This document shows positions 1 to 64,000 of a stretch of DNA of 64,000 bases, piece after piece; positions within the stretch are counted from its first letter, which is position 1; each line of letters starts with the position of its first letter. The stretch is from Candidatus Berkelbacteria bacterium (GTDB lineage Bacteria > Patescibacteriota > UBA1384 > 2-12-FULL-50-11). Location of the stretch: NCBI GenBank assembly GCA_016432625.1, contig CP066697.1, positions 151,113 to 215,112 of the forward strand, in the 5' to 3' direction. The position numbers and the translations under genes are program-made. The notes beneath the pieces are model-generated. The model searched no databases and was not told where the DNA came from. It saw only the letters and a program-made list of their open reading frames with translations.

Positions 1-118
1 GTTCTTGGTAAAAATTTTCGTCTTTTGCAGCGCGTAAAGTTACGAGCTCACTTGCGAGCTGTTCGCCAACGGCAATGCCAATAGCTTTGCGTCCGATATC
101 AAGCCCGAGATACTTCAT
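1..118 (-). CDS. ruvX: RuvX/YqgF Holliday-junction resolvase-like protein, first 39 codons only (runs off window edge)
   Basis: Reverse-strand ATG at 118-116 translates to MKYLGLDIGRKAIGIAVGEQLASELVTLRAAKDENFYQE, matching the YqgF N-terminal LGLDxGxKxIGxAV pattern. Absent from the ORF track because it is truncated. Confidence 0.65.
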   Translation of the reverse strand, partial: MKYLGLDIGRKAIGIAVGEQLASELVTLRAAKDENFYQE

Positions 119-119
119 C

Positions 120-1880
120 TCAAGGAACCGGCGTCGGCACTACTGCTGGGGCGGTAACACTTTCGTTAAAACCATACTCAACGCTGATCGCTTGCTTTAG
201 GATCGGTAAGCGCTGTATCCACCAGCTTGGTGACATTGATATTTTTACTTCGCTTGCCTCGTAGTTATCTTTAAGAGCTGCTTCGGCGGCGCTGCTGGTT
301 TTGTGGCGAATCGATGAGGAGATATCATTCTTACTGATGTCGGCCACGCCGTACCCTCCACCGGCAATCTCGAAGCTTAAGACCGTTTTGTCTTCGGAAT
401 AACTTTTGAAAGCAATGGCCGGCTCCGATCCCTCAGGGACTTCCAGCCTCTTGCCTTCCTCTACTTGAGCCTCAAGAGCTTCTTTGAGTTTGGCTTTGGC
501 TACCTCTTTGTCGAAAACAATCGCCGAGAGCTCAGCGACCAATTTAGCGGTGGCGGTGTCAGTCTGATCATCCACTTTCTTGTCGACGGAGCGTTCTTTG
601 ATGTTTTGGTTGATCGCTCCATCAAGCAAAGTTTGACCCGCGGCCTTTGTGGTTAGCTCAGCTTTAGCTTCGTCTAAGGCCTGCTTCTCTAGCTCGGCGT
701 AGGCTTTATCAACGTCCTCTTTGGTCAGAACGGTTACCTGTTTGGTCGTGCCGCCCGATGTTGAACCAGTGCCGCTGATGCGGCTCGATAGCCCGTTAAC
801 TGCGAAGCTGACGTTCGCTAGGTTATAACCCTCGCCTGCTTCGCTGGCGGTGATTGCGATATTGACTGAAGATGAATTACAAACACTGCCGCCGCCAGAA
901 AACGACCCGGCTGGAATTGTTGCGGCGCTATTTGTGGTGAAGGTTTTACCTGAGGCCGTGACTTTGCTGCCAGCGGCGACGGCATGGGCGTTACTATCCT
1001 CACAGTTTTTGAAAGGAACTGTCCCCGTTGCTTTCGTGCCAATATCTTTTTTGCCAGTGGCTGTCACAGCTTTTGTTAGTGATTTTTCCGCGACCAGTAG
1101 ATTGCCGACAACACTTGTCGCTTCACTGTCAGCTACCGTCTTAGCGTTAAGTGTTAGGGTTTGAGCTACGGCTTTAGCTGGTAACGTTACCGTTACTGTT
1201 GCTTTCGGTAATAAAACATAGGTGATGCCAAAGGCCAAAATGAGTAGAATTCCAGCAGCAATCAATGACTTCCACGGCATTTGAAAATTGAATTCACGTC
1301 GCGCGGTCGGAGTACGGCTAATTATCGCTGGCAGTTCTTCGGCAGGCGCTCTATCTTGGGGGATAATTTGAACCGGCTCGCTGGGGGTTATCTCTTGGAC
1401 GGTCTCTTCCTTCTCGACTGCAACTGGTTCAGGTGCTGGTTGCGGTGGTTCAGCCTCGATAGCTTCTTCTATAGGTGCTTCAACGGGCTGTTCTGGCGCC
1501 TCTGTTTTTTCACCGCCAATGACTGTCGGTGGAACGTAGCGATGAATCGGTGTGCCGTCAGGCAGCGCCTCGTCCTTAGTAGTGGCCGGCTGAACAGTTG
1601 GCGAGGAGGGTTTTGGTACTTCCCGAACAGTTCCCAAGCTAGCGTAAGCTTCTATCCCGACTTGGGCGGCTAGACGCTGGCCAACTTTATTACCGGTAAT
1701 AATAACCACTTCTTTATTAGATTCTTTTGCTTGTTTGGCGAGGAGTTTTAAGTTAACCAAGCTTTGGAAGAGGGTGCTGTTTTTTGGTACCACAATACCA
1801 ATCTTGCCTCCACCAGCTTTAGTGAGTTTATCAATGACGGAAGTAATCTCTTCGTCTGGTTCTAAGTAGACTGGTTCCAT
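120..1880 (-). CDS. Membrane-anchored protein of unknown function. It has an N-terminal alpha/beta-like domain, a Pro/Glu-rich linker, one TM helix and a large Ser/Thr/Gly-rich exterior domain.
   Basis: 586-aa ORF immediately downstream of ftsA. TM segment WKSLIAAGILLILAFGITYVLL. No FtsZ GGGTG(S/T)G motif. Confidence 0.6.
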   Translation of the reverse strand: MEPVYLEPDEEITSVIDKLTKAGGGKIGIVVPKNSTLFQSLVNLKLLAKQAKESNKEVVIITGNKVGQRLAAQVGIEAYASLGTVREVPKPSSPTVQPATTKDEALPDGTPIHRYVPPTVIGGEKTEAPEQPVEAPIEEAIEAEPPQPAPEPVAVEKEETVQEITPSEPVQIIPQDRAPAEELPAIISRTPTARREFNFQMPWKSLIAAGILLILAFGITYVLLPKATVTVTLPAKAVAQTLTLNAKTVADSEATSVVGNLLVAEKSLTKAVTATGKKDIGTKATGTVPFKNCEDSNAHAVAAGSKVTASGKTFTTNSAATIPAGSFSGGGSVCNSSSVNIAITASEAGEGYNLANVSFAVNGLSSRISGTGSTSGGTTKQVTVLTKEDVDKAYAELEKQALDEAKAELTTKAAGQTLLDGAINQNIKERSVDKKVDDQTDTATAKLVAELSAIVFDKEVAKAKLKEALEAQVEEGKRLEVPEGSEPAIAFKSYSEDKTVLSFEIAGGGYGVADISKNDISSSIRHKTSSAAEAALKDNYEASEVKISMSPSWWIQRLPILKQAISVEYGFNESVTAPAVVPTPVP

Positions 1881-1925
1881 GTTATTTCGACTCCCCAGAA
1901 GGAGAAATGTGAGTGGTTATGACGA

Positions 1926-3173
1926 TCATTGTTTCAACCCCGTTATTGCTTTGCGCATCATTGACTCTAAAACCGTTCCTGATCCGACCAGATCGAGGCC
2001 AACGTTGCCCAAGGCGAGCGGGGTAACGTCAGCGGGGTCGGTTAAGGACTGGGTCTCATCCTTCATTGTAACAACGTCGCCAGGTTTTAAGAACTGAACA
2101 TCGGGCTGTCTGGCAAATGGCAGGCCCTTGACCCAACCTTTGTCGAGCAGTGCCGTACGCACTTCTGGCAGATTACTCCCGCCGCCGCAGAGTAAGATTT
2201 TCGATGGCAGCAGGTCGGCTTGATCGAATTCTTCTAAAGAAAGTTGTAAGGCGGATATCCAAACCTTGATGTCGTTGCCGAGGGCGTGCTTAACGAGCTC
2301 GGCCTTCTCTGGCTCTAGTTCGTTACGGGAGTACCTTAATTTTGACTCTTCGGCCGCAGGGAATGTCTCGCCCAAAACCGCCGCCACCCTCTTGGTAAAC
2401 GCCCGGCCACCGATGGCAAACATTTTCGTTCCTTCAACGCCGCCGTTTCGTACGACGGCGATATCTGTCGTGCCGCCGCCGATATCAATAAAAATCGCCG
2501 CGAAATCCGTCGACTCTTCATCAAGGCAGCGTGCCACAGCGTACGGCTCAGCCGCGACCGCCAGAAGCTCTAAACCTAGCTCGCGCACGATCGTCTCCAG
2601 CGCCCCAAGCTGTACGATCGGGGCGAATGAGTTATAGACCCCGACTGAAAGCTCCTTACCTTGATAAGAGAGGGGGTTAGAAACCTTATAACCGTCTATC
2701 ACGACTGAAACTATCGCCGCGTTCACTAATTGAACGTCTATTTCTTCCAGGCCAGTCTCTCGGGCAAGCTCGGCACGGGCTTGGCGGAAGGCCTCGGCTT
2801 GGACTTGGTTAACGATGTCTTGCAGCTCGGTCATGGCAATCTGTGAAGCGGGATTAGCCCGGGTTACTTTAACGGAAGTGGTCGTGCCTTTTACTAGTTC
2901 GCCGGCGATACCAACGATCGCCTTTGTTGGCAGGTATTTGGCTTGAGTTGCTGCTTGCTCGATGGCTTTCTCGCAGTTTTGGGCTACACCGTGGATGTCG
3001 GTGACGCCGCCGCCTTGCATGTCGCTTAGGCGCTGCCGTTCGCGGCCAACGCCACGCACTATGCCAACACCGTCGACAACCTCAAAGACGATGGCTTTAA
3101 CAAATTCCGTGCCGATGTCTAAAGAAATTGCCCAATTCGACTGCTGTTTTTTCTTCCCTCCAAAGAGTCCCAT
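1926..3173 (-). CDS. ftsA: Cell division protein FtsA (actin-like ATPase)
   Basis: ISLDIGTEFVKA phosphate-1 motif, IFIDIGGGTTDIAV phosphate-2 motif, LCGGGSNLP adenosine motif. Confidence 0.8.
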   Translation of the reverse strand: MGLFGGKKKQQSNWAISLDIGTEFVKAIVFEVVDGVGIVRGVGRERQRLSDMQGGGVTDIHGVAQNCEKAIEQAATQAKYLPTKAIVGIAGELVKGTTTSVKVTRANPASQIAMTELQDIVNQVQAEAFRQARAELARETGLEEIDVQLVNAAIVSVVIDGYKVSNPLSYQGKELSVGVYNSFAPIVQLGALETIVRELGLELLAVAAEPYAVARCLDEESTDFAAIFIDIGGGTTDIAVVRNGGVEGTKMFAIGGRAFTKRVAAVLGETFPAAEESKLRYSRNELEPEKAELVKHALGNDIKVWISALQLSLEEFDQADLLPSKILLCGGGSNLPEVRTALLDKGWVKGLPFARQPDVQFLKPGDVVTMKDETQSLTDPADVTPLALGNVGLDLVGSGTVLESMMRKAITGLKQ

Positions 3174-3234
3174 CTAGTCACAAGCTTACCGCCGTACACC
3201 AGATAACGCAACGAGTTGTATCGGTGATTGGAAG

Positions 3235-3744
3235 GTGTATCTTTTGGCTATGGACGAGACTGAGCCACAACCGGGTGACGAAACGTCACCGCCCGAGGAA
3301 TGGCGCGAACCGAGCAACCTTGAAATTGCAGAAGGCGGTCAAGAACAAAGCGCCGAACGTGTTACTCTCGAGGAGCTTTTCCCCCGCTTTGGTTTTGTTG
3401 AGACCGAGGCCATGGTCCAAGCCAGGCAAGCAATTGAGATATTAGCCAGCCAGGGTCCTGTCGAAAGGGAGGCGTTCATGGAGAGCTACCTGACGTACGA
3501 TGACCTTGGAACGGCCGAGGTACTAAGCTATCAAGGCTCAAGCGAGATTATGCTCGGTAAATGTCTAGCCGACGTCAGGTTGATGGTACTCGGCGGTTTT
3601 TTCGAACCGGCACTCGAGCAGATCGATGAAACTATCGAAAGACTTGCTGGAACAGATGCCTTAAACTTCCTTGAAGCTTTTCAGCAGGCTCGCGCTTCGA
3701 TTGAGGTGGAAATAATTGCGCGTGCTAATGAAACCGAGCTTTGA
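3235..3744 (+). CDS. Acidic hypothetical protein (start may be the ATG at 3250)
   Basis: 169-aa ORF in an otherwise empty gap, with helical and acidic composition. No recognisable motif. Confidence 0.45.
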   Translation: MYLLAMDETEPQPGDETSPPEEWREPSNLEIAEGGQEQSAERVTLEELFPRFGFVETEAMVQARQAIEILASQGPVEREAFMESYLTYDDLGTAEVLSYQGSSEIMLGKCLADVRLMVLGGFFEPALEQIDETIERLAGTDALNFLEAFQQARASIEVEIIARANETEL

Positions 3745-3756
3745 CTGCTGAGGGCT

Positions 3757-5454
3757 TCAACCCGAAGAATTAAGGCACTTCGCTTTTATCCGGCGGACGC
3801 CCTGCGAAGACGCCTCTTCTTTGACAATCTCGAATTTGCCTAACTCGCCTGTTCGTTTGACGTGTGGGCCGCCGCATAATTCCTTAGAAAAATCCCCAAT
3901 TTTGTATACCGTAACTTTATCACCGTATTTCTGACCAAATTCAGCCAGCGCGCCACTCTTTAGCGCCGCCTCTTTATCCATTTCTTCGCAAACTACGCTC
4001 ATGTCAGCTTTAATTTTTTCGTTGACGATCTGCTCAACTTTTTTCAGCTCCTCATCAGTTAATTTTCGGTCGAAAGCAAAGTCTATTCTTAGCCTGTCGC
4101 TGGTTACATTCGAGCCGCGTTGGACGACCGACTCGCCTAAAACTTGGCGCAGGGCAGCGAGCAATAGGTGATGGGCTGTGTGATGTTGGATGGTTTTCTC
4201 CTCATGATCCGCTAGACCCCCTTTGAATTGTTTGTCTAGGCCCGCGCGCGAAACCTCCTGGTGAGCCGAAAATAGCTTGGCGAAATGTTCCGCGTCAACT
4301 TTCCACCCCAAGCTAATCAAATGCTCCAAAACCATTTCTTTGGGGAAGCCGAATGATTCGTACATGTAAAAAGCAAGTTCGGTAATTTTCTTTTCGTCGC
4401 GATCGTCGCTCGAAGCGAGCCATTTATCGAGGTACCCTTTTGCACGGGTCATATTGCTTTCAAACTGGCTTTTCTCTCTGCCAAAAACTTCCATAATTTC
4501 GGTGGCGCTCTTTAACTCGTATGTCTTGCCGTAAAACGTCCGAATTTGATTAACCGCTTCCTGCCATTTTAATTCTGCTGCGATGTTCGAGCCTAAGAAA
4601 ATTGCCTTCCGTATTAAACGGCGCAAGACATACTCGCGACCTTTATTGGCCGGCGTAATATCGGAGGAGACCAAAAAGACGATCGCTCGCAAGTGGTCGA
4701 TAATCACCCGCGCTTCAACCCTTTTGGATGAACCAATACTTTCAACCCAACTTTTAAACGGCTCGATTTCCCAAACGGAATTCTTACCTTGCAGCGTGGC
4801 ACTCAGGCGTTCCAGGCCGCTGCCGGTATCGACGCCAGGCGTGTCGAGTTTGGCGAACTTGCCATCGCGATCGCAGTGATACTCATTGAAGACCAAGTTC
4901 CAGACTTCAACGCCGTCAATATAAATTTCTGTTGTCGGGCCGCAGGGACCCTCGTCGCCAGTTGGGCCCCAGAAATTGTCTTCGCGAGCGGCGCGTCGAA
5001 TATCTTTAACGCCTAGCACCTGCCAGATTCCCTCGGACTCAGTGTCGGCTGGTATCTCTTTGTCCCCACCAAACACGGTCACATAAACTCGGTCTTCGCT
5101 AACGCCGAGCTCGTCACGAACAAAGCGCCAGGCTTCATCTATCGCCACTTTCTTCATGGCCATGGAACTCTTTTCGCCAAAGCGGAAATTGCCCAGCATC
5201 TCGAAACTTGTTAGGTGAGTGTCGTCGCCGACTTCAGCGATATCGCTAGTGCGGATTACAGGCTGAACTGTGGCAACTTGTGGTGCTGGGGCATCGCTCG
5301 GGTGGGTGTAGAACGGCTTGAACTGTTGCATGCCGGCGGTTGTGAAGAGCACTGAAGGGTCGTTCTGCGGCACAAGCGGCGAAGGCGGCACGACGTCGTA
5401 GCCACTTTCCTGAAAATAATCCAAAAATTTTTGCCGTAAGGAAACGAGGTCCAT
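3757..5454 (-). CDS. alaS: Alanine--tRNA ligase, short form (catalytic plus editing domains, no C-Ala domain)
   Basis: N-terminus FLDYFQESGYDVVPPSPLVPQNDPSVLFTTAGMQQFKPFY. Editing-domain HTAHHLL and CGGPHV motifs near the C-terminus. Only 565 aa. Confidence 0.9.
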   Translation of the reverse strand: MDLVSLRQKFLDYFQESGYDVVPPSPLVPQNDPSVLFTTAGMQQFKPFYTHPSDAPAPQVATVQPVIRTSDIAEVGDDTHLTSFEMLGNFRFGEKSSMAMKKVAIDEAWRFVRDELGVSEDRVYVTVFGGDKEIPADTESEGIWQVLGVKDIRRAAREDNFWGPTGDEGPCGPTTEIYIDGVEVWNLVFNEYHCDRDGKFAKLDTPGVDTGSGLERLSATLQGKNSVWEIEPFKSWVESIGSSKRVEARVIIDHLRAIVFLVSSDITPANKGREYVLRRLIRKAIFLGSNIAAELKWQEAVNQIRTFYGKTYELKSATEIMEVFGREKSQFESNMTRAKGYLDKWLASSDDRDEKKITELAFYMYESFGFPKEMVLEHLISLGWKVDAEHFAKLFSAHQEVSRAGLDKQFKGGLADHEEKTIQHHTAHHLLLAALRQVLGESVVQRGSNVTSDRLRIDFAFDRKLTDEELKKVEQIVNEKIKADMSVVCEEMDKEAALKSGALAEFGQKYGDKVTVYKIGDFSKELCGGPHVKRTGELGKFEIVKEEASSQGVRRIKAKCLNSSG

Positions 5455-6170
5455 TAGCGCAAGAGATTTTGCCAGAGGTCTTCAATCGGGGCGACTTGTT
5501 CCTCGATCTGGTCTATCTGCTGAGTGAAGAGGAAGTTCTTCCAAAACTCGTTCAAGTCGAGCGTAAACAACGAGCTGTCGCGACGCGGCTCAACGTTGAA
5601 CTCCCCGGCGGCCTTGCGAGCGCAAAAGTCGCCGTAGATTTTAATATACGCGTCACGCATCGCGAGGATTCGTTTGGCGTACCCGACGGTGCTTTTGATC
5701 GGGCTGCCGGCTTCGTACAGGCGCACTGCGCCGCCGCCGCCGTTGTAAGCGATCAAGACCTTAGTAAGATTGCCGCCGTATTGGTCGATTAATTCTTTTA
5801 AGTGAAAAGTCCCCATTTGAATTGCCAAATCGGGGTTACCGATAAGCTGGTTGGCGTTGAATTTCGCTCCGGCTTCGGCGCCGTTAATTGTGGTATAGAC
5901 GCGCCTGGCGGTGGACGGAATAAACTGCGTCAAGCCAACAGCGCCAGCGCCTGAGCGAGCGTTTGGGTTCCAGGTGCTTTCAGCCATGATTTTGGCCGCC
6001 TCCAAGTGCACATCGACGCCGTATTCCTTGCTCCATTTGCAGAGCGAATCCTCGTACTTTAACGGGTAAGCAACGCTGGCGAAAAGTACCGGCCCGATGA
6101 CGTAAAGAATCACGCCCAAACCAAGTAGGGCTACAACCGACCAAAGCCACCATTTTATTGATCGCGCCAT
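5454..6170 (-). CDS. Membrane-anchored lytic transglycosylase (SLT domain)
   Basis: N-terminal TM helix. AESTWNPNARSGAGAVGLTQFIP matches the SLT catalytic E-S ... GLMQ-type motif. Confidence 0.8.
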   Translation of the reverse strand: MARSIKWWLWSVVALLGLGVILYVIGPVLFASVAYPLKYEDSLCKWSKEYGVDVHLEAAKIMAESTWNPNARSGAGAVGLTQFIPSTARRVYTTINGAEAGAKFNANQLIGNPDLAIQMGTFHLKELIDQYGGNLTKVLIAYNGGGGAVRLYEAGSPIKSTVGYAKRILAMRDAYIKIYGDFCARKAAGEFNVEPRRDSSLFTLDLNEFWKNFLFTQQIDQIEEQVAPIEDLWQNLLR

Positions 6171-6218
6171 TACTAGAAGTGTACCTGATGGGTAGTTTCG
6201 CCGCTACCGCGGGACGTT

Positions 6219-6539
6219 TTAGGCTTTTAATAGCGGATAAATATCAAAAGCGACTTCTTCATAGGGGTGAGCTACTTTTAATTTTGCAATTGCTTGAGGC
6301 AGGATTTCCTTATTAAGCTCAACCTCAATTCTCTCCTCCTCAACTTGCTCATAGTTTCCTGCCTTACCTATGGTTGGGCTAGAATCTTTGTTGCCTCTAA
6401 AACGTCCGGTACCCTTAGTGGAGAAAGAGCAAAAATCGTAATTACCAATTTTCCCCGCGCCAGCTTCGCCAAGTGCCTGTCGCACGACGTCAGCGTGACT
6501 TGTTGGCACAAAGACGACTAATTTGACGAACTCATCCAT
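6219..6539 (-). CDS. Stand-alone Nif3/YqfO cap-domain-like protein
   Basis: MDEFVKLVVFVPTSHADVVRQALGEAGAGKIGNYDFCSFSTKGTGRFRG...AHPYEEVAFDIYPL resembles the inserted cap domain of NIF3 (GTP cyclohydrolase I type 2) proteins. The track ORF was trimmed to the ATG at 6539 because the upstream extension overlaps two tRNAs. Confidence 0.7.
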   Translation of the reverse strand: MDEFVKLVVFVPTSHADVVRQALGEAGAGKIGNYDFCSFSTKGTGRFRGNKDSSPTIGKAGNYEQVEEERIEVELNKEILPQAIAKLKVAHPYEEVAFDIYPLLKA

Positions 6540-6541
6540 TG

Positions 6542-6625
6542 TGCGCGAGAGAGGACTTGAACCTCCACGGGATTGCTCCCACAGCCACCTCAAGGCTGCG
6601 TGTATACCAGTTTCACCACTCGCGC
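6542..6625 (-). tRNA. tRNA-Leu (anticodon GAG), type II with long variable arm
   Basis: Hand-folded cloverleaf. Acceptor GCGCGAG/CTCGCGC, anticodon stem CAGCC/GGCTG with loop TTGAGGT, T-arm GGAGGTTCAAGTCCTCT. Confidence 0.85.
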
Positions 6626-6642
6626 TTGTAAAATACGAACCG

Positions 6643-6725
6643 TGCCGGAGAGAGGAGTTGAACCTCCATGCCCTTGCGGACACTACGATCTGAACGTAGC
6701 GCGTCTACCGTTTCGCCACTCCGGC
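6643..6725 (-). tRNA. tRNA-Leu (anticodon CAG), type II
   Basis: Acceptor GCCGGAG/CTCCGGC, anticodon stem CTACG/CGTAG with loop TTCAGAT, T-arm GGAGGTTCAACTCCTCT. Confidence 0.85.
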
Positions 6726-6776
6726 GTTCCGAGTAATTTTACCAGAGTTTCTCCTATTTGAGAGGCCTTAGAGGCG

Positions 6777-8090
6777 CTATTTGACGTACCAGTCGGCGAT
6801 TGACCGATAACGGTCTGAAGCGTTTTGGGCGAGCCAGGGCTTCTGAACGGCGATCGTGTCCTCGGCGATAAAACTTACCGACTCCTGCTTCAGAAATTTC
6901 GCAACGCCCTCTCGCTGCAACGCCTCGTGTAACGATTTTATCGCTGCTGTGCGCTCAGCGACATTAGTCAGCTGGCGCAGGGTATCGATTTGAACGTCGA
7001 TACCGTCATTATTGATGCCGGAAAAATTATTGCCCGGCGGTCGGATTTGAGAGGAGTGCCATAAGTAGGTTGGATCCATCTCGGCGCCGTAATCGATTCC
7101 CGTTAGCAAGGCCTGAAACTGCCGGCTCGGCCCGGCCTTGTCTTGGATTTCGTCCAGCGGTTTTAGCTCTAGGGTGACTTGGGCGCCGAGTGCCTGCCAG
7201 CGCTTAACGAGCTCCTCGGCCAGACCCTTATACGGTTCCTGGTCTGCGGCCGTGAGAGTAAATGGCGAATTTGCTACCGTCGATTCGTCAATCAACGCCC
7301 GACGCATCGCCCCGTCACGAAACGGCGACTTGTTAATGTTGAAAATGACGGCGTAATACTTTGACAACTCAAATGATTGCAGGTGATAGCCTTCCGGCAC
7401 TGTTAAGTTTTCGTTCTCGGCGCCGTCTACCTTACCCTTGTCCAGCGCTTGCTGGAGCAACGCTTTGTCGGCGTAGGTGTGGACGATAACTTTGTTCAAG
7501 TAAGGCCGAACCGCCCCCTCGCGCGGATTGCGACTGAAAATCGTTGTCTTGCCGGTCGCTTTATTAAGCTTGTATGGCCCGTAATCAAATAGTGGCTGCG
7601 TCAGCAGTAGGGGAATATTCGGATTGGCCTTAGTCGTTTTGATCGCAATTTCGTCGCCATCGGTCAGTTCTACAGAGGCAGGGCCAAGTAGCTCCAGACT
7701 ATTTTGCAATTCGGTAAGGATTTCGTTCTTACTTACTTCCTTCAAAAGCTTGAAGAAGTACTCGGTTTTTTCTGGATTGACGCGCCAATCTTGGACAAGC
7801 ACGTTTTCCAACTCGCCATCGTTATTAATAGTAAACAACCCAGTTTTTGTCAGACGCGTCGCAATTTGTTGGACGTCACGCTCAGTGCCGACGAGCCCTT
7901 CAACATAACTGCCACCGGCGGTGGCAGTGCCTTGATTCTGGGCAAACTGGCGGTACCAGAAAGTACCGCTAATAACGATCACTACGGCGAGTAGGGCCAG
8001 GATCACTTTTTCGTAATGGCTGATTATCTGCGTCACTCGCGCCGCGTATCGTTTTTGACGCGCAAAGAAATTGTCCATCGAAGATCGCAT
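6777..8090 (-). CDS. Membrane-anchored solute-binding-protein-like protein (family 5 peptide/oligosaccharide-binding fold, tentative)
   Basis: 437-aa ORF with an N-terminal TM helix. General resemblance to SBP_bac_5 proteins, judged by recall only. Confidence 0.5.
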   Translation of the reverse strand: MRSSMDNFFARQKRYAARVTQIISHYEKVILALLAVVIVISGTFWYRQFAQNQGTATAGGSYVEGLVGTERDVQQIATRLTKTGLFTINNDGELENVLVQDWRVNPEKTEYFFKLLKEVSKNEILTELQNSLELLGPASVELTDGDEIAIKTTKANPNIPLLLTQPLFDYGPYKLNKATGKTTIFSRNPREGAVRPYLNKVIVHTYADKALLQQALDKGKVDGAENENLTVPEGYHLQSFELSKYYAVIFNINKSPFRDGAMRRALIDESTVANSPFTLTAADQEPYKGLAEELVKRWQALGAQVTLELKPLDEIQDKAGPSRQFQALLTGIDYGAEMDPTYLWHSSQIRPPGNNFSGINNDGIDVQIDTLRQLTNVAERTAAIKSLHEALQREGVAKFLKQESVSFIAEDTIAVQKPWLAQNASDRYRSIADWYVK

Positions 8091-8116
8091 TGATTCCTAC
8101 TAGACTAGGGAGAAAC

Positions 8117-8341
8117 TCATATCGACGGAATGAGCAACTGGGCAATCACTGCCAGGACAAAAACCGTGGCAAAAATTACAGAAGCTCGTAACAGCAATTT
8201 TTCAATACCTCGGCGACTCCGGTACGACATACCTTCTCCGCCAAAGGCCCCACCTAGACCGGTTCCCCGATGTTGCAGCAGTACGGCGATAACTAGCAGA
8301 AGTCCGGCAGCGATTTGGGCGACCTGTAAGAAACTGGTCAT
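8117..8341 (-). CDS. secG: Preprotein translocase subunit SecG
   Basis: 74 aa, two TM helices. LLQHRGTGLGGAFGG matches the SecG glycine-rich loop. Confidence 0.8.
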   Translation of the reverse strand: MTSFLQVAQIAAGLLLVIAVLLQHRGTGLGGAFGGEGMSYRSRRGIEKLLLRASVIFATVFVLAVIAQLLIPSI

Positions 8342-8423
8342 GTACCGGATATCCTAAGGCTTTGCATGTTTGGCGTCAACCCCTTTTACTCTTTAAGCGC
8401 TTCGATTTTCTACGTTGCTCTTG

Positions 8424-8495
8424 AGGCCACGAGGGGATTTGCACCCCTGTAAAACGGTTTTGCAGACCGTTCCCTGACTACTCGGGCACGTGGCC
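8424..8495 (-). tRNA. tRNA-Cys (anticodon GCA)
   Basis: Acceptor GGCCACG/CGTGGCC, anticodon stem ACGGT/ACCGT with loop CTGCAAA, T-arm AGGGGTGCAAATCCCCT. Confidence 0.85.
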
Positions 8496-8643
8496 GATTC
8501 CCGGGTATTGTACCTTTTAGCTCGTTAAAAAACGAGGCTATAGTCTGGCATTTTCGCGAGAGGGGGTCTAAACTGTACGGGCGTATTTACGCGGTACCGG
8601 GGATGGATCCCCGCGAACCTCTTATCAATGCTACAGGTGCAAC

Positions 8644-9366
8644 ATGTCGATAGTCTCACAGCAAAAACGATCATCACTCGCCCCCACGGGGGCCACGACC
8701 AGTTCGGCGAATGGGCTAATCAGCCCGGCACTCGCCAATGCCAGTCTCCATACCTTGGAAACGCTCGGCCACAGACGGCTCCTGGAAACCAGGCGCGTCC
8801 AGTTCGATAACGTTATCGAAAGGCTTAAGGGGGACGGCCTGACTATGAGGGAGCTCAGAGAGCTGCTGCAGAACACATGCCGCGACATTCCTGACGGGTT
8901 GATCCTGTCTGGCGAAGAGTCGCTGCGCCATCGTCACGAAGAGTTGGGGGTGACGCTGACCTGCCGATCCGACGGCAGCGTCGATGTCTGCTGGAGCGTG
9001 TACAAGGGGCGATCCGACGTCCTTCGCTTACTGCTCACCAGCGACGATCAAGGCTTGGAGCTCGAGGAGCTCAGGTACAAGCCGGAAGAGTTTCAGATGC
9101 CAGGTCTGACAGCTCCAACTCGCCACTTGGAATGGCTGCTTCCAGTCTACGACTGGATAGCGGCCCACGACGTCAGGGGGAAGGACCACTTGGCCTGGAA
9201 ACAAGTCGAAGCGCTCTATGGGCAGACCATCCCGTTTGTCCGCCTTGACCGCAAACGCCACAAGACCCTCGAGGATCTCGGACGCATGCCGTCGATGTTC
9301 CAGCCATTACGGCAGGAATTCCAGCGGTTGAACGCGCTTGGATCCTTGATCCAGTTCCAAAGCTAG
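8644..9366 (+). CDS. Hypothetical protein (GC-rich orphan between two tRNA genes)
   Basis: 240-aa ORF with ATG start, followed by its own hairpin terminator. No recognisable motif. Confidence 0.5.
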   Translation: MSIVSQQKRSSLAPTGATTSSANGLISPALANASLHTLETLGHRRLLETRRVQFDNVIERLKGDGLTMRELRELLQNTCRDIPDGLILSGEESLRHRHEELGVTLTCRSDGSVDVCWSVYKGRSDVLRLLLTSDDQGLELEELRYKPEEFQMPGLTAPTRHLEWLLPVYDWIAAHDVRGKDHLAWKQVEALYGQTIPFVRLDRKRHKTLEDLGRMPSMFQPLRQEFQRLNALGSLIQFQS

Positions 9367-9386
9367 CCCTGTAGCACCCCGCCCAG

Positions 9387-9425
9387 AAAGCCCGAGACAC
9401 GACGTCCCGGGCTTTCCTCTTTTTC
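9387..9425 (+). terminator. Rho-independent terminator after the 240-aa ORF
   Basis: AAAGCCCG ... CGGGCTTT stem followed by CCTCTTTTT. Confidence 0.6.
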
Positions 9426-9427
9426 TG

Positions 9428-9500
9428 AGCGGTAGACCGGTCTCGAACCGGCGACCTTATCCTTGGCAAGGATACGCTCTACCAACTGAGCTACTACCGC
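9428..9500 (-). tRNA. tRNA-Gly (anticodon GCC)
   Basis: Acceptor GCGGTAG/CTACCGC, anticodon stem TATCC/GGATA with loop TTGCCAA, T-arm GCCGGTTCGAGACCGGT. Confidence 0.85.
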
Positions 9501-9582
9501 AAAACTGTTGTAATTTTACCGATTCCGCCAGTAAAGAGCAATTGGCTTGCCCGCTTCCAACAGAAGCGGTAAAGTTTTGGCG

Positions 9583-9906
9583 ATGAGCAAGAAGTCGAAA
9601 CGTAACATTAAGGCTCTACTTGCCAAACGTGCGCAGCTCGAAGAGCTTAATCGCGGCAAGACGAATCTTGTTAGTATCCCTGGTGCGCCGAAATTAGCTC
9701 GACCCGAGGCACCGACTCCGGTGGCCCGGGAACTAAATCGACCGGAACTCCCCGAATACGCTCCGGGCAAGGGAATCTGGCGAACGCTAATTGGCACGGC
9801 AATTATTGCCGTAATTCTTGTTGCTGTTGTCGTTCTAGATAACTCGCGTCATTTCCTGGCGCCATTCGGCGACACACTTTACAACGCCTTGCGCTTGAAC
9901 GACTAA
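9583..9906 (+). CDS. Small basic membrane protein
   Basis: The ATG at 9583 gives MSKKSKRNIK... with one TM helix (LIGTAIIAVILVAVVVL). The track start at 9547 is a TTG. Confidence 0.5.
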   Translation: MSKKSKRNIKALLAKRAQLEELNRGKTNLVSIPGAPKLARPEAPTPVARELNRPELPEYAPGKGIWRTLIGTAIIAVILVAVVVLDNSRHFLAPFGDTLYNALRLND

Positions 9907-10022
9907 TTTATGGCGTTGAGCGTTCTAACGGCGGTATAAACCACGGTCGCGATTGCTGCCATTACTAACAAAACCAAGAAAATCTCGACGATGATTTTGA
10001 TTGGGCCTCCTCCGCGTTCCAT
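9903..10022 (-). CDS. Possible 39-aa membrane peptide downstream of comM
   Basis: MERGGGPIKIIVEIFLVLLVMAAIATVVYTAVRTLNAIN. The ATG is 13 nt after the comM stop. Below the ORF-track size cutoff and no clear SD. Confidence 0.3.
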   Translation of the reverse strand: MERGGGPIKIIVEIFLVLLVMAAIATVVYTAVRTLNAIN

Positions 10023-10035
10023 TGCTTAATTCTAG

Positions 10036-11556
10036 CTACGTGGCGCTAAAGAAGCGATACTGCAGCGCTTCGGCGACGTCCCCCGTCTTAATAGCCTCCC
10101 GGTCGTCAAGGTCGGCAATTGTTCGAGCAACTTTGAGCAATTTATGGTAGCTGCGTCCTGTAATTACGAACTTTACTGCCGCCTTTTCTAGCAAATCCTG
10201 CGCCGCTTGGTCGATCTGACAGATTTTAGCGACGTTCGCGCCAGGGATGTTAGCATTCAGACGACCGGCATTACGTTCCAGCTGACGCGTTCTTGCTCGT
10301 CCGACTTTGGTTCGCGATGTTTTTAGTTCCGCTGTATCACGCTTTGGTGATCGCAGATCGCCGAGCGGCACGGCTTCAACTGCCAAAAACAGGTCGATCC
10401 GGTCTAGGATCGGACCACTAATTTTCTTGCGGTATTGGGAGATTTGATAAGGCGAGCATTGACAATCCCTTTGGGCCGAGTTTAACCAGCCACAAGGGCA
10501 GGGGTTCATGGTTGCGACTAGCATGAACGAAGCCGGGTAACGGATAGTCTGGGCGATTCGCGAGACGTGAACTTCACCGTCCTCCAGCGGCTGCCGCAGC
10601 GCCTCAATGACGTTACGAGGGAATTCTGGCAATTCATCCAAAAATAGAACGCCGCGGTGCGATAAGGAAATTTCGCCTGGTCTTGGGTTACTACCGCCAC
10701 CAACGATGGAGATATGGCTGGCGGAGTGATGCGGCGAACGAAACGGTCGCGATAAACTGTCTAGGGCACGATTCGTCTTCAGCTCGCCGGAGACGCTATA
10801 TAGTTTAACAACCTCGATCATTTCGTCCCTGTCCATTGGCGGCAACAGGGCTCTTAAGCCTCGGGCAACTAGAGTTTTGCCGGCGCCAGGCGGCCCCTCG
10901 AGCAGTAAGTTATGGCCGCCGGCAGCAGCGATTAGTGCCGCTCGTTTGGCTTTCTCCTGACCTTGGATTTGCAACCAGTCGTCATCAAGAATCTCCGACT
11001 GCTCCGGCTCCTCATTTGCTGCCTCTTCTTGCGGACTAAATTCACCGTTAATCCAGCCAATAACTTGCGAGAAGTTTTCTAAGCCGACCAAACTTATTCC
11101 CTCGACCAAGCTGCCTTCGCCAAGATTTGCTCTTGGCATAACAACTGCTTCGTAGCCGTGCTTTTTGGCCCATTCTACAAAAATTAACGTGCCGTGAATT
11201 GCTTGTAGTTGACCGTCCAAAGACAGTCCGGCGACAAACAGCGTTTTTGTCAGTCTTGGATTGGTTTTCAGCTGGTTGTCGGCGAGCAGAACGCCGAGCG
11301 CGATCGGTAAGTCAAAATGAACGCCGGATTTTTTGCGCTCCGAAGGCGCTAGGTGCACCGTAATGCGCGATAACGGAAAAGTAAAACCGGAATGTTTCAG
11401 CGCCGAGCGGACTCGCTCGCGTGATTCCTCGACGGCTTTGTCTGCTAATCCGACGACGATAAAGCCTGGCAAGCCGCTCGATACGTCAACTTCAACTTTA
11501 ACTTCTGAGGCGGCAATACCTTCGGCGGCTACAGAGCCAAGCTTCGCCAGAGCCAT
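10036..11556 (-). CDS. comM: YifB/ComM family Mg-chelatase-like AAA+ ATPase
   Basis: Walker A GPPGAGKT, Walker B VLFLDELPEF, C-terminal ChlI-like region. The start is set at MALAKLGS (11556), which removes the overlap with the upstream gene. Confidence 0.85.
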   Translation of the reverse strand: MALAKLGSVAAEGIAASEVKVEVDVSSGLPGFIVVGLADKAVEESRERVRSALKHSGFTFPLSRITVHLAPSERKKSGVHFDLPIALGVLLADNQLKTNPRLTKTLFVAGLSLDGQLQAIHGTLIFVEWAKKHGYEAVVMPRANLGEGSLVEGISLVGLENFSQVIGWINGEFSPQEEAANEEPEQSEILDDDWLQIQGQEKAKRAALIAAAGGHNLLLEGPPGAGKTLVARGLRALLPPMDRDEMIEVVKLYSVSGELKTNRALDSLSRPFRSPHHSASHISIVGGGSNPRPGEISLSHRGVLFLDELPEFPRNVIEALRQPLEDGEVHVSRIAQTIRYPASFMLVATMNPCPCGWLNSAQRDCQCSPYQISQYRKKISGPILDRIDLFLAVEAVPLGDLRSPKRDTAELKTSRTKVGRARTRQLERNAGRLNANIPGANVAKICQIDQAAQDLLEKAAVKFVITGRSYHKLLKVARTIADLDDREAIKTGDVAEALQYRFFSAT

Positions 11557-11564
11557 CTTTGTTT

Positions 11565-12209
11565 CTAGGGTCCAAAAATAATCACAAAGAATCCGAAGAG
11601 GCAGATGGCGATAACGCTCCACCCCATAAAGATTATCGGTAGGCGACGGCCAAGAACGGCCAGAACTGTTCCAGCTACATAGGCCGCGGCGATCAAAACC
11701 AGCGTCAAAATATTTGGCCCGCCTGTGGGTAACGGCTCAGCGGCAGCGGCTTGGAAGCCTTCGCTTGATGCGGCAGCGACTGTCAGGATGCCGCCGGCCA
11801 CGGTTAGCATGGCAGCCAAAGCGGCCTGAGATCGTGAGTAAAGACCAAGAGCTGCGGAGCTGCCGTTTTCGGCAAGCCAATTGTTGAACAGCGCTAACTG
11901 GCCGCGGGGGTAGAACGTGCCGCGGCAATCTGGGCAAGTCCACATCTTAAATCCGGTTGGCCCAGCGTCATGTTCGGATTGTTCTAGCAAAGTTTGGTCG
12001 CTAGGACAGAGGAGATTTATGCTCTGCAGCGAGTAATTAGGTTGGGCTTGGTCAATTTCTGAAACCGACGTAGCCGAAAGCCCTTCGTCAGTGCCGGAAT
12101 CAAACCAAACGCCGCCGCACTGTCCGCAACGGCGAGCCCTCCGGATGTCGCCACTTAGACTGCGAATGGAGACGGGCTCGAACTCGCCTTCGCATAACGG
12201 ACACTTCAT
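11565..12209 (-). CDS. Zinc-ribbon membrane protein
   Basis: Two CxxC...CxxC pairs (CPLC...CGQC; CPSD...CPDC), followed by hydrophobic C-terminal helices. Confidence 0.6.
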   Translation of the reverse strand: MKCPLCEGEFEPVSIRSLSGDIRRARRCGQCGGVWFDSGTDEGLSATSVSEIDQAQPNYSLQSINLLCPSDQTLLEQSEHDAGPTGFKMWTCPDCRGTFYPRGQLALFNNWLAENGSSAALGLYSRSQAALAAMLTVAGGILTVAAASSEGFQAAAAEPLPTGGPNILTLVLIAAAYVAGTVLAVLGRRLPIIFMGWSVIAICLFGFFVIIFGP

Positions 12210-12302
12210 TTACCCCTCCCGCGCATATCCACACTGTAGCGTAACTGGGTTGAGTTTCAAGAAGTTTCCAGGTAAAATGCCCAAGTTCGAGGATCCGCAG
12301 CC

Positions 12303-13109
12303 TTATCTCAACAACCGTGGACTCGGGCCCGGCGACTTCGGTCGCCGGTTTTTATAACTCAGCCACTTTTTGACTAATATTTCTGCCTCAACCTCGTTTT
12401 TCACGAATTGGATATCGCCGTGATGACGCCACCAGGTTAACTGTCGTCTAATATAATGTCGGCTAGATTTCTGGAACTCCTCGATGGCAATCTGGCGGTT
12501 CATTTTTTGCCGCAGATAAAAACTCGCGAAACGATAATCAAGGCCAAGCTTTTCCAGCCATTCATGACTTACGCCCTGGCTTAATGTTGTCCGTGTTTCA
12601 TCGAGCAACCCGTCAAAAATTCTCTCAAATCGTTCGTCTGATTTTTGATATAACGTCTCGCGGTCAACATCCGGCTGCAGGATCAACGAGTCGAAGCTAT
12701 TACTTCTCCTTCGTTTCGAGAATCGGCCTGCGCCGGGCTCATAACCTTCAAGCAAGGCCGTAACGTAAAGGCCCGTCCCGCCAACAATTATGGGTAATTT
12801 TTCGTGGCTCCAAATAAGTTTTACCGCGTCCTCGGCCTGTTCCAGCCAATCGTTGAGGGTAAAAGGCGTTTCCGGCTCGACGATGTCAACCAGTAGCTGC
12901 GGCACACCCTCAATGATCCTTGCCGGTTGGTTCTGCCACCTGCCCGGCTCACCTTCTTTATTAGTCCCGACGTCTAATCCTTTATAGACCTGTCGCGAAT
13001 CGGCGCTCAAAATTACGCCGTCAAAAACCTTGGCGAGCCGAACGCCAAGGTTTGTTTTTCCCGACCCCGTCGGCCCAACAACGGCCAGAATTTTGTTTTC
13101 GCTTCTCAT
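12303..13109 (-). CDS. miaA: tRNA dimethylallyltransferase MiaA
   Basis: ILAVVGPTGSGKTNLGVRLA P-loop, SADSRQVYKGLDVGTNK motif. Confidence 0.85.
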   Translation of the reverse strand: MRSENKILAVVGPTGSGKTNLGVRLAKVFDGVILSADSRQVYKGLDVGTNKEGEPGRWQNQPARIIEGVPQLLVDIVEPETPFTLNDWLEQAEDAVKLIWSHEKLPIIVGGTGLYVTALLEGYEPGAGRFSKRRRSNSFDSLILQPDVDRETLYQKSDERFERIFDGLLDETRTTLSQGVSHEWLEKLGLDYRFASFYLRQKMNRQIAIEEFQKSSRHYIRRQLTWWRHHGDIQFVKNEVEAEILVKKWLSYKNRRPKSPGPSPRLLR

Positions 13110-13130
13110 TTTTGATACTTTCGAGTTCGG

Positions 13131-13859
13131 ATGCTACTGCTGAAAACACTCTCAAAAGAATTCTACCAGACGCGCAACACGACATTTCCCGTTATCAAGT
13201 CGTTGAGCCTGACGGTCAAGAAGGGCGAAGTCTACGGCTTCTTGGGGCCGAACGGTGCCGGCAAAACGACAACCGTCAAAATGATCGCCGGCCTACTTTT
13301 TCCCGACAAAGGAAGCGTGACGATTGGCAAATACCCGGCCGGATCAAATGAAGCGGCGCAAATTTTAGGCTTCATGCAGGAAAATCCGCAATTTTACCGC
13401 TACTTGAGAGCGAGCGAAGTGTTAGAGTTTGTCGGGGAACTGTTCGGCCTTGAAAAAGAAGTTATCGCCGCTCGGTCGAATAAACTTTTACAGCAAGTGG
13501 GTTTGGAGAAGTTCGCCGACATCGCGGTACGCAATTTCTCCAAAGGCATGCATCAGCGCCTAGCCTTTGCCGTTGCCTTAATGAACGACCCCGAGCTGTT
13601 GGTTCTTGACGAGCCGCTCGACGGACTTGATCCGCTGGGACGACTAGACTTCAAAAAACTGATGGCTACCTGGAAAAAAGAAGGCCGGACTATATTCTTT
13701 AGCTCTCATATTTTAAGCGACGCCGAGGAGCTTTGTGACAGGGTCGGGATTTTGCAGCACGGTCAGCTTCTGGCCGAAGGCAAGCCTCGCGATCTGATTA
13801 AAGGCCAAGCTAAAACTTTGGAAGAGTACTTTGTCAAAACCGTAAGGCAGAATGCTTAA
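13131..13859 (+). CDS. ABC transporter ATP-binding protein (ABC-2 type)
   Basis: Walker A GPNGAGKTT, signature FSKGMHQRLA, Walker B LLVLDEP. Confidence 0.85.
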   Translation: MLLLKTLSKEFYQTRNTTFPVIKSLSLTVKKGEVYGFLGPNGAGKTTTVKMIAGLLFPDKGSVTIGKYPAGSNEAAQILGFMQENPQFYRYLRASEVLEFVGELFGLEKEVIAARSNKLLQQVGLEKFADIAVRNFSKGMHQRLAFAVALMNDPELLVLDEPLDGLDPLGRLDFKKLMATWKKEGRTIFFSSHILSDAEELCDRVGILQHGQLLAEGKPRDLIKGQAKTLEEYFVKTVRQNA

Positions 13860-14616
13860 AACTATTTTTGCGATTGCTCGAAACACATTCAAGGAAACAA
13901 TCCGCGACCGCGTTTTATATTCGTTAATCGGTTTTGCGGTTATCGTCATCGCCGCGAGTTTACTAGCGGCGTCGGTCTCGTTAGGCCAGGAAACGCGAGT
14001 AATTCAAAGTTTCGGCCTGACAGCGATGCTCGTTTTCCTACTCATAATTACTATTTTTATCGGTACCCAACTCGTCTGGCGGGAGGTCGAACGCAGGACC
14101 ATTTATATGGTGCTGTCGAAACCAGTCAGCCGCGAGGCATTTTACCTGGGCAAGTTCCTTGGCCTCTGCCTGACTATTCTGGTTGTCATGCTAATTATGG
14201 GCGCGGTGTTTGTGGCGCTGGTTGGTTATAAAACTAAAGCTGTCAGCGGCGTTCAAATTGCGGCGATCGTGATGATGATGGTCGAAGCCTGGCTGCTAAC
14301 CGCCGTTGGAATGTTATTTGCGAGTTTCACTTCGCCGCTTGCTAGCGCCGTTTACGCCTTCGCACTGGCGTTAATTGGGCATTCGGCAACCTCAATTTAT
14401 ATCATCGCCGCTAAATCGACTGGCTTTGCCAAATACATGTTAGAAGCGGTCTACTACGCTTTTCCGAATCTTGAAAAATTCAATCTGCGTAACGAAGTGA
14501 TTTTCAACGCGCCGCTAGACTTCAGTTATTTCTGGACGGCAATGCTATATTTTGTCGGCTATACCGCGGCGATGTTGCTACTAGGCATAGCCATCGTGCG
14601 CAAACATGAGTACTAA
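13852..14616 (+). CDS. ABC-2 type transporter permease
   Basis: Polytopic 254-aa protein that overlaps the ATPase gene by 8 nt. Confidence 0.7.
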   Translation: MLKTIFAIARNTFKETIRDRVLYSLIGFAVIVIAASLLAASVSLGQETRVIQSFGLTAMLVFLLIITIFIGTQLVWREVERRTIYMVLSKPVSREAFYLGKFLGLCLTILVVMLIMGAVFVALVGYKTKAVSGVQIAAIVMMMVEAWLLTAVGMLFASFTSPLASAVYAFALALIGHSATSIYIIAAKSTGFAKYMLEAVYYAFPNLEKFNLRNEVIFNAPLDFSYFWTAMLYFVGYTAAMLLLGIAIVRKHEY

Positions 14617-15454
14617 TTTTCTATTTCGCCGCCCAGCGCTACTGGCGCTCGTCTTTCTTGTCGTTGCGTACGCAGCGCAGATTTTTACGGACACACGGCG
14701 GTTTTACTCTAACCAGGGCAAGGTGGCGGTAAGCGCCAACATCTATATCGAACCGCAACCGCTATTCCCAGAAACAGCTAAGCTTGTTAGCTTTGGCGCC
14801 CGGGAATTCTTAGCCGATTGGTACTGGCTGAAGCTCATCCAATACTACGGCGGCGGCGACCCGCAGGGCAAATATCGTAAGCTCGGCGAGATGTTCAATG
14901 TCGTCACGGAATTATCACCGAAGTATTCTGCCGCTTACCAAACTGGCTTATTGGTCTTGCCGGGCGAAGGCTTTATTGATGAAGCGATCAAACTGGGTGA
15001 GAAAGGTCAGAAGAATTTACCAGATAAGTGGGAGATGCCGTACTACACCGGTATCGTTTACCACGTCTATAAAAAAGATTACGTTGCCGCTGCGAAAAAG
15101 TTTGACCAAGCCGCAGCGATCCCGGGAGCGCCGGAAACCACCAAGTTATTCGCGGCGATTTATTACAACAAAGCTGACGAACGACAAACCGCTTATCAGA
15201 TTTTCAAAACTGTTTACGAGACAAGCGACAGTGAATTTGCCAGGGACCGAGCCGAAAAATATGTCGAGCACCTCGACGTGTACTTTTTCCTTGAAGATGC
15301 AACCAAGAATTTCAAACAACGTTTTGGTCGCTACCCGGCAACGCTTGATGAGCTAGTGACTCGCGGCGTGATTAAAGAAATTCCTTCTAGCCCGCTCAGC
15401 GTGCCGTTTACAATCAACCCGGAGAACGGACAGATTAGCGAGTCAAAACGTTGA
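14606..15454 (+). CDS. Membrane-anchored helical-repeat protein, function unknown
   Basis: 282-aa ORF overlapping the permease gene. N-terminal TM helix, then TPR-like helical composition. Confidence 0.5.
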   Translation: MSTNFLFRRPALLALVFLVVAYAAQIFTDTRRFYSNQGKVAVSANIYIEPQPLFPETAKLVSFGAREFLADWYWLKLIQYYGGGDPQGKYRKLGEMFNVVTELSPKYSAAYQTGLLVLPGEGFIDEAIKLGEKGQKNLPDKWEMPYYTGIVYHVYKKDYVAAAKKFDQAAAIPGAPETTKLFAAIYYNKADERQTAYQIFKTVYETSDSEFARDRAEKYVEHLDVYFFLEDATKNFKQRFGRYPATLDELVTRGVIKEIPSSPLSVPFTINPENGQISESKR

Positions 15455-16415
15455 GCTTGGCGCGTAGCGGTGACTTTGCCGCTCGCAGTACAACATCAGC
15501 TAATTTCTCCGCGTCGTGGTAGAGCGGCCGCTGCTCGTCTATTACGTCAGCCAAAATAACTGGCATGCCCTCAATTTCGGTTTTGTCGGTTGTAATATTG
15601 CACACTTGTCCGAGCTTGCCCTCGTTGTTTGATTGGGCAACGACGGTATCATTAACGATCACGCCGTCGAAACGTGTGCCATTGACGTATTCGCGCAAGC
15701 GCCGGACGTGGTCTTCGACGCGATAGTTCTCGGTCTCGCCGCGCTCAGTGGAGGCGTTGCAGACGTAAAGTTTGCTGCCCTTGGCCTTCTCGAAAGCATC
15801 GCGAATCTCCTTAATTAAAAAGTTAGGCACAACGCTGGAGTAAAAACTACCTGGGCCGACAAGAATTAAGTCGGCTTCCTCAAGAGCGCGAACCGCCGCC
15901 GGATTAGCTGTCGCGTCCGGTGGCAGAAGCTGCACCCGTTTGATCGGCGAGCGGTGTCCCAGTACTGAAACGTCAACTTGCCCAAGGGCTGTCTGGCCAT
16001 TTTCAAGCTCGGCCGTTAGATTGACGTTGTCGAAAGTCGAAGGGATAACCTTCCCTTTGACGGCTAAGAATTGACTGGAGGCTTCAACGGCCGACTCAAA
16101 GTCGCCGGTAATATCGGCAAGCGCTAGTAGCAGTAAATTGCCCAAACTGTGCCCAGACAATCCTCGGCCCTGCTTGAAACGGTAAGCGAAAAGTTTGGTC
16201 GCTAGCTCCTCGTCTTTAGCCAGCGCTGTCAGGCAGTTACGGACGTCGCCCGGCGGCAGGATGCCTGTTTCTCGACGAAGACGGCCGCTGGAGCGGCCGT
16301 TGTCGGTCATCGTTACTATGGCGGTAAGTTTAACTGGATAGCTTTTTAAGCCTCGCAGCAAGGTTGCCAAGCCGCTTCCCCCGCCCAAGGCAACAATCTT
16401 CAGATGATCATTCAT
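15435..16415 (-). CDS. yvcK: YvcK/CofD-like (UPF0052) gluconeogenesis-factor family protein
   Basis: IVALGGGSGLATLLRGLK N-terminal motif and PGSFYSSVVPN motif. Confidence 0.8.
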   Translation of the reverse strand: MNDHLKIVALGGGSGLATLLRGLKSYPVKLTAIVTMTDNGRSSGRLRRETGILPPGDVRNCLTALAKDEELATKLFAYRFKQGRGLSGHSLGNLLLLALADITGDFESAVEASSQFLAVKGKVIPSTFDNVNLTAELENGQTALGQVDVSVLGHRSPIKRVQLLPPDATANPAAVRALEEADLILVGPGSFYSSVVPNFLIKEIRDAFEKAKGSKLYVCNASTERGETENYRVEDHVRRLREYVNGTRFDGVIVNDTVVAQSNNEGKLGQVCNITTDKTEIEGMPVILADVIDEQRPLYHDAEKLADVVLRAAKSPLRAKLNVLTR

Positions 16416-16942
16416 GGCAGTAAAGGATAGACGAAATCATTCTTCTCGTCATCTTTACCCCAGGCCTGCACTGTAAAAGACTCCTCCGCGCTAGCGGTTT
16501 GCCGATTAACTGAGCCGTGTACCGTAATCCTAAAAAGGCCGATATCGTGAAAGTCGCTGACTTTAAACCGGTAAGAATACCGGCCTGTCTCGTCGGCGTT
16601 AACTTGTCGGGTCTCCGGGCGCTCGTAATTACCGTTCGAACCAGCGGCGACGATGTTCAACTCGGCGAAAGGCAGCGCGGTAACTGTAACGACTTGGTAC
16701 TGCCCAAGCTTCATTACCTTGCGGGACAACTCAAGCTTCAACTTAAAGTCCTGTCTTGAGGAGTTTCCAGCTTCTGCGAGTACTGTTTGGGCGATGGATA
16801 TCGGTTCTCTCTGGGCAGCCGATTGCTTATTCCAAGCAACCCCGGCACCAGTCAAAACGACAACCGCTCCGGTAAAGACCGTGTTACGGATAGTTTTGAT
16901 TAAGGCTTGAGTCTGTTCCGGGGTTCTACGCGAGCGGGACAT
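16412..16942 (-). CDS. Membrane-anchored hypothetical protein
   Basis: 176-aa ORF with a 4-nt overlap with yvcK. One TM helix near the N-terminus. Confidence 0.5.
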   Translation of the reverse strand: MSRSRRTPEQTQALIKTIRNTVFTGAVVVLTGAGVAWNKQSAAQREPISIAQTVLAEAGNSSRQDFKLKLELSRKVMKLGQYQVVTVTALPFAELNIVAAGSNGNYERPETRQVNADETGRYSYRFKVSDFHDIGLFRITVHGSVNRQTASAEESFTVQAWGKDDEKNDFVYPLLP

Positions 16943-17030
16943 TAAGGGTATTGTAGCAAACCATCGCTCGCGTACGCGGTACGGCTGCTTTTCTGGTTGG
17001 CTAAAATGTGGTTATGCTAAGAAAGCTATC

Positions 17031-18008
17031 ATGACAGATGTTTTAGTTATCGGTTCAGGTATGGCAGGGCTTTCAGCAGCGATTTACGCTGCTCGTTATA
17101 ATTTGGAAACGCTTGTTATTGGTCATGAGTTTGGCGGTGCCACCTCAACTGCTTGGACTATCGAGAACTATCCCGGCTACGTCTCAATCGATGGCTACGA
17201 CCTAATGATGAAGGTTAAAGAGCAGGCAGAAAAGACCGGCGCCAAGATTGTCACGGACCGAGTTATTAAACTCGAAAAGAAGAACGATCACTTCGTGGCT
17301 CAAACTTTTGAGGGCGAAATGTACGAAACTAAAACTATTATTCTTGCCTGTGGCGCGGCGCGAAAAAAAATGGGACTGGCACGTGAAGATGAGTTCGCAC
17401 TCGGAAAAGGCGTCCACTACTGCACTACCTGCGACGGCCCGCTCTACAAAGGCAAAACCGTCGCCGTAATCGGTAGCGGCGATTCGGCGGTCAAGGGTAT
17501 AAAGCTCGCCGTACAGTACGCTGAGAAAATTCACTGGCTAATCCGTGGTGAAGTTATTAAAGCCGAGCCGTTCAATTATGAAAAAGTTAAACACTACTTC
17601 GGCGACAAGATTATTGTTCACTACAACACGTCCATTACCGAGCTTTTGGGCGAGAAACGACTTAACGCCGTCAAGCTTAATACCGGTGAGACCCTAGAGC
17701 TTGATGGCTTGTTCGTTGAGATCGGCGCTCTTCCTGAAGTTGAGCTCGCTCACCACTTAGGCGCGGCGCTCGACGAGTTCGGTTTTATAAAAGTAGACAA
17801 CATGATGGAGACTAACGTTGATGGCATCTACGCTGCCGGCGACGTGACGAACTTTTTCGGCCACTTTAAGCAAGACATTACCGCCGCGGCAATGGGTTCA
17901 GTCGCCGCCACTAGCGCTTTTAAGCATATTCAACACGCCCCAACAGTCCAGGAGGCGAAAGCCACGCCCGCCGAGCAGCCATCAACGGTTAGTAATTTGA
18001 ATAAGTAG
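17031..18008 (+). CDS. trxB: Thioredoxin-disulfide reductase
   Basis: VIGSGMAGLSAAIYAAR FAD motif, redox-active CTTCDG, VIGSGDSAV NADPH motif. Confidence 0.9.
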   Translation: MTDVLVIGSGMAGLSAAIYAARYNLETLVIGHEFGGATSTAWTIENYPGYVSIDGYDLMMKVKEQAEKTGAKIVTDRVIKLEKKNDHFVAQTFEGEMYETKTIILACGAARKKMGLAREDEFALGKGVHYCTTCDGPLYKGKTVAVIGSGDSAVKGIKLAVQYAEKIHWLIRGEVIKAEPFNYEKVKHYFGDKIIVHYNTSITELLGEKRLNAVKLNTGETLELDGLFVEIGALPEVELAHHLGAALDEFGFIKVDNMMETNVDGIYAAGDVTNFFGHFKQDITAAAMGSVAATSAFKHIQHAPTVQEAKATPAEQPSTVSNLNK

Positions 18009-18054
18009 TGGGTCGGGTGGGGATTTCCTCCGCTGCGCTCCGGTATCCCCACCC
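18008..18054 (-). repeat. tRNA-Lys 3'-end copy 1 (short form) abutting the trxB stop codon
   Basis: GTGGGTCGGGTGGGGAT (18008-18024) is identical to the tRNA-Lys 3' end read on the plus strand. It pairs with ATCCCCACCC at 18045-18054 around a 20-nt CGCT-rich loop. Confidence 0.75.
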
Positions 18055-18065
18055 TCTTGGCCAAG

Positions 18066-18090
18066 TGCAAAAACCGCCCATGAGGGCGGT
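18066..18090 (-). terminator. Rho-independent terminator (minus strand)
   Basis: ACCGCCC-tcat-GGGCGGT followed by TTTTT when read on the minus strand. Confidence 0.6.
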
Positions 18091-18100
18091 CTCTGCATTG

Positions 18101-18196
18101 GTGGGTCGGGTGGGGATCTCGCGCCTTCGGCGCTTGAAAGCTCCTTCGCTCACGCTCTGTCGCTATCGAACCCACTTCGTGCGTTCTCTCCCCACC
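18101..18196 (-). repeat. tRNA-Lys 3'-end copy 2: pseudo-tRNA 3' fragment with a roughly 48-nt structured insert in the T-loop
   Basis: Minus-strand reading is GTGGGTTCGAT[AGCGACAGAGCGTGAGCGAAGGAGCTTTCAAGCGCCGAAGGCGCGAG]ATCCCCACCCGACCCAC. Removing the bracketed part restores the T-arm and acceptor 3' strand of the neighbouring tRNA-Lys. Confidence 0.75.
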
Positions 18197-18203
18197 ACAA
18201 ACG

Positions 18204-18224
18204 AAAAAGCTGCCAAATGGCAGC
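18204..18224 (-). terminator. Rho-independent terminator directly after tRNA-Lys
   Basis: GCTGCCA-tt-TGGCAGC followed by TTTTT on the minus strand. Confidence 0.6.
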
Positions 18225-18235
18225 GCTTCCGTTTG

Positions 18236-18307
18236 TGGGTCGGGTGGGGATCGAACCCACGACACACGGCTTAAAAGGCCGTTGTTCTACCACTGAACTA
18301 CCGACCC
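18236..18307 (-). tRNA. tRNA-Lys (anticodon TTT)
   Basis: Acceptor GGGTCGG/CCGACCC, anticodon stem ACGGC/GCCGT with loop CTTTTAA, T-arm GTGGGTTCGATCCCCAC. Confidence 0.9.
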
Positions 18308-18724
18308 TGAGCTCTGAGCGAGCGCAGGAGTGGAACCGGAAGGCGCGGAAAATGCTGTTATTTTTCGGCATTTGCAGCGCCGAGGGATTCCTTCAAGTTA
18401 TTTTACGGGAAACATGCCTTTTCCTCAATTAGGAAACGGATCAAGAAACGGTTGAGCTTTTGACAGTAGGTGCTATCATTGTTAGACCTTTGCGCTTCAA
18501 CGACGCAGTGCAAGGGAAATCGGAGGGTATCCAATCGTGTCATTTAATAGAAGCAATCTCGTCGCTCATGCGTCCAACAGGACGACCTTCTCCTTCAAGG
18601 GAGGGAACCGCCGACCGGCACCGAACTGCTCGCCTCTGAGCAATCAGCGTCGGCTGCAGAACATCAACGGCGGCAAACGCCAGCAGGCGAAGAAGTAGAG
18701 GCGAATCCGCTTCACACCAAAGAA

Positions 18725-18752
18725 AGGCCGGACACATCCGAGTGTCCGGCCT
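18725..18752. terminator. Strong hairpin, probable terminator of the 18772-19302 gene (possibly bidirectional)
   Basis: AGGCCGGACAC-atccga-GTGTCCGGCCT. T-rich runs follow on both strands. Confidence 0.6.
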
Positions 18753-18771
18753 CTTCCTTATATTTTAATAT

Positions 18772-19302
18772 TTAGTAATCGGAAGAACTTCTTGATTTCC
18801 CAAGTCCACCTGTCGCAATGAGCGCGATAAGCGGCGCTATCATCCACCATGGGGTGTGGCTAATAAAAATCCGGGCGATTCGTGAGTTCTGGGCGAACTG
18901 ATCCCGCGCCGCCGGATCCATAAACGAGAAAATGGCGGTTAAAATTAAGGCTGAATTTAAAAAACTAAAAATCGCCAGCTCAAAAGCCGAGAGTGCGCCG
19001 CGACCGCTTGAGCCTTTGCCCATACCGGAGCGGATCGAGACCAGTACCGTCGTTAACAAGAATATTCCCGCTGAAATTGTAAAAGGCGAGGCGTTGGCTT
19101 TAATGAATAGCTGGTTGCCGATTGTTTTATCGCCTTGGAAGAACTGCTGCAGCGGCGCGCCCAACACCTGCGCCATCACGATACCGGCGTAAATCGCCAG
19201 TAACGTCACCACAACCTTATCGCGCTGCAACACGAAGCTGTAGCCGATCGAAACGATGAAAAATATTGCTAAAAACAGATCCCAGCTTGGTACGGTTTGC
19301 AC
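18772..19302 (-). CDS. Polytopic membrane protein, function unknown
   Basis: 176-aa ORF with about 5 hydrophobic helices. Confidence 0.6.
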   Translation of the reverse strand: MQTVPSWDLFLAIFFIVSIGYSFVLQRDKVVVTLLAIYAGIVMAQVLGAPLQQFFQGDKTIGNQLFIKANASPFTISAGIFLLTTVLVSIRSGMGKGSSGRGALSAFELAIFSFLNSALILTAIFSFMDPAARDQFAQNSRIARIFISHTPWWMIAPLIALIATGGLGKSRSSSDY

Positions 19303-19351
19303 TCTTCTTTCCCTCCGCTACTACTTTCTCTAGTTTCAGGAGGAGTGTCAA

Positions 19352-19957
19352 TTAGCGTTGCAGATTGCGGAGTTGCTCGTACAGATCACGTTCTTCGCGT
19401 GAGGGGCGCTTGGGGATTTCAATATGGATAACAACCGTCAAATCTCCCCGACCGCGGCGAGTTTGGGCGCCTTTGCCACGAAAACGAAAAGCCGCGCCTT
19501 CGGGTGTGCCGGGTGGAATCTTCAGCTCGATCTCATCGCCAAAATTGGTTTTGAAACGAACCGTGTCGCCAAGCACCGCTTGCGGGATCGAAACTGCCAA
19601 TTGAACCTGGACTTGAGAGAAGGCTGATTCGAACAAATCCTCAAAAATTGAGCCAAAACCTCCGCCGCCCTGACCACTAAAACTGCTGAAGTCGAAACCC
19701 CCAGCTTGACTCCCGAAACCGCTTTGGCTGCCAAAACCGGCTCCGGCCCGTGCCCCAGCGTGGCCGAACTGATCGTACTGGGCTCGTTTGTTTTTATCCC
19801 CCAGTACCTGGTAGGCCTCGTTTATTTCCTGGAACGCCGCCTTATCCCCACCTTTGTCGGGATGTAATTTGTGCGCTTTCGAACGGTAGGCCTTTTTAAT
19901 TTCGCCATCGCTGGCACCGCGGGGAACACCTAAAACTTCGTAAAAATCTCGAGCCAT
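19352..19957 (-). CDS. dnaJ: DnaJ-like co-chaperone, truncated architecture (J domain, G/F region, one C-terminal beta domain, no zinc finger)
   Basis: [35 protein letters not shown] with the HPD tripeptide, followed by a G/F-rich stretch. No CxxCxGxG repeats. 201 aa. Confidence 0.8.
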
Positions 19958-19979
19958 ATTTTCGATATTTTACCCTAAA

Positions 19980-20008
19980 AATGTCAAGTTTGCTTTACAG
20001 AGTATAAT
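19980..20008. promoter_or_regulatory. Divergent dnaJ-like / ybjQ promoter region containing operator copy O3 (TGTCAAG-TTTG-CTTTACA, 19982-19999)
   Basis: On the minus strand the palindrome reads TGTAAAG-CAAA-CTTGACA, with GACATT at the position where the other two copies have TACAAT/TACATT. On the plus strand a TATAAT at 20003-20008 lies 6 nt before the ybjQ ATG. Confidence 0.5.
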
Positions 20009-20014
20009 GAATTC

Positions 20015-20338
20015 ATGGATAAGGAAAATATTACAACCTCTTTTGAGCTACCGAATAAGAAAATTGTTAAAAATTTCGGCCTAGTCCGCGGCATAACCGT
20101 TCGCTCCCGATCGATTTTTGGGACAATCGGCGGCTCGCTGCAGACCATTCTTGGCGGCAATATCACCCTGTTTACCGAGCTGTGTGAGAAAACGCGCCAG
20201 GAAGCCTATGCCCTGATGGTCAAACACGCGGAAGAGATGGGCGCCAACGGCATTGTTATGGTTCGCTATGACGCCAACGAAGTTATGAGCGGTGTAACCG
20301 AAGTGCTCTGCTACGGCAGTGCAGTGGAGGTTGAATAA
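20015..20338 (+). CDS. ybjQ: YbjQ/UPF0145 family protein
   Basis: 107 aa. GLVRGITVRSRSI...GGNITLFTELCEKTRQEAYALMVKHAEEMGANGIVMVRYD matches the YbjQ pattern. Confidence 0.8.
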   Translation: MDKENITTSFELPNKKIVKNFGLVRGITVRSRSIFGTIGGSLQTILGGNITLFTELCEKTRQEAYALMVKHAEEMGANGIVMVRYDANEVMSGVTEVLCYGSAVEVE

Positions 20339-20565
20339 TGGACGAGGTAAAAAAAGTTAAAGTGAATATGCCTAGAGGCATTACGATCGTAAACCGTTAC
20401 AAAGGACCGGGCGGTGGCGCTTATTTCCTGGGTTTCCTAGGGGCTTTCATTTACTACATGCAAACGGCGGCTACTTTCGGCGATGGTGTTATCGGATTTC
20501 TAAAAGCCCTTGTCTGGCCGGCGTTTTTGGTTTATCACATCTATAAATTCTTGGGGCTCCAGTAG
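20338..20565 (+). CDS. Small membrane protein
   Basis: 75 aa with two hydrophobic helices. The start overlaps the ybjQ stop (TAATG). Confidence 0.5.
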   Translation: MDEVKKVKVNMPRGITIVNRYKGPGGGAYFLGFLGAFIYYMQTAATFGDGVIGFLKALVWPAFLVYHIYKFLGLQ

Positions 20566-20574
20566 AATTTAGGC

Positions 20575-21240
20575 CTAAACCACCGATACCTCACCGTTTT
20601 CCACAACTAAATACGTTGCTACCGGGGGTTCGAATATCCCGGAATTTGCGAAATGGTTTTCCTTGTCAACGACTGCCAAATGGCTGTGAGCGCAAATTAG
20701 CCAGTGTTCTTTAGGCAAATTGGTGTTTTTCCAGGCAATCATCTTTTCGTTGTCCTTTCGGTAGATGTGTAAAAACGGCTTGCCGAAGTTTTGTATACAA
20801 AAGCGCTCAATTTTTACCGCGATCTCATAGAACCAGTAAAAATAGGCGATTCGAGGCAGGCGCATGTCTAAAGTCGGGGCAAGTTTGTCGCCATGGCGGA
20901 CATGGAACGTGACGCCGTTTTGAATAAAATCGTATTCGTTACTTGTCAAAACTGAAAACTCGTTCGTTCGCGAGTCATTTTTATATTCCCGGTCGTGGTT
21001 GCCGTAAAGGTAAACTGCCTCCTTGTTTTTGAATAAGCCAAAAAGCTTTCTCCAGTCGAAGGTTAGAAATTCTTCCAAAGTGTAAGCAAAACCTTCCCAA
21101 AGATCGCCGTTAATTATTAGCTTGTCAGCTGGACTCACGGCGCTATTAATTTGGGCGAATTTTATCTCGTTAAACTTTTTACCTAAATGTAAGTCGGAAA
21201 TTATTACCACCTTTTTCCCGCTGAGGTCTTCCGGTGTCAT
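20575..21240 (-). CDS. Calcineurin-like metallophosphoesterase
   Basis: Motifs ISDLHLG, NGDLWE, GNHD, HGD and AHSH in the canonical order. Confidence 0.7.
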   Translation of the reverse strand: MTPEDLSGKKVVIISDLHLGKKFNEIKFAQINSAVSPADKLIINGDLWEGFAYTLEEFLTFDWRKLFGLFKNKEAVYLYGNHDREYKNDSRTNEFSVLTSNEYDFIQNGVTFHVRHGDKLAPTLDMRLPRIAYFYWFYEIAVKIERFCIQNFGKPFLHIYRKDNEKMIAWKNTNLPKEHWLICAHSHLAVVDKENHFANSGIFEPPVATYLVVENGEVSVV

Positions 21241-21324
21241 TGCTTTGCAATTTTACTACAAAGCGGTCCAGCATAAGAGGAATGGGGAGGGTACAGGAAT
21301 CCGCCCGGCGAGTGCCGAGCGGAT

Positions 21325-21588
21325 CTAGTGCGGCCAAAGCACCCGATAGATAGTGATGCTGGCCATGACGACTGGGAAAACGATGCCAAAGAAAGCGATG
21401 AACTTTTTCAGGCCGTTGCTGTGGAAGTATGCCCTCCAGTAAACAACGAAGACGAAGACGTTGATCGCCAGCTGAATGACAGCGGCGATCTGGTTTGCTC
21501 CCTGGAAAACATGGGAGAAGTTGGCGATCAAGAAGAACGCGAACCCCATGCTTCCGGAGAGAATCATCCAGAACGTACTGTTTTTCAC
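21325..21588 (-). CDS. Small three-helix membrane protein
   Basis: GTG start preceded by GGAGG at 9 nt and by a near-consensus promoter. 87 aa. Confidence 0.55.
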   Translation of the reverse strand: MKNSTFWMILSGSMGFAFFLIANFSHVFQGANQIAAVIQLAINVFVFVVYWRAYFHSNGLKKFIAFFGIVFPVVMASITIYRVLWPH

Positions 21589-21615
21589 TGCTATTCAACC
21601 TCCGAAGTCTGGTGG

Positions 21616-21644
21616 ATTATATTCCTCAAACCTGTAAAAGTCAA
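21616..21644 (-). promoter_or_regulatory. Sigma-70-type promoter for the 87-aa membrane protein
   Basis: Minus strand reads TTGACT - 17 nt - TATAAT. Confidence 0.6.
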
Positions 21645-21787
21645 GGATTGGGGCGGCTTTTTCTCGGGTATGCGAAAAGAAAAATAGAGAGCCTAATTAC
21701 CTTTTACTGCATAGAAAAGGAACTGAAGTATAACTTTTGGTTATTCTACAGCCAGTCTCTTTTTCGGCAAACTCACGAATCTCCGTT

Positions 21788-22159
21788 TCAAACGCTTTTC
21801 TTTTGGCCGTCTCTAACTGAGAGTTGGTCAGAGTACGTGTTACGGAGCTTGATATATTCATCAATCGTGTAGGCCCTCTGCCAATCACACTCCAACACAT
21901 CAACCAAATGGAAAAAATTATTTTCAAGTTTCGCTCTGCGCTCATCAATCTGCTCCCGCGAGCGAAGATCACGGATACCTAAGTATTTTTCATAGATTCC
22001 TTTCGCTCTCAGATGGAAAGAATCCAGTTTGGTTTCGATTAACTCTCTATTTTTCCACCAAGAATTACGGGCGGTATCCAGAATTTCGTTGGCGTGAGTC
22101 CGTACACATTTGCCCTGGCATCTTCTTTCGGCCTGAGCGAAAAATCTTCTGTGACGCTT
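21788..22159 (-). pseudogene. Start-less open frame continuing the 163-aa ORF in the -1 frame (frameshifted gene, programmed slip, or homopolymer error)
   Basis: 123 stop-free codons with no ATG, GTG or TTG in the first 80 or so. They encode ...NEILDTARNSWWKNRELIETKLDSFHLRAKGIYEKYLGIRDLRSREQIDERRAKLENNFFHLVDVLECDWQRAYTIDEYIKLRNTYSDQLSVRDGQKKSV. The frames join at an A5 run (T5 on the plus strand, 22050-22054). Confidence 0.45.
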
Positions 22160-22530
22160 TCAAAAGTTCCTTTTGGGCATAATATTACTACCACCTTTGG
22201 CATAACGGCCGTGCCGAATTGAATCAACCTGTTCTGGTAGTGAGTCTTTGTCCAATAGAATAAAACTTCAAGGCCTTCACTCTTTTCTTGAAAGGCTTCC
22301 CAGAAGTGTTGAAAATCCATTTTATTGGTAATAAACCCAGAAATTTCTCGATCAATACCCTTGCACCTCAGCGAGATAGTGGCGTAGGGAACGTCTTTTA
22401 CCTTAGATATTACTTCGCCATTTTCAACCGTACTACCAAGCGGTCGGAGTTCGTTAGCTATACATAACTTGCTATCGATAACCGACCACTCATTATCTCT
22501 AAGTAGGACAACTTCTTCTGAGTTATTCAT
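22039..22530 (-). CDS. Hypothetical protein (AT-rich islet), probably the 5' part of a longer frameshifted gene
   Basis: 163-aa ORF with ATG start. No recognisable motif. Confidence 0.5.
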   Translation of the reverse strand: MNNSEEVVLLRDNEWSVIDSKLCIANELRPLGSTVENGEVISKVKDVPYATISLRCKGIDREISGFITNKMDFQHFWEAFQEKSEGLEVLFYWTKTHYQNRLIQFGTAVMPKVVVILCPKGTFESVTEDFSLRPKEDARANVYGLTPTKFWIPPVILGGKIES

Positions 22531-22593
22531 AGCTGAATTTTACTACTTCCTGAATTGATTCAAAGAGAACTGCTCCCTATGCATGTGCCGTTC

Positions 22594-23952
22594 TTATTCT
22601 TTGAGACCCATCTCGGACCGTATATCGCTAATAAAAGTCTTCGCTTTCTCTTCAAGTATATTTTGATCGGGCCTGACACTTGCTAGGAACAACTCGAAAT
22701 ATTTTAGTGCCTTAACTAGGTCGCGCAACTTTTTATAGGCAATGTAGCCAAGCCAAAAATGCAGTTGATTCCTATCAGGATAAGTTTCAAGGAGATTCAA
22801 ACAAAACTGTTCAACCTCTTGGATGGTAAGCCATTCTTCGGAATACTCATGCTCAACAATTTTCCTCGAGGACTTATAAGCCTCGTCGTATTCCGATAAC
22901 CAATAATGCAAAAATGCATCGCTGTACCTCCACTCCTGGGCTCCATTAGCTAAGTTCTTCGCAAGCGCGATTTCTTGTTGCGCCGCCTTCGCATCACCTT
23001 CCTTGAATAGTTCCACGGCTCTTACTAGATGAAAACCGTACTGATTAGGGTAATAACTCTGTGCTCTTTTCGAAAACGTTGAGTACGACGCTAGGTCATC
23101 CTTCAGTAAAGACATTCGTGCTTTTAGCAAATAACTACCTGCCAATAATTGTTTGGCCTTGATCTTTACTTCCTCAATATTTGGAGGTAAATCATTTCTT
23201 TGAAAAAGCTTATCGTCAATTAGGCGCTCGTGGAGGGTTATTGCGAGGTTGACGTCACCAGATAAGAATGCAGCAATACCTACTATGTACTTTGCCGATA
23301 AATAAACAAAATCAGCGGTTAAGGCGAACCCTCTAAATCGGAATTCTTCTAACATCTCCACTTCTTTAGGTAGGGATCTTACAAAGTCGGCAGATAATTT
23401 AAACTGACTGTTTTTGTCTATCGGTGAGTGCACTACTAAACCACTTAAATCAATAAAAATCTTTTCCTTTTCTCCATCAGGACGTTTTTTAACGTCTCCG
23501 AAGACGAAATAGTGTCCATGGACTGTCTCATTTATTGTTCGCGCAATTTCATAGTTTTTTACTTTCTCGGCAATATGGTTGGGTACTTTTACTACTGTGA
23601 CTAACTCACTCAATCCATCTGCGACTAAGTTTTTTCTTACCTGGTCAAGAAAGTCCTTTTTAGCATCTATTTCCTCGAGGTTATCCTCGCTGTAAAGCGC
23701 GAAAACTAATCCAAGCTTCCCCTCGGGTATTTTTGGAAGCCACTTCCTTACTACTATCCAAGCAACTATCTCAATTAAGAGTAATACTACGAGGCCCCAT
23801 CTTAGATAACTGACTCCAAAAAGTTCTAAGAGGGGTTTATAGATAGCCGCAAATATAATGCCCGTTAACACTACCGTGACTAATAATCCGCGAAAACTTG
23901 CAAAGTTAATTCTGATGTATGACAAATAGGGTCGCAGTTTATCAATTGGCAT
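22594..23952 (-). CDS. Two-TM membrane protein with a central alpha/beta-like domain and C-terminal TPR-like repeats (AT-rich islet)
   Basis: The ATG at 23952 gives MPIDKLRP... The track ORF instead begins at a TTG at 24000, immediately after the dnaK stop. TM helices occupy residues 30-90. The C-terminal half is helical-repeat-like (YGFHLVRAVELFKEGDAKAAQQEIALAKNL...). Confidence 0.6.
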   Translation of the reverse strand: MPIDKLRPYLSYIRINFASFRGLLVTVVLTGIIFAAIYKPLLELFGVSYLRWGLVVLLLIEIVAWIVVRKWLPKIPEGKLGLVFALYSEDNLEEIDAKKDFLDQVRKNLVADGLSELVTVVKVPNHIAEKVKNYEIARTINETVHGHYFVFGDVKKRPDGEKEKIFIDLSGLVVHSPIDKNSQFKLSADFVRSLPKEVEMLEEFRFRGFALTADFVYLSAKYIVGIAAFLSGDVNLAITLHERLIDDKLFQRNDLPPNIEEVKIKAKQLLAGSYLLKARMSLLKDDLASYSTFSKRAQSYYPNQYGFHLVRAVELFKEGDAKAAQQEIALAKNLANGAQEWRYSDAFLHYWLSEYDEAYKSSRKIVEHEYSEEWLTIQEVEQFCLNLLETYPDRNQLHFWLGYIAYKKLRDLVKALKYFELFLASVRPDQNILEEKAKTFISDIRSEMGLKE

Positions 23953-24000
23953 CAGCCTATAAAGAAAGAGAGCTGATAGCTCTCTTTCTTGTTTCTCCAA

Positions 24001-25998
24001 TTAGTCTTTTTTGTCCCCGTCATCTTTTGGTTCTTCCGGCACATTTGTGTCCGGGGTGCCATCCGCCTTCGCCGAGGCTTCGTCGGATGAATCGTCTTTG
24101 GGGAGTTCTTCTTCCGGCTTCGGCTGTCCCTCCTGCGCTGAAGCTTCCTCCTTCGCAGATGCTTCGGAGGACGAGTCGGCGGGCGAGTCATACATCGCGG
24201 CGCCGACTTTTTGGAGGGCGGCACTCAATTTTTCCGCCTCCTCTTTGATTTTGTCTTTATCGTCGTTGTGGATGACGGCTTTGACGGCGGTAACGGCGTC
24301 TTCGACTTCGCGTTTGTCGTCCGGTTTGATCTTATCGCCCGCGTCTTTGAGGGTTTTTTCGCTCAAGTGAATAAGGTTTTCGGCGGCGTTTCGTTCTTCG
24401 ACCAGCTCTTTTTTCTTGGCGTCGTCGGCGGCGTGAGCCTCGGCCTCGGTTTTCATCTTTTCGATCTCTTCTTTGGATAGCCCACTCGAAGCCGTAATGG
24501 TGATGTGTTGTTCTTTGGAAGTGGCTTTGTCTTTGGCTTTGACGTTCAGAATTCCGTTTGCGTCGATGTCAAACGTCACCTCAACTTGCGGGACGCCGCG
24601 GGGAGCCGGTGGAATACCATCGAGATGGAACTTACCTAGCGTCCGGTTGTCGGAGGCCATTGGCCTTTCGCCTTGTAAGACGTGGATTTCCACAGATGGC
24701 TGGTTGTCGCTGGCCGTGGAAAACGTTTCCGTTTTTGAAGCGGGAATAGTGGTATTGCGCTCAATGAGCGGCGTCATTACTCCACCCAGAGTTTCGAGAC
24801 CCAAGGTTAGCGGGGTGACGTCGAGCAGAAGAATATCCTTAACTTCGCCTGATAAGACGCCGCCGTTAATGGCCGCGCCTAAAGCAACCGCTTCGTCGGG
24901 GTTAACGCCTTTCGATGGCTCTTTGCCAAAAACATCTTTAACAACTTGCTGAATCATCGGCATGCGGGTCATCCCACCGACCAAGATAACTTCGTCAATG
25001 TCAGATTTGGTGAGTTTGGCGTCTTTCAAAGCGGCTTCGCAGATGCCTCGGGTTTTCTTGATGAGGTCGCCAACTAAACTTTCCAATTTTGCGCGCGACA
25101 GATTCATCTGCAGGTTTTTTGGACCGTCAGCGTCAGCGGTAATAAACGGCAAGTTGATCTCGGCTTCCTGGGTTTGAGAGAGCTCGATCTTGGCTTTTTC
25201 AGCTGCTTCTTTGACCCGTTGCATAGCCATAGCGTCGCCAGTTAGATCGACACCCTCTTTGGCTTTGAATTCGTCGACGATCCAGTTCATCACTTGAATG
25301 TCGATGTCGTCTCCACCGAGGTGAGTATCACCGTTCGTCGAGAGCACTTCGAAGCTGGATTCGCCTTTGTCTTCGCCAATTTCGATGATGGTGATATCAA
25401 ATGTTCCACCACCAAAGTCGTAAACGGCGACTTTCTGGTCTTTTTTGTCTTCTTTGTTAATGCCGTAGGCGAGAGCCGCGGCGGTTGGTTCGTTGATAAT
25501 GCGCTTAACTTCGAGGCCAGCAATGGTGCCGGCGTCTTTGGTAGCCTGGCGCTGGGAGTCGTTAAAGTATGCCGGGACGGTAATAACAGCGCCGTCGACT
25601 TTTTCGCCGAGATAAGCCTCGGCATCAGCTTTGATTTTGGCCAGGATCATTGAGGAGATTTCTTGGGGGGTAGACTCGTTTTCGGCCATTTTGACCTTAA
25701 CGCCATCGCCGCTCTTTACAATTTTGTAAGGCATCAGTTTGATGTCGCGCTGAACTTCTTCGTCAGTGAAGCTACGACCCATTAAGCGTTTAACAGAGTA
25801 GATAGTATTTTCCGGATTGGTGACAGCTTGGCGCTTGGCGAGCGTGCCAACAAGGCGTTCGCCTTTTTTATTGACCGCGACGATGGACGGCACTAAGTTG
25901 CCGCCCTCAGCGGTTGGGATCATTTTGGCTTTACCGCTTTCGATGACGGCTGAAGCCGAGTTAGTTGTTCCCAGGTCAATTCCGATTATCTTAGACAT
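24001..25998 (-). CDS. dnaK: Chaperone DnaK (Hsp70) with an acidic low-complexity C-terminal tail
   Basis: [22 protein letters not shown]-type motif ([12 protein letters not shown]), [11 protein letters not shown]. The start is set at the ATG at 25998 rather than the in-frame GTG at 26004. Confidence 0.95.
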
Positions 25999-26056
25999 TT
26001 GCACCCCATTCTATGTCTGAGATATCCAAAACGGTGTTTTTGATAATCTTTCCCAT
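25991..26056 (-). CDS. Possible 21-codon upstream ORF overlapping the dnaK start
   Basis: ATG at 26056 with an AAGGAGGAGAG tract about 10 nt upstream. Encodes [21 protein letters not shown]. Its stop (TAA, 25993-25991) lies 2 codons after the dnaK ATG in another frame. Confidence 0.35.
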
Positions 26057-26099
26057 TTTGAGTAAGCTCTCCTCCTTAATTAGTCTATGTCTAAAGAAA

Positions 26100-26127
26100 A
26101 TTGTAAAGTTTCCTTTACATTTGTCAA
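26100..26127 (-). promoter_or_regulatory. dnaK promoter with embedded operator copy O1 (TGTAAAG-N4-CTTTACA, 26102-26119)
   Basis: Minus strand reads TTGACA-AA-TGTAAAG-GAAA-CTT-TACAAT. The -35 and -10 boxes are 16 nt apart and the perfect 7-bp-arm palindrome overlaps the -10 box. Confidence 0.65.
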
Positions 26128-26217
26128 TGGCGAAAGATGGCGTAGAGCGTTGAGTTTGAGAGGTGCTTATGAGAAAATGATGGCCGCTCGTAACCACGGG
26201 CAGCAATAGGAGCGGAA

Positions 26218-26967
26218 ATGACCCTTCGAGAAACTTTACAATCCAATCGCCAACCCGACGTCGCCCTGGCGGACGACGTCGCCTTCGCCGTGATCGACTC
26301 GATCCGCCCGTTGATGGGCGCTGAACCACCTCCGGCTCGCGTCGACGGCGACCAAAGCCAACGGATGCGCTCCGCCCGCCTGGCCTACTTCATGCTTCGA
26401 GAACGAAGCGCGCACCTCGACACCTGTTTGCGCGTCATCGGTTCGGAAGAATTTCCGGTCGATGTACTCATTGCCGACTTGAAGGATGCCGAAAAGCGAC
26501 TTCATGCTCGGGCTCACAACGAGAACCAGACACTTAGTTGGCTGGGTCTTGCCGCTGTCGATTTCGATACGGTACTGATAGATGGGAACCAGCACGTCGA
26601 CTTCGACAAAGTCGTTTGTTACGGTTCCGCGACGCAAGAACAAGCCTTCTTTGGCACGATCGCCGGCCTGATGCCGCGACTGGCGTCCGAGGACAACACA
26701 AGCTTCACTAGTCACCTAGCAAAGTCTCTGTGCGCGGCCACGCGCCAGAAGCTCTGCAACGACTGGAACGGTACTGAGCTTTGTCTTGATGCCACGGCGT
26801 TCGGCTTCGCGCTGGGAACACGCGACCTGTATAGGCAGGCACAGACCCTGGCGTTCGAAAACAAGGAGCCGCTGCAACTGGATCATTTCGGCCGAGCAAA
26901 AGGCTGGGAGTCTCTCGCGCTTTTCGCGAGCTATCCGACGATCCGCGCCGCTATCCTGCCCAAATAA
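26218..26967 (+). CDS. Hypothetical protein (GC-rich insert between grpE and dnaK)
   Basis: 249-aa ORF with ATG start, on the strand opposite the chaperone genes, followed by a terminator. Confidence 0.5.
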   Translation: MTLRETLQSNRQPDVALADDVAFAVIDSIRPLMGAEPPPARVDGDQSQRMRSARLAYFMLRERSAHLDTCLRVIGSEEFPVDVLIADLKDAEKRLHARAHNENQTLSWLGLAAVDFDTVLIDGNQHVDFDKVVCYGSATQEQAFFGTIAGLMPRLASEDNTSFTSHLAKSLCAATRQKLCNDWNGTELCLDATAFGFALGTRDLYRQAQTLAFENKEPLQLDHFGRAKGWESLALFASYPTIRAAILPK

Positions 26968-26983
26968 GGCCATGCCCTGACTG

Positions 26984-27019
26984 AAAGCCCCTCCTCCCAC
27001 CATAGAGGCGGGGCTTTTC
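26984..27019 (+). terminator. Rho-independent terminator
   Basis: AAAGCCCC ... GGGGCTTT stem followed by a T run. Confidence 0.6.
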
Positions 27020-27106
27020 ACTATCCAAAAAAGTGCTCTAGCAACTGGATTTTCCCACTTTTTAAGATATAATTCGCACACGAACCTATCAGTTCAGGAG
27101 GCAGCT

Positions 27107-27658
27107 ATGCAGAAATTCACCCCGCTTGGCGGACCAATGCTTCAAGGCATTGAGATGCTAGCACGACAACACGGCCTTCGCGGCCAGTTCAGTATTCTCC
27201 TTGCCGTGCGAACGCAGGAAATGATTGCGGACCACGACGAGAGATGCAGCGGCTGGTCAGTAATGGCTAGCGCCCGCAAAGACGGGAAGATACTCATTTA
27301 CCCATGGATGTGGGAAAGGTTTCTTGAAGAGGACGTCGCGACTGCGGTTGGCTGGATGGCCAATACGCTCGCCGAGGAAATCGGGCATCTCATCGATTAC
27401 GAGCGGTTTCCGGCCTGGACGGAAAGCTTGCTGGATTGGCGGTTTCTGCTGATTCGCAATCTCCGAGACCGGCTCGGGAAATCGATCCCGCGCCTACAGC
27501 CGTCGCTCGTCAAGCTCTACGAATGGGCTTACAGGCGCAGCTTCTTTGAGAAAAGAGCGAAGCGCTTCGCCGAGGATCATGAAGAGCAGTACTTCGCTGC
27601 TATCTGGCCTCACTTCCACTACTACAGGGAGGTCTATCTCAACTTGTCACGGGAATGA
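27107..27658 (+). CDS. Hypothetical protein (GC-rich insert). It contains an AEEIGH motif that loosely resembles a degenerate HExxH/ImmA-type site.
   Basis: 183-aa ORF. AGGAGG lies 6 nt upstream of the ATG and a TATAAT lies further upstream. Confidence 0.55.
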   Translation: MQKFTPLGGPMLQGIEMLARQHGLRGQFSILLAVRTQEMIADHDERCSGWSVMASARKDGKILIYPWMWERFLEEDVATAVGWMANTLAEEIGHLIDYERFPAWTESLLDWRFLLIRNLRDRLGKSIPRLQPSLVKLYEWAYRRSFFEKRAKRFAEDHEEQYFAAIWPHFHYYREVYLNLSRE

Positions 27659-27681
27659 GCGTAAGCTTGTTCCCGTTTCCT

Positions 27682-28218
27682 TTACCCCTTTGAAACGCGG
27701 ACTTTGGCCGGTTTTATTACTTTGCCCTTAAGCATCCAGCCGGATTCAATTTCATCGATGACGGTTTCTGCTGGCAGGTCGCACGCTTCGTAGGAGATTG
27801 CTTCGTGCAAGTTATGATCGAAATGCGCCCCTTGGGTCGGAATGCGCGTCAGGCCGGCGTCGGCGACGATCGTTTCGAGCTGTTTTTCGATTTGGCGTAA
27901 ACCTTCAAAATAGGCGTGAATCTTTTGAAAAGCCTCTTCGCTTAAGGTTGTTTGGTCGTCGTCAAGTGAAATTGTCGGGGCGTGGGTTGAAGCGCGGTAG
28001 AAATTGTCCAGTACAGGGAAGAGTTTATGCAGCCAGTGGGCTAACGTCCGTTCCTCGAGCACGGCTCGGTCGTCGTGCATGCGCCGTTCTAGGTTAGAGT
28101 AATCCGCCGCCAAGCGTTTGCGACTGTTTTCGGCAGTTTCAAGTTTGGTCTTAATCTCGGCCAATTCTTTTTTGAGCTTATCGATTTCGTTGTCGTTTAA
28201 TTTCTTTTTAGGAGTCAT
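27682..28218 (-). CDS. grpE: Nucleotide exchange factor GrpE
   Basis: Coiled-coil N-terminus. DNFYRA (family DNFRKR-like position) and a C-terminal beta domain GWMLKGKVIKPAKVRVSK. Confidence 0.9.
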   Translation of the reverse strand: MTPKKKLNDNEIDKLKKELAEIKTKLETAENSRKRLAADYSNLERRMHDDRAVLEERTLAHWLHKLFPVLDNFYRASTHAPTISLDDDQTTLSEEAFQKIHAYFEGLRQIEKQLETIVADAGLTRIPTQGAHFDHNLHEAISYEACDLPAETVIDEIESGWMLKGKVIKPAKVRVSKG

Positions 28219-28279
28219 GTCAGGAGTATTCTAAAAGACTTTTGTATTAACTTCCAGCCTAAGGTATTACGATTAAAGC

Positions 28280-29482
28280 ATGGGCGTTACTGTTACGCCA
28301 TCACAAAAATTCCTTATTTTTTGGCTGGCCTTGATTGCCGGCCTGGCTGTGGGCTCAAAAATCGATTTGCCGGTGATGACTTTGTTCTGGCTTTTGGCGC
28401 TCTGGCTCTGCTTACTGATAAGTGGCCAACAGGAACGGGTGGAGTTGATCAGTATTATTATGAGCGCCTTTATCGGCGGCTTGGCGGTCTGGCAGCTCAC
28501 TGGTGGCGAGATCTGGTTCAAAGCTGGATTTTTGCAGGGGATTGTGGCGAAGTTAGAACAATTTCGTGACACGATTACTGATCGAATTTTTCTCGCAATG
28601 CCCGAACCGCACGGCTCCTTACTCACTGGGATATTACTTGGCAATCGGGTTAAGCTGGATCGTGACTTGCTAGAAACCTTCAGGGTCGTTGGTCTGAGTC
28701 ACCTTATCGCCGTTTCTGGATATAACTTGAGCATTTTAACCGTTAACGCGCAGGCGTTATTGCGGCCGTGGTTAGGGCGCCGCGCTGTCTTTTTGTCCTT
28801 CGCGCTAATTGTAGCTTTCGTTATCCTATCCGGCGCGCCGAGCTCAATCTTGCGCGCCGCAGTCATGGCATCGGCGTTGTTGCTGGCAACGTATTTGGGT
28901 CGCCCGAGGCGATCGATTAACATTTTGATTTTTGCGGCTGGGTTTTTGGCATTATTCGAGCCGAAGATAATTTTCGAGATTGGTTTTCAACTCTCAATCG
29001 CCGCGACATACGCCCTGGTACGACTGGCGCCGGTTATCGCCTGGTCGTTGGAGCGGTATCCAAAAATACCCGAAACATTACGTTTGATTATTGCTGAGAC
29101 GCTTGCCGCGACTTTAATGACCGCACCAATTTTAATCGCCTATTTCGAGCGCATCTCATTAGTCTCGCCGTTGTCCAATCTTTTAGTGCTGCCGATTATG
29201 CCGATACTAATGGGGATCGGCATTGCTGGGACGGCGTTAGTGCTGCTGGTGCCGGCGCTTGGTAATTTAGCTCTAATGCTTGGCTGGCCGCTTCTGGAAT
29301 GGATCATCCAAGTTTCGCACCGCCTGGGCGGCCTTGAACACGCTGTCGAAGCCGCCTCGCTGCCACTTTGGGCGACCGTATTGATTGTGGTGGGGATGGT
29401 TGTGGCGGTAGAGTGGCTCTTCCTCACTTGGCGGCGGCGCGTTCCGGACATCGCCGTTAACTTCCGTCTCGCACGAATATGA
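28280..29482 (+). CDS. comEC: ComEC/Rec2 DNA-uptake channel, membrane (competence) domain only
   Basis: Polytopic. LLTGILLGNRVKLDRDLLETFRVVGLSHLIAVSGYNLSIL is the ComEC competence-domain signature. Confidence 0.8.
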   Translation: MGVTVTPSQKFLIFWLALIAGLAVGSKIDLPVMTLFWLLALWLCLLISGQQERVELISIIMSAFIGGLAVWQLTGGEIWFKAGFLQGIVAKLEQFRDTITDRIFLAMPEPHGSLLTGILLGNRVKLDRDLLETFRVVGLSHLIAVSGYNLSILTVNAQALLRPWLGRRAVFLSFALIVAFVILSGAPSSILRAAVMASALLLATYLGRPRRSINILIFAAGFLALFEPKIIFEIGFQLSIAATYALVRLAPVIAWSLERYPKIPETLRLIIAETLAATLMTAPILIAYFERISLVSPLSNLLVLPIMPILMGIGIAGTALVLLVPALGNLALMLGWPLLEWIIQVSHRLGGLEHAVEAASLPLWATVLIVVGMVVAVEWLFLTWRRRVPDIAVNFRLARI

Positions 29483-30339
29483 GAACTATCCCGCAACTAA
29501 TCGGCGTCCTGACGCTGCTAGCGTTAATTGTTTTTGGTGCCAGCAAATATGATGCTCAGGAATCACACAACGACCTTAGGGTCTGGTTTTTTGACGTCGG
29601 CCAGGGCGATGCCATATTGCTCGATACTCCCGAGAATCAGCAAATCCTAATTGATGGTGGTCCGGACGGCAGTATCTTGCGCGAACTCAATAAAGCCTTG
29701 CCGTTTACCGACAAAGATATCGATCTCGTGATTGTTACCCACAACCACGCCGACCACATCACTGGAATTGTGGAAGTTCTGAGACATTATCAGGTTAAAG
29801 AAATTTGGCTGACGGGTGCCATTCACACCACGAATATCTTCCGAACAATGCTCGAGGAAATTAATAAACGCGGCGTTAAAGCCGAAGTTGTTGCTGCCGG
29901 AAAAACTATTAATTTCGGCAATTTGGGCGGCATAGTCCTCTACCCACTCGAAGCAAAGACCGGTTCGACACCGGAAGACCAGAACGCCTTATCGCTAGTA
30001 ACCTTCTGGCAGTACGGTGGGACAACCCTATTGATGACGGGGGACGCAGGCGTTGAGCAGGAGTCCGAGCTCTTAGGCCGCCAGTTACTTCGCTCGACAA
30101 CAATTCTAAAAGTCGGCCACCAAGGAAGTCACACAAGTTCAAGTGAGGCGTTCTTAAAACTAATCCAGCCCAAAGTTGGTGTTATCTCAGTGGGGGCGAA
30201 AAATCAGTACGGCCATCCGCACCAGGACGTCCTGGACCGTTACCTAAGTTTAGGGATACCGTTGCTACGCACCGATCAAGACGGGACGATCCGCTTCGAT
30301 ATAACGCTAGAGGGGTACTCATATAAAACTGGTCTCTAG
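29479..30339 (+). CDS. ComEC C-terminal metallo-beta-lactamase domain encoded as a separate ORF
   Basis: 4-nt ATGA overlap with the preceding ORF. N-terminal TM helix. FFDVGQGDAILL and HNHADH motifs. Confidence 0.8.
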   Translation: MRTIPQLIGVLTLLALIVFGASKYDAQESHNDLRVWFFDVGQGDAILLDTPENQQILIDGGPDGSILRELNKALPFTDKDIDLVIVTHNHADHITGIVEVLRHYQVKEIWLTGAIHTTNIFRTMLEEINKRGVKAEVVAAGKTINFGNLGGIVLYPLEAKTGSTPEDQNALSLVTFWQYGGTTLLMTGDAGVEQESELLGRQLLRSTTILKVGHQGSHTSSSEAFLKLIQPKVGVISVGAKNQYGHPHQDVLDRYLSLGIPLLRTDQDGTIRFDITLEGYSYKTGL

Positions 30340-30372
30340 TCCGTTCGGTTTTTGTCCGGTAAGATAAGATTA

Positions 30373-31101
30373 ATGTCGGGTCATTCTAAGTGGGCGCAAA
30401 TCAAAAGGCAGAAGGGCGTTGCTGACGCCCGTCGCTCGGCAACTTTCGGCAAACTAACATGCGCTATTACGATTGCTGCCCGCCAGGGCGCCGATCCGAC
30501 GATGAATTTTCAGCTGCGGATCGCTATAGACAAGGCCAAAGCTGCCAACATGCCCAAAGATAATATCGAACGAGCGATCGACCGCGGTAAAGGTGGTGCG
30601 GCCGGTGGCTTGGAAGAAATGTCGCTCGAGGCTTACGGCCCGGGCGGCACGGCGTACCTAATTGAGGCGGCAACTGATAACCGTAATCGGACAATCAGTG
30701 AAGTTCGTGCCCATCTAAATAAGTTCGACGGCAAGCTGGCGGAATCCGGCGCCGTCAAATACCTCTTCAAGCACGTCGGGCAGATTATTTATGAGACTGA
30801 TAAACCGGAGGAGCTAGAGCTCTCGGCGATCGACGCCGGGGCGACAGATGTTGAGCAAGACGGCGGGACGGTTGTGGTGACTACTGAACCGAAAGGGCTG
30901 GAAGCGGTGCGCCGTAACCTTGAGGAGCTTGGGTACGAGAGCAACGAGGTCGGCTTAGAATGGCACCCAACCGCAACTGTTCCAGTGACCGATCCGGCCA
31001 TCGCGAAGAAAGTTATTCATCTTAGCGAAGCTCTCGACGTACTTGACGACGTAACGCACGTCTCCAGTAACTTTGATGTACCCGCGGAGCTGATAGAGTA
31101 G
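30373..31101 (+). CDS. yebC: YebC/PmpR family transcriptional regulator
   Basis: MSGHSKWAQIKRQKG N-terminus (ATG at 30373) and a full-length family pattern. Confidence 0.9.
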   Translation: MSGHSKWAQIKRQKGVADARRSATFGKLTCAITIAARQGADPTMNFQLRIAIDKAKAANMPKDNIERAIDRGKGGAAGGLEEMSLEAYGPGGTAYLIEAATDNRNRTISEVRAHLNKFDGKLAESGAVKYLFKHVGQIIYETDKPEELELSAIDAGATDVEQDGGTVVVTTEPKGLEAVRRNLEELGYESNEVGLEWHPTATVPVTDPAIAKKVIHLSEALDVLDDVTHVSSNFDVPAELIE

Positions 31102-31107
31102 GACAGC

Positions 31108-31593
31108 ATGGAGGGCAAACGAATTCTTGGCATCGATCCGGGCACGACCAGGCTCGGTCATGGCTTGATAGAAATTATCGAAGGCAAACCGTCGCTAATT
31201 AATCACGGCTGTATTGAAACGACGCCGAACTCCCCCGAAACCCAAAAGCTGTCGCATATTTACGAAGAGATGGTTCGATTGGTGAAAGAAATCAAGCCGG
31301 ACTTAATTGCTGTCGAGATGATCTTTTTTGCTCGCAATTCAACGACTGCTTTTGCTGTTGGCCAGGCCCGCGGTATCGTTCTGTTAGTCGCGGCACAGGC
31401 TAATATCCCGATTGCTGAAGTTGCCCCCCTCCGCTTGAAAAAAATCTTGCTTGGCAATGGCACTGCCAAGAAAAAAGATATTCAACACTTTATTAAAGAC
31501 TACTTCGGCCTTGAGAAGATTCCGAAACCGGACGACGCCGCTGATGCTATTGCCGTGGCGCTGACGCAGTTTTTGGTACCAAAAGCGCTGTAG
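31108..31593 (+). CDS. ruvC: Crossover junction endodeoxyribonuclease RuvC
   Basis: ILGIDPGTTRLGHGLIE, plus a C-terminal PKPDDAADAIAVAL motif. Confidence 0.9.
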   Translation: MEGKRILGIDPGTTRLGHGLIEIIEGKPSLINHGCIETTPNSPETQKLSHIYEEMVRLVKEIKPDLIAVEMIFFARNSTTAFAVGQARGIVLLVAAQANIPIAEVAPLRLKKILLGNGTAKKKDIQHFIKDYFGLEKIPKPDDAADAIAVALTQFLVPKAL

Positions 31594-31679
31594 CTTTGGG
31601 CACTTTGACTGGATTCTACATCTGGAAAAGAGTATAATTTTTGCTACCACAGCTCCAGAATAAAAAAGAAAAGGAGAGC

Positions 31680-32909
31680 ATGTCTCCATTAAATACCCGC
31701 GGTAAATTAGCCGTCCGCCTTAAGGCGACGGAACCGCGCGTCCGGGTAATCTACGTCTCAACCTACATCCCACGCGAGTGCGGTATTGCGACGTACACCA
31801 AAGACCTTACTAATGCTATAAACCTGCTTAATCCTTATTGTCTGGCGGACATTGTTGCGATCGACGATCGCGATATGAACAAAACCAACTACCGCTACCC
31901 GTGGGAGGTGAAATATAAAATCCAGCAAAACAGCCCGAAGTCCTGGCGCGAGGCAGCCGCTTATATTAACCAGTCCAGCGCGGAGATTGTTCACTTTCAG
32001 CACGAATTTGGTATCTATAGTTCATCTGCTGGCTCTGCCGGTGAGCACGCCGTTTTGCTTGCTGAAGCGGTCAACAAACCGATCGTTGTAACTTTCCACA
32101 CGGTCTTGCCACGTCCAAGCAAGGCTCAACTAGCAAGTGTTCGTAAGCTCGCCAAGCTTGCCACGGCCATCACTGTTATGGTCGGTGCGGCGGTTAAACT
32201 TCTAGTAGATGTCTACGGCATCGACGAGAAGAAAATTGTTGTCATACCGCACGGCGTGCCAGACATTGGCTACACAACCACCAAAGGCGCCAAAGAGTAT
32301 CTAGGCCTCGGAGACGCGACGATAATTTCTGGTTTTGGCTTACTCAGCGAAGGCAAGGGTTATGAATACGCCATCGAAGCGATGCCCGCGATCGTCAAGC
32401 AAAACAGCAACGTCAAACTCCTCATCATTGGCGAAACTCATCCTGTTGTTCTTCGCCATCAAGGCGAGGCATATCGCCATAAACTCCACGCTCTAATTAA
32501 AAAACTCAAATTGTCACGTTCAGTAAAAATGGTAAATCGTTACCTGACGCTTGGGGAAATAATCGATTACCTAAAGGCGACAGATATATATATCACGCCG
32601 TTTTTGGGATTGGAACAGATTACTTCCGGCACGCTCTCTTATGCCATCGGTGCCGGTAAGGTCTGCGTTACTACGCCATATCGCTACGCGGAAGAGGTGG
32701 TGGACGACGATCGCGGCGTGTTAGTACCGCCAAGAGACTCGTGCGCAATGGCCGCGACTATCAACGATCTGCTCGCCCACCCAAGAAAGTGCTCGATTAT
32801 GTCCAAAAAAGCATATGCCTATGGGCGTAATATGATCTGGCCGAGCGTTGCCCTGAGGCATCTAGATCTCTTCGAGATCGTTAAAAAGGTTAGCTATGCT
32901 CGAGCTTAA
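31680..32909 (+). CDS. Glycosyltransferase family 4 (GT-B, group 1)
   Basis: ATG at 31680 preceded by AAAGGAGAG. C-terminal GT1-type region ITPFLGLEQITSGTLSYAIGAGKVCVTTPYRYAEEVV. Confidence 0.8.
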   Translation: MSPLNTRGKLAVRLKATEPRVRVIYVSTYIPRECGIATYTKDLTNAINLLNPYCLADIVAIDDRDMNKTNYRYPWEVKYKIQQNSPKSWREAAAYINQSSAEIVHFQHEFGIYSSSAGSAGEHAVLLAEAVNKPIVVTFHTVLPRPSKAQLASVRKLAKLATAITVMVGAAVKLLVDVYGIDEKKIVVIPHGVPDIGYTTTKGAKEYLGLGDATIISGFGLLSEGKGYEYAIEAMPAIVKQNSNVKLLIIGETHPVVLRHQGEAYRHKLHALIKKLKLSRSVKMVNRYLTLGEIIDYLKATDIYITPFLGLEQITSGTLSYAIGAGKVCVTTPYRYAEEVVDDDRGVLVPPRDSCAMAATINDLLAHPRKCSIMSKKAYAYGRNMIWPSVALRHLDLFEIVKKVSYARA

Positions 32910-33930
32910 AGAGTTTCGTAACCGGCCGGTACTTACCCACTTGAAACGCCTGACAACAAAAGACGGGCTAGTTCAGCACGCCGATAAAGAAGTCCCCGAC
33001 CCGAGTTTTGGGTACTCGATTGACGATAACGCCCGCGCCTTAATGGTCTGCCTCTGGCACCACAAGATATTCGGCGATGAGGCAATTCTACGGCTGGCCG
33101 AAATCTACTTTAACTACGTTAAAAAAGTCGAAAAAGACGGCGGAAGCTTTCACAACTTTCTTAGTTTTACCGAACAAATTTTGGATAACGAGGGCTCGGA
33201 GGACTCTATCGGCCGCGCGATTTGGGCCCTGGGAGAAGCATGTGCAGATTCACCGATGAAGTTCATGAAAGAAGCTGCAGAGGGGTCCTTGAAGCGCTCA
33301 GCGCTAGAGCATCACTTGGAGCATCCACATGTGCGGACAAAAGCATATGTTTTACTTGGTTTAATTTCAGCGAATGACGAAACAATGGCTCGAATTTGGG
33401 CCAATAAATTAGTCGATATTTTTCACGCTAATTCAAGTCCCGACTGGCAGTGGTTTGAGGAAGCTCTGCGTTACGCTAACGGCATTTTGCCGTACGCCTT
33501 GGCGAAAGCTTACATTTCTACCAAAGACAAACGATACCTGGAAATTTCAGAGCAATCTTTCCGTTGGTTGAATGGAGTCTCAAGGCTCGATGACAAGCCT
33601 GCACCGATTGGCCAGAACGGCTGGTACTTCAAGGATGGTGACAAAGCTGAATACGACCAACAGCCACTAGAGGCGGCCGACATGGTTCTTGCTGCCACGG
33701 CGCTCTACGAGGCAACGAAAAACGAGGAGTTTCTACGAAACGCCCTTGAATGGATGAGTTGGTATCACGGCAATAACACCGCTAATAAACCGCTCATTAG
33801 CGAACAGACTGGCGGCATATACGACGCTGTGACGCCAGGCGGTGTCAACGAGAACCAAGGAGCCGAGTCGATCGTCACATATTTGCTGGCCTACCTTGCC
33901 TTGTCCGAGATCGCTCATGAGTCCGCATAA
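32896..33930 (+). CDS. Hypothetical protein, possibly an (alpha/alpha)6-barrel glycosidase-like fold
   Basis: 344-aa ORF overlapping both neighbours. Helical-repeat composition with a DDNARALMV motif. The fold call is recall-based and tentative. Confidence 0.45.
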   Translation: MLELKEFRNRPVLTHLKRLTTKDGLVQHADKEVPDPSFGYSIDDNARALMVCLWHHKIFGDEAILRLAEIYFNYVKKVEKDGGSFHNFLSFTEQILDNEGSEDSIGRAIWALGEACADSPMKFMKEAAEGSLKRSALEHHLEHPHVRTKAYVLLGLISANDETMARIWANKLVDIFHANSSPDWQWFEEALRYANGILPYALAKAYISTKDKRYLEISEQSFRWLNGVSRLDDKPAPIGQNGWYFKDGDKAEYDQQPLEAADMVLAATALYEATKNEEFLRNALEWMSWYHGNNTANKPLISEQTGGIYDAVTPGGVNENQGAESIVTYLLAYLALSEIAHESA

Positions 33931-34879
33931 ATTGGGCGTCATTGGCGCTGGGGCTTTTACGGACTTCGCACTCCAAGGTTACAAAGAGCATCTCGACACG
34001 CTTGAATTAACAGCGATCACCGACCCTAAATTGGAGCTCGCCAAGAGTCTGGCCGCAAAATATGGCATAAAAAAAGTATATGCTTCGAACGAGGAGTTGT
34101 TTCAGGATGAGAGTATCAGTATCGTTTTGATCCTGACGCCGCCTAACACTCATTTTGTACTAGCCAAGCAAGCGCTCGAACATGATAAACATGTGTTAGT
34201 CGAAAAGCCGATCGCCTTTAAGGAAGATGACGCCCTCGAGTTAATCAACTTGGCAGACGCAAAATCCAGACAACTTTCCGCCAACCTAGTTTTGCGCCAC
34301 CACCCATTCCACAGAAAAATTGCCGACTACGTTCAGAACGGCTCGCTGGGTAAACTAGAGAGAATCGAGTCGGTCGCTAAACTTGCCGCTTATCCGGTCG
34401 GCCACTGGTACTGGGACGCCAAGATCAGCGGCGGGTTTTTCCTGAACACTTTTTGTCACTTCTTAGACTTGTATGATTTCATCTTTGGCTTGTCGCCAGG
34501 CAGTCTTGAGTCCTCAGGAAGTACCGACAAGGTCGTGACAATTAAATCAACCTATCCTGACGGCCAGAGCGCGACGCTTCAGGCAGATATCCACGTCAAG
34601 AACGAAGACGAGTTTGTGGAGACCGTCTATTTTTTCGAAAAAGCCGTCATTAAAACCCGTGGCTGGCTGCCAGAAGAAATGGCTATAGAGCAAGACGGCG
34701 CACTCAAGACCTGGCGAAATGATGAAAAGTTGCCACTTTATCGCCAGCTACTCGCCGAAATTATGGAGGAACTACTACGACGCGTTGATAATCCCGCCGT
34801 GAAGACGCTCATAACTCACCAGGCCTTGCTTCAAGCGGTCAAGAGCCCTACAAGAGCAGAGCATAATTGGTTAAGCTAA
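33917..34879 (+). CDS. Gfo/Idh/MocA family oxidoreductase
   Basis: The ATG at 33917 gives MSPHKLGVIGAGAFTDFAL (Rossmann GxGxxG). EKP motif (VLVEKPIA). Confidence 0.75.
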   Translation: MSPHKLGVIGAGAFTDFALQGYKEHLDTLELTAITDPKLELAKSLAAKYGIKKVYASNEELFQDESISIVLILTPPNTHFVLAKQALEHDKHVLVEKPIAFKEDDALELINLADAKSRQLSANLVLRHHPFHRKIADYVQNGSLGKLERIESVAKLAAYPVGHWYWDAKISGGFFLNTFCHFLDLYDFIFGLSPGSLESSGSTDKVVTIKSTYPDGQSATLQADIHVKNEDEFVETVYFFEKAVIKTRGWLPEEMAIEQDGALKTWRNDEKLPLYRQLLAEIMEELLRRVDNPAVKTLITHQALLQAVKSPTRAEHNWLS

Positions 34880-34972
34880 GTCTCAGGGAGGGAACCAATC
34901 GAACAATACGGCGAGTTTTCCCATCAGGGAGACGAATACATTATCTATCGGCCTGATACGCCCAAACCTTGG

Positions 34973-37297
34973 GTGAACTTTATAACTAACGGCCAATACG
35001 TCGCGCAGGTTTCCCAGACAGGCGGCGGGCATTCGTTTATTGAAGACTCGGCCTATAACCGTATAACCAGGGAAATCCCGGGCGATAACCTCATCGAAGA
35101 CCGCCCCGGGCGTTACGTCTATATCCGCGACAACGATACCGGCGAGTATTGGGGCTTAACCTGGCAGCCGGTCATGAAGAAACTCGACCATTTTCAGACT
35201 CGTCACGGCATCGGCTACACCACCATTGAATCGTCGTACGACGGCATTGATGGCTCAATTACTTATTTCGTGCCACTTGAGGACCCGTGTGAGATCTGGC
35301 AGATCAAACTCAATAACTTTACAGAGCGCAAAAGGCGCCTAAGTATTTTTGTTTTCGTTGAATGGGATCTAGGCGTCAGACATGAAAATATCCTTGAGGC
35401 AGCCTTTAACGATTTGTTTAACGACATGATCTTTAAAGACAACACGATTTTCGCGACCAAACGGCGCTGGAACACTGCCGAGCGGGAGGGTCTGTATTGG
35501 GATAAAGTAGCGTTTCTGACTATGGATCATCAGGCGGATAGTTTTGACTGCATTAAAGAAAGATTCACCGGTATGTACGGTGACATTATTGCGCCGAAGG
35601 CTGTCATCGAAGGTAAATGCACCCGGAGTCAGGGATTAGGTCACCGCGCCGTTGGCGTTTTGCAGAAAAATATCACTCTCGGTCCGAAAGCGCCGGCGCA
35701 TTTCAACGTAATTCTCGGCGCTGGTTACACAAATCCCGAAGCAAAGAGCTTCGTTCAAGCCCAAACTTCGGGCATGCGTCACGCGGCCAAAATCATTGAA
35801 AAGTATCAGAAACCAAGCGCCATCGAACAAGCTTTTGAAGCTGTTCGCGCTCACTGGGAAGAGTATAACGGCCACGTTATGAGTAAATCGCCCGACCCGT
35901 TATTCGATTATTCATTTAATTATTGGAACAAGTATCAGTCTTGGATTACCAGCCACTGGTCTGAGATGGACACATATTATATCGGCGGCGGCGGCACGAT
36001 CGGTTTTCGAGACATGGCGCAGCACTTGATCGGCGTCATGCCAAACGATATCACCCTCGCTCGTAAACGTCTGCTCGAATTGCTCAGCTACCAATTCAAA
36101 GAGGGTCGTACAGTACATAACTGGGACAAGCTGACCAAGCGGGGTCATGTCACTGACCATTCCGACGACACTCAGTGGCTGATTACCTCAGTGTTGTTTT
36201 ACCTGAAAGAAACCGGCGACCTCAAATTCCTCAAAGAGGAAGTCGATTACTACGACACCGGACGGGCCACGATTTTACATCACGTCATTCGAGCGATGGA
36301 TTACAGCTTGAAGCACTTGTCCAGCCGCCATTTGCCGTATCGGATGAGCGCCGACTGGAACGACGCCCTAAATGGGGAACACGAGAGCAAAGGCGAGAGC
36401 CAGATGGTTGCTTGCCAGATTTGTTACAACATCCGCGAACTGGCGCCGTTCTTAAATGAGATCGGCGAGCACGAGTTGGTTGATAAATACCAGCGGATTT
36501 ATAAGAAAATAAAAGAATCTGTTAATCACTATCTTTGGGATGGCGGTTGGTACACTCGGGGTACCGCCAAAGACCATTCCGCTATTGGCTCAAAAAAGAG
36601 TAAAGCCAACAAGATCGATATTAACGCCCAAAGTTGGGCGGTGCTAAGCGGTGTTGCCGACAAGCCCCGCGGTATTAAGGCGATGGACGCGGTCTGGAAA
36701 CACCTCAACACCAAATACGGTCCGGCGATGTTTTTACCTTCATATCAACACCCAGAAGAACGCTACGGCGTGATCTCGCAATTTACGCCTGGCACTAAAG
36801 AGAACGGCGCTATCTTTAACCATCCGGTGGCCTGGGCGGTTATTGCTGAAACGGTTCTGGGGCGAGGGGATCACGCCTATAAGTTCTGGAAAGAGACGAG
36901 TTTCGCCTATCGAGGTCAGGAACCAGAGCTCTATCGCGTCGAGCCGTACGTCTACGCAGAGTTTGTTTACGGTCCGGAGCACCCGGAGTTTGGCCGAGGG
37001 TCTTTCACTTGGGCAACTGGTTCCGCCTCCTGGTTCTGGCGCGCCTGCTTAGATTACATCCTAGGTCTGCAGCCGGTTTTGGGTGGTTTGAAAATCGACC
37101 CATGCTTGCCCAAAGACTGGCGGCAGGTTGAGATCGGCCGCAAGTTCCGTGGTGCCGATTATCACATCCGGATTCAAAATCCGTTCCGCGTTAATCGTGG
37201 CGTTGACCGAATTCTCGTTGACGGCGTCAGAATTACCGGCAACGTTATCGCTCCGTTTAATTCCGGCGTCCACTTTGTCGAAGTAGTCTTAGGCTAA
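34973..37297 (+). CDS. GH94 glycoside phosphorylase (cellobiose/chitobiose-phosphorylase-like). The 5' end is anomalous (see findings).
   Basis: 774 aa from the first canonical start (GTG). Family-typical N-terminal region PWVNFITNG...GGGHSF...GRYVYIRD and a catalytic-domain-sized body. Confidence 0.8.
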   Translation: MNFITNGQYVAQVSQTGGGHSFIEDSAYNRITREIPGDNLIEDRPGRYVYIRDNDTGEYWGLTWQPVMKKLDHFQTRHGIGYTTIESSYDGIDGSITYFVPLEDPCEIWQIKLNNFTERKRRLSIFVFVEWDLGVRHENILEAAFNDLFNDMIFKDNTIFATKRRWNTAEREGLYWDKVAFLTMDHQADSFDCIKERFTGMYGDIIAPKAVIEGKCTRSQGLGHRAVGVLQKNITLGPKAPAHFNVILGAGYTNPEAKSFVQAQTSGMRHAAKIIEKYQKPSAIEQAFEAVRAHWEEYNGHVMSKSPDPLFDYSFNYWNKYQSWITSHWSEMDTYYIGGGGTIGFRDMAQHLIGVMPNDITLARKRLLELLSYQFKEGRTVHNWDKLTKRGHVTDHSDDTQWLITSVLFYLKETGDLKFLKEEVDYYDTGRATILHHVIRAMDYSLKHLSSRHLPYRMSADWNDALNGEHESKGESQMVACQICYNIRELAPFLNEIGEHELVDKYQRIYKKIKESVNHYLWDGGWYTRGTAKDHSAIGSKKSKANKIDINAQSWAVLSGVADKPRGIKAMDAVWKHLNTKYGPAMFLPSYQHPEERYGVISQFTPGTKENGAIFNHPVAWAVIAETVLGRGDHAYKFWKETSFAYRGQEPELYRVEPYVYAEFVYGPEHPEFGRGSFTWATGSASWFWRACLDYILGLQPVLGGLKIDPCLPKDWRQVEIGRKFRGADYHIRIQNPFRVNRGVDRILVDGVRITGNVIAPFNSGVHFVEVVLG

Positions 37298-37464
37298 AAT
37301 AGCGGCTGGCTCAAGTCGATAGTAATCGGTTCGAAGAATTCTGCGGCCCCAATGCCGCTATTTTGCAGTTGAATTAGCAACGCATAAGCGCCGATTGCCA
37401 GAGTTACGAAAAATACAAACGCGTAGAGTAGTAACCAGCGACGTTCCTTGTGGCGCGCACTCAT
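37294..37464 (-). CDS. Possible 56-aa single-TM protein
   Basis: MSARHKERRWLLLYAFVFFVTLAIGAYALLIQLQNSGIGAAEFFEPITIDLSQPLF. ATG start. Below the ORF-track cutoff. Convergent 4-nt overlap with the GH94 stop. Confidence 0.35.
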   Translation of the reverse strand: MSARHKERRWLLLYAFVFFVTLAIGAYALLIQLQNSGIGAAEFFEPITIDLSQPLF

Positions 37465-37483
37465 TAGAATTAGACTACATCAA

Positions 37484-39493
37484 ATGCCAGAGCCTATCAC
37501 GCTTTCAAGCAGTATCACCAAATTGTATGGCGTGGGAGAGCAAGTGCAGACCAAGCTCTCTAAGCTCGGCGTCAAAACCGTCAGAGACCTGCTTGAATTA
37601 TTGCCTCATCGCGCCGAAGATCGGACGAACCTTTGTTTGATTAAAGATTTAAAGATCCAAGACGAAGCGGTGATTCACGGCACGATAACTCGTGTCAGCG
37701 CCCGGATGAGCAAGCGCGGTGTTTTGGTAATTGAAGCGAGAGTTAAAGATAACAGCGGCTCGATTAACGCAGTTTGGTTCAATCAACGTTACTTGCTGAA
37801 GAATTTAGAAGAGGGACAAAGCATCAGTCTTTACGGCGCTAAACGAATTGTACCGACAATGGGGAACCCGTTTTTCGTTAAGAAAATTATTTCTAACTTG
37901 GAAATTGCTCCTATATATCCCGGAACCTCGGGTCTGAATCAGGCAACAATCAGCCGATTGATTTCGCAAGTTCGGCCGCTCCTAACCAGCATTAAGGATA
38001 TTATCCCACCCAAAGTCGTGACAGAACTTGGCCTGCCGTCACGTCGGTTAGCGTTGGAAGCGGCGCATTTTTCGCCAAACGAAAAAACCTTAGAACAAGC
38101 ACGCAAGTTACTTGGCTTCGAAGAGCTATTTATACTGTGTTTGCAGGCTTTGGTTGCCAAAGAGTCTCGTCAAGAGGATCGGGCGATGAGCATTAAGCCT
38201 GAGGGTAAAGAAATCGCAAGAATAAAAAGTAGTGTTGGTTTTGATTTAACGGCTTCTCAGGAGGAAGTGCTGTCGGAAGTGATCTCGGATCTAAGCGAAT
38301 CTTACCCGATGAACCGCTTGCTCTACGGAGAAGTTGGTAGTGGCAAGACGGCAGTTGGTTTGATAGCGGCGGCAATGGTCGCCCGACGAGGCAAAAAAGT
38401 GGTTTGGCTTAGTCCAACAACGGCGCTTGCCAACCAGCAAGCGCGGCTAACGGGAGAATATTGTAATAAGTTACAGTTAACTTGTAGTCTACTGACCGGT
38501 CACCATAAGGATCCACATGAAAAGGCGTCAGTTATCGTTGGTACGCACGTTCTTTTGCAAGAGAAGGTTACCTTGGGAGATGTGGGGCTGGTGGTTATCG
38601 ATGAGCAGCATAGGTTCGGGGTCGACCAGCGCAACTTCTTACTGAAAAATCATCCGCACGCCCATTTATTAATGCTCAGCGCTACGCCAATTCCTCGCAC
38701 ACTCGCGCACACCCTCTTCGGCCACTTAGATGTTAGCTATTTGACCGAAAAACCATCACATCAAAAACCGATTGAGACATATGTCTTTGAAGACGATGAG
38801 CGCGAGAAAGTTGAAGCGCATATTAATAAGCGACTCGAAAGCAAACAGCAAGGGTATATCATTTGCCCACTTATTAATCCGACAGGAAATACGACAACGC
38901 TATTCCAAAGCGAACGAAAAGCCGTGACGACTGAGCTGAAGCGTGTTGAAGAGGCGCATCCTACGGCCAAAGTCGGTCTCTTGCACGGAAGATTAAAGCA
39001 GGAAGATAAGGAGGCGGTAATGCAAGGTTTCATGGAGGGGGAGATCGACATCCTGCTTTCCACAAGCGTAGTAGAAGTTGGCATCGATAATAAAAACGCC
39101 ACTTGGATATTAATTGAGGAGGCAGATTGTTTCGGGCTGAGCCAGCTTCATCAATTGCGTGGTCGAGTTGGCCGAGGTGAACGGCCGTCGGTTTGTTTTC
39201 TGCAAAATTCACAAACTACTGAGCACGCAACTGAGAGATTGAAAGCTTTGAGGAACGCTAAAGATGGTTTAGAAATAGCTGAGTTTGATTTAAAGTTTCG
39301 CGGGCCGGGCAATATCGCGGGTTACGAGCAAAGCGGCTTGCCCAATCTTCGTTACGCTGACTTAAATGACCTCGGGGAAATAAAAAAAGCATATACTGCA
39401 GCTAAGGAAATTATGGACGAAGGGTTGAGTAAGTATCCGCTGCTAACAAAACAGCTAAAGAATGGTCAGGAAAATGGACTTGCCGCGGCTTGA
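37484..39493 (+). CDS. recG: ATP-dependent DNA helicase RecG
   Basis: Wedge/OB N-terminal region. Helicase motifs GEVGSGKT, VIDEQHRFG, SATPIPRT, QLHQLRGRVGRG. Confidence 0.9.
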   Translation: MPEPITLSSSITKLYGVGEQVQTKLSKLGVKTVRDLLELLPHRAEDRTNLCLIKDLKIQDEAVIHGTITRVSARMSKRGVLVIEARVKDNSGSINAVWFNQRYLLKNLEEGQSISLYGAKRIVPTMGNPFFVKKIISNLEIAPIYPGTSGLNQATISRLISQVRPLLTSIKDIIPPKVVTELGLPSRRLALEAAHFSPNEKTLEQARKLLGFEELFILCLQALVAKESRQEDRAMSIKPEGKEIARIKSSVGFDLTASQEEVLSEVISDLSESYPMNRLLYGEVGSGKTAVGLIAAAMVARRGKKVVWLSPTTALANQQARLTGEYCNKLQLTCSLLTGHHKDPHEKASVIVGTHVLLQEKVTLGDVGLVVIDEQHRFGVDQRNFLLKNHPHAHLLMLSATPIPRTLAHTLFGHLDVSYLTEKPSHQKPIETYVFEDDEREKVEAHINKRLESKQQGYIICPLINPTGNTTTLFQSERKAVTTELKRVEEAHPTAKVGLLHGRLKQEDKEAVMQGFMEGEIDILLSTSVVEVGIDNKNATWILIEEADCFGLSQLHQLRGRVGRGERPSVCFLQNSQTTEHATERLKALRNAKDGLEIAEFDLKFRGPGNIAGYEQSGLPNLRYADLNDLGEIKKAYTAAKEIMDEGLSKYPLLTKQLKNGQENGLAAA

Positions 39494-39911
39494 AGAGCAG
39501 CTTAGTCACCGGTTCGGCTGGGTGGTGACGTTATTTCTTGTTGCTGGAACGGCCTTCATCCTCGGTCGGCAGTATCAACCAAGAATCGAGACGACCTCGG
39601 GGGACGAGGTCGTCAGCGCTAGCCAACCGGCGGGCATAATTCAGGATATTCAACAGTCGCTATCTAGCGGAACCGATACCGACGTTGTCACTTCTAGCGA
39701 CCCTATCGCTGAAAGCACGGGGATTGTTCACCTAAATAGCGCCACTCTTGCCGAGCTCGACAAGTTACCCGGGATCGGTCCAACGAAAGCTCGAGCCATT
39801 ATTGACTACCGGACGGCCAATGGCCCGTTTGTTCGCGTTGACGATCTCGTGAACGTAAAAGGTATTGGACCAGCGACGTTAGAGAAACTGCGTAGCCAAA
39901 TTACCTTATAA
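39462..39911 (+). CDS. comEA: ComEA DNA-binding competence protein (helix-hairpin-helix). The start could instead be the ATG at 39474.
   Basis: N-terminal TM helix. LNSATLAELDKLPGIGPTKARAIIDYR and VKGIGPATLEKL HhH motifs. Confidence 0.8.
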   Translation: MVRKMDLPRLEEQLSHRFGWVVTLFLVAGTAFILGRQYQPRIETTSGDEVVSASQPAGIIQDIQQSLSSGTDTDVVTSSDPIAESTGIVHLNSATLAELDKLPGIGPTKARAIIDYRTANGPFVRVDDLVNVKGIGPATLEKLRSQITL

Positions 39912-39961
39912 CTGCTGAATTTGTTCGAGATTTTTGTTAAAATTAACCAGTTAATTAGGCA

Positions 39962-40044
39962 GCCGGGATGGCGAAATGGTAGACGCACTAGCTTTAGGAG
40001 CTAGCGGGAGCAATCCCATGGAGGTTCAAGTCCTCTTCCCGGCA
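39962..40044 (+). tRNA. tRNA-Leu (anticodon TAG), type II
   Basis: Acceptor GCCGGGA/TCCCGGC, anticodon stem CTAGC/GCTAG with loop TTTAGGA, long variable arm, T-arm GGAGGTTCAAGTCCTCT. Confidence 0.85.
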
Positions 40045-40045
40045 C

Positions 40046-40124
40046 TGAACCCAAGGTTCACTACGAACCGCCGAAGGCGGTGAAGTGCCAAGCACGTTAG
40101 TGCGAGCGGTCCTCTCCCAGGCAC
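40046..40124 (+). repeat. Hairpin-rich segment ending in a degenerate copy of the tRNA-Leu(TAG) 3' end
   Basis: GTCCTCTCCCAGGCAC (40109-40124) matches GTCCTCTTCCCGGCAC (40030-40045) at 14/16 positions. Between them lie TGAACC-caa-GGTTCA and ACCGCC-gaa-GGCGGT hairpins. Confidence 0.5.
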
Positions 40125-40141
40125 GGACGAGTTAGGTTAGA

Positions 40142-41173
40142 ATGTGCAAAATGCCTCTGACGGTTCTCGAGGAAAGAATATTAGATTCGATTATTGTTGC
40201 CTCAGACAACGACCCCGCAAAGCCGGAGTTTCCTGCCGATGATCCGAAGTTTCCAGCAACGCCGACATACAAAATCGAAATCCCAGGTTTTAGTAATGTT
40301 TGGCTTAAAGATGAGTCGCATAACCCAACTGGCACCCACAAAGACCGGATGGCCTGGGAGATCATCGTCACCTACCGTGACTTTTTAGTAGCAAAAGAGA
40401 GCGGCCAAGTCTCCGGCGGACTGCCGACGCTGTCCATTATCTCCTCGGGTGGAGCAGCAGTTTCTATCCAGACCCAGTTACGTAAATATAAACTACCGAA
40501 CCTCAAGGTCTTAGCCGACAAGACGACATCAAAAACCATACTGGCTTTTCTGCACCATTTAGGATGCGAACTTTATCTAACCGATTTATCCAGGCGGCCA
40601 TTTAGTACTAGGGAGATTCTGAAGCTAACGAACAATCCTAGCGGTTTCGATATTACTTCAAGCGAAGCGCTTGATCCGACAACAAGATTTTATGACTGGT
40701 TAAGTTATGAGGTTCTTAATAATTCACCGGAATATTGCTTTATCCCTTTCGGGACTGGGAATCTTTACGAGAACATACTCAATATAAATAAGCGGGAGGC
40801 GACGGCCGACACACACGATCCGCGTTTCAAAGGCGATGTTCGGATTTTGCGACAGTGCAACTTTTTTGGCGCTACATCAAACAACCGCAATACCAAAGCC
40901 GACAAGCTATATTCGCCGCACTTGCCGTTCGTACACTACGACGAGCAGTGGATCCGGTTTTATCGCCAAGCCGGTTACTGCGGTCCCGATTCTGATGTCT
41001 TTCCGGTGGAGGAGAAGTACTTCGATGAAGCAATGCAACTAGCTGATGCTAATAACGTGAGGTGTGAGTACTCAGGGATCGCTGGACTAGCGCTAATGTT
41101 GCAGATGAAAGACTCCCTGCCGCGTGACAAGAAAATGTTGATAGTAAATACCGGTAAATCCGTCTCCTCATAG
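40142..41173 (+). CDS. Fold-type II PLP-dependent enzyme (threonine synthase / cysteine synthase-like)
   Basis: LKDESHNPTGTHKDR resembles the PLP-lysine motif (NPTGSFKDR) of this superfamily. 343 aa. Confidence 0.6.
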   Translation: MCKMPLTVLEERILDSIIVASDNDPAKPEFPADDPKFPATPTYKIEIPGFSNVWLKDESHNPTGTHKDRMAWEIIVTYRDFLVAKESGQVSGGLPTLSIISSGGAAVSIQTQLRKYKLPNLKVLADKTTSKTILAFLHHLGCELYLTDLSRRPFSTREILKLTNNPSGFDITSSEALDPTTRFYDWLSYEVLNNSPEYCFIPFGTGNLYENILNINKREATADTHDPRFKGDVRILRQCNFFGATSNNRNTKADKLYSPHLPFVHYDEQWIRFYRQAGYCGPDSDVFPVEEKYFDEAMQLADANNVRCEYSGIAGLALMLQMKDSLPRDKKMLIVNTGKSVSS

Positions 41174-41382
41174 CTGGTGTTACAGCAACTCCCAAAGGTG
41201 CCTGAAAATCGATGAATATGGTCCAGAACGAGGTTTTCGTGCGTCTCCAAACCTAACAAAAGAAGGGCTTGGCGGCTTGATTTAGCGACCTAAAGTGTGT
41301 AAGATTTGGGGCGTCCAAAGCTCTTTTACGGGGCAATGGCGCAAATCTCATCACTGAATGGATCCGAAAGGAGTAGAAAAGA

Positions 41383-42366
41383 TTGAAGTTTCTCCGATCT
41401 CTAAAGGAATACCTCCTCTTTGCCTGGGAATACCTGACGCATGACCCGGGCAAGGGGCGCTACGCCCTCCACATGTTCGCCAACACGGCCGACATGTACT
41501 TTTTCGTTAACAGGGGTGGCGTCTTAAGGGGATCAGAGAACCCGGCCACTCAACTGACTCGTCAACGGCTCGGCGGCAGCTACAAACCGCTCCTGCCTAA
41601 TGAGGACCTCGGTATGGTTATCGAGTGCCTCGAGACTGGACAGCCCAAGGAAATCTTTGGGTTATTCGACGGCAAACGTGCCGTCTGGACCTGCACGCCT
41701 AGGCTCGGAACCGGCGAAGTGATGGTTTGCCTCTCGGTTGAACGAGGGGAGCTAATCCACCAAGCCACGATCCACCCCTTGAGCGGCCTACGTAACAGGT
41801 TGGCCTTCGAGACTGACTTAGACCGGATGCCTTCGGTCGAGAACGGCACCTACGAAGCCATAGTGTTCATTGATGTCGACAACTTTGGCGACTTCAATAG
41901 CAGCCTTGGCCACGAAATAGGTGATTTCGTCATCCGCGAGGTGGGTCATGCCACCAGGGAACAGTTCCGCCAGATCGACATGTCGTACACCTACGGTGGC
42001 GATGAGGAGGTCGTGCGAATGCGCGAGATACCTGGCGAATTTGCTGAAGCGAAGAAGGTCGTGGAACAGACGACCAAACTGCTTCAGCGCAGGATCGCTC
42101 GCATCAAGCACAAGGGCAAAGCACTTGGCATCACCGTCTCGATTGGCGTTACGCTTTTCGAGAGCGGTGAAACCGATCTGCAGCAGCGGATCAAGGAGGC
42201 CGACGACGCCCTCTACTTCGCCAAGGAAACAGGACGAGACAGGGTCTGCTTCTTCCAAGAAGTCGATCCGTCCTGGCTATCCGAACGCCGCAAAGTCGCT
42301 CCGACTATCGGAGCGACGGAGCAGAAACGGCCTGTTGTAGTGAAAACCGCAAAGAGCCCGGCCTAG
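41383..42366 (+). CDS. GGDEF-domain protein (diguanylate cyclase-like) with an uncharacterised N-terminal domain. The active-site motif reads GGDEE.
   Basis: TTG start with AAAGGAG 9 nt upstream. Motifs HPLSGLRNRLAF, FIDVDNFGDFNSSLGHEIGD, RQID-x5-GGDEE, SIGV, ADDALYFAKETGRDR. Confidence 0.8.
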   Translation: MKFLRSLKEYLLFAWEYLTHDPGKGRYALHMFANTADMYFFVNRGGVLRGSENPATQLTRQRLGGSYKPLLPNEDLGMVIECLETGQPKEIFGLFDGKRAVWTCTPRLGTGEVMVCLSVERGELIHQATIHPLSGLRNRLAFETDLDRMPSVENGTYEAIVFIDVDNFGDFNSSLGHEIGDFVIREVGHATREQFRQIDMSYTYGGDEEVVRMREIPGEFAEAKKVVEQTTKLLQRRIARIKHKGKALGITVSIGVTLFESGETDLQQRIKEADDALYFAKETGRDRVCFFQEVDPSWLSERRKVAPTIGATEQKRPVVVKTAKSPA

Positions 42367-42431
42367 TGCCGGGCTCGACTCTTACCCTCCAAGTTTTGTA
42401 TTAAAGAAACGTCCCTGTAACAATACGTTTG

Positions 42432-43349
42432 ATGCTGAAGCGAAAAATAATCCTCGAACCTCGCGATCTTTGGTGGGAAGCTCAGGGCGTGTTTAATCCG
42501 GGGGTCGCTGAATATAATGGTCGCACCTATATGCTTTATCGCGCTTTTGGCCGCGATAATTTGTCGCGTCTTGGCCTAGCAATCTCAGAGGACGGCGAGC
42601 ATTTTGAACGATTTGATCAACCAATGCTCGAAGCGGATGAGCATAATCCGTACGAGCGTCTTGGTGTTGAAGACCCACGAATTACCAAAATCGACAAGGA
42701 TTATTACATCACCTACATCGCCGCCTCCGTCTACCCGGCGGACTATAAAGGGATGAGCGCGCACTCTTTGAATACCCCTGGGGTACCTTGGCGAGTGAGA
42801 GTTTGCGGATACCGAACCCGCGACTTCCGGACCTTCGAGAAGCTCGGCGTTCTCATTCCTAATTTAGACACCAAAAACCCAGCGCTCTTTAGCCGCAAAA
42901 TTCAAAATAACTATTGGTTAATTCATCGAATATCGCTGGCCATCTACGTCTCAGTTTCGACAAACTTGAAACAGTTTGGCGGTGGCTATCAACTGATGCA
43001 GCCGGAAACGGAGTGGGAAGCGGCCAAGGTTGGGGTTGCCTGCCCACCGCTCGAAACTGAGCACGGCTGGCTGATGTTTTATCACGGGGTTGACGAGAAA
43101 TCGGTCTACCATATCGGTGTCGCCCTCCTTGATCGTCAAAACCCCGCCTTTATCCTGAAGCGAACTAAAACGCCGCTCATGAGCCCAGAAGAGCCCTGGG
43201 AGAAGAAAGGCTATGTAAATAATGTTGTGTTCGTAACTGGTGTAACTGAGCGTCGGGGCATGCTGAATTTGTACTATGGGGGTGGCGATAAGGTAGTCGG
43301 TGTTGCTAAAATCTCAATTGATGCAGTACTTGAATCTCTCGATCGCTAA
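42432..43349 (+). CDS. GH130 family glycoside phosphorylase/hydrolase-like protein
   Basis: GVFNPGVAEYNGRTYMLYRA and EDPRITKIDKDYYITY motifs are typical of GH130 (DUF377) beta-propellers. Confidence 0.75.
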   Translation: MLKRKIILEPRDLWWEAQGVFNPGVAEYNGRTYMLYRAFGRDNLSRLGLAISEDGEHFERFDQPMLEADEHNPYERLGVEDPRITKIDKDYYITYIAASVYPADYKGMSAHSLNTPGVPWRVRVCGYRTRDFRTFEKLGVLIPNLDTKNPALFSRKIQNNYWLIHRISLAIYVSVSTNLKQFGGGYQLMQPETEWEAAKVGVACPPLETEHGWLMFYHGVDEKSVYHIGVALLDRQNPAFILKRTKTPLMSPEEPWEKKGYVNNVVFVTGVTERRGMLNLYYGGGDKVVGVAKISIDAVLESLDR

Positions 43350-43641
43350 ATCAGGCTACGATCGGTGGCGATCGCTATCCGAAGAACATCGCCTAACTGT
43401 TAGATGGGCAATGGTGACGGCCATGACGGTGGCTGTCTACTTTTGGGCGCTATTCGTTATGCCAGAGAATCAGACGGTTATGCGTTATTTCTTGAGCCTT
43501 TATGTTGTTGATAGTATCGTTTTCTTCCTTATTTTTCGCGACTATCAAGCCCTTGGCAAGACAATGCTAGTCTTCCTTTTCGCCTTAGAATTGGTCGTCG
43601 CGCTTTACTACGGCTTCAATTATTTGAGCGCTGGGGTATGA
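43321..43641 (+). CDS. Small three-TM membrane protein (start uncertain, 43300-43321)
   Basis: Overlaps GH130 at its 5' end and GT2 at its 3' end (ATGA). Hydrophobic helices. Confidence 0.45.
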   Translation: MQYLNLSIAKSGYDRWRSLSEEHRLTVRWAMVTAMTVAVYFWALFVMPENQTVMRYFLSLYVVDSIVFFLIFRDYQALGKTMLVFLFALELVVALYYGFNYLSAGV

Positions 43642-45155
43642 AGCCTTTCCACGTTCGGTTGTGGGAGGTAATTCCTGGCTTCATGACCTGGTCAACGATC
43701 ATTCTGCTACTGCTCTTCTCTTTTAGCGAGCCGTATATAGTTGCGACGATCGTGATGATTTACTCGATCTACTGGTTGATTCGAATTTTTATCATGACAG
43801 GCTTTCTAATTGCCGGCTTTGTCCGCTACCGTCGCGAAATTGCCATTGATTGGCAGCAACGCCTCAAAACCGAATTTCCGCTTCGCGAGGAGGAGCTATA
43901 TCACTTGGCAATCGTACCCTCTTACAAAGAGGATATCTCGATCTTACGCCACACTTTAGACTCAATCCGGCGCAGTCATTACTCGCACCGAAAAATGATC
44001 GTGGTTTTGGCTTTTGAGGAACGTGACAAAGAGCTTGCGCCGCAGTACGCGCCGATTCTAACTCGTGAATACGAACACCAATTTGCGAAGTTTATGGTTA
44101 CGCACCATCCGACTGATATCCCGGGTGAAGTTCGCGGCAAAGGGCCGAATATTACCTGGGCGGCACGTCAGATAAAGGAATGGATTGACGACAAGAAAAT
44201 TCCTTATGAAAAAATTATTACCACCACCTTAGATGCGGATAACCGCGTCGACCCACAATATTTCGCGAATGTCGCTTGGGCATTTTTGAGTTCGGACGAC
44301 CCGCATCATAAAACGTTCCAACCGTTGCCGATGTTCTTCAATAATATTTGGCAAGTGCCATTGCCGGTCAAAATTACGGCTCTGAGCTCCACCTTCTGGC
44401 AAATGATTCAGGCGCTTAGGCCGCACCATGCCCGTAATTTTTCCGCTCACGCCCAGAGCTTTAAGGCTTTGGTCGAAACTGACTTCTGGTCAGTTACTAC
44501 TGTGGTCGAAGACGGCCATCAGTATTGGCGGTCATTCTTCCGCTTTAACGGTAATCACCGGATTGTGCCGATCTTTGTCCCGGTCTATCAAGACGCTGTG
44601 CAGGGGGAAAATATGTACGATACATTTCGCGAACAGTACCTGCAGCGCCGTAGGTGGTATTGGGGCGCTTCAGACATCCCTTACGTATTTCATATGTCGT
44701 TTCGTAACAGCAATATCCCCTTTTTCTACAAATGGCTGCAACTAGGACGACTGGTTGAGGCCCATTACTCTCTGGCGACTCAGTCCTTTATTCTGTTGAT
44801 CGGATGGTTGCCGTTGCTGGCGGTTTCCGAGTTTCGTACGACGGTTATTGGCTATAATTTCCCCGCCGTCTATCGCGCGGTTCTGGCCGCGGCTTGGATC
44901 GGCATGATTGCCAACATGACAATCGCCTCAAGCTTGGTACCGCCACGCCCAGGTAGTCGCGGCATGTACTGGCTTATGCTGGCTCGCGAGTGGGTTTTTG
45001 CACCGATTGCCATGCCGATCTCCGGAATTTTGTTTTCTGCCTTGCCGGCGATAGACTCACAGACCCGGATGTTAATAAATAAACCCTTTACCGTTTTCAA
45101 CGTCACGAAAAAAGCCGCAATACCGAGCGGAGTGTTACAAAAGAGCAGTCCTTAA
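43638..45155 (+). CDS. Membrane-integrated family 2 glycosyltransferase (processive synthase-like)
   Basis: TM helices at both ends. TLDADN (DxD), VVEDGH (ED), LQRRRWYWG (QxxRW-like). Confidence 0.75.
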   Translation: MKPFHVRLWEVIPGFMTWSTIILLLLFSFSEPYIVATIVMIYSIYWLIRIFIMTGFLIAGFVRYRREIAIDWQQRLKTEFPLREEELYHLAIVPSYKEDISILRHTLDSIRRSHYSHRKMIVVLAFEERDKELAPQYAPILTREYEHQFAKFMVTHHPTDIPGEVRGKGPNITWAARQIKEWIDDKKIPYEKIITTTLDADNRVDPQYFANVAWAFLSSDDPHHKTFQPLPMFFNNIWQVPLPVKITALSSTFWQMIQALRPHHARNFSAHAQSFKALVETDFWSVTTVVEDGHQYWRSFFRFNGNHRIVPIFVPVYQDAVQGENMYDTFREQYLQRRRWYWGASDIPYVFHMSFRNSNIPFFYKWLQLGRLVEAHYSLATQSFILLIGWLPLLAVSEFRTTVIGYNFPAVYRAVLAAAWIGMIANMTIASSLVPPRPGSRGMYWLMLAREWVFAPIAMPISGILFSALPAIDSQTRMLINKPFTVFNVTKKAAIPSGVLQKSSP

Positions 45156-45216
45156 CCTTCGCGAGGTATATGCGCAGTGCAATTATCCCCAGCGGCGTCG
45201 TCAGGATTAGCGAGAG

Positions 45217-45831
45217 CTAGTTGTTCTTGAGGTAGAAATTGTGGCTGCAGCTTTGCACGAAGTCGTCTTTGTCGCAGAGCTTGAACCCTAAGCTACCGCC
45301 GGTCTGGAATTCGGTGCTATATGGCTTCAGGTCGGTTGCGGGATCGGGCGCGCTATCGCTCATGTTGACCGATCGCTCAAGCCGACCCATAAGGTAGAAA
45401 CCTTTCGGCGTTTGTGACACGCCTTCGCTGACGGCAGTGTAGATGAATTGCCCGAAGTTGGCGTCATAACACTGTTCGCCGACGTGGAGCTGGTAGACGG
45501 GATCCTGAGGAATAGTGGTGACGTAGACTGGCGCGAGGAATTCTTTGTCGCCGTACGGCGGACAGCCAGAACCGCCAATTTTCTCAAGCTGCCAGCGGGC
45601 GATAAATAATCCACGGGGATTGGCGGTTATCGGCGGATAGTGTCTATTCTCGAGGTAGTACTGCTCTAGACCGTTCTTTATAAGTTGGAGGTCGGTGATT
45701 CGTTGATAATCGCGTGAGCGCACTAACGACGAGTTGTACATGTAGGTAGTAATGGTCACCAGGATCCCGATTATTGAAACAACCGTTAGCACCTCGACTA
45801 AAGTGAAGCCCCGTCGCAATGTTGAACGCAT
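45217..45831 (-). CDS. Type IV pilin-like protein (prepilin N-terminal cleavage/methylation domain)
   Basis: The ATG at 45831 gives MRSTLRRGFTLVEVLTVVSIIGILVTI, the class III signal G|FTLVE plus hydrophobic helix. Confidence 0.75.
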   Translation of the reverse strand: MRSTLRRGFTLVEVLTVVSIIGILVTITTYMYNSSLVRSRDYQRITDLQLIKNGLEQYYLENRHYPPITANPRGLFIARWQLEKIGGSGCPPYGDKEFLAPVYVTTIPQDPVYQLHVGEQCYDANFGQFIYTAVSEGVSQTPKGFYLMGRLERSVNMSDSAPDPATDLKPYSTEFQTGGSLGFKLCDKDDFVQSCSHNFYLKNN

Positions 45832-45890
45832 AAAGCAAGTGTGCCGCAGAATTGCCCGGAGCGCAAACAAACGCTGGTACAATGCTTCTA

Positions 45891-46376
45891 ATGAGCGATC
45901 TATTGTGGATTTTCAGTTCGGTGGTGCTGATGTTGCCGGCTGTGGTAGGTATTTTCATTCCGGTTGTTCCTGGGATACCGCTGATGTTCTTAGTGGCGTT
46001 AGTTTTTGGTTTTATTAATAAGTTCGCAGCATTGACTGCTAGTGAGCTTGTAATCTTGCTGACAATTGCCCTGGTTTCAATCGCTGTTGATTATCTTGCC
46101 GGGGTCTTGGGCGCCAAATACTCCGGCGCCTCAGCCCGTGCCTTGGTAATTGGTTTCATCTGTATGATTCTCGGCGTGCTTATCTTGCCGCCGTTTGGTG
46201 GCTTGATAGGTTTGTTTATCGGCGTATTGGTGGCGGAGCTCGGAAATCGCACTCACCGCGAAGCAATCAGGGCGGCAACTGGCAGTCTAATCGGCGCCTT
46301 AACGGGAATCCTTATCAATTTCTTGCTAGCGCTACTCTTTATCACCCTTTTCATTATTTTTGCCTGGCCGCGCTAA
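45891..46376 (+). CDS. DUF456-like polytopic membrane protein
   Basis: ATG at 45891. An extended -10 (TGgTACAAT, 45875-45883) lies 7 nt upstream. GIPLMFLVALVFGF-type helices. Confidence 0.6.
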   Translation: MSDLLWIFSSVVLMLPAVVGIFIPVVPGIPLMFLVALVFGFINKFAALTASELVILLTIALVSIAVDYLAGVLGAKYSGASARALVIGFICMILGVLILPPFGGLIGLFIGVLVAELGNRTHREAIRAATGSLIGALTGILINFLLALLFITLFIIFAWPR

Positions 46377-46409
46377 ATTTTCTTGACAGCCGAAGGTAGC
46401 TAACGGAGT

Positions 46410-47192
46410 ATGGAAGTAATGAAACTCAGGCGGTTACTGGCTTTAACTGTCGGGCGCAATCTGCTTATTGCCGCGGTTTTTGCGTCGGTTGGCGTCGTGC
46501 TACTCTTGACCGCTCCCAAGGAGAAACCTGTACAGGCCCAAGTTGGTGGGCAATACAGCGCCAATTGGGAAGCGACCCACCTACTTATCGCTCGCTTGGT
46601 TCAACCTGACCTGTTAACTAAACAGAAGTGTGAAACCGTGAACTCAGTGACTCGCCCTTACGGTGAGCCCGCTAACTCGGAAGTGGCCATCGGCCCGTCC
46701 CGCTGGGAGGTAAGAGGTCAGATGGATGACGGCTCTCGGTTTAAAGAAATCTGGACCACGGCCCAGATCCCTGCTCGGATCACTTACGGTGAGGGAACCT
46801 GGTACACGAACTGGTTTTTCAACGGTTACTGCAGTACACCTGGCTTAAAGTTAAAGATTATGGGTAACCAGAACCAGGAAGACTGGATCATCGGCTTCAT
46901 GCAGGACAGAAGCCTAGGAATGTCGGCGATGGAATTTCGGACAATCGGTGTCAACGACGCGATGACTAATACTAGTAACTATCCTGATGGTAACGTACGG
47001 AACATCAGTAAAACGACTTCTTGCCAACGAACAAACCGCTGTGTCTTTACAACCGGTCCGTATGCCTGGACGACTTTCCACGAAATCGACCAAGCTACCG
47101 AAAGTAAGTACGAGAATGTCGGAACCTTAATACCTGCTCACTGGGATGTGAGGGGTACGTTATGTCCTGTGGGGGATAACCGTTGTGATTAA
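46410..47192 (+). CDS. Secreted six-cysteine protein, paralogue 1 of 3 (start may be the ATG at 46419)
   Basis: Signal/anchor LLIAAVFASVGVVLLL...VQAQ. Blocks shared with paralogues 2 and 3 (SEVAIG, RFKEIW, TTSCQ, GDNRCD at the C-terminus). Confidence 0.6.
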   Translation: MEVMKLRRLLALTVGRNLLIAAVFASVGVVLLLTAPKEKPVQAQVGGQYSANWEATHLLIARLVQPDLLTKQKCETVNSVTRPYGEPANSEVAIGPSRWEVRGQMDDGSRFKEIWTTAQIPARITYGEGTWYTNWFFNGYCSTPGLKLKIMGNQNQEDWIIGFMQDRSLGMSAMEFRTIGVNDAMTNTSNYPDGNVRNISKTTSCQRTNRCVFTTGPYAWTTFHEIDQATESKYENVGTLIPAHWDVRGTLCPVGDNRCD

Positions 47193-47469
47193 TATGACGC
47201 CGCAAAAGTTTTCGAACGCAGTTTTGGCCTTGAGCGTGCTAGTTTTGCTTTTGGGTATCTCAACATATTGGCAAAGTAACGCGGAGCCAAATCTTGACTC
47301 AAAGACCTCGGTTACAGAGCGGGACGCCGCACTTTCGAGAGCTAGAATCGGCGACGGCACGTATAGTTTCTCAACTAGCTTCATCCCAGGGCTTGGCTAC
47401 ATCGGCTCTGCCGAGCAGACCAGACAAAAATTTAAGCAAGATAATAAAGGAGCGATAACCAACCAATGA
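47185..47469 (+). CDS. Small membrane-anchored protein embedded in the paralogue array
   Basis: 94-aa ORF overlapping both neighbours (8 nt and 4 nt). One TM helix (AVLALSVLVLLLGI). Confidence 0.45.
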   Translation: MINMTPQKFSNAVLALSVLVLLLGISTYWQSNAEPNLDSKTSVTERDAALSRARIGDGTYSFSTSFIPGLGYIGSAEQTRQKFKQDNKGAITNQ

Positions 47470-48170
47470 AGCGTGCTGCTAGTCTGTCCGTCATATTGCT
47501 AGGGATACTAGGTTTAGTTCTGGTTAATTCGCAACAAGTGAGCGCTCAAAGTAGCGACTACACAACCAAGTGGGACGCAAATAGTCTAATCGTTGGGACG
47601 TTGCACCGCCCGATTACTGGTAACTCCGAGGGCGATTGCGTTAATGGCACGCTTCTTGGTAATTACGGCGACCCGGCCGGATCAGAAATCGCCTTCGGTA
47701 TTAATCAGTGGACCGTCAAGGGGCGTATCACTGGCTCGACAAAATTTAAAGAAGTCTGGTCGGCACCGCAGTTGCCTTATGCTTACACCTACGGCGGCAC
47801 TTGGAATGGCAGCTGCCAAAACCTTAAGCTAATTGTCTCCGGCAACAACAGCATGACTGATTGGCTGATGGGCTACATTTCTAATGAAACATATACGCGG
47901 AGCGTAATGGCTTTTCGCTCAGTTGGTATCTCGCAAGGTATCAATAATAAGGTTAACGTCGACGTTTCTCGGGCTGACAACATCGGCAAAACGACGTCAT
48001 GCCAACGCCAGAACAACTGTTTGTATGCCACTGGCGGCTATGGCTGGACGGCTGCGCACGAAATCGATGACGCCCATGCCTGGAAGCCGATCAATGTTGG
48101 TATATTAATGCCTCTCAAGTGGACGATCAGTGGTGATATCTGCGACGGTGGAGACACTAGATGCGATTAA
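47466..48170 (+). CDS. Secreted six-cysteine protein, paralogue 2 of 3
   Basis: Signal peptide MKRAASLSVILLGILGLVLVNSQQVSAQ. Shared blocks SEIAFG, KFKEVW, TTSCQ and C-terminal GDTRCD. Confidence 0.6.
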   Translation: MKRAASLSVILLGILGLVLVNSQQVSAQSSDYTTKWDANSLIVGTLHRPITGNSEGDCVNGTLLGNYGDPAGSEIAFGINQWTVKGRITGSTKFKEVWSAPQLPYAYTYGGTWNGSCQNLKLIVSGNNSMTDWLMGYISNETYTRSVMAFRSVGISQGINNKVNVDVSRADNIGKTTSCQRQNNCLYATGGYGWTAAHEIDDAHAWKPINVGILMPLKWTISGDICDGGDTRCD

Positions 48171-48901
48171 AAATCATGGCTAATAGATTAGGCATTTTGA
48201 GGGTCTTGGTGGCGGTGCTAGTCCTTTTGGTGGGGTCAATCTTAGTCGGCGACGTGCCGGCCGTAGCACAAGCCAGTGACTACACAATCAACTGGCAAGC
48301 CACTGATCTAATCGTCGCCCGACTTAAGAAACCGAATTACGCACATAACCAGGCGGAGTGCACAACTTGGCGGCTTGACCCCCTTGGTACTCCCATCGAT
48401 TCTGAAGTGGCTATAGGTGTCCATAAGTGGACTGTCAGAGGCGAGCTTCCAGGCTCAGCAAGATTCAAAGAAATCTGGAGCACTCCCGCATTACCGAGAG
48501 CTTTCACATACACAGGTGATTTCATCAATGGCGAATGTCGAAACGGTCGCTTGATTATCGATGGCTTGGCAGGTCCTAACGACTGGCTGACCGGATATCT
48601 CAATGTAAGTAACCTTGGAGTCTCAGCCATGGAAATAAGAACGGTGGGTGTCACAACTGAGGTCGGACATCACAATCTAGACCCAGGCAGTGTTCGCAAC
48701 ATCGGCAATACTACATCATGTCAGGCGAGTGGGGGCGATACTGATCGCTGTACCTACACGACCGGTGCTTATAGTTGGCTCACTCTCCACAGGTTTCAGT
48801 CGGGAATGGATAAGAAGCACATGAATCTCGGTACGATGATCCCGCTCAAATGGTCTGTCAGCGGTACCTTCTGTGAACCTGGCGACAATCGCTGCGACTA
48901 A
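48161..48901 (+). CDS. Secreted six-cysteine protein, paralogue 3 of 3 (alternative start ATG at 48176)
   Basis: Signal peptide ...VLVAVLVLLVGSILVGDVPAVAQA. Shared blocks SEVAIG, RFKEIW, TTSCQ and C-terminal GDNRCD. Confidence 0.6.
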   Translation: MRLKIMANRLGILRVLVAVLVLLVGSILVGDVPAVAQASDYTINWQATDLIVARLKKPNYAHNQAECTTWRLDPLGTPIDSEVAIGVHKWTVRGELPGSARFKEIWSTPALPRAFTYTGDFINGECRNGRLIIDGLAGPNDWLTGYLNVSNLGVSAMEIRTVGVTTEVGHHNLDPGSVRNIGNTTSCQASGGDTDRCTYTTGAYSWLTLHRFQSGMDKKHMNLGTMIPLKWSVSGTFCEPGDNRCD

Positions 48902-48915
48902 CGGGCGAAAAATCT

Positions 48916-48999
48916 GCGGTCCCAACGGGAAGTCTCGCAGCTGAGCTGCTCGGAAAGCTCCTACGCTAACGCTCCGTCGCTACCGAACCCGCGGGTTCG
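48916..48999 (-). repeat. tRNA-Glu 3'-end copy with the same structured T-loop insert as the tRNA-Lys copy 2
   Basis: GCGGTCCCAACGGGA (48916-48930) equals 49053-49067 inside and next to tRNA-Glu. Minus-strand reading is GCGGGTTCGGT[AGCGACGGAGCGTTAGCGTAGGAGCTTTCCGAGCAGCTCAGCTGCGAG]ACTTCCCGTTGGGACCGC. Confidence 0.75.
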
Positions 49000-49053
49000 A
49001 CACCGCGAGCAGGTAGTAAACACGGCCCGGAAATTCCGCGCCGTGTTCCCTAG

Positions 49054-49127
49054 CGGTCCCAACGGGAGTCGAACCCGTGATTTCCGGGATGAAAACCCGG
49101 CGTCCTAGGCCACTAGACGATGGGACC
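49054..49127 (-). tRNA. tRNA-Glu (anticodon TTC)
   Basis: Acceptor GGTCCCA/TGGGACC, anticodon stem CCGGG/CCCGG with loop TTTTCAT, T-arm ACGGGTTCGACTCCCGT. Confidence 0.9.
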
Positions 49128-49227
49128 AATTTACGAAAGCCTAACAGGTCAATTTTACTGAATACGCCACCAGTTATCAATGCTAAGATGATCGCCAATA
49201 ACCGACTTTCTTGGTAATAATTAGTTG

Positions 49228-50082
49228 ATGAGGGGGTTGCTACTTTTTTCGATCGCCGTTTTAGCCGCTGCGGTAGGAGTGGTTTTATTTCTTGTGTCAT
49301 ACGGCGGAAAGATCGCCGGGACGGAGCAACCTAATAGTAAAGTTGTCGCGGCGGATATACCTATAAAAACGCCAGAAACACGCCGTCGCGCGGAAGTGCC
49401 CATCCTGATGTACCACTACATTCGGGATTATAAGAGCGAAACGGACCCGCTCGGCGTCCAACTATCTGTTTCACCGGCGGCGTTTAGGGCTCAGCTGCAA
49501 GCCCTAAAGCGCGACGGCTATTCGACGATTAGTCTATCGGAATTCGCCAAAGGTAATTTTGGCTCTAAGCCGATCGTCCTGACTTTTGATGACGGGTACG
49601 AGGACCACTTCACTACAGCGTTACCGATCCTGCAGGAACTCAACTACACTGCTACCTTTTTTATCGTCAAAAATTTCATTGGGCGTCCTGGTTACTTGAG
49701 TGCTGCGCAAATAAGCATGCTACAGGACGCCGGTATGGAAATAGGCGGCCATTCCACAAATCACGCTAACCTCTCGAAAATGACTTATGAGAAGGCCGTC
49801 GCCGACATCTCCTCTAGTCTAGCTGGTCGCGACAACGTCTTTTCTTACCCCTCAGGGCAGTATACTTACGAGACCCTGGACGTAGTTAGCGGCCTGGGAG
49901 TAACGGCTGCGGTGACAACCGAACAGGGCGTCGCCACAACCGAAACCAACCTGCTGGAGCTGCCGCGTATTAGGGTAAAAGAGAAGACTGATCTAATTAG
50001 CAAGATCGCCGAGCTTAGAGACATCCAAGTACCGTCGAAGGCTTCACAGCCACCGGCCGCTGAGGTAGAATTACAGGAGTAG
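49228..50082 (+). CDS. Membrane-anchored polysaccharide deacetylase (NodB homology domain)
   Basis: PILMYHYI, VLTFDDGYEDHF, GGHSTNH motifs. ATG at 49228 (the track start at 49225 is a TTG). Confidence 0.8.
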   Translation: MRGLLLFSIAVLAAAVGVVLFLVSYGGKIAGTEQPNSKVVAADIPIKTPETRRRAEVPILMYHYIRDYKSETDPLGVQLSVSPAAFRAQLQALKRDGYSTISLSEFAKGNFGSKPIVLTFDDGYEDHFTTALPILQELNYTATFFIVKNFIGRPGYLSAAQISMLQDAGMEIGGHSTNHANLSKMTYEKAVADISSSLAGRDNVFSYPSGQYTYETLDVVSGLGVTAAVTTEQGVATTETNLLELPRIRVKEKTDLISKIAELRDIQVPSKASQPPAAEVELQE

Positions 50083-50154
50083 CGCGGTTAGCTCAGCTGG
50101 TAGAGCATTTCCTTGACGTGGAAAGGGTCAGTGGTTCGAGTCCACTACCGCGCA
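50082..50154 (+). tRNA. tRNA-Val (anticodon GAC)
   Basis: Acceptor GCGCGGT/ACCGCGC, anticodon stem TTTCC/GGAAA with loop TTGACGT, T-arm AGTGGTTCGAGTCCACT. Abuts the preceding stop codon and the following ATG. Confidence 0.9.
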
Positions 50155-50155
50155 C

Positions 50156-50713
50156 ATGAAAGGTTTAACGCTACTTATTGTGATCGCGCTGGTTATCATC
50201 GGCGCGTTTATGTTGGTTCCAAAAAAACAAAATGAAGGAGGCGCTGTGACAACAACTACCAATAATACTGCCGTAAAAAAAGCAATAATTGAAACCGATA
50301 AGGGCAATATCGAGCTCGATCTTTACCCTGACGTGGCGCCAAAGACTGTGGATAACTTTATTCAAAAAGCTAACGCCGGTTTCTTTAATGGCTTGAAGTT
50401 TCACCGAGTGGAAGATTGGGTTATTCAGGGCGGTGATCCGCTGAGCCGTGATGAGTCTCAAAAAGACTTGTGGGGCACTGGTGGCGGCAATATTGATACC
50501 GAGCTTTCGGACAAACCGTTCGGCGTTGGCGCTTTGGGCGTAGCCAGAGGCAACGAGATAAAGATCTCGAACGACTCGCAATTCTTCATAACCAAAAAGG
50601 ACGCGCAGTTTTTAAACAGCCAGTACACGATCTTTGGTCAAGTCACCGCCGGCATGGACGTCGTTGAAAAAATCGCCATCGGCGACCTCATCAAATCCGT
50701 AACTATTAAATAA
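50156..50713 (+). CDS. ppiB: Membrane-anchored cyclophilin-type peptidyl-prolyl isomerase
   Basis: FHRVEDWVIQGGDP and SNDSQFFIT motifs. N-terminal TM helix. Confidence 0.9.
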   Translation: MKGLTLLIVIALVIIGAFMLVPKKQNEGGAVTTTTNNTAVKKAIIETDKGNIELDLYPDVAPKTVDNFIQKANAGFFNGLKFHRVEDWVIQGGDPLSRDESQKDLWGTGGGNIDTELSDKPFGVGALGVARGNEIKISNDSQFFITKKDAQFLNSQYTIFGQVTAGMDVVEKIAIGDLIKSVTIK

Positions 50714-50900
50714 CAAGCGAAAAACGGGCGAATCTAACTATGCAGGTTATTCACCCGTTTTTCACCTTGTCCACGACAGTGAGCGTGCTTGGGTGGGGAG
50801 TGCAGAGGGGTAGGGCAGCGCTTCGCAAGTAGCACCCGTACCCCTCTGCAAAACAAAAAAGCGCCGTAGCGGCGCCTTTTGCTTCGCTTGAAAAGCGAGT

Positions 50901-51605
50901 CTACTTCTTCTTCACCTGAATCTTCGTGGTCTTCGGCTTAGCCGGTTCCACTTTCGGCGCCACTATCTTAAGCGTCCCGTTTTCGAGTTTGGCCTCAACC
51001 TTGTCTTCTTTGATCGGCGTGGCAAATCGAATTGAACGACTGAACTCACTGTGTTGCCACTCACGACGCACAACATTCTTGCCTTCTTTCTCATTTTCGT
51101 CGTGCTTTTTAGTGCCAGTGATAGTTAGTGTATCTTCCGTCATCTCGATCTGAACATCGTCTTCGGCGTAACCCGGAACCTGTAATTCGATTTCGTACTC
51201 TTTGTCGGTTTCATGAATATTCATGGCGCCGGCAACGGTGCCCAGTGCTCGCGACCAATCACCACGACCAAAATTACGGTTGACCATCTCGCTCATCTCT
51301 TCTTGCATTCGATCCATTGCCTGAAACGGACTCCATGGTGCTAATTGCATCTTCGACTGCTCACCTCCTTCCTGAATTTCGTTATCGGTTGCTTGCTGAA
51401 CAATGTTTATGCCTTCGATTAAATCCGGCAAATTACAGCGGAAAAATTCCATCAGTGAAATCAAAACTGGCGCGCTAGGCAGATACTCGCCACGTTCAAG
51501 CGAGATTATCGATTGGCGAGATACGTTTAATTCCCGAGCCAATTCTTCTTGGCTCAGATCTCGCTGGGTGCGTAACTGGCGTAGTAATAAACGGAATCGA
51601 GGCAT
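50901..51605 (-). CDS. Fusion protein: N-terminal XRE/Cro-type helix-turn-helix domain plus a complete Hsp20/alpha-crystallin small heat-shock protein
   Basis: Residues 1-65 (LRQLRTQRDLSQEELARELNVSRQSIISLERGEYLPSAPVLISLMEFF) fit the HTH_3 pattern. Residues about 125-215 (HETDKEYEIELQVPGYAEDDVQIEMTEDTLTITG...FSRSIRFATPIKEDKVEAKLENGTLKIVAPK) fit the alpha-crystallin domain. The C-terminal KIQV is an I-x-I/V motif. Confidence 0.8.
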   Translation of the reverse strand: MPRFRLLLRQLRTQRDLSQEELARELNVSRQSIISLERGEYLPSAPVLISLMEFFRCNLPDLIEGINIVQQATDNEIQEGGEQSKMQLAPWSPFQAMDRMQEEMSEMVNRNFGRGDWSRALGTVAGAMNIHETDKEYEIELQVPGYAEDDVQIEMTEDTLTITGTKKHDENEKEGKNVVRREWQHSEFSRSIRFATPIKEDKVEAKLENGTLKIVAPKVEPAKPKTTKIQVKKK

Positions 51606-51615
51606 TTATACGCCT

Positions 51616-51644
51616 AATGTAAAGTAAACTTTACATAGCGTCAA
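51616..51644 (-). promoter_or_regulatory. Promoter of the HTH-Hsp20 gene with embedded operator copy O2 (TGTAAAG-N4-CTTTACA, 51618-51635)
   Basis: Minus strand reads TTGACG-CTA-TGTAAAG-TTTA-CTT-TACATT (17-nt spacer). The ATG lies 10 nt after the -10 box, which implies a near-leaderless mRNA. Confidence 0.65.
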
Positions 51645-51655
51645 GGGAAAGGTTT

Positions 51656-52852
51656 TTACTCAAACCGCAAAGCGTCGACGGGATTTTTACGGGCGGCGCG
51701 AATTGCCGGGAAAAGGCCAAAGACAATACCAGCAAAAGCGCCCATTCCAACGGCTAACATGATTGTTTGCCAGCTCATAACGGGATTAAGCGGGGAGAAT
51801 CTAGCGATTAGTAGCGTCGAGATACGCGCTAAGCCAATGCCGATCAAAGAGCCAAAGAGGGTCAACAGTATTGCTTCGATCAGAAATTGCAACAAGATTG
51901 CACTTTCGGTAGCGCCAACGGCCTTTCGAATACCGATCTCTCGCGTCCGCTCTGTCACAGTGACGAGCATGATATTGGAGATGCCTATTCCGCCGACAAG
52001 CAGGGAGATAGAGGCAATTCCAACCACGAGATAAGCCATGACGTCGGTAATTTGATTGACCGTCGAAAGCAGATCGGTCGGCTTAAAGACTGAAAAGTCA
52101 CTCGTACCGTGTTTCGCGGTAAGCAGGCTTTTAACCTCCGCTATCGCCGGGTCAACGTCTTCAACCGTTTTGGCTTTGACGACAATGCGGTTAACGGCTT
52201 CTGATTTATTAATCTCGGTGGCGACGCTCGCCGGAACCAAAAACATATCGCCGGTCGTAGAAGTGAGATTCAATTCTTGGTCAATTTTGAATAAGCCCAC
52301 AACCTCAAAAGTTGACGCCCCAATTTTGACGCTATCGCCAACTTTAACGCTTATTTGTTCAGCTGACTTCTCGCTTAAGACGATTACCCTGTTCTTATTG
52401 GTAAGGTCGTTGTCGTTGATACTGCGGCCACCGACTATCTTGACGCTGAATAAATCTTCCGCGCCAGGCGTTATACCAACTGGCAGGCCGTTCAGCTTCT
52501 TGTCGTTGTGGTTAACGAGTCCGCCAAAGAAGACGGCGTACTCCATGTCTGGATCAAGTAATTTAGATTTGTCTTGCAAGTGCGTCACATCGTCAACGAA
52601 AATCGTTGACGGTGCCGTTATGCCAGAGATACTCGGCGCCCCTTCTTCAGCTTGTTCGCCCGGCATAATCAGGATCGTCCGTGGCCCAAAGTCCTCAACG
52701 AAGCCGGCAATTTGTTTCTGTACGCCACGGGCGGCCGAAAGCAACGTCACCACGGCGTAGATGCCGATAACGATGCCAAGCACCGTCAGGAAGCTACGCA
52801 GTTTATTGGCCCAGAGTGAGCCGATGGCGCTCCGTAAGCTGTCAAGCAGCAT
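51656..52852 (-). CDS. MacB/FtsX-type ABC transporter permease
   Basis: N-terminal TM helix, large periplasmic-type domain, and a C-terminal FtsX 3-TM bundle (REIGIRKAVGA motif). Confidence 0.8.
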   Translation of the reverse strand: MLLDSLRSAIGSLWANKLRSFLTVLGIVIGIYAVVTLLSAARGVQKQIAGFVEDFGPRTILIMPGEQAEEGAPSISGITAPSTIFVDDVTHLQDKSKLLDPDMEYAVFFGGLVNHNDKKLNGLPVGITPGAEDLFSVKIVGGRSINDNDLTNKNRVIVLSEKSAEQISVKVGDSVKIGASTFEVVGLFKIDQELNLTSTTGDMFLVPASVATEINKSEAVNRIVVKAKTVEDVDPAIAEVKSLLTAKHGTSDFSVFKPTDLLSTVNQITDVMAYLVVGIASISLLVGGIGISNIMLVTVTERTREIGIRKAVGATESAILLQFLIEAILLTLFGSLIGIGLARISTLLIARFSPLNPVMSWQTIMLAVGMGAFAGIVFGLFPAIRAARKNPVDALRFE

Positions 52853-53528
52853 TGCTCCTCCGCTCGTCTTTAGTAATCTGGCCGTCCTTCATCTGAATGA
52901 CACGGTCGGCGTAATTTAACAGCTCGGTATTGTGCGTCACCATAACGATCGTGGTGCCAGTTTTATGAATTCGTTTAAAAAGTTCCATGATTTCCAGGCC
53001 GGTCTTGGTGTCTAGGTTCCCGGTTGGTTCATCGGCAAGGATAACTTTTGGCGCCGTGACGAGCGCTCGGGCGATGGCAACACGCTGCTGTTGGCCGCCA
53101 CTTAGCTGATTTGGCCGACTATGCTCACGATCGAGCAAGCCGACGTTTCCTAATACCTCGCGCGCTTTCTGGTCCCGGGAGTCGCCGTGGCGGTATTTCA
53201 ACGGCAACATGACGTTGTCGTAAGCCGTAGTTCGCGGCAAAAGATTAAAAGACTGAAAAACAAAACCGAAGGTCTCGTTTCGATACTTGGCGCGCTGTTT
53301 ACTATTTAAGTCGTCAACTCTTTTGCTGTCGATGATGTATTCGCCAGAATTAGGTACGTCGAGCAAGCCGATAATGTTTAATAGTGTCGATTTACCGCAG
53401 CCGCTCGGTCCGATAATGCCGATGAACTCGCCGTCCCGAATCGTTAGATTAAGGTCATCAAGGGCGTGGATCGTCTCGCCCAGTTTATAGTCGCGGTTAA
53501 TACTTTTGAGCTGAAGCATCAAAAGCAT
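52842..53528 (-). CDS. MacB/LolD-type ABC transporter ATP-binding protein
   Basis: Walker [10 protein letters not shown], signature [15 protein letters not shown], Walker [12 protein letters not shown]. Confidence 0.9.
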
Positions 53529-53578
53529 CTTATACCCTGTGAAAGTAAAGAAAAAGCCGCCCTGCGGTGACTTTTTCT

Positions 53579-53965
53579 TGGTGGACCTGCCGGGAGTTGA
53601 ACCCGGGTCCGAGAACCTACGAACGAAGACGTCTACAAGCGTAGAAAGTTTAAAGTCTTAGCAGCTGGGCTTGAGAGCTTTCAAAAAACCCGACTGAGCA
53701 ACATCTTATTCTGAGGAGTTGTACCGATGTGCGCACAATCCCGGTTCTACTTTTTGACGCCTCGTTACCTTAGTAGAAGTCAGGTGACGAAACGGCATTG
53801 GCCGTTAGGCTAATGCTGTTGCAAAAGAAGGAGTCGCGAACAAGTTCGCAACACGAGCTTTTGCAGTTTCAAATGCGTTTGCACGTATTTGTTTTGCGCT
53901 CTAAGGCAGGCGCGTCCGCTTGCAGTCCTCGCTGTAAACGTTCCCGTCGAAGCCAGTACAGGCCC
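53579..53965 (-). ncRNA. ssrA: tmRNA (SsrA), about 387 nt, CCA encoded
   Basis: 5' GGGCCUG pairs with 3' CAGGUCC-ACCA, giving a G3:U pair. 3' T-arm GGACCCGGGTTCAACTCCCGGCAGGTCCACCA. The internal tag frame ends ...ATPSFATALA-TAA. Confidence 0.9.
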
Positions 53966-53975
53966 GTTAAGATCT

Positions 53976-54004
53976 TTCTTACCACTTTCAACCTGTTAAG
54001 TCAA
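53976..54004 (-). promoter_or_regulatory. Candidate tmRNA promoter
   Basis: Minus strand reads TTGACT - 17 nt - TAAGAA, about 10 nt upstream of the tmRNA 5' G. Confidence 0.4.
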
Positions 54005-54098
54005 TGGTACTAGCCCTATTTTGCTTTGAAGCCCTTGCGTTATTTTGCAGCTTAGCTTTAATATTGAGGAGTAGTAATAATCCTGAAAAGGAGGATAG

Positions 54099-54362
54099 AT
54101 GTGGGTAGATATCATAGGTGGACTGATTGGTGGTTTGATCCTTACATGGATTGCCGCCATGGTCGTTAAGAACGCTATGGTCGCGATGATTATCGGTTTT
54201 GTCATAATGATGATCGTCTTCGGCTTTGGTTGGTTGGGCGAGGGTATTAACGTTTACAACGTTATTGCTTCTCTCGTCGGTGCCTTTATTGGGTACTTTG
54301 CAACCAAGGGTCGCTCGGGGAGCACCCCGCCAGCTGCGCCGCCAGCTGCTCCAACCGCCTAA
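54099..54362 (+). CDS. GlsB/YeaQ/YmgE-family small stress membrane protein with a Pro/Ala-rich tail
   Basis: AAAGGAGGA lies 4 nt upstream of the ATG. Glycine-zipper helices IIGGLIGGLILTWIA. Confidence 0.65.
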   Translation: MWVDIIGGLIGGLILTWIAAMVVKNAMVAMIIGFVIMMIVFGFGWLGEGINVYNVIASLVGAFIGYFATKGRSGSTPPAAPPAAPTA

Positions 54363-54383
54363 CTTTAGGTATTTAGGAGACAG

Positions 54384-54409
54384 AAAAAGCCGCCGTGAGG
54401 CGGCTTTTT
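54384..54409. terminator. Bidirectional rho-independent terminator
   Basis: AAAAAGCCGCC-gtga-GGCGGCTTTTT between convergent genes. Confidence 0.75.
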
Positions 54410-54422
54410 CTTTACTGGTAAT

Positions 54423-54992
54423 TTACAAGCTAATTTCTTCGGCGATTTCTTTCATGGCGTCTAACACAATGCCGGTGAACTCATCTAAGGCAATGCCTAG
54501 TTTCGCCTCGCAAAGCTCAATTTTCTCCCGGTCAACACCGGCGGCAAATGATTTTTGCGGCAGCTTATTGAGTACTGTTTCCGCGGTAACGGAAGCAAGT
54601 TTTTTGTCAGGCATAACGAGCGCACAGGCGACAATTAGTCCCGTTAGCTCGTCGCAGCAGTACAGCGCCCACTCCATGAGGCTTTGGGGCGGTTCGTGGC
54701 CGTTGTGAAAGTGGTTATGAGCGAGGATAGCGCCCTTAATCCCCTCATCGCCAAGATCCAAATCTTCGAGCCACTCGACGACTTTTTTGGCGTGGATTTC
54801 CGGAGTGTCGCGAGTAACTTCCCAATCGGCGTCATGAAGCAAGCCAGCAATGCCCCAAGACTCCTCGTCTTCGTTGAAATAGTTGGCAAGCCCCTTCATT
54901 GAAGCCTCAACAGCCAGGCAATGTCGAATCAGGTTATCGCTCTGTACTTTGCTGACAAGCAGCTTGTAGGCTTCGTCTCGACTAACAGGCAT
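54423..54992 (-). CDS. HD-domain (HDIG-type) phosphohydrolase
   Basis: IRHCLAVE ... GLLHDADWE ... ILAHNH metal-ligand pattern. Confidence 0.75.
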   Translation of the reverse strand: MPVSRDEAYKLLVSKVQSDNLIRHCLAVEASMKGLANYFNEDEESWGIAGLLHDADWEVTRDTPEIHAKKVVEWLEDLDLGDEGIKGAILAHNHFHNGHEPPQSLMEWALYCCDELTGLIVACALVMPDKKLASVTAETVLNKLPQKSFAAGVDREKIELCEAKLGIALDEFTGIVLDAMKEIAEEISL

Positions 54993-55552
54993 TACTCAAC
55001 CTCTTTTTTGACACGCTCCTCGATTTGCTCAGCGTTTAGAGTCTCCGTCATTTCGGTCAGCTCACTATCAGGCTTCTGAATCCCCAAATGTTGTTGGATT
55101 TCCTGCAGCATCTCCAAGCACTTAGTGATTTCATGCTCGGCTTGAACATTCACCTGGAAGTCCACTTCTTCACGCAAGTCGGCGATATCGGCCTCACGCG
55201 ATTGACTCATTAAGACAAAGATCGCCAGGATAATCGCTTCCAGTGAGACGATGGTGGTCAGCATCACGAATGGGAATGGATCAAAGATTGGGAAGATCGG
55301 CAGCGCCCCACTGTTAACAAGTACCCAGCAGGTGAAGAACAGGACGTTTATCGTCAAGAAAGCGAACGTGCCTGAGCGTGTGGTAACGAAATCGGCGATC
55401 TTTTGCGTTGGCGTTCGATGGGAGTTAGCTTTTGCCTTAAAAGTGCGGTACGCCTCGCGACTTTGTTCCATCTGTTCTGCTTTGTGATTACTGATGGCCC
55501 CTAAAACGTGACCAAGCGTTTCGGTTAACTTGTTACGGTCGTAGCTGTTCAT
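54992..55552 (-). CDS. DUF1003-like membrane protein
   Basis: The ATG at 55552 gives MNSYDRNKLTE... FADFVTTRSGTFAFLTINVLFFTCWVLVN and two TM helices fit DUF1003. The longer track ORF has an implausible N-terminal extension. Confidence 0.65.
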   Translation of the reverse strand: MNSYDRNKLTETLGHVLGAISNHKAEQMEQSREAYRTFKAKANSHRTPTQKIADFVTTRSGTFAFLTINVLFFTCWVLVNSGALPIFPIFDPFPFVMLTTIVSLEAIILAIFVLMSQSREADIADLREEVDFQVNVQAEHEITKCLEMLQEIQQHLGIQKPDSELTEMTETLNAEQIEERVKKEVE

Positions 55553-55753
55553 AACACTAAAGTAACTTATTCTTCGTGGGGATACCACGGGTGGCAAAGT
55601 CCCTCGCGAGAGCTGTCGCCGCTTTACGGAGCAGAGTGGTGCGAAGCGAAGAAGAAGATGTCCTGAGCCGCTGGCCAGGGCATCTTCATTAGGAACCAAT
55701 CCTCAAACGGTCGACTATTTAACCTCCTAATGCTATACTTGCCCTGTTTTTAC

Positions 55754-55833
55754 GCCCCCGTAGCTCAGTGGATTTTACGCGCTAGCGCTTCAATCCCCTT
55801 CGCTACTTCGGCAAAATGAAACAATAGTATTCT
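55754..55833 (+). repeat. Duplicate of the first 21 nt of tRNA-Arg, followed by a hairpin and a CGCT-rich tail
   Basis: GCCCCCGTAGCTCAGTGGATT occurs at 55754-55774 and again as the tRNA 5' end at 55834-55854. The first copy is followed by GCGC-ta-GCGC TTCAATCCCCTTCGCTAC. Confidence 0.75.
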
Positions 55834-55907
55834 GCCCCCGTAGCTCAGTGGATTAGAGCGGGACGGTTCTAACGTCAAGGTCGCAGGTTCGAATCCTGCC
55901 GGGGGTA
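55834..55907 (+). tRNA. tRNA-Arg (anticodon TCT)
   Basis: Acceptor GCCCCCG/CGGGGGT (G1:U72), D-arm GCTC/GAGC, anticodon loop GTTCTAA, T-arm GCAGGTTCGAATCCTGC. Confidence 0.75.
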
Positions 55908-55955
55908 CTACTTCTACTTGACAAGCTCGGCATTTCCCCCGATTGTAGTGTGTAG

Positions 55956-57005
55956 ATGGAGGGAAGTGTGAACGCCCGCAAACTGGTTATATACGGAGGG
56001 GTTATTTTCTTGTCGTTGACAACGATATTTGCCGTGATTGCCAACAGTAGCCTTTATCGCGCTCAGGTTGCCCTCGAAGAGCCTTGTATCGCCGAGACTG
56101 ACGTTAATGGCGACGGTTTAATCAATAACGACGATTGTACTGGCGGCGGGGGCGGTAACGTTGAGCCTTGTCCTGAGCCCATTCCTGTTGAAGAGGGTAC
56201 GGCAATTACACAAACGGTCCCGAAAGAGTGTGAGGAGGATCCGGTTTGTGAGCCTGACCCACCATTTGATACCGCATTCGAGGGCCACACAATTGGAGCG
56301 TTCGGCAGCGGCGGTAGCGGTGCAAATCAAATTACTCAGCCGCTCAGCACACTACTTGGCGTTGACGCAGCGCTTGCCCAGTCCGGTGGCAGCCAACTGA
56401 GCGAAAGCCGCAAGTTCGAAGAAAAGGCTAAGCAGTTGATACTGCAGTCCTGGGATGAAGTAAAATTCCGCTATGACCGCACGTTGTTGATTCTGCGAAA
56501 TCCGTCCGACTGGTTCAATAATCAATCTAACTTGAATCGTTTTGCCTCTACTTTCTCTAGCGAGATTACCGAAGTTATGACCGACCCGACGCTACCTTAT
56601 TACGAACGTTGGCGTGCCGCCCAGCAGGCTGCGCCGGACGCGTTCAAGCGAGCGATGGAGCAGTTTGCTTATGGTAAAAAGGACAAACATGCGGAAGGAC
56701 ACGTTAAGGTGCCTGACAACGATAACCCATGGAAACTTGACGTTGAGCCAAACTGGTCCGAGTTCGTGACCTCAGGACTACGTAACTTAGAGTTACATGC
56801 AGATGTTTACAACTGGGTTGGCAGTAATAGCGGCTCCTATACGAAATGTGACGCTGACTTTGGGTTCGCTTCTGGCAATAGCTCCAACAGGTTCAAAGGG
56901 CTTAAGCTTAATATTGAACATGGCAGTAATACAACACTCTTCCGTGCCTCAGTTGGCTGGAATCACGGTTTGACCTTCGGGGCGTTCTACCAGAAGTCGT
57001 TCTAA
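55956..57005 (+). CDS. Secreted or anchored protein with a dockerin/EF-hand-like Ca-binding loop and a Cys/Pro/Glu-rich segment (start may be the GTG at 55968)
   Basis: TM/signal VIYGGVIFLSLTTIFAVIA, DVNGDGLINNDDC loop, and a C-terminus ...GLTFGAFYQKSF. Confidence 0.55.
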   Translation: MEGSVNARKLVIYGGVIFLSLTTIFAVIANSSLYRAQVALEEPCIAETDVNGDGLINNDDCTGGGGGNVEPCPEPIPVEEGTAITQTVPKECEEDPVCEPDPPFDTAFEGHTIGAFGSGGSGANQITQPLSTLLGVDAALAQSGGSQLSESRKFEEKAKQLILQSWDEVKFRYDRTLLILRNPSDWFNNQSNLNRFASTFSSEITEVMTDPTLPYYERWRAAQQAAPDAFKRAMEQFAYGKKDKHAEGHVKVPDNDNPWKLDVEPNWSEFVTSGLRNLELHADVYNWVGSNSGSYTKCDADFGFASGNSSNRFKGLKLNIEHGSNTTLFRASVGWNHGLTFGAFYQKSF

Positions 57006-57021
57006 ACAAACTTAAAACGAC

Positions 57022-57056
57022 AAAAGCCGCTGGCGTTATTCACGCTGGCGGCTTTT
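57022..57056. terminator. Bidirectional terminator hairpin
   Basis: AAAAGCCGC ... GCGGCTTTT between convergent genes. Confidence 0.7.
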
Positions 57057-57076
57057 GGTATTTACTCAGCTGGTCG

Positions 57077-57751
57077 TCAGTTAACGACGTCAAGCCTCGT
57101 GATCCGGAGCTTGCCATCGACCTTGCCGAAGCGAAGGTCTAGACCGAACGACATGCCAGGGCGTGGCCCTTTGGCATCGCGCGAGGTCATCTTGACCTTG
57201 ACACCGTGTTTGGTGAGCTCGTAGGCCTCGAAGTTCTTAATGCCCTCCTCGTTGCCGTTCAAGCTGCCTCGCTCCTTGAGAAACTCAATTCGTTCGGCTA
57301 GATATTCCGGCCAAGCCGGATGATCTGGTCCCTTGACGATCGCAGTCGGGTCGCTACCCGATTGGGCTGTCTCGACGAAGTACTTCGCGAGCGCCAACCG
57401 GGAATCGAGCAGCTTTCCCGAGGCCTCAGCGACGAGCGGCAGCTTGCCGCCGGCCGAGACTTTCAGGCTGAGCTCGAAGCCCGCTTTGTCGAACTTTTGG
57501 GCGTCGTTAACGGCTCGGAAGTTGGTTAGACCATCGGCATCGGAGCGATAGAGGGTAACGTTGCCGTCGGTGCAAAAGGCTTTGAAGTCCTTGAGCGCCT
57601 GTTGCAACCCCACCTGGTTCCGGCCGTCGGTCGTTACCATGAGTAGGGCTTCGGCTGGGTCCTTCTGGGCCCGGGCGACGAAGTCGTCGAGTTGGTCGGC
57701 GCTTGTCAGACACGCAGTTGCAAGCAAAAGAAGTGCGAAAAGATGTTTCAT
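57077..57751 (-). CDS. Secreted or lipoprotein-like hypothetical protein (GC-rich)
   Basis: Signal MKHLFALLLLATACLTSA. 224 aa with no known motif. Confidence 0.55.
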   Translation of the reverse strand: MKHLFALLLLATACLTSADQLDDFVARAQKDPAEALLMVTTDGRNQVGLQQALKDFKAFCTDGNVTLYRSDADGLTNFRAVNDAQKFDKAGFELSLKVSAGGKLPLVAEASGKLLDSRLALAKYFVETAQSGSDPTAIVKGPDHPAWPEYLAERIEFLKERGSLNGNEEGIKNFEAYELTKHGVKVKMTSRDAKGPRPGMSFGLDLRFGKVDGKLRITRLDVVN

Positions 57752-57833
57752 CTGATCCTCCTGAGGGAAACGTGCGCTAATTTTAACCGAACGCTAACCG
57801 TAGATCAATGATAACGAGGCCAATTTTGGTGGA

Positions 57834-58319
57834 TCAAATTTTAATGAGTGTGCCGACAAAAACCGCCACCGCTATTACAACGGCACCGATCAGGGTGATT
57901 TTGATGGCGCCGCGCAGCGGGTGGTGATGCACGAAATAACCCTTAAAGAGGCCGACGCAAAACAGGGCGAAGAGACTAGCGCCGATCGACCAATAGAAAG
58001 CCATCATGGTGTTGTCGAAAATTATATAGGGTAATAGTGGGATTAAACCGATTAGGGCGTAAGAAAAGAGCATAACGATCGCATCGCTAAGTTGGTTCTC
58101 TTTTTCTGCCGGGTCAAGTTCTTTCTCGGAATCCTCGGAGATATAAACTCCAGCTCCCATAGAGATAGCCTCGACCATAATTAGAATTACGCCGCTTAAA
58201 ATAATTTCGCGCGACGGAAGACCTGCGAAGCTAACGCCGGAAAGCAGTCCGACCGTTGAAACCAAGCCGTCTTCGGCTCCGAAGACGAAGTTACGCAGGA
58301 AACCTTTGGAGCCCTTCAT
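57834..58319 (-). CDS. VIT1/CCC1 family iron/manganese transporter
   Basis: The ATG at 58319 gives MKGSKGFLRNFVFGAEDGLVSTVGLLSGV, the VIT-family signature. Five TM helices. Confidence 0.8.
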   Translation of the reverse strand: MKGSKGFLRNFVFGAEDGLVSTVGLLSGVSFAGLPSREIILSGVILIMVEAISMGAGVYISEDSEKELDPAEKENQLSDAIVMLFSYALIGLIPLLPYIIFDNTMMAFYWSIGASLFALFCVGLFKGYFVHHHPLRGAIKITLIGAVVIAVAVFVGTLIKI

Positions 58320-58323
58320 AAAC

Positions 58324-58893
58324 CTATTGTAACGCAATTGTCCCGGCCGTGCCGGCCGGGACAATGATCGGGGTCTTATCGACGCTCTCTAAGCGCCAGA
58401 TTTCATCTGTGGGCTTGCCGGGAAGCTTCTTCCAGCGCAACCGCCACTCAAAGCCTTTCAGCTCTAAGCCTACGGGAATGACACCCTCCGGATAGCGGAA
58501 TCGGACGATCACGAGATCCTGAGTGTCATTCTTCTTGTCACCCATAACGAGCTCGTAGCTGATCGTTTTGCCTTTGAGGGAGGGGTTGCGTTCGAGCTCA
58601 GTCCATCCCTGGGCGAAGTCCTTGATGAAGTAGACGCGCCGTTCCTCTCGGAGACGGTCAAACTCGGTCTCGATGAGCTGGGGATCGAAATACACCATAT
58701 TCTTGACGGCGTCGTAGCCGTCTTTTAGGGTGCCAATAGGCGTTTCCCGACCAACGGCGCGAGTTTTCTCGATCATGACCCGCGTGAGGTTAACCCGAAT
58801 GTCCTCGGAAGGATTCATCGGGAACAACGATGTCGAAGCGTCGGCACAACCTAGGGTTGCAACGACGATAAATGGAAGAACGAATAGTCGCAT
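58324..58893 (-). CDS. Secreted or lipoprotein-like hypothetical protein (GC-rich)
   Basis: The ATG at 58893 gives MRLFVLPFIVVATLGCADAS (lipobox-like LGC). Confidence 0.5.
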   Translation of the reverse strand: MRLFVLPFIVVATLGCADASTSLFPMNPSEDIRVNLTRVMIEKTRAVGRETPIGTLKDGYDAVKNMVYFDPQLIETEFDRLREERRVYFIKDFAQGWTELERNPSLKGKTISYELVMGDKKNDTQDLVIVRFRYPEGVIPVGLELKGFEWRLRWKKLPGKPTDEIWRLESVDKTPIIVPAGTAGTIALQ

Positions 58894-58964
58894 ATTTGCC
58901 TCCGTGCAACGAATGCCTGACAATTTTCGACTAATTTTAAGCGCAAATCAAGAGGCTGGGTTCT

Positions 58965-59930
58965 TTACTTACGGCCAACGTAGGCGACAACGTTACCGCG
59001 TGGGATGGCGCGCTTGGTAACAACGGCCCAACCGGCGAAGTTCATCTCTGAAACATAGACGTATTGGGCGTCGAATCCTTCAACGTAGGCGACGTGTCCA
59101 ACGGGCGATTCCCAAGTTACAGCCACGTCTCCGACAGCTGGTGAGGATTTGACAGGAATGCCGTTTAAGCGGGCATAAGCAGGGTACTGGCCGCCATTGC
59201 CCATCTTTGCCGGCAAGTCAGGACGCTTGTATTTGACCCAGTTGGTGCATTGGCCACGGAAAGCGCCGTTAGTTGGCAGATTGGTAAATTTGCCAACCAC
59301 AGTGTAATCGCCGTAGCTTGCCACTCTAGTACCCCCGCTTCGCGGGGTTGTAGTTCGCTGGTTGCGCTGTAGGCGACGCTGCTTTTCTAGCTCAGCCTGA
59401 CGCGCGGCTTCGCGTTCCTTTTCCTTAATGGCGTTCAATTCGTCTAGCCATGCGAGTGAGGTTGAATCTGGTTTCTCGCTGGACGGAATAAGAATCTCGG
59501 TGCCCGGCTTAATCTTCTCAATATCAGCCACGGCAATGTTGTTGGTCTCTATAAGCTGAGCAACGGTAGTGTTATAGCGACCAGCGATGCCCATCAAGCT
59601 ATCGCCCTTCTCTACGGTATAAGAAAAAGCGTAAAGCTGTTGAACTTCACCAGTAAGAATGGTTTGGCCGATAAAGAGTTGCGGCTTGCCGACAAAACCA
59701 GCGGCTTGCGCCTCGATCTGCTCGTCGATGATTGAAGAGGCGTAAAAGTTCGGGTCGTAGGCCTGGCCTTCCCCAACTGAAAAGGTTAGAAAGACCAAAA
59801 TAAACGAGCCGAAGCTAAGCTGTGTCGAGTAACGGCGGATAAATTTTCGGACGCGCTTGGTTTGTGGCCTGGCAAGATATGACCTCAGAAACAGCCGGCT
59901 GTTGTCGGCACCGTTAATAAGCCGGTTCAA
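58965..59930 (-). CDS. LysM plus CHAP domain peptidoglycan hydrolase, membrane-anchored (5' end uncertain, see findings)
   Basis: LysM YTVEKGDSLMGIAGRYNTTVAQLIETNNI. CHAP GQCTNWV ... GHVAYVE. Confidence 0.8.
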   Translation of the reverse strand: MNRLINGADNSRLFLRSYLARPQTKRVRKFIRRYSTQLSFGSFILVFLTFSVGEGQAYDPNFYASSIIDEQIEAQAAGFVGKPQLFIGQTILTGEVQQLYAFSYTVEKGDSLMGIAGRYNTTVAQLIETNNIAVADIEKIKPGTEILIPSSEKPDSTSLAWLDELNAIKEKEREAARQAELEKQRRLQRNQRTTTPRSGGTRVASYGDYTVVGKFTNLPTNGAFRGQCTNWVKYKRPDLPAKMGNGGQYPAYARLNGIPVKSSPAVGDVAVTWESPVGHVAYVEGFDAQYVYVSEMNFAGWAVVTKRAIPRGNVVAYVGRK

Positions 59931-60100
59931 TATTGGCTCTAAATGTCTGGAAAGTTTTTTTAGTCGAAGTTGTAGCGAATGAAATGTATCAGCAAGGATA
60001 CGAATCTGCCTCCTTTTGGTGAGACGAGACCCAGTTTACCGGTTATGACTTTTCTGTCAACCCCCAGCTAAGCTTCGCTATTAGAGGAATATACAAATGC

Positions 60101-60481
60101 CTAACGCCAGAAGTCCAGATAGAGGCCGAGCAACAAGGCGACAAACGATGAGGCGAAAATCACGACGGAATTCCACTTCTCTTTGGTGGAGCGCAGGGTG
60201 CCGAAGATATAACGCAAACTACCCTTATCCGTTTCTGTTAGGTCTAGGCTTTCGATCTTTTTCTCTAAGTCATTCTCGACAATCAAGCGCGCACGGGTTT
60301 GAGAAATCTGGTAGCGGTGCAAGAAGTAGATAATAAAGCCGATCGTACCGATGTACCAGGTTAGTTGGACTAACTCTCGGTCGCTGATGATAACAATCGA
60401 ACGATAGGCGAGTGTGGCGACGATCCCGCAAAGAAAAAATAAATAACGGACAAAATTAGAGTGAGGCTTGGGGGCTTCCAT
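60101..60481 (-). CDS. Four-helix membrane protein, function unknown
   Basis: 126-aa hydrophobic ORF with ATG start. Confidence 0.5.
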   Translation of the reverse strand: MEAPKPHSNFVRYLFFLCGIVATLAYRSIVIISDRELVQLTWYIGTIGFIIYFLHRYQISQTRARLIVENDLEKKIESLDLTETDKGSLRYIFGTLRSTKEKWNSVVIFASSFVALLLGLYLDFWR

Positions 60482-60565
60482 ATATCTAATTTAGACATAA
60501 ATTATCGGTTGGCCTAGTCTTGTGTTGTTTAGCCGCCGTTGGCCGCCTGAGCAGTATGATAGCGA

Positions 60566-61087
60566 TCAGGCATTCTGACGACAGAGCTTGATAGCTTCGG
60601 TTATCTCTTCCTCGATCCCTTCAATGCACTGGTAATCCAGGATCTCCTTATCGTTAACCCAAGCATAATCGGAAAAAGCACCCTTCTCTGGCCGGACTTT
60701 GCCGGACTTATATTCAGCGATGAAAACCGCAAACATGACGGGAATTTCATCAGGTCGGACAAACATCAAACTCTTTAGATAAGTCATCTTGTCTTTAATC
60801 TGAATCCCGGCCTCTTCGAGAACCTCTCGCTGCAGGAGTTTTTCGATCGGTCGATGAAAATTTGCTACTTCATCATTCAAGGTTCGGTCTGGATGGGTAA
60901 TGTCGAAGTCCTGGTGCTCGAGTTTGCCGCCGATCATCCCCCAAAGGCCGGGAAAAACTTTCTCTGTTTCAGCTCGTTTCAAAATTAAAACCCGCGCATC
61001 TTTGGCGCGGTAGACGACGACGTTGGCGACAAAATAGAACAGCTTCTCAGGTTTAGCGTTGTCGGTGGATATTCTTGAGGGCAGCAT
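60566..61087 (-). CDS. NUDIX hydrolase
   Basis: Nudix box GGKLEHQD...REVLEEAGI. Confidence 0.8.
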   Translation of the reverse strand: MLPSRISTDNAKPEKLFYFVANVVVYRAKDARVLILKRAETEKVFPGLWGMIGGKLEHQDFDITHPDRTLNDEVANFHRPIEKLLQREVLEEAGIQIKDKMTYLKSLMFVRPDEIPVMFAVFIAEYKSGKVRPEKGAFSDYAWVNDKEILDYQCIEGIEEEITEAIKLCRQNA

Positions 61088-61181
61088 GAGTCAATTAATA
61101 ACCTAATTTTTTCCAGGCTACTAGCGTTGAAAACGGTCGAGATTAGCTTTACTATATACCAACCACAACCTGTGGTTTGAG

Positions 61182-61502
61182 GTGAATCTCATGCGATTTG
61201 GTAAAAAGAAGGCGCAGAATCAAGCGCCGGCCGATCCGAACCTTCCAAGTTCAGCCGATGATCCGGGCGCAACACCAGTTGCATCCAAAAGGAGCATCAG
61301 GCTGCCAAGCGTCAGACTTCCCGGTATCTACCCGACAGTCGTCGCCCTCGGCGTTGTTATCATCACGCTGACCGTCGGCGTATGCGTAGCGATAGCCACG
61401 GGAAACTCTCAGCTGGTGACGCCGCTACTCGCTCTCGACGGCGGACTCGCTGTTCTGGCGATGATCTGCTGCGTGGTCGGTGCCGCTAACGGTGCGACGT
61501 AG
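61182..61502 (+). CDS. Small membrane protein (start may be the ATG at 61191)
   Basis: 106-aa ORF with two hydrophobic helices. Confidence 0.4.
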   Translation: MNLMRFGKKKAQNQAPADPNLPSSADDPGATPVASKRSIRLPSVRLPGIYPTVVALGVVIITLTVGVCVAIATGNSQLVTPLLALDGGLAVLAMICCVVGAANGAT

Positions 61503-61601
61503 GCTGGGCTCTAGAGACCCGGCCAATCTCTTTAGGCTGCCGCTCCCACGGCAGCCTAAAAAATATTTGCAAATACCGCCAAACCAGTTACATTAGCCTT
61601 A

Positions 61602-62024
61602 ATGACTCCTCGCCAAGTGTTGTATGCTAAAGCGGCCTTCGTAATATCCTTAGTGGCGACAATAGGCAGCTTATATTTCAGTAATGTCGCGCTCTACGCG
61701 CCGTGTGACCTTTGTTGGTACCAACGAATCGCCATCTACCCATTGTTAGCGATCGTTGGAGTTGGCCTAATAAGACATGATAACAATTTACATTTTTACG
61801 CTCTGCCGCTGCTAATGTTTGGCTTAATCGTGTCTGTCTATCAGAATTTACTCTATTACGGCATCGTCGCTGAGAGTACGGCAGTTTGCGGCTTGGGCGT
61901 ATCGTGCGCCGCTAAATACATTGAATGGCTCGGTTTTATAACAATCCCCCTGCTATCACTTATCGGATTGATTACTCTAACGGTGTTAATGTTTGCTTTC
62001 AAAAAAGAAGGAGCGACTAAATGA
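61602..62024 (+). CDS. Disulfide bond formation protein DsbB/BdbC family
   Basis: CDLCWYQRIAIYPL motif and a second Cys pair, VCGLGVSCA. Four TM helices. Confidence 0.8.
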   Translation: MTPRQVLYAKAAFVISLVATIGSLYFSNVALYAPCDLCWYQRIAIYPLLAIVGVGLIRHDNNLHFYALPLLMFGLIVSVYQNLLYYGIVAESTAVCGLGVSCAAKYIEWLGFITIPLLSLIGLITLTVLMFAFKKEGATK

Positions 62025-62677
62025 GTTCTGATATGAAGTTTGTCGGTGCGATTGTAGTAGTTGCAGTTCTAGCGATCGTCGGATTTGTTATTTTTGGCAA
62101 AAACGCTAAAACCAGCGATCCCGCGGCACAGGTTGAGGCGGCCGCCTTGACTGACGCTGGCCAGCAAGTCCGTCCTGATTCATACAAAAAAGGTATCGAA
62201 AACGGCAAGGTGATCGTAGTTGAGTGGGGAGATTATCAGTGCCCAGCCTGCCAAGCGGCAGATACCGAAGTAACGCAGATAGTTAGCGATTTTGCCGACC
62301 GCATTACATTTGTTTTCCGCCATTTCCCGTTGCCTAACCATAAATTCTCACAACTTACGGCGACTGCCGTTGAGGCAGCAGGGGCGCAAGGTAAATATTG
62401 GGAGATGCACGCCAAGCTTTATGGTAATCAAGAGGAATGGAGCACGGCTTCTACCTCAAAAGCGGTCGAACTTTTTGTCGGTTACGCTAAGGATCTTGGA
62501 ATCGACACCGAAAAGTTCCGCGCTGACTTGGTGGGACGTGTCTACAACGACAAGATCGCTCGGGATCTCGCGGACGCCGCGGCGATCGGTGTCAGTAAAA
62601 CCCCAACCTTCTTCGTTAATAGCGTCGAAGTTGGCCTGGATGGTTTGCGAACAGCAATTGAAGAGGGGTTAAAGTAA
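62021..62677 (+). CDS. Membrane-anchored DsbA/BdbD-like thiol:disulfide oxidoreductase
   Basis: Thioredoxin-fold CPAC active site (YQCPACQ). 4-nt overlap with the dsbB-like gene. Confidence 0.8.
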   Translation: MSSDMKFVGAIVVVAVLAIVGFVIFGKNAKTSDPAAQVEAAALTDAGQQVRPDSYKKGIENGKVIVVEWGDYQCPACQAADTEVTQIVSDFADRITFVFRHFPLPNHKFSQLTATAVEAAGAQGKYWEMHAKLYGNQEEWSTASTSKAVELFVGYAKDLGIDTEKFRADLVGRVYNDKIARDLADAAAIGVSKTPTFFVNSVEVGLDGLRTAIEEGLK

Positions 62678-63454
62678 CGATCCCAACCAGCCCGAGAACA
62701 CTTGCCTAAACTCGTTGAGGTGTTTCTTTTCGTGCGGTGTGTGGCGCATGCCGTTAATAACGTGAAGCTCTTTTTTGCCTGGCAGTTTTCCGACCAGAAT
62801 TTCTTGGTGTTCTAATGGGCAGGATTCGTCGTTACTACCGACAATAATAAGGAGTGGCATGGTGATTTTATTGGCGGAAGGCAAAACGTCGTATCTTAAG
62901 CGATCGGCCATGTGCGACCATTTGAGTTTCTTTGTAACTCCAGGCTTGGAGGTGCTTGGTTGAATCTGCCAACCGGTTCCTTGCCAAACTTTCATGCTTT
63001 CAGGATCCTTTTTGAGTAGGTAATCGTATGAAAGTTGGCCGGAAACTAATGGGGCCATCGGTGCTAAGGCCAACACATTTTCCGGATGGTCTTCGGCATA
63101 GAGTATGGAGCACATCCCGCCCAAACTATGGCCGGCTAGGATAAATGGCTGCTGATACCAGTCTTGGGTTGCAGCCCAGGTTATTACATCGTCATAATCC
63201 TCTTTGTAGTTGGTAACGGTAGCGTCTTCATAATTTCCGTCTGATTCGCCGAAACTATTTGTAGCGTCAAATCTCACCGTCGAATAGCCGTGCCGAAGCA
63301 ACTCTTCGGCAAGAACTTGGATATGCGGCTGTTCTTTAAATCCGCCCAGGCCATGCATGACGAACGCCAAGCCCTTTTGTGGCTGAGCTAGCTCAACCAG
63401 GACGGTAATCTTCTGTTCATGCCGATTGATGATGGATGCCTTCATCCCGCCCAT
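62669..63454 (-). CDS. Alpha/beta hydrolase
   Basis: Nucleophile elbow GHSLGG and a C-terminal H in GMRHTPH. Confidence 0.75.
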   Translation of the reverse strand: MGGMKASIINRHEQKITVLVELAQPQKGLAFVMHGLGGFKEQPHIQVLAEELLRHGYSTVRFDATNSFGESDGNYEDATVTNYKEDYDDVITWAATQDWYQQPFILAGHSLGGMCSILYAEDHPENVLALAPMAPLVSGQLSYDYLLKKDPESMKVWQGTGWQIQPSTSKPGVTKKLKWSHMADRLRYDVLPSANKITMPLLIIVGSNDESCPLEHQEILVGKLPGKKELHVINGMRHTPHEKKHLNEFRQVFSGWLGSLL

Positions 63455-63781
63455 CTTAGATCTGAGAGTTAGATCTGTCGACCCTTGTTACTGGGGGGAT
63501 TAGGAGTATGGTGAGACAGGTTATTGGTGTCAATTTTCGGATATCGGGAATTGAATCCTCACAAGAGGTCGCCCGAGAGGGCGACTTTTTGTAAGCAGCA
63601 TAATTCGGGTACTAAAGATGGACTTTTGGGAAGCTTCGTGCTACGATTGCATAACTTTATGTGATTCCTGGCCACAATTCAGGACTAAGTAAAGCAAATA
63701 TTGCTTTCGGATTGTTGCCCCACAAATAATAGGCGGCACTACTGTCTGGGAGCCCAAACAGTAGAAAGGCTGTAATTATAA

Positions 63782-64000
63782 ATGAATAGTCATATTAAAA
63801 ACCGCAGTCGCGGTTTCAATCGCTTGCGAAGTTTCGGTGGTCGTACGCGACCTGCGAAAACTTCTCGAGTCAACTCGTCAATGTACATCAACAAGGCTGT
63901 TGATGTACCGGACCAAGTAAATGAACCAATCGTCCATCGCTTTGAGGACTTCCAGTTAGCGGAACGGATCGTTGAACGCGTTAAAGCACGCGGTTTCACG
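63782..64000 (+). CDS. DEAD-box RNA helicase, N-terminal 73 codons (runs off window edge)
   Basis: The ATG at 63782 gives a basic N-terminal tail, then FEDFQLAERIVERVKARGFT, the Q-motif region of DEAD-box helicases. Confidence 0.7.
   Translation, partial: MNSHIKNRSRGFNRLRSFGGRTRPAKTSRVNSSMYINKAVDVPDQVNEPIVHRFEDFQLAERIVERVKARGFT

Follow-up and report, generated by a model that had tools for sequence, protein, structure and literature searches.

How is DnaK made in a Candidatus Berkelbacteria (CPR) bacterium in which the strong Shine-Dalgarno (SD) tract ahead of dnaK serves a different start codon? In the window (the whole 64,000-nt stretch of DNA that was analysed), that tract (AAGGAGGAGAG, 26077-26067) precedes the ATG of a 21-codon upstream open reading frame (uORF) and not the ATG of dnaK, and the uORF overlaps the dnaK start on the minus strand (Table 1); a preliminary description of the locus was right on both counts. 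The first five codons of the uORF (26056-26042) are the ancestral dnaK codons 1-5, encoding M-G-K-I-I. That the arrangement originated in an insertion that left a relic start behind is very probable; that this insertion, together with coupled reinitiation on dnaK, makes up the whole explanation is probable, with appreciably less assurance.

Table 1. Features at the 5' end of dnaK (positions in the window)
Feature	Positions	Strand	Details
Sigma-70-like dnaK promoter	26100..26127	-	TTGACA 26127-26122, 16-nt spacer, TACAAT 26105-26100; 11 of 12 consensus matches
Palindromic operator-like TGTAAAG-N4-CTTTACA	26102..26119	.	between -35 and -10; inverted repeat I3
Ancestral dnaK SD AAGGAGG, now serving the relic uORF	26071..26077	-	orthologous AAGGAGG/TGGAGG in relatives
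Relic uORF, 21 sense codons + TAA	25991..26056	-	ATG 26056-26054, TAA 25993-25991; not called as a gene in public annotation
Lineage-specific 58-nt insertion	25984..26041	-	alignment A1; placement ambiguous within a 15-nt repeat
Hairpin 5' arm UUUGGAUAUCUCAGACAU, inverted quasi-copy of dnaK 5' end	26013..26030	-	inside uORF codons 9-15
Hairpin loop, 14 nt, AGAAUGGGGUGCAA	25999..26012	-	contains SD-like GGGGU (26007-26003)
Hairpin 3' arm = replacement dnaK start ATG-TCT-AAG-ATA-ATC-GGA-A	25980..25998	-	AUG predicted paired
dnaK CDS, 665 aa, intact	24001..25998	-	ATG 25998-25996, stop at 24001; ~95% identity over 600 aa to nearest relatives

The preliminary description had supposed that the ancestral start was split off from the gene body by 58 nt of inserted or duplicated DNA bracketed by repeats. 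The repeats, AAGATTATC (26050-26042) and AAGATAATC (25992-25984), do start exactly 58 nt apart, and alignment of the dnaK 5' regions of relatives (alignment A1) has one indel, a single 58-nt gap, with the additional 58 nt present only in this genome. The close-relative set comprises 13 dnaK loci with ~11 distinct leaders and DnaK 82-95% identical; the background set consists mostly of distant dnaK loci from genome and metagenome collections, among the matches listed. The 58 nt are absent from all 13 close-relative loci and from all ~140 distant loci among the matches listed. The close relatives have promoter, palindromic operator and SD site in common with the window, and their ATG runs straight into M-x-K-I-I-GIDLG; the N-terminus M-x-K-[IV]-I-GIDLG is present in 120 of 120 homologs. 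As far as the uORF ATG (ATG-GGA-AAR), the leader of one relative (L168) is all but identical to that of the window, which identifies the uORF ATG as the ancestral dnaK start. An upstream ATG-NNN-AAR-ATH-ATH, expected ~0.0017 times per 130-nt upstream region, is found in none of the 157 other dnaK loci examined, among the matches listed; a dnaK-like start upstream of dnaK is more than chance would supply.

At the level of sequence comparison, the alignment shows that a 58-nt insertion after dnaK codon 5 separated the ancestral start (AAGGAGG, ATG, M-G-K-I-I) from the gene body. An insert of 58 nt shifts the reading frame, 58 not being divisible by 3, and what follows the old start is now a dead end of 21 codons. 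Full-length DnaK is still encoded, because the five codons occur a second time at the end of the insert (ATG-TCT-AAG-ATA-ATC), exactly in register. Two other entries into the gene were considered and rejected: starting at GTG 26004 would prefix MQ- to the universally conserved N-terminus, and frameshifting into dnaK meets a dnaK frame that is closed by TAG (26013-26011), with no slippery site ahead of the ATG. The ORFs between grpE and dnaK yielded nothing from Pfam, PADLOC or PHROGs. In the NJ tree (topology only, without support values), the window is nested among relatives that lack the insert; dnaK DNA identity is 77-84% across all relatives and only ~81-84% for the nearest, so that the insertion event is dated loosely. 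The uORF is genuine, yet it is a peculiarity of a single lineage and does not amount to a conserved means of regulation.

Besides the direct copy of the five codons, the insert holds a quasi-copy of the dnaK 5' end in inverted orientation, and this inverted copy is significant (11 of 5000 shuffles, p≈0.002). The resulting layout (direct, inverted, direct) is what a small replication error by template switching or fold-back characteristically leaves, and we infer that such an error probably made the insert; this reading rests on short repeats of 12-19 nt, and neither the 14-nt loop nor the opening 10-23 nt of the insert matches a template. Both copies in the window encode Lys-3 by AAG (22% of Lys codons), where every relative has AAA, which relates the two window copies to each other. 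Other sources were tried and set aside. Simple tandem duplication of the leader leaves, between the insert and the preceding 90 nt, only the 9-mer AGACATAGA, equalled in 161 of 2000 shuffles (p=0.08). A foreign MSKII dnaK allele fails as donor: the locus L169 (MSKII) has ATG-TCA-AAA-ATA-ATT behind an unrelated leader. Recombination of an L168-type leader with an L002-type gene body would leave a breakpoint that sliding-window identity does not reveal, and the NJ tree (again, topology only) makes the leader type shared with L168 ancestral, contrary to mosaicism. The 12-mers of the insert occur nowhere else in the window, and neither JGI metagenomes, searched for its 3'-junction pattern, nor viral contigs, searched for its core, gave a match. 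The uORF looks like an apparently recent mutational by-product that has been compensated, rather than a selected regulator.

What the insertion did to the signals for initiation can be read in some detail. The dnaK ATG, first placed 4 nt inside the end of the uORF, in fact shares with it a stop/start overlap of 8 nt (ATGTCTAA), the A of the ATG lying 5 nt 5' of the T of the uORF TAA; co-directional overlaps of -1, -4, -8, -11 and -14 are common in the genome, one other -8 pair included. An SD spacing of 10-14 nt, originally a reason for doubting the uORF, proves to be ordinary in this clade (relatives 9-13 nt, L168 12 nt), with the 14-nt spacer from GGAGG to the uORF ATG exceeding the spacing in relatives by 1-5 nt. 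The weak GGGG noticed ahead of dnaK is present as a weak SD-like tract, and is better delimited as GGGGT (26007-26003), 4 nt before the ATG. The AUG of the uORF is itself predicted to be base-paired. The replacement start is placed by the insertion in a predicted hairpin (dG -11.6 kcal/mol, z -2.65, 1/200 shuffles) formed by inverted repeat I2 (12 nt, 92% complementary), and the dnaK AUG has a predicted unpaired probability of 0.06 (range 0.01-0.08), which ranks it 6th of 152 dnaK starts with a median of 0.50. The fold of the whole leader is not better than that of shuffled sequence (z -0.69).

From these features a route of translation can be proposed. The two frames are co-directional, follow a single upstream promoter and overlap, and a structure that is by prediction inhibitory covers the dnaK start with one arm in the uORF; because the 5' arm lies there, translation of the uORF must melt the predicted hairpin. 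Ribosomes would enter at the strong SD site that was inherited, and their passage through the relic frame would open the hairpin, which covers the new AUG with its 3' arm; they would terminate at the UAA, 2 nt past the dnaK AUG, and restart on dnaK with the help of the loop GGGGU. The relic frame would, on this route, be an adaptor that delivers ribosomes and so compensates for the insertion, not an evolved sensor. The 8-nt overlap and the location of the hairpin's 5' arm lend indirect support to coupling by termination and reinitiation, which is plausible; that coupling from uORF to dnaK would be the main route of DnaK synthesis is a proposition that we favour slightly. The predicted pairing of the uORF's own AUG, its lengthened SD spacing and the unexceptional fold of the leader as a whole count against the proposal. 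The stronger proposition, that DnaK synthesis would depend obligatorily on translation of the uORF and on hairpin melting sensitive to temperature or ribosome supply, is improbable. If true, it would mean that a core chaperone is under post-transcriptional control by an element observed just as a replication error created it, and would show that a gene's start region can by itself give rise, in a single step, to regulators of the leader-peptide or uORF kind.

The relic frame might instead be inert, with DnaK coming mainly from independent initiation at the new AUG by way of the loop GGGGU and the uORF merely wasting some ribosomes. This is unlikely, but it has substance: GGGGU is predicted to be 30-68% unpaired, and its presence in an open loop at a good spacing means that direct initiation may be enough. 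A weak SD is also normal here, a strong core preceding only 17 of the 68 long ORFs of the window; ribosome-binding-region accessibility is overall unremarkable (rank 19 of 152), and the uORF is conserved nowhere. The burial of the AUG itself speaks against independent initiation, as does the promoter-proximal strong SD, which still aims at the uORF, so that the ribosomes using it would terminate atop the dnaK AUG. Moreover, few proteins are normally expressed as highly as DnaK, for which each of the relatives has kept a strong AAGGAGG or TGGAGG.

The suggestion of an extra control layer, made in the preliminary description, gains no support from conservation, as the uORF is in none of the relatives. 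That uORF and hairpin together constitute a selected new layer of control, such as a thermometer-like or chaperone-responsive switch on dnaK, is very doubtful. Granted, dnaK is a heat-shock gene, the hairpin is statistically non-random, and this start-hiding structure is predicted to be less stable at 45 °C (-8.5 kcal/mol) than at 10 °C (-22 kcal/mol); yet stability that falls with temperature is common to any hairpin, a template-switch origin accounts for the palindrome without selection, and a single lineage provides no conservation or covariation by which selection could show. The leader matches no Rfam family, known thermometers included, even at E≤10, and its SD-like GGGGU is in the loop, whereas ROSE and fourU thermometers have that tract in the stem.

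That the insert is an assembly or sequencing artefact, in which alleles of the dnaK 5' end from two strains were joined, is hardly credible. The genome is metagenome-derived and the copies differ as alleles would (GGA vs TCT, ATT vs ATA), but an independent Logan assembly (L001) has an identical leader, and the 665-aa MSKII DnaK is deposited twice at NCBI as an identical protein (QQG50325.1 and QQG51908.1), in two genomes with contigs of up to 768,791 bp; their agreement means that the insert sequence is not a one-off assembly error. The junction ATC/AAAAAC is also devoid of a long shared k-mer on which a graph could be mis-joined, and no leader among the relatives matches the 43 novel nt. Programmed bypassing of the T4 gene 60 kind, with take-off at AUC codon 5 and landing on the matching AUC 58 nt downstream, has a negligible probability: the matched codons (26044-26042 and 25986-25984), the flanking AAGAUYAUC repeats exactly 58 nt apart and an SD-like GGGG upstream of the landing site are all there, but take-off would be followed by AAA and not by a stop or rare codon, the predicted folds contain no take-off-site hairpin, a nascent chain of 5 residues makes a nascent-peptide signal impossible, and an insert that brings its own in-register ATG renders bypass unnecessary.

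The region upstream of the SD site invites a separate remark. TTGACA and TACA(A/T)T are kept in all close relatives. Control of dnaK by HrcA and CIRCE (consensus TTAGCACTC-N9-GAGTGCTAA) was considered and rejected: CIRCE is not at the promoter, which has TGTAAAG-N4-CTTTACA instead. That palindrome has 3 sites in the window, against 0.14 expected, and lies upstream of dnaK in 19 of 171 loci. The promoters of dnaK, dnaJ and a gene for an HTH-HSP20 fusion have the conserved palindrome in common, which suggests a possible, as yet undescribed, heat-shock regulon of Patescibacteria; literature searches found nothing on HTH-HSP20 regulators. The shared palindrome and the HTH-HSP20 fusion may matter more than the uORF for heat-shock control in Patescibacteria.

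With one lineage affected, the general importance of the uORF is limited. The locus nevertheless shows plainly, and in nature, that an essential and highly expressed gene can outlive an insertion that breaks its reading frame right at the start. The inserted DNA brings with it a new start, perfectly in register, and the ribosome-binding site that has lost its gene now heads a short upstream frame, by which ribosomes are probably passed on to the new start. The locus illustrates how a single step can create both a uORF and an overlapping, putatively coupled pair. For annotators it carries a warning, namely that the strong SD here belongs to an unannotated relic and not to dnaK.

Literature searches found nothing on dnaK uORFs. 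Several described systems bear comparison. Quasi-palindrome or template-switch mutagenesis, and rearrangements of the DUP-TRP/INV-DUP type, generate direct, inverted and direct copies of one segment; the dnaK insert has the same copy layout with imperfect arms, and is tiny, with 15-19 nt units in 58 nt. Bypassing in T4 gene 60 employs a stop after the take-off codon, a take-off hairpin and a nascent-peptide signal. The dnaK insert resembles gene 60 and the mitochondrial byp elements in being short, non-triplet, located in a CDS and flanked by matched codons, but it has none of those three signals, and it has a start codon of its own. In the regulatory leader peptides of ermC, secM-secA and tnaC, a short ORF stands ahead of a structured ribosome-binding site and the position of the ribosome governs access. 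The uORF is likewise short and upstream of such a site, but it has no conserved or stalling peptide and no known ligand or signal, its residues 1-5 being the old DnaK N-terminus, and it is absent from 13 close and ~140 distant loci among the matches listed.

The nearest likenesses are to coupled genes. In termination-reinitiation pairs (Huber et al. 2019, PMC6728339; PMC12548453) the canonical overlap is -4 or -1, in contrast to the 8 nt of uORF and dnaK, and the upstream partner is a real gene, whereas here it is a 21-codon relic without protein function on which the dependence of dnaK is putative; the uORF-dnaK pair is, like them, co-directional and on one transcript, with a stop that overlaps the start and an SD-like tract just upstream of the restart codon. 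In unfolding coupling (phage f1 VII-IX, MS2 coat-lysis, E. coli rpmI-rplT; PMC12548453), as here by prediction, a hairpin hides the downstream start, with the difference that the dnaK hairpin is a predicted one (-11.6 kcal/mol), is not conserved and is probably a by-product of the insertion mutation. RNA unfolding and reinitiation are both established routes of coupling, and short uORFs that 'deliver' ribosomes, the part in which the dnaK relic is cast here, have been proposed (PMC12548453, PMC6728339).

The dnaK gene considered here belongs to a member of the Patescibacteria (CPR) in the Berkelbacteria group. Its ancestral ribosome-binding site now precedes a dead-end 21-codon upstream frame (the uORF), which overlaps dnaK by 8 nt (ATGTCTAA) and stops 2 nt beyond the replacement dnaK AUG. 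The features of the preliminary description were as stated; its account omitted the strand and put the overlap at 4 nt instead of 8.

Coordinates of features at the dnaK locus and at related sites in the window
Feature	Position	Strand	Detail
dnaK CDS	ATG 25998 to stop 24001	minus	665 aa
Sigma-70-like dnaK promoter	TTGACA 26127-26122; TACAAT 26105-26100	minus	hexamers 16 nt apart
Perfect palindrome TGTAAAG-N4-CTTTACA	26119-26102		dnaK promoter, between both hexamers
dnaK leader			~30 nt, between promoter and SD-containing AAGGAGGAGAG
SD site, AAGGAGGAGAG	26077-26067	minus	14-nt spacer, then uORF ATG
uORF	ATG 26056; TAA 25993-25991	minus	21-codon frame
Direct repeats AAGATTATC and AAGATAATC	26050-26042 and 25992-25984	minus	starts 58 nt apart
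Inverted quasi-copy TTTGGATATCTCAGACAT of ATGTCTAAGATAATCGGAA	26030-26013	minus	
GGGGT	26007-26003	minus	4 nt 5' of dnaK ATG
dnaK ATG	25998-25996	minus	within 3' end of uORF
ORFs between grpE and dnaK	26218-26967 and 27107-27658	plus	249 aa and 183 aa
Palindrome, one mismatch	19982-19999		upstream of dnaJ-like gene 19352-19957
Palindrome	51618-51635		promoter of XRE-HTH + HSP20 fusion gene
XRE-type HTH + HSP20/alpha-crystallin fusion protein	50901-51605	minus	234 aa

The best 120 DnaK homologs all begin M-x-K-[IV]-I-G-I-D-L-G, the closest of them with MGKII. Upstream DNA was compared for 13 close-relative dnaK loci (L002, L003/L004, L005, L006, L007, L008 and L167-L173; ~11 distinct leaders), whose DnaK shares 82-95% protein and ~77-84% DNA identity with that of the window. 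TTGACA, the palindrome, TACA(A/T)T and the SD site are common to all 13, and in each an ATG placed 9-13 nt after the SD leads straight into x-K-I-I-GIDLG; the uORF and the 58-nt segment occur in none. In a MAFFT alignment of the dnaK 5' regions every close relative has a single gap opposite the window's additional segment, and the earlier proposal that an insertion had parted the old start from the gene body is thereby borne out: 58 nt are without counterpart in the 13 loci. The leader of one relative, L168 (TTGACAAATGTAAAGGAAACTTTACAATTTTCCTTAGACAAAACTTTAAGGAGGAGACTTACTCTT-ATG-GGA-AAA-GTA-ATT-GGC), matches the window nearly base for base through the window's uORF ATG-GGA-AAG; judged from this match, dnaK ancestrally started at the uORF ATG. 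The same match argues that a widely spaced SD (12 nt from the ATG in L168 and 14 nt in the window) is native to the sublineage and no mark of a dead site. In a neighbor-joining tree of DnaK, read for topology only, the window is nested among insert-less relatives, and L168 and L008, which have the window's leader type, branch off basally; this makes the insert a derived feature and the shared leader type the ancestral state.

The dnaK leaders of this clade are prone to indels, their lengths running from ~30 to 150 nt. Three of them (L167:~255-300, L169:~45-90 and L173:~590-640) carry, between promoter/operator and SD, a GC-rich hairpin of ~45 nt (GCCCTTCG...CGAAGGGC) that the other relatives lack and that may represent a small mobile or structured element. 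By eye, UCUUUA at the 5' end of the window's leader (26097-26092) is complementary to UAAGGA or UAGGA at the start of the SD (26078-26073), with UCCUUA or UCUUA as its counterpart in L168 and L008; a short anti-SD/SD pairing could be conserved in this leader type.

The insert consists of AAAAACACCGTTTTGGATATCTCAGACATAGAATGGGGTGCAA followed by ATGTCTAAGATAATC. Its final 15 nt repeat the ancestral ATGGGAAAGATTATC in direct orientation and exact register, though diverged (11/15), and restore a DnaK N-terminus of universal length. The Lys-3 codon is AAG in both window copies and AAA in all relatives (AAG makes up 22% of dnaK Lys codons), which mildly supports that one 5'-end copy arose from the other in this lineage. 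Of dnaK's 47 Ile codons, only the new codon 4 is ATA. The score of the inverted quasi-copy was equalled in 11/5000 shuffles, a repeat search returns the hairpin arms as an inverted repeat (I2: 12 nt, 92% complementarity, 14-nt loop), and the 51-nt segment folds as RNA at -11.6 kcal/mol (z = -2.65; 1/200 shuffles). The overall layout is of a direct, an inverted and a direct copy of dnaK's own 5' end, from which we infer a small template-switch (fold-back) replication error as the probable origin. No template was identified for the insert's first 10-23 nt or for the loop. The data do not support a simple tandem duplication of the leader (p = 0.08). Searches of the window, JGI metagenomes and viral contigs turned up no donor, a relative whose DnaK begins MSKII (L169) was rejected as donor, and comparison with the relatives gave no sign of a recombination breakpoint at dnaK.

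The 5' arm of the predicted hairpin lies within uORF codons 9-15, and the replacement dnaK AUG is predicted to be base-paired: its computed unpaired probability is 0.01-0.08 between 10 and 45 °C and, at 37 °C, 0.06, rank 6 of 152 distinct dnaK starts (predicted median 0.50; close relatives 0.26-0.83); that of GGGGU is 0.30-0.68. Ribosomes beginning at the old start would melt the hairpin, terminate where their footprint covers the new AUG and reinitiate on dnaK with GGGGU helping; such coupling of dnaK to uORF translation, by hairpin melting and reinitiation, is the most likely working of the locus. Two routes of coupling are established, RNA unfolding and ribosome scanning or reinitiation, and short uORFs "delivering" ribosomes have been proposed (review PMC12548453; PMC6728339). 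With starts taken as those of the longest ORFs, co-directional stop/start overlaps of 1, 4, 8, 11 or 14 nt are common between window genes (e.g., 14606-14616, 29479-29482, 32896-32909, 52842-52852), with one other 8-nt pair at 13852-13859.

The main rival, that direct initiation at GGGGU-N4-AUG suffices and the relic frame is inert, is possible, if rather doubtful: strong SD cores are uncommon in this genome (17/68 long ORFs), and the ribosome-binding region is, overall, of ordinary accessibility (rank 19/152). A selected regulatory or thermosensing role of uORF or hairpin is unsupported: conservation is absent among the dnaK loci compared, an Rfam search returned no family match, the whole-leader fold has z = -0.69, and the SD-like tract lies in a loop rather than a stem. 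That the leader is an assembly artefact is unlikely, since an independent assembly (L001; Logan, SRR12113407) has the identical leader, and two NCBI entries from Candidatus Berkelbacteria bacterium, with contigs of up to 768,791 bp, give the same 665-aa DnaK. Base composition predicts ~0.0017 upstream occurrences of ATG-NNN-AAR-ATH-ATH per locus, and none was found in the 157 other dnaK loci fetched; SD-preceded upstream ORFs ending on the dnaK start were, in this background set, grpE 3' ends and one chance case only. Overlap of grpE and dnaK is normal in other Patescibacteria: in the distant loci L044, L055, L073, L129/L130 and L137 the grpE stop and the dnaK start overlap by 1-4 nt, so that coupling of dnaK translation to an upstream ORF is nothing unusual elsewhere in the phylum. 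Bypassing of the gene 60 type lacks 3 of its 4 defining features, and membership among leader-peptide attenuators, RNA thermometers, CIRCE/HrcA control or bypass elements was rejected.

The two opposite-strand ORFs between grpE and dnaK have 54-59% GC (~45-50% in much of the surrounding window) and no match in Pfam, PADLOC or PHROGs. The relatives bear different small opposite-strand ORFs in this gap (110 aa, 131 aa, a His_Phos_1 protein, 76 aa), which suggests a variable-cargo hotspot in this spacer.

The promoter palindrome has three sites in the window, 0.14 being expected by chance, each overlapping a promoter (of dnaK, the dnaJ-like gene and the fusion gene), and lies upstream of dnaK in 19/171 fetched loci, distant Patescibacteria included. 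The HTH-HSP20 fusion architecture is kept in >100 Patescibacteria protein clusters, all labelled just "Hsp20 family protein", and no NCBIfam model scored above cut-off against it. A fusion homolog in another genome (L174; 49% identity) has a perfect palindrome in its own promoter (L174:1464-1481; 0.01 expected by chance), and the dnaK of that genome (L173) likewise bears it. Fusion and palindrome are candidates for an autoregulated heat-shock repressor of Patescibacteria and its operator; a literature search on this candidate pair found nothing.

The uORF-dnaK pair, seen in a single lineage and known from sequence alone, illustrates neatly how uORFs and start codons can evolve. Functionally, coupling through the uORF would place it in a known kind, that of overlapping coupled ORFs or of a "delivery" uORF, with RNA unfolding as a component. 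What is unusual about it is its origin, the uORF being the gene's own orphaned start, its 8-nt overlap, and the creation of break, replacement start and hairpin by one and the same insertion.

Follow-up and report, generated by a model that had tools for sequence, protein, structure and literature searches.

The 1441-nt segment that lies between grpE and dnaK in a Candidatus Berkelbacteria metagenome-assembled genome (MAG) is probably the present content of a lineage-specific variable gene slot, which runs from the grpE stop codon to the ancestral dnaK promoter-operator in one Berkelbacteria clade. In the 64-kb stretch of DNA that we analyzed (hereafter the window), grpE (27682-28218; Pfam GrpE, E 6e-36) and dnaK (24001-25998; Pfam HSP70, E 2e-250), both on the minus strand, form the conserved right and left flanks of this slot. 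Between them lie two plus-strand ORFs, ORF1 (HZB70_01975; 26218-26967; 249 aa) and ORF2 (HZB70_01970; 27107-27658; 183 aa), a layout that had been described in an earlier sequence-only reading and that ORF calls and Pfam bear out. Because relatives carry different orphan genes in the same gap, or an empty gap, we favor a lineage-specific variable slot over the one-off foreign cassette which that reading had proposed.

Both ORFs are real, uncharacterized genes. Several long overlapping antisense ORFs occur within the segment, as expected for GC-rich DNA, and a word-indexed search returned only self matches, both of which would suit chance open frames in GC-rich non-coding DNA; the apparent ORFan status of the two genes was, however, a false signal. 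An exhaustive HMMER search of 1.84 billion cluster representatives with a concatenated ORF1+ORF2 query (E ≤ 0.001) yielded only four non-self matches from an ORF2 family, three from an ORF1 family, and one 1232-aa protein matched in eight short stretches, with the homologs of ORF1 and ORF2 at 22-37% identity. Full-length homologs of similar length with conserved columns were thus found for both ORFs, ribosome-binding sites and terminators are in place, and both ORFs show the GC1>GC2<GC3 pattern of coding sequence. The conserved homologs effectively refute the chance-frame reading, and a MAG assembly chimera fares no better, since an identical gene order in an independent Logan assembly of run SRR12113407 indicates that the arrangement is not an assembly artefact; we regard both as extremely improbable.

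The relatives that reveal the slot were identified by tblastn/BLASTP, and most are short metagenomic contigs (percentages in this paragraph give GrpE identity to the window; dnaK identity to relatives is 70-85%). L004 (89%) carries an ORF2 homolog with an intact HExxH motif, followed by the contig end, while the L005 contig (79%) ends at the grpE stop and a JGI contig (76%) holds a 335-aa orphan on the opposite strand. The gap is occupied by an ORF2 homolog alone in L009/L010 (65%), by an ORF2 homolog and a 60-aa ORF in L006 (61%), by unrelated 135-aa and 336-aa genes in L007/L008 (59%), by an ORF1 homolog and a 391-aa gene in L015/L016 (55%), by a 95-aa gene and an ORF1 homolog in L014 (51%), and in L017 (41%) by an ORF2 homolog that shares its strand with grpE. 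No gene is present in L011/L012 (60%; 73-bp gap) or L002 (44%; 112-bp gap), so that distant relatives and some close ones have a grpE-dnaK gap of only 73-112 bp. This adjacency establishes that an insertion took place, as the sequence-only reading had supposed.

Across relatives the gap hosts six or more orphan families that are unrelated to one another, and hhalign comparisons of ORF1 with ORF2 and with the 336-aa and 391-aa proteins (X336 and X391), as well as of ORF2 with the 135-aa protein (X135), all gave probabilities below 1%. Homologs of ORF1 and ORF2 with known context were found nearly always in the grpE-dnaK gap of Berkelbacteria-like sister contigs, and the two families occur together only in the window genome, being alone or accompanied by unrelated genes elsewhere. 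They are therefore not a conserved cassette. On our reading, ORF1 and ORF2 are independent transcription units rather than a functional pair.

Turnover of the slot content is visible even between close relatives. L006 and L011, whose GrpE proteins are 86% identical, differ in the presence vs. absence of a slot gene; the window and L004 share 89% identity in GrpE but only 28% in ORF2, and the closest homolog of the window ORF2 (37%) comes from L017, whose GrpE is just 41% identical. At the DNA level, the window and L004 are on average ~82% identical across grpE (70-88% per 60-nt block); from the grpE stop codon on they cannot be aligned, until some similarity returns in the ORF2 promoter and 5' UTR (36/60, with a core of 19/21). 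That the ORF2 coding sequence is more diverged than its non-coding flank favors allele replacement over in-place drift.

We propose that ancestrally a gap of 20-110 bp would have lain between grpE and a dnaK with its own promoter and operator; since dnaK is promoted separately, DNA can enter the gap without breaking an operon. Lineages would now hold none, one or two slot genes drawn from the six or more unannotated families. Entire coding sequences would be gained, lost or replaced at a fast pace, probably through recombination with the highly conserved chaperone genes as anchors.

Composition sets the segment apart, although mildly. Among same-size stretches of the 64 kb, which average 0.503 in GC (sd 0.025), its value of 0.563 is at the 99.8th percentile, and the GC scan peaks on the ORF1-ORF2 segment. 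GC3 is 0.67 in both ORFs, compared with 0.57-0.59 in the flanking genes and a gene mean of 0.567 (sd 0.061; z about +1.6). Against a null matched for length and composition, codon usage is modestly atypical in ORF1 (z 2.8) and not atypical in ORF2 (z -0.6). The 60-nt spot counts of the sequence-only reading (41/60 G+C in the segment vs. 34/60 in dnaK) are exact, and the compositional difference for which they were cited stands in the sliding scan (56.3% vs. 50.3%), but it is slight and does not extend to ORF2 codon usage. Near dnaK, composition deviates most strongly not in this segment but at 22039-24000, an AT-rich block with a GC of 0.40-0.42 and codon-usage z of 7.3 and 3.2. Three other orphans, at 8644-9366, 57077-57751 and 58324-58893, had been likened to the pair as GC-rich genes with their own terminators; they have no Pfam match and are indeed GC3-rich (0.73, 0.72 and 0.67), but a hairpin terminator was confirmed only beside 57077-57751.

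These features could also be read as a recent horizontal gain of a two-gene cassette from a GC-richer donor, with composition not yet adjusted. The segment is the highest-GC 1.44 kb in the window, its GC3 exceeds that of its flanks, ORF1 codon usage deviates, the two genes, each with a separate promoter and terminator, run on the strand opposite to the flanking genes, and L002 and L011/L012 have grpE next to dnaK. Against this, homologs of known context are nearly confined to the same slot of related Berkelbacteria-like genomes, the two genes are never together elsewhere, ORF2 does not depart from the genome in codon usage, and L004 has the ORF2 promoter and UTR in common with the window. GC3 of slot genes is also raised in most hosts, though not in all (L006, 0.68 vs. 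0.59; L014, 0.65 vs. ~0.50; L007, 0.74 vs. ~0.60), and because this excess is common to hosts ~40% apart in GrpE, it appears to be a persistent property rather than the mark of a fresh import. Measured against the refuting condition of the sequence-only reading, namely relatives with the same two genes at this position and ordinary composition, the outcome is intermediate, as relatives have one or the other gene there.

Signs of phage, plasmid, defence or mobility genes were likewise lacking in every search that we made. Neither the segment nor the relatives' slot proteins gave a Pfam, PHROG or NCBIfam match to an integrase, transposase or recombinase; no repeat pair brackets 26130-27680; and no tRNA is adjacent, the nearest being at 18235 and 39962. 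Pfam, NCBIfam, PHROGs and PADLOC returned nothing for the two ORFs, apart from a meaningless mobB match (E 0.003), and nothing significant for 17 slot and neighboring proteins, PADLOC defence models included. No match came either from metagenomes scanned with the ORF2 alignment, from IMG/VR scanned with the alignments of both families, or from phage and plasmid collections searched by tblastn. With homologs of known context residing in the same gap of Berkelbacteria-like contigs, an import of orphans from outside is not borne out, and we judge the recent-cassette reading distinctly unlikely.

The variable slot that we favor most closely recalls accessory-gene hotspots flanked by core genes, a type of variable islet that has no mobility genes. 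Like these, it is fixed between core genes while its content varies among close relatives (86% and 89% in GrpE), and it is mildly atypical in composition, lacks integrase, repeats and tRNA, and coincides with contig breaks in two relatives. It differs in being tiny (0-2 genes), in lying inside the classical grpE-dnaK-dnaJ cluster, in having only unannotated orphans as occupants, and in that two families are nearly confined to one slot instead of being shared with other loci or elements. We consider ORF1 and ORF2 to be accessory genes with a fast turnover, as found at such hotspots, and not chaperone components.

The left boundary of the slot is the conserved dnaK promoter-operator. On the minus strand, a TTGACA-N16-TACAAT promoter (26100-26127; 11/12 consensus positions) contains a palindrome, TGTAAAG-N4-CTTTACA (26102-26119), that lies between the two hexamers and overlaps them, and which is matched three times in the window vs. 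0.14 expected, preceding dnaK, dnaJ and a gene for an XRE-HTH/Hsp20 fusion, but not grpE. The operator-controlled dnaK promoter that had been proposed from the sequence is thus upheld, the promoter being strong and the operator palindromic, but the suggestion that the insertion explains it is not: the TTGACA-operator-TACAAT unit stands 5' of dnaK in every relative examined with the perfect palindrome (L006, L007, L009-L012, L014, L015 and L017), including L011/L012, which have no insertion, and a one-mismatch copy occurs in the distant L002. We take promoter and operator to be ancestral.

Gene order and strand of grpE, dnaK and dnaJ agree with the canonical hrcA-grpE-dnaK-dnaJ operon under HrcA/CIRCE control; in the window, by contrast, the three chaperone genes are separated and individually promoted, with a different palindrome at dnaK and dnaJ. 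We found no match in the window to CIRCE (TTAGCACTC-N9-GAGTGCTAA) with up to 3 mismatches, nor to HAIR (CTTGAGT-N7-ACTCAAG) with up to 2. The XRE-HTH/Hsp20 fusion, a 234-aa protein that is apparently autoregulated, is a candidate heat-shock repressor; its gene lies 23 kb from the slot and encodes the sole XRE-HTH seen, and we found no published description of such a fusion in this role.

Each slot gene has its own expression signals, as had been noted. ORF1, divergent from dnaK, is preceded by an AGGAG ribosome-binding site 6 nt 5' of its ATG and by a weak candidate promoter ~35-60 nt beyond the dnaK operator, and is followed on the plus strand by a hairpin terminator (26983-27018; 13-nt arms, 92% complementary; -21.8 kcal/mol, z -4.3) and UUUUC; a similar GC-rich hairpin is found at the equivalent place in L004. 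ORF2 has, on the plus strand, a TATAAT -10 box (27068-27073) and an AGGAGG ribosome-binding site (27096-27101), and the conserved core TATAATTCGCACACGAACCTA (27068-27088, plus strand) is the stretch that matches L004 at 19/21 positions, with TTCGCACAC found again upstream of the L017 ORF2 homolog. ORF2 and grpE converge, and a hairpin with a 12-bp stem between their 3' ends (27649-27676; -19.2 kcal/mol on the plus strand, z -4.5, and -14.3 on the minus strand) is likely a bidirectional terminator. The sole Rfam match on the segment, to the BjrC68 sRNA model, is sub-threshold (26.7 bits vs. a cutoff of 39) and coincides with this hairpin, and we read it as terminator-like.

ORF1 is a soluble, mostly helical orphan (pI 5.4, no hydrophobic segment) and the founding member of a new four-member family of ~245 aa, whose other members, P0126, P0128 and P0130, are full-length homologs at 27-32% identity. 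It has no match in Pfam, NCBIfam, PHROG, PADLOC or PDB, the family shows no recognizable catalytic motif, and a single-sequence AlphaFold2 model was unusable (pLDDT 33). One homolog, on a 1.6-kb contig (L013), has a histidine-phosphatase-like gene upstream in place of dnaK.

ORF2 (pI 7.0; soluble, no transmembrane segment) is one of seven small cytoplasmic proteins of ~180-195 aa that form a new family (the window copy, P0123, P0124, P0125, P0127, and proteins from L004 and L009). The family signature is HExxHxxD...E, and A89, E91, H94, D97, Y142, E148 and A151 are invariant across the seven-member alignment. The window copy reads E90-E91-I-G-H94 (nt 27374-27388). In four of the seven members, the columns aligned to its AEEIGH read HEIRH, HEMQH, HEVCH and HEVCH, and over the family the first-ligand column is His in 4/7 and Glu in 3/7. 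The earlier suggestion of a degenerate HExxH therefore holds, but its proposed ImmA/IrrE affinity does not, as no member matched Peptidase_M78 at E ≤ 5. Both the HExxH and the invariant E148 (nt 27548-27550), 54 residues past H94, lie in predicted helices, and judged from motifs only, HExxHxxD with a Glu ~54 residues downstream would fit a gluzincin-type metal site. The window ORF2 is without an intact two-His HExxH zincin motif, having EExxH instead; with the first His replaced by Glu in its subclade, it would have a variant metal site or else be a non-catalytic derivative.

The best Pfam matches of the ORF2 family, SprT-like (E 0.016; 15.5 bits vs. a cutoff of 25.6) and DUF5700 (E 0.017), are both sub-threshold, each from one member and centered on the motif, and a metallopeptidase reading of ORF2 would draw on these two matches and the short motif. 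No peptidase appears among PDB matches in profile and single-sequence searches, which gave only chance matches (E 0.017 to ~1). These include a CopG-like ribbon-helix-helix at the ORF2 N-terminus (PDB profile E ~1; hhalign vs. CopG probability 16%, pairwise E 0.0017), which may be taken as a weak lead only. A single-sequence AlphaFold2 model was unusable (pLDDT 47, pTM 0.41), and a Foldseek search of this low-confidence model against PDB gave no match at E ≤ 0.001. The family resembles small zincins (SprT-like, minigluzincins, DUF5700) in its ~180-190 aa size and cytoplasmic location, in the HExxH of four of seven members, in the invariant catalytic-position Glu and second His, and in a downstream Glu as possible third ligand; it differs in having no significant peptidase or solved-structure match and in the EExxH of the window copy.

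That both families are found almost exclusively at one locus would be unusual if they were generic accessory cargo, and could reflect a functional tie to the chaperones. The slot genes would then belong to the heat-shock system, with ORF2 an ImmA/IrrE-like protease that cleaves or antagonizes the operator-bound XRE-HTH/Hsp20 repressor, or else a heat-inducible quality-control protease, and with ORF1 co-regulated with dnaK. Pairs of an HExxH protease and an XRE repressor are a well-established arrangement (ImmA/ImmR, IrrE/DdrO), and several observations agree with such a tie: the ORF2 family has an HExxH...E-type motif, the regulon is apparently run by an XRE-type HTH protein, and in one relative an XRE-HTH gene lies immediately upstream of grpE. 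All five ORF2-family genes of known context abut grpE, and for three of four ORF1-family genes the distance from the dnaK operator is ~100-110 bp or one small gene. ORF1 codons 5-9 contain the operator half-site as an inverted 13-nt copy, and the possible ribbon-helix-helix-like N-terminus of ORF2 points the same way.

The distribution and divergence of the genes nevertheless weigh against it. The same operator and dnaK occur without ORF2 in L007, L011, L014, L015 and L002, and in others without ORF1; ORF2 orientation is not fixed (L017); and slot proteins are 22-37% identical while GrpE reaches 89%, which is hard to square with a conserved partner. ORF2 further departs from ImmA/IrrE (Peptidase_M78, COG2856) in its lack of an M78 match, in the loss of the first His, and in having no adjacent XRE partner in the window, where its neighbors are ORF1 (no HTH match) and grpE. 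In the window and in L015, the candidate ORF1 promoters are located past the dnaK operator without overlapping it, so that co-regulation of ORF1 through this operator would be putative at best. We consider a heat-shock role for the slot genes rather unlikely. A bolder version, which we hold to be quite improbable, would make the slot a dedicated swap site for fast-evolving genes of the heat-shock circuit, in which ORF2-family proteins would act as ImmA/IrrE-like antagonists (or decoys, in the EExxH form) of an undescribed XRE-HTH/Hsp20 thermosensing repressor, and in which replacement would stem from conflict with phage, or with the episymbiont's host cell, over the chaperone regulon.

For the regulon itself, the operator common to dnaK, dnaJ and the XRE-HTH/Hsp20 fusion, in a window without CIRCE or HAIR, offers a testable heat-shock repressor candidate. 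ORF1 and ORF2 are typical of CPR dark matter, representing two new, very small protein families, one of them with a metal-site-like motif. Under the variable-slot reading, a few-hundred-base gap in one of the most conserved gene clusters of bacteria behaves as a high-turnover slot, which supplies a small set of candidate conflict-type genes and would serve as a compact natural marker of gene flux and recombination in uncultivated Patescibacteria.

The segment between grpE and dnaK is best described as the present content of a small, fast-turnover slot that, in one Berkelbacteria clade, extends from grpE to the ancestral promoter of dnaK. The segment's two genes are independent of each other and represent two new families, of which the ORF2 family appears zincin-like by motif only. 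The source is a Candidatus Berkelbacteria MAG (768,791-bp contig), in which minus-strand grpE (27682-28218) and dnaK (24001-25998), both with unambiguous Pfam matches, are parted by two plus-strand genes encoding soluble proteins, ORF1 (HZB70_01975, 26218-26967, 249 aa) and ORF2 (HZB70_01970, 27107-27658, 183 aa). The sequence-only reading had noted this arrangement and credited each gene with its own expression signals, an observation that we confirmed, while its interpretation is partly supported. An AGGAG ribosome-binding site precedes ORF1, and a stable hairpin (26983-27018, -21.8 kcal/mol, z -4.3) lies 3' of it; ORF2 has TATAAT (27068-27073, plus strand) and AGGAGG (27096-27101, plus strand), and ends in a hairpin (27649-27676) that separates its 3' end from that of grpE. 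The gene order is reproduced in a second, independent assembly made from the same run.

The spot G+C counts of that reading proved exact on recount, and the compositional deviation it proposed is real but mild: segment GC (0.563) ranks within the top 0.2% among windows of 1441 nt and is the maximum of the scan of the window, and GC3 is 0.67 in both ORF1 and ORF2, where genes average 0.567 (sd 0.061), but codon usage relative to a matched null is only modestly atypical in ORF1 (z 2.8) and normal in ORF2 (z -0.6). Because slot-gene GC3 also exceeds that of the flanks in several hosts (L006, L014, L013, L007 and L017, though not L015 or L009), the GC excess recurs among slot genes and is not itself evidence of fresh import. 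Four other genes in the window have GC3 of 0.67-0.73: a GGDEF diguanylate cyclase (41383-42366, plus strand) and three without a Pfam match, one between tRNA-Cys (8423-8495) and tRNA-Gly (9427-9500) at 8644-9366 (plus strand) and two minus-strand genes (57077-57751 and 58324-58923) whose products have, by inspection, hydrophobic N-termini resembling signal peptides. The suggestion that such orphans carry hairpin terminators holds for 57077-57751, which has a 16-bp-stem hairpin on its 3' side (57021-57057), but not for 8644-9366, around which no terminator-like site was found.

A compositional anomaly far exceeding that of the ORF1-ORF2 segment lies directly 3' of the dnaK stop, in an AT-rich block (22039-24000, minus strand; GC 0.40-0.42, codon-usage z 7.3 and 3.2) encoding two proteins that lack a counterpart at the relatives' loci: one of 468 aa, whose only matches are sub-threshold ones to TPR, close to the C-terminus, and an orphan of 163 aa. 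The dnaK-dnaJ interval varies among relatives too, with dnaJ directly after dnaK in L007, a Fic gene next in L009, and Peptidase_M23 and others in L006.

Both ORFs had been called orphans, and indeed neither matched curated libraries (Pfam, NCBIfam, PHROGs, PADLOC), and a word-indexed search through 5.8 billion proteins found nothing but the queries themselves. However, when concatenated ORF1 and ORF2 were searched exhaustively with HMMER against 1.84 billion cluster representatives, four relatives of ORF2 (P0123, P0124, P0125 and P0127; E 1.7e-18 to 2.8e-8) and, at full length, three of ORF1 (P0126, P0128 and P0130; E 1.2e-8 to 2.8e-4) were recovered, as well as one 1232-aa protein matching in eight short stretches. 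Two further ORF2 relatives (L004, L009) came from following synteny outward from GrpE homologs. ORF1 and ORF2 are therefore real genes of very small families (alignments A3 and A2, respectively), with no relatives found in IMG/VR or in phage and plasmid collections.

We gathered loci from GrpE homologs and from the contigs encoding the new family members, mapped all of them by tblastn, and ordered the slots by GrpE identity to the window. An ORF2 homolog precedes the contig end at 9166 in L004 (89%), the contig of L005 (79%) ends 15 nt after the grpE stop, and a JGI contig (76%) carries an oppositely oriented orphan of 335 aa; L009/L010 (65%) hold an ORF2 homolog alone, L006 (61%) one accompanied by a 60-aa ORF, and L007/L008 (59%) unrelated 135-aa and 336-aa genes. 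More distant slots contain an ORF1 homolog with a 391-aa gene (L015/L016, 55%), a 95-aa gene with an ORF1 homolog (L014, 51%), and an ORF2 homolog oriented like grpE (L017, 41%). As for whether grpE and dnaK are adjacent in relatives, no gene parts them in L011/L012 (60%, 73-bp gap) or L002 (44%, 112-bp gap). Among the loci compared, the two families occur together in the window alone, which argues against a two-gene cassette. Profile comparison found the occupant families mutually unrelated, and none matched PHROGs, PADLOC or NCBIfam. On the 1.6-kb contig L013, the ORF1 homolog has a histidine-phosphatase-like gene upstream in place of dnaK.

GrpE and ORF2 identities are discordant across pairs, at 89% vs. 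28% between the window and L004 and 41% vs. 37% between the window and L017; L006 and L011 share 86% GrpE identity, yet the slot gene is present in one and absent in the other. In the window-L004 DNA alignment, grpE is 70-88% identical per 60-nt block (mean ~82%), nothing is alignable from the grpE stop codon through ORF2, and identity partly returns (36/60) in the ORF2 promoter and 5' UTR, whose core TAyAATTCGCrCACGAACCTA (27068-27088, plus strand) matches L004 (~9005-9040, minus strand) at 19/21 positions, with a similar hairpin also upstream there. As the coding region is thus more diverged than its non-coding flank, coding-sequence replacement is favoured over in-place drift, and exchange would proceed by recombination through conserved flanks. 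The core may act as a regulatory site or mark the boundary of a recombination event; TTCGCACAC is found again upstream of the L017 homolog (~7975-7990). The segment lacks an associated integrase or tRNA, and no repeats flank it. For two close relatives (L004, L005), independent metagenome assemblies break at or just past the slot, consistent with, without proving, strain-level or population heterogeneity there. A functional tie of the slot genes to the heat-shock circuit is a less likely alternative but worth testing, given the near-exclusive linkage of both families to the grpE-dnaK locus and the presence of a candidate XRE-type regulator in the genome, although their patchy distribution and extreme divergence speak against it.

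The dnaK promoter is a near-consensus TTGACA-N16-TACAAT (26127-26100, minus strand) with a perfect palindrome, TGTAAAG-N4-CTTTACA (26102-26119), between and overlapping its hexamers. The insertion had been taken to explain why dnaK has its own promoter; instead, L006, L007, L009-L012, L014, L015 and L017 carry the same unit of promoter and operator ahead of dnaK, empty slots included (with a one-mismatch version in distant L002), so the promoter is ancestral and does not depend on the insertion. If anything, the prior separation of grpE and dnaK into two transcription units explains the gap's tolerance of insertions. Compared with relatives, the dnaK leader is extended by ~60 nt and contains an upstream ORF of 21 codons (25991-26056, minus strand), which starts at an apparent ancestral ribosome-binding site and ATG (compare L014, cttactcATGGGT), repeats the first five DnaK residues, and ends in a TAA overlapping dnaK codons 2-3 (ATGTCTAA); such features point to a degenerate duplication of the 5' end of dnaK, with translational coupling possible. 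Separately, ORF1 codons 5-9 (26230-26242, plus strand) contain a 13-nt perfect inverted copy, GAAACTTTACAAT, of an operator half-site and the -10 box (26100-26112); in 3 kb, chance alone would give ~0.07 such pairs, and the copy is not evidently conserved among ORF1 homologs.

The guess that AEEIGH in ORF2 is a degenerate HExxH proved right at the family level, since in alignment A2 it is aligned with A-H-E-x-x-H in P0123, P0127, L004 and L009, while P0124 and P0125 have A-E-E-x-x-H as in the window. Invariant positions are A89, E91, H94, D97, Y142, E148 and A151, and HExxH(xxD), with an invariant Glu 54 residues downstream, in predicted helices, would fit a gluzincin-type site. The proposed ImmA/IrrE likeness found no Peptidase_M78 match in the family, for which the only matches were to SprT-like (E 0.016) and DUF5700 (E 0.017), both sub-threshold; PDB searches returned nothing. 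Single-sequence structure models of both proteins were unusable. A weak ribbon-helix-helix resemblance in the N-terminal 35 residues of ORF2 is a lead only; ORF1, which has no catalytic signature, is predicted to be mostly helical in a low-confidence model.

Neither of the known heat-shock operators CIRCE and HAIR occurs in the window, where the palindrome has 3 matches against 0.14 expected: that of dnaK, one ahead of dnaJ (19982-19999, one mismatch), and one (51618-51635) 13 nt upstream of a 234-aa XRE-HTH/Hsp20 fusion gene (50901-51605, minus strand; HTH_3 E 1e-14, Hsp20/alpha-crystallin E 8e-21), within its own promoter. In all 11 full-length metagenomic homologs of the fusion (L018-L028, 57-76% identity), the perfect palindrome closely follows a -35 box of TTGAC(A) type ahead of the gene's own start codon. 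We found no published description of such an XRE-HTH/Hsp20 regulator. From these sequence patterns, the fusion and its operator are a candidate autoregulated heat-shock repressor system, and this regulator-operator pair, although outside the original cassette finding, is the most interesting by-product of the analysis.

Follow-up and report, generated by a model that had tools for sequence, protein, structure and literature searches.

What are three neighbouring genes for apparently exported proteins doing in the genome of Candidatus Berkelbacteria, a tiny groundwater bacterium, and does the gene for a small membrane protein that lies among them belong to the same system? The CPR/Patescibacteria account for a large share of bacterial diversity and are tiny, mostly uncultured and dependent on other cells, with about half of their genes unannotated. 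To our knowledge, the construction of their surface and their contact with the host are largely unknown beyond type IV pili. The array was analysed within a stretch of 64,000 nucleotides, referred to here as the window. The three paralogues appear, from their sequences and a structural model, to represent an undescribed family of exported, disulfide-bonded all-β proteins, and the small gene accompanies them in all of the related genomes examined.

Organisation of the array

The three ORFs that an earlier note had placed at positions 46410–48901 are present at the lengths it gave (Table 1). Public gene calls start paralogue 1 (P1) at the ATG at 46419, giving a protein of 257 aa, and the small membrane gene, HZB70_01860 in NCBI, at the ATG at 47194, giving 91 aa. 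Overlaps of 8 nt between P1 and the small gene (given its GTG start), 4 nt between the small gene and P2 and 10 nt between P2 and P3, where an SD-like GGAG lies 5′ of the start at 48161, make the four genes a single overlapping operon. Scans for promoters and terminators in the region of the array returned nothing beyond shuffled expectation.

Table 1. Positions in the window of the array genes and of the other features discussed.
Feature	Position	Strand	Details
GT2-like membrane glycosyltransferase	43638–45155		window-lineage flank of module
Pilin-like gene	45217–45882	reverse	N_methyl E=7e-6; motif RRG/FTLVEV
DUF456 gene	45852–46376		between pilin-like gene and array
Paralogue 1 (P1)	46410–47192	+	260 aa from ATG 46410; ORF, alignment, family HMM match
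Small single-pass membrane gene	47185–47469	+	94 aa from GTG 47185; ORF
Paralogue 2 (P2)	47466–48170	+	234 aa; ORF; identical to NCBI HZB70_01855; modelled protein
Paralogue 3 (P3)	48161–48901	+	246 aa; ORF; BLASTP to P2; family HMM match
Polysaccharide deacetylase	49225–50082		other window-lineage flank of module
DsbB-like	61602–62024	+	PF02600 E=4.7e-11
DsbA-like thioredoxin	62021–62677	+	PF01323 E=1e-14; PF13462 E=7e-22

The BLASTP matches of P1 to P2 (E=6e-56, 39% identity) and of P2 to P3 (E=8e-61, 41% identity) place the paralogy far beyond chance, identity among the three being 38–43%. They fall into one clade, at 38–53% identity, with the pair of copies carried by the nearest relative, and in an NJ tree P1 groups with L001_A (47% identity). 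Judged from the sequences, the duplication behind the three copies is old, in agreement with the earlier view that it was not recent. Most of the motifs previously listed as shared, SE(V/I)A(I/F)G..W.V(R/K)G, (R/K)FKE(I/V)W, TTSCQ, H(E/R)(I/F)(D/Q) and the C-terminal GD(N/T)RCD-stop, are found in the paralogues. The exceptions are the leader end AQ(A/S) and the following (S/Q)xY, neither of which holds for P1, where the sequences are AQV and GQY; common to the three leader ends is V/A-x-A followed by Q.

A narrow family without known relatives

Word-indexed homologue searches recovered two matches from a single protein and four from an alignment of 79 sequences, and an exhaustive HMM search was required. 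This search, of 1.84 billion proteins, gave a family that forms 77 clusters at 50% identity. Nearly all of its members have lengths of 205–290 aa, and every named member is from Berkelbacteria or unclassified Patescibacteria. A search for related loci with alignment A2 returned only the relative already known.

The earlier note did not recognise the family, and the searches bear this out. P1–P3 and the small protein have no match in Pfam-A, NCBIfam, PHROGs or PADLOC other than noise (DUF5707, E=0.17), no Pfam family is matched by more than one of the 79 members scanned and searches of PDB sequences found no match to the family. No relatives of the module were found in phage and plasmid collections, nor any description of the family in literature searches.

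Two unusual candidates were discarded. In P0019 (373 aa) the family domain and the small protein appeared to be naturally fused, an effect of in-frame stops to which the gene caller had assigned Q; read with code 11, the locus comprises a family gene, a small gene and a family gene. P0026 (1651 aa), with eight repeats matching profile positions 60–121, is spurious, the broad family HMM giving it 0.9 bits.

Predicted fold, leader and cysteines of the large proteins

The AlphaFold2 model of P2 (pLDDT 92.5, pTM 0.83) is all-β with 13 strands, the first of which is very long (residues 32–50) and directly follows the leader. The conserved residues W36, W82, E96, W98, G190, Y192 and W219 would lie in an aromatic core or edge, and the variable loops fall at about residues 51–70, 101–130 and 141–170. 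As the earlier note had proposed, the structure was predicted and its fold searched for; the model is confident and has no fold match in the PDB or BFVD, the hits being insignificant (TM-scores about 0.1), and it does not have the elongated three-domain fold of aerolysin or ETX-MTX2 proteins. From the model, the family is a candidate new fold.

The signal peptides claimed previously are borne out as Sec-type leaders across the family, as judged by a heuristic. All of the 76 members examined have the n-h-c layout of a type I signal peptide: the n-region is basic (2 K/R on average), the hydrophobic core, of median length 17 aa, is followed by a Pro/Gly turn, and positions −7 to −4 relative to the first conserved strand are rich in Ala. 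The candidate site, with small residues at −3 and −1, lies 3–7 residues ahead of that strand. Candidate SPase-I-type sites are VQA/Q at about residue 43 in P1, VSA/Q at residue 27 in P2 and AVA/Q at residue 36 in P3. There is no lipobox, since no leader contains a Cys, the first being residue 74 in P1, 58 in P2 and 67 in P3; the class III prepilin motif (G/F-T-L-x-E; PF07963) is absent from the paralogue leaders. Nor is there an LPXTG sortase signal: the final β-strand or Cys loop closes the window proteins directly, with GD(N/T)RCD-stop, where other family members end in ...WTVTGTI(N/Y/L).

The alignment confirms six aligned Cys in each paralogue, at positions 74, 141, 205, 211, 252 and 259 in P1, 58, 117, 179, 185, 226 and 233 in P2 and 67, 126, 187, 197, 238 and 245 in P3. 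The earlier note had also called for an HMM search of protein sets: this did find homologues, in 77 clusters, and the six-Cys pattern, with the GD(N/T)RCD end, is found only in the window clade (9 of 80 members). Family-wide features are the pair C179/C185 in P2 numbering, with both Cys in 64 members and neither in 13 (about 80% with the pair), and the pair C226/C233, with both in 43 and neither in 36 (54%). None of the 80 members has an odd number of Cys, the numbers being 2, 4, 6 or 10. These even numbers, the pairwise gain and loss and the presence of DsbB and DsbA in the genome support export and disulfide formation, so that the disulfides suggested in the earlier note are now strongly indicated on sequence grounds.

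The DsbB/DsbA-like pair at 61602–62677 reported earlier is real, with clear Pfam matches. The two genes would represent general extracytoplasmic disulfide machinery, of which the family proteins could be substrates; they are unlinked to the module, lying 13 kb away, and none was seen in the fetched flanks of related loci (4–8 kb per side). A Gram-negative envelope is absent from CPR bacteria, which are enriched in extracytoplasmic thiol–disulfide oxidoreductases (PMC6744442). The even Cys numbers, the covarying pairs and the DsbA/DsbB genes liken the family to the substrates of the MdbA/DsbA–VKOR/DsbB pathway of monoderms, whose enrichment in CPR is discussed in the same paper, in being exported and in depending on disulfides for stability. 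That pathway is, however, a folding pathway and not a protein family, and the likeness is uninformative on function.

The small membrane protein is a constant partner

A single small gene adjoins one to three family genes in each of the 16 independent loci. This holds from either direction, as the small gene adjoins in every locus fetched by a family protein and a same-strand family gene adjoins in every locus fetched by the small-protein motif for which sufficient flank was available. The earlier note had described the 94-aa ORF as wedged between P1 and P2; the overlaps are as it stated, and the gene is the partner of the family rather than an incidental insert. Expansion to two or three family genes recurs in a lineage-specific manner.

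The small protein consists of a TM helix, a linker, a helix (TERDAALSRAR) and the motif Y-S-F-S-T-S-F-I-P-G-L-G, which lies within the segment …GTYSFSTSFIPGLGYI…. Among the 34 homologues found, of 58–123 aa, the motif Y-x-F-x-T-x-F-I-P-G is invariant, with R43, Y57, F63, I64, P65 and G66 the invariant residues, and the TM consensus is G-x-L-x4-G. In the AlphaFold2 model the pLDDT is above 90 for the TM helix and about 50 for the invariant motif, which is accordingly predicted to be disordered when alone. The flanking charges favour C-out in 18 homologues as against 5, with 4 ties, and given this moderate bias the protein is probably N-in/C-out with the motif facing outward. Weak matches (E=0.009 and 3e-4) raised the thought that the small protein copies, or derives as a fragment from, the TG-x-Y-G-F strand of the family, which was dropped because hhalign pairs only the hydrophobic segments, at 19% probability.

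A proposed two-protein module of the cell envelope

The reading tentatively preferred, with a chance a little short of even, is that the genes encode a two-protein cell-envelope module in which a common membrane anchor retains the β-ectodomains or serves for their assembly. The large proteins would be exported by Sec and would fold outside the cytoplasmic membrane into a compact all-β domain, stapled in the window clade by three local disulfides, C58–C117, C179–C185 and C226–C233 in P2 numbering, probably formed by the DsbA/DsbB pair of the genome. The small protein would lie with its N-terminus inside and present a short external tail, with the strand-like aromatic sequence Y-x-F-x-T-x-F-I-P-G-I-G, that could bind the conserved aromatic core or the edge of the β-domain. 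In this way it would anchor, or act as a common platform for assembling, one to three paralogous ectodomains, whose variable loops would face outward and might bind a ligand, a polymer or the host. The binding of the large to the small proteins, the cleavage as against retention of the leader, the display at the surface and the ligand are all points that we infer from these features.

Some observations count against this reading. The β-domain models confidently on its own, so there is no obvious need for a donated strand, and the invariant E96 could instead hint at catalysis.

A bolder extension of the two-protein module, which seems unlikely, would be a surface system restricted to the Patescibacteria and built on a new β-fold, the small protein donating its invariant aromatic strand to nucleate or hold one to three ectodomains, which would form a structure for host contact or uptake. 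This might be adhesive, as an array or a fibre, or it might resemble a β-barrel and scavenge hydrophobic molecules derived from the host; the latter merits attention since the prevailing view is that CPR bacteria cannot make lipids of their own.

The module offers a defined and testable unit, a conserved pair in which one member is predicted to be an all-β protein, exported and stapled by disulfides, and the other is a single-pass protein that carries an invariant linear motif. For structural biology it provides a candidate new fold, with a confident model that matches no solved structure, and for CPR biology a specific envelope complex to target. As the family is narrow and its role unassigned, it is a well-delimited lead rather than a solved mechanism.

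Alternative explanations

Glu96 is invariant and is accompanied by five near-invariant Trp/Tyr residues, and the large proteins could on this basis be extracytoplasmic enzymes active on glycan or peptidoglycan, with an aromatic cleft and with the small protein as a tether or activator, by analogy with the small subunits of some synthases. The substrate might be the polymer of the neighbouring GT2-like synthase and deacetylase: in the window lineage the module lies between these two genes, with a GH130 and a GGDEF gene upstream, and the same order recurs in L005/L006. This neighbourhood is, however, absent from L009, L010, L012 and L023, and L022 lacks the deacetylase. With one invariant acidic residue only, and no similarity in sequence or fold to a glycoside hydrolase, lyase, CBM or peptidase, an enzyme seems rather improbable.

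The leaders show an unusual conservation for cleaved signal peptides, G-x2-L-x3-G, position 9 being G/A/S in 88%, position 12 L in 67% and position 16 G/A/S in 94%. From their sequence the leaders may be retained as anchors, the large proteins themselves being membrane-anchored, which would make an anchoring role for the small protein unnecessary. They would then be type II signal-anchor proteins whose helix pairs with that of the small protein in a Gly-zipper-like manner, as a receptor or sensor. The length of the hydrophobic core and the uncharged run (median 21 aa) are consistent with this, as are the TM consensus of the partner and the confinement of the hhalign match to leader and TM segments. 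On the other hand, the Ala-rich site with its small residues precedes the first strand in all 76 members, signal peptides of monoderms are often long and the profile–profile score is weak; the chances of this arrangement would seem to be small.

A secreted protein with an adjoining small TM protein and tandem expansion of paralogues also resembles a bacteriocin or toxin–immunity pair, in which the large proteins would be antagonistic or pore-forming and the small one would confer immunity. The module differs in having one conserved partner for up to three divergent paralogues (20–40% identical), where toxin–immunity pairs have one immunity gene per toxin and a variable or mobile location, and its small-protein motif is more conserved than the supposed toxin, the opposite of a fast co-evolving immunity protein. 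It also occupies stable syntenic sites in the core genome, beside housekeeping or envelope genes (PrmC, RF-1, S2, GatB, cyclophilin and HtrA), with no mobile-element signal and no relatives in phages or plasmids. Selection appears to be purifying: dN/dS is about 0.17 for L022 b/c, the one duplicate pair young enough for such an estimate, so that selection there is not diversifying and the earlier description of a diversifying family is not supported, dN/dS for the window paralogues being meaningless at their level of identity because synonymous sites are saturated. With no significant fold match either, a toxin is very doubtful.

The array had been described as next to a divergently oriented pilin-like gene. 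The gene and its orientation stand, and it is one gene away rather than adjacent because the DUF456 gene intervenes; it occupies this place in the window, L001, L005, L022 and L024, a single Berkelbacteria-like lineage. An accessory of the type IV pilus, such as a tip adhesin or pilin-associated factor, is suggested by this gene and by the central place of pili in CPR biology (PMC6744442), and is extremely improbable given that the family proteins lack the prepilin G/FTLxE motif, that no pilin lies near the module in L009, L010, L012 or L023 and that no pilus assembly genes are adjacent.

Likeness to known systems

The two-protein module may be compared with TasA/TapA of Bacillus subtilis, where a secreted β-rich biofilm fibre subunit and a membrane-proximal accessory that anchors or nucleates it are encoded in the same operon. 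The likeness would lie in a Sec-exported β-rich protein of about 200–260 aa in a monoderm, with an adjoining gene for a partner that would anchor or nucleate it by way of a short strand-like segment. In contrast to that system, sequence similarity is lacking, no PDB chain matches the fold, the operon has no dedicated signal peptidase gene and the partner is a tiny single-pass protein. In L009, L012 and L023 the module is followed by two further genes; these are confined to their lineage, have no counterpart in the window and therefore fall outside the core module. By analogy with donor-strand fibres, such as chaperone–usher pili, archaeal threads and bundling pili, the Y-x-F-x-T-x-F segment, disordered alone, could extend the sheet of its partner, in which the very long first strand comes directly after the leader.

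A tandem array and its family

The source of the window is a MAG of Candidatus Berkelbacteria (CPR/Patescibacteria). The three paralogous ORFs of the earlier note (P1 to P3) are all real, lying where it placed them and carrying the motifs listed for them and the GD(N/T)RCD-stop ending, except that the leader of P1 ends in AQV rather than in the AQ(A/S) given for all three. They are clearly homologous (BLASTP E=6e-56 and 8e-61, identity 38-43%), each with exactly six cysteines at aligned positions, and P2 is identical to NCBI protein HZB70_01855. Together with the small ORF between P1 and P2 they form four genes that overlap or abut by 8, 4 and 10 nt, consistent with a single operon with coupled translation; promoter and terminator consensus scans of the array gave nothing above chance. 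In public annotation P1 begins at 46419, and the small ORF at 47194.

Neither P1-P3 nor the small protein matched Pfam, NCBIfam, PHROGs or PADLOC, and profile HMMs of the family found nothing among PDB sequences. Exhaustive searching of 1.84 billion cluster representatives with HMMER gave 77 proteins at E≤1e-3, 24 of them at E≤1e-10, and nearly all are 205-290 aa long; a 1651-aa match was spurious. When all 79 members were scanned, no Pfam family was matched more than once. Named members are all 'hypothetical protein' from Candidatus Berkelbacteria or 'Patescibacteria group bacterium'. No relatives were found in phage and plasmid collections (tblastn), and no account of the family turned up in literature searches.

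The (near-)invariant residues, in P2 numbering, are W36, A38, G78, W82, V84, E96, W98, G190, Y192, P216, W219 and G223, within the motifs Y-T-x-x-W-x-A, I-G-V-x-x-W-x-V-x-G, F-x-E-x-W-x-x-P, T-G-x-Y-G-F and P-L-x-W-x-V-x-G. The AlphaFold2 model of P2, built with a 79-sequence alignment, is confident (mean pLDDT 92.5, pTM 0.83) and consists of an N-terminal helix (residues 5-20) followed by 13 β-strands that mostly connect through tight hairpins; strand 1 is unusually long (residues 32-50). Foldseek found no fold relative in the PDB (best E 0.05, TM about 0.1) or BFVD (best E 0.014, TM about 0.1). The noise-level matches were mostly to long-stranded up-and-down β-barrels or sheets (OmpA, AlkL, lipocalin-like, aerolysin-type), which says only that the model is a β-meander. 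As modelled, the fold appears to be without a known relative among solved structures; nothing known is related at the level of protein family or of solved-structure fold.

Leader and disulfides

In all members the leader has a basic n-region, followed by a hydrophobic core (median 17 aa) and a Pro/Gly turn, and becomes Ala-rich directly before the first conserved strand. Of 76 members, 76 have a candidate cleavage site in which positions -3 and -1 are small residues. G/A/S fills position 9 in 88% of leaders and position 16 in 94%, and L fills position 12 in 67%; such a position-specific G-x2-L-x3-G pattern is unusual for cleaved signal peptides. The TM helix of the small protein has a similar G-x-L-x4-G pattern. 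In view of both patterns, the leader may instead be a retained anchor, packed against this partner in the membrane.

After the leader the number of cysteines is even in all 80 members (2, 4, 6 or 10), and they are gained and lost pairwise: 64 members have both C179 and C185 and 13 have neither; 43 have both C226 and C233 and 36 have neither. This pattern is strong indirect evidence for local disulfides, and hence for an extracytoplasmic location. With the leaders and the lack of database matches, it supports the proposal of a secreted, disulfide-bonded, unrecognised family. The C58-C117 pair lies partly within an insertion (residues 51-70, column occupancy 0.25-0.34); the six-cysteine arrangement that includes it occurs in 9 of 80 members and, with the GD(N/T)RCD ending, is confined to the window's own clade. 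The DsbB/DsbA-like pair is confirmed, 13 kb from the array and without a specific link to it. Its presence fits the reported enrichment of extracytoplasmic oxidoreductases in CPR bacteria, which also appear to lack a Gram-negative envelope (PMC6744442).

An obligate membrane partner

The small ORF, which the earlier note describes as wedged between P1 and P2, is the most informative part of the finding. In the nearest relative (GCA_022843855.1) the gene order is the same, with a 95-aa homologue, and an overlapping 123-aa homologue directly follows P0057, a family member only 26% identical. HMMs for the family and for the small protein were run over every fetched locus. The small gene adjoins in 9 of 9 loci reached through a family protein, and in all loci reached independently through the small-protein motif, with enough flank, a family gene adjoins on the same strand, giving 16 independent loci in total. 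The small gene is downstream of or between family genes in 13 and upstream in three (L012, L018, L023), with one to three family genes per small gene; three-copy arrays like that of the window occur in L022 (A, PPIase, B, C, small), L024 (A, B, small, C) and L025 (A, B, C, small). Across these loci the small gene is an obligate partner and the sole universal neighbour of the family genes.

An apparent natural fusion of the two genes, P0019, proved to be a gene-calling artefact, two in-frame stops having been read as Gln. 'Fusions' of this kind from Logan-derived protein sets should be verified before Rosetta-stone use.

In the 34 small-protein homologues (58-123 aa) a short basic N-terminus leads into a single TM helix, after which come a linker of about 25 aa, a helix with TERxLAIxxA and the motif Y-x-F-x-T-N-F-I-P-G-I-G; R43, Y57, F63, I64, P65 and G66 are invariant. 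In the AF2 model the TM helix is confident, while the invariant motif has a pLDDT of about 50 and lacks secondary structure, as would be expected if it were a linear motif ordered only in the partner-bound state. Flanking charges favour N-in/C-out in 18 homologues against 5, with 4 ties (mean net charge +2.0 versus +0.4), which would place the motif on the outer side of the membrane, with the β-domains.

The reading with the best support is an extracytoplasmic envelope module of two proteins, for which we infer binding, leader cleavage and function: disulfide-stapled β-ectodomains would act with one single-pass membrane protein that they share, and the invariant external motif of that protein probably binds them, as anchor or assembly platform. 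In functional terms the module probably belongs to the ordinary envelope biology of a CPR bacterium.

Genomic context and evolution

In the window's lineage (the window, L001, L005, L022 and L024) the conserved block runs GGDEF, GH130, small ORF, GT2-like synthase, pilin (reverse), DUF456, module, polysaccharide deacetylase, cyclophilin, HTH-HSP20 (reverse) and MacB/ABC (reverse). An enzyme with a membrane regulator, tied to the nearby polysaccharide genes, would suit this setting. In L009, L012 and L023 the order is GatB, PD40/Tricorn-like, HtrA, PrmC (reverse), module, RF-1, L31, S2 and Tsf, and in L010 the neighbours are Obg and a PD40-like protein; no glycosyltransferase or pilin is present at these four loci, and the enzyme reading is less well supported than the envelope module. 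So is a toxin with its immunity protein. The module belongs to the core genome and is inherited vertically, rather than being carried on an island. A pilus accessory protein, also less well supported, would follow from the pilin-like gene said to adjoin the array; that gene is close by, with the DUF456 gene intervening, and the absence of pilin from the other four loci leaves the link unsupported.

Copies in the window's lineage lie on differing sides of tRNA-Glu (reverse) and tRNA-Val (forward) between genomes, suggesting a hotspot of local duplication and rearrangement. Relative to tRNA-Glu they are upstream in the window, on both sides in L001 and downstream in L005 and L022. In an NJ tree the three window copies and both copies of the nearest relative form one clade, indicating an expansion within the window's sub-lineage, but an old one. 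Independent expansions occurred elsewhere, such as L022 b/c (70% identical), where dN/dS is about 0.17 and dS about 1.2; selection on that pair is purifying overall, and the 'diversifying' selection proposed earlier is unsupported. Variability and indels cluster in loops at about residues 51-70, 101-130 and 141-170.

Coordinates of features in the window and in related loci
Feature	Location	Strand	Details
P1	window 46410-47192		ORF, 260 aa
Small ORF between P1 and P2	window 47185-47469		ORF, 94 aa
P2	window 47466-48170		ORF, 234 aa
P3	window 48161-48901		ORF, 246 aa
Family leaders	window 46410-46540, 47466-47550, 48161-48270		conservation pattern family-wide
DsbB/DsbA-like pair	window 61602-62677		
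tRNA-Glu(ttc)	window 49053-49127	-	syntenic landmark
tRNA-Val(gac)	window 50082-50155	+	syntenic landmark
tRNA-Glu(ttc) / tRNA-Val(gac)	L001 7752-7826 / 8751-8824		
tRNA-Glu(ttc) / tRNA-Val(gac)	L005 7822-7896 / 9898-9971		
tRNA-Glu(ttc) / tRNA-Val(gac)	L022 4075-4149 / 4939-5011		
Carbohydrate/signalling cluster	window 34973-45155 and 49225-50082		
GH94 phosphorylase	window 34973-37297		carbohydrate/signalling cluster
GGDEF diguanylate cyclase	window 41383-42366		carbohydrate/signalling cluster
GH130	window 42429-43349		carbohydrate/signalling cluster
GT2/chitin-synthase-like membrane glycosyltransferase	window 43638-45155		carbohydrate/signalling cluster
Polysaccharide deacetylase	window 49225-50082		carbohydrate/signalling cluster
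HTH_3-HSP20 fusion	window 50901-51605	-	one gene
Low-GC patch	window 22039-24000	-	GC 0.41-0.46
DnaK	window 24001-26004		adjoins low-GC patch
tmRNA gene	window 53579-53965	-	Rfam, 118.6 bits
ComEC-like competence protein	window 28280-29482	+	PF03772, E=7e-47
Two further genes after module	L009 9019-10885; L012 8902-10609; L023 8137-9847		conserved, unannotated
P0019	L008 245-1366		373 aa

Other features

The carbohydrate/signalling cluster, within a reduced genome, may encode a c-di-GMP-linked exopolysaccharide pathway. A single gene fuses HTH_3 (XRE-type, E=1e-14) to HSP20/alpha-crystallin (E=8e-21), an unusual architecture that predicts a DNA-binding small heat-shock protein, and is kept at the same position in L001, L005 and L022. 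The low-GC patch, against a GC of about 0.50 elsewhere, holds two ORFs (163 and 468 aa) without a match in Pfam; hydrophobic segments lie in the N-terminal part of the 468-aa product, and its long C-terminal part looks helical. The two further genes that follow the module in one lineage (L009, L012, L023) have no relatives within the window; the second has the C-terminal motif GKVL(N/D)YG-x-GGT-x-RF in common, perhaps a signal for sorting or anchoring. The tmRNA gene and the ComEC-like protein are ordinary for CPR genomes.
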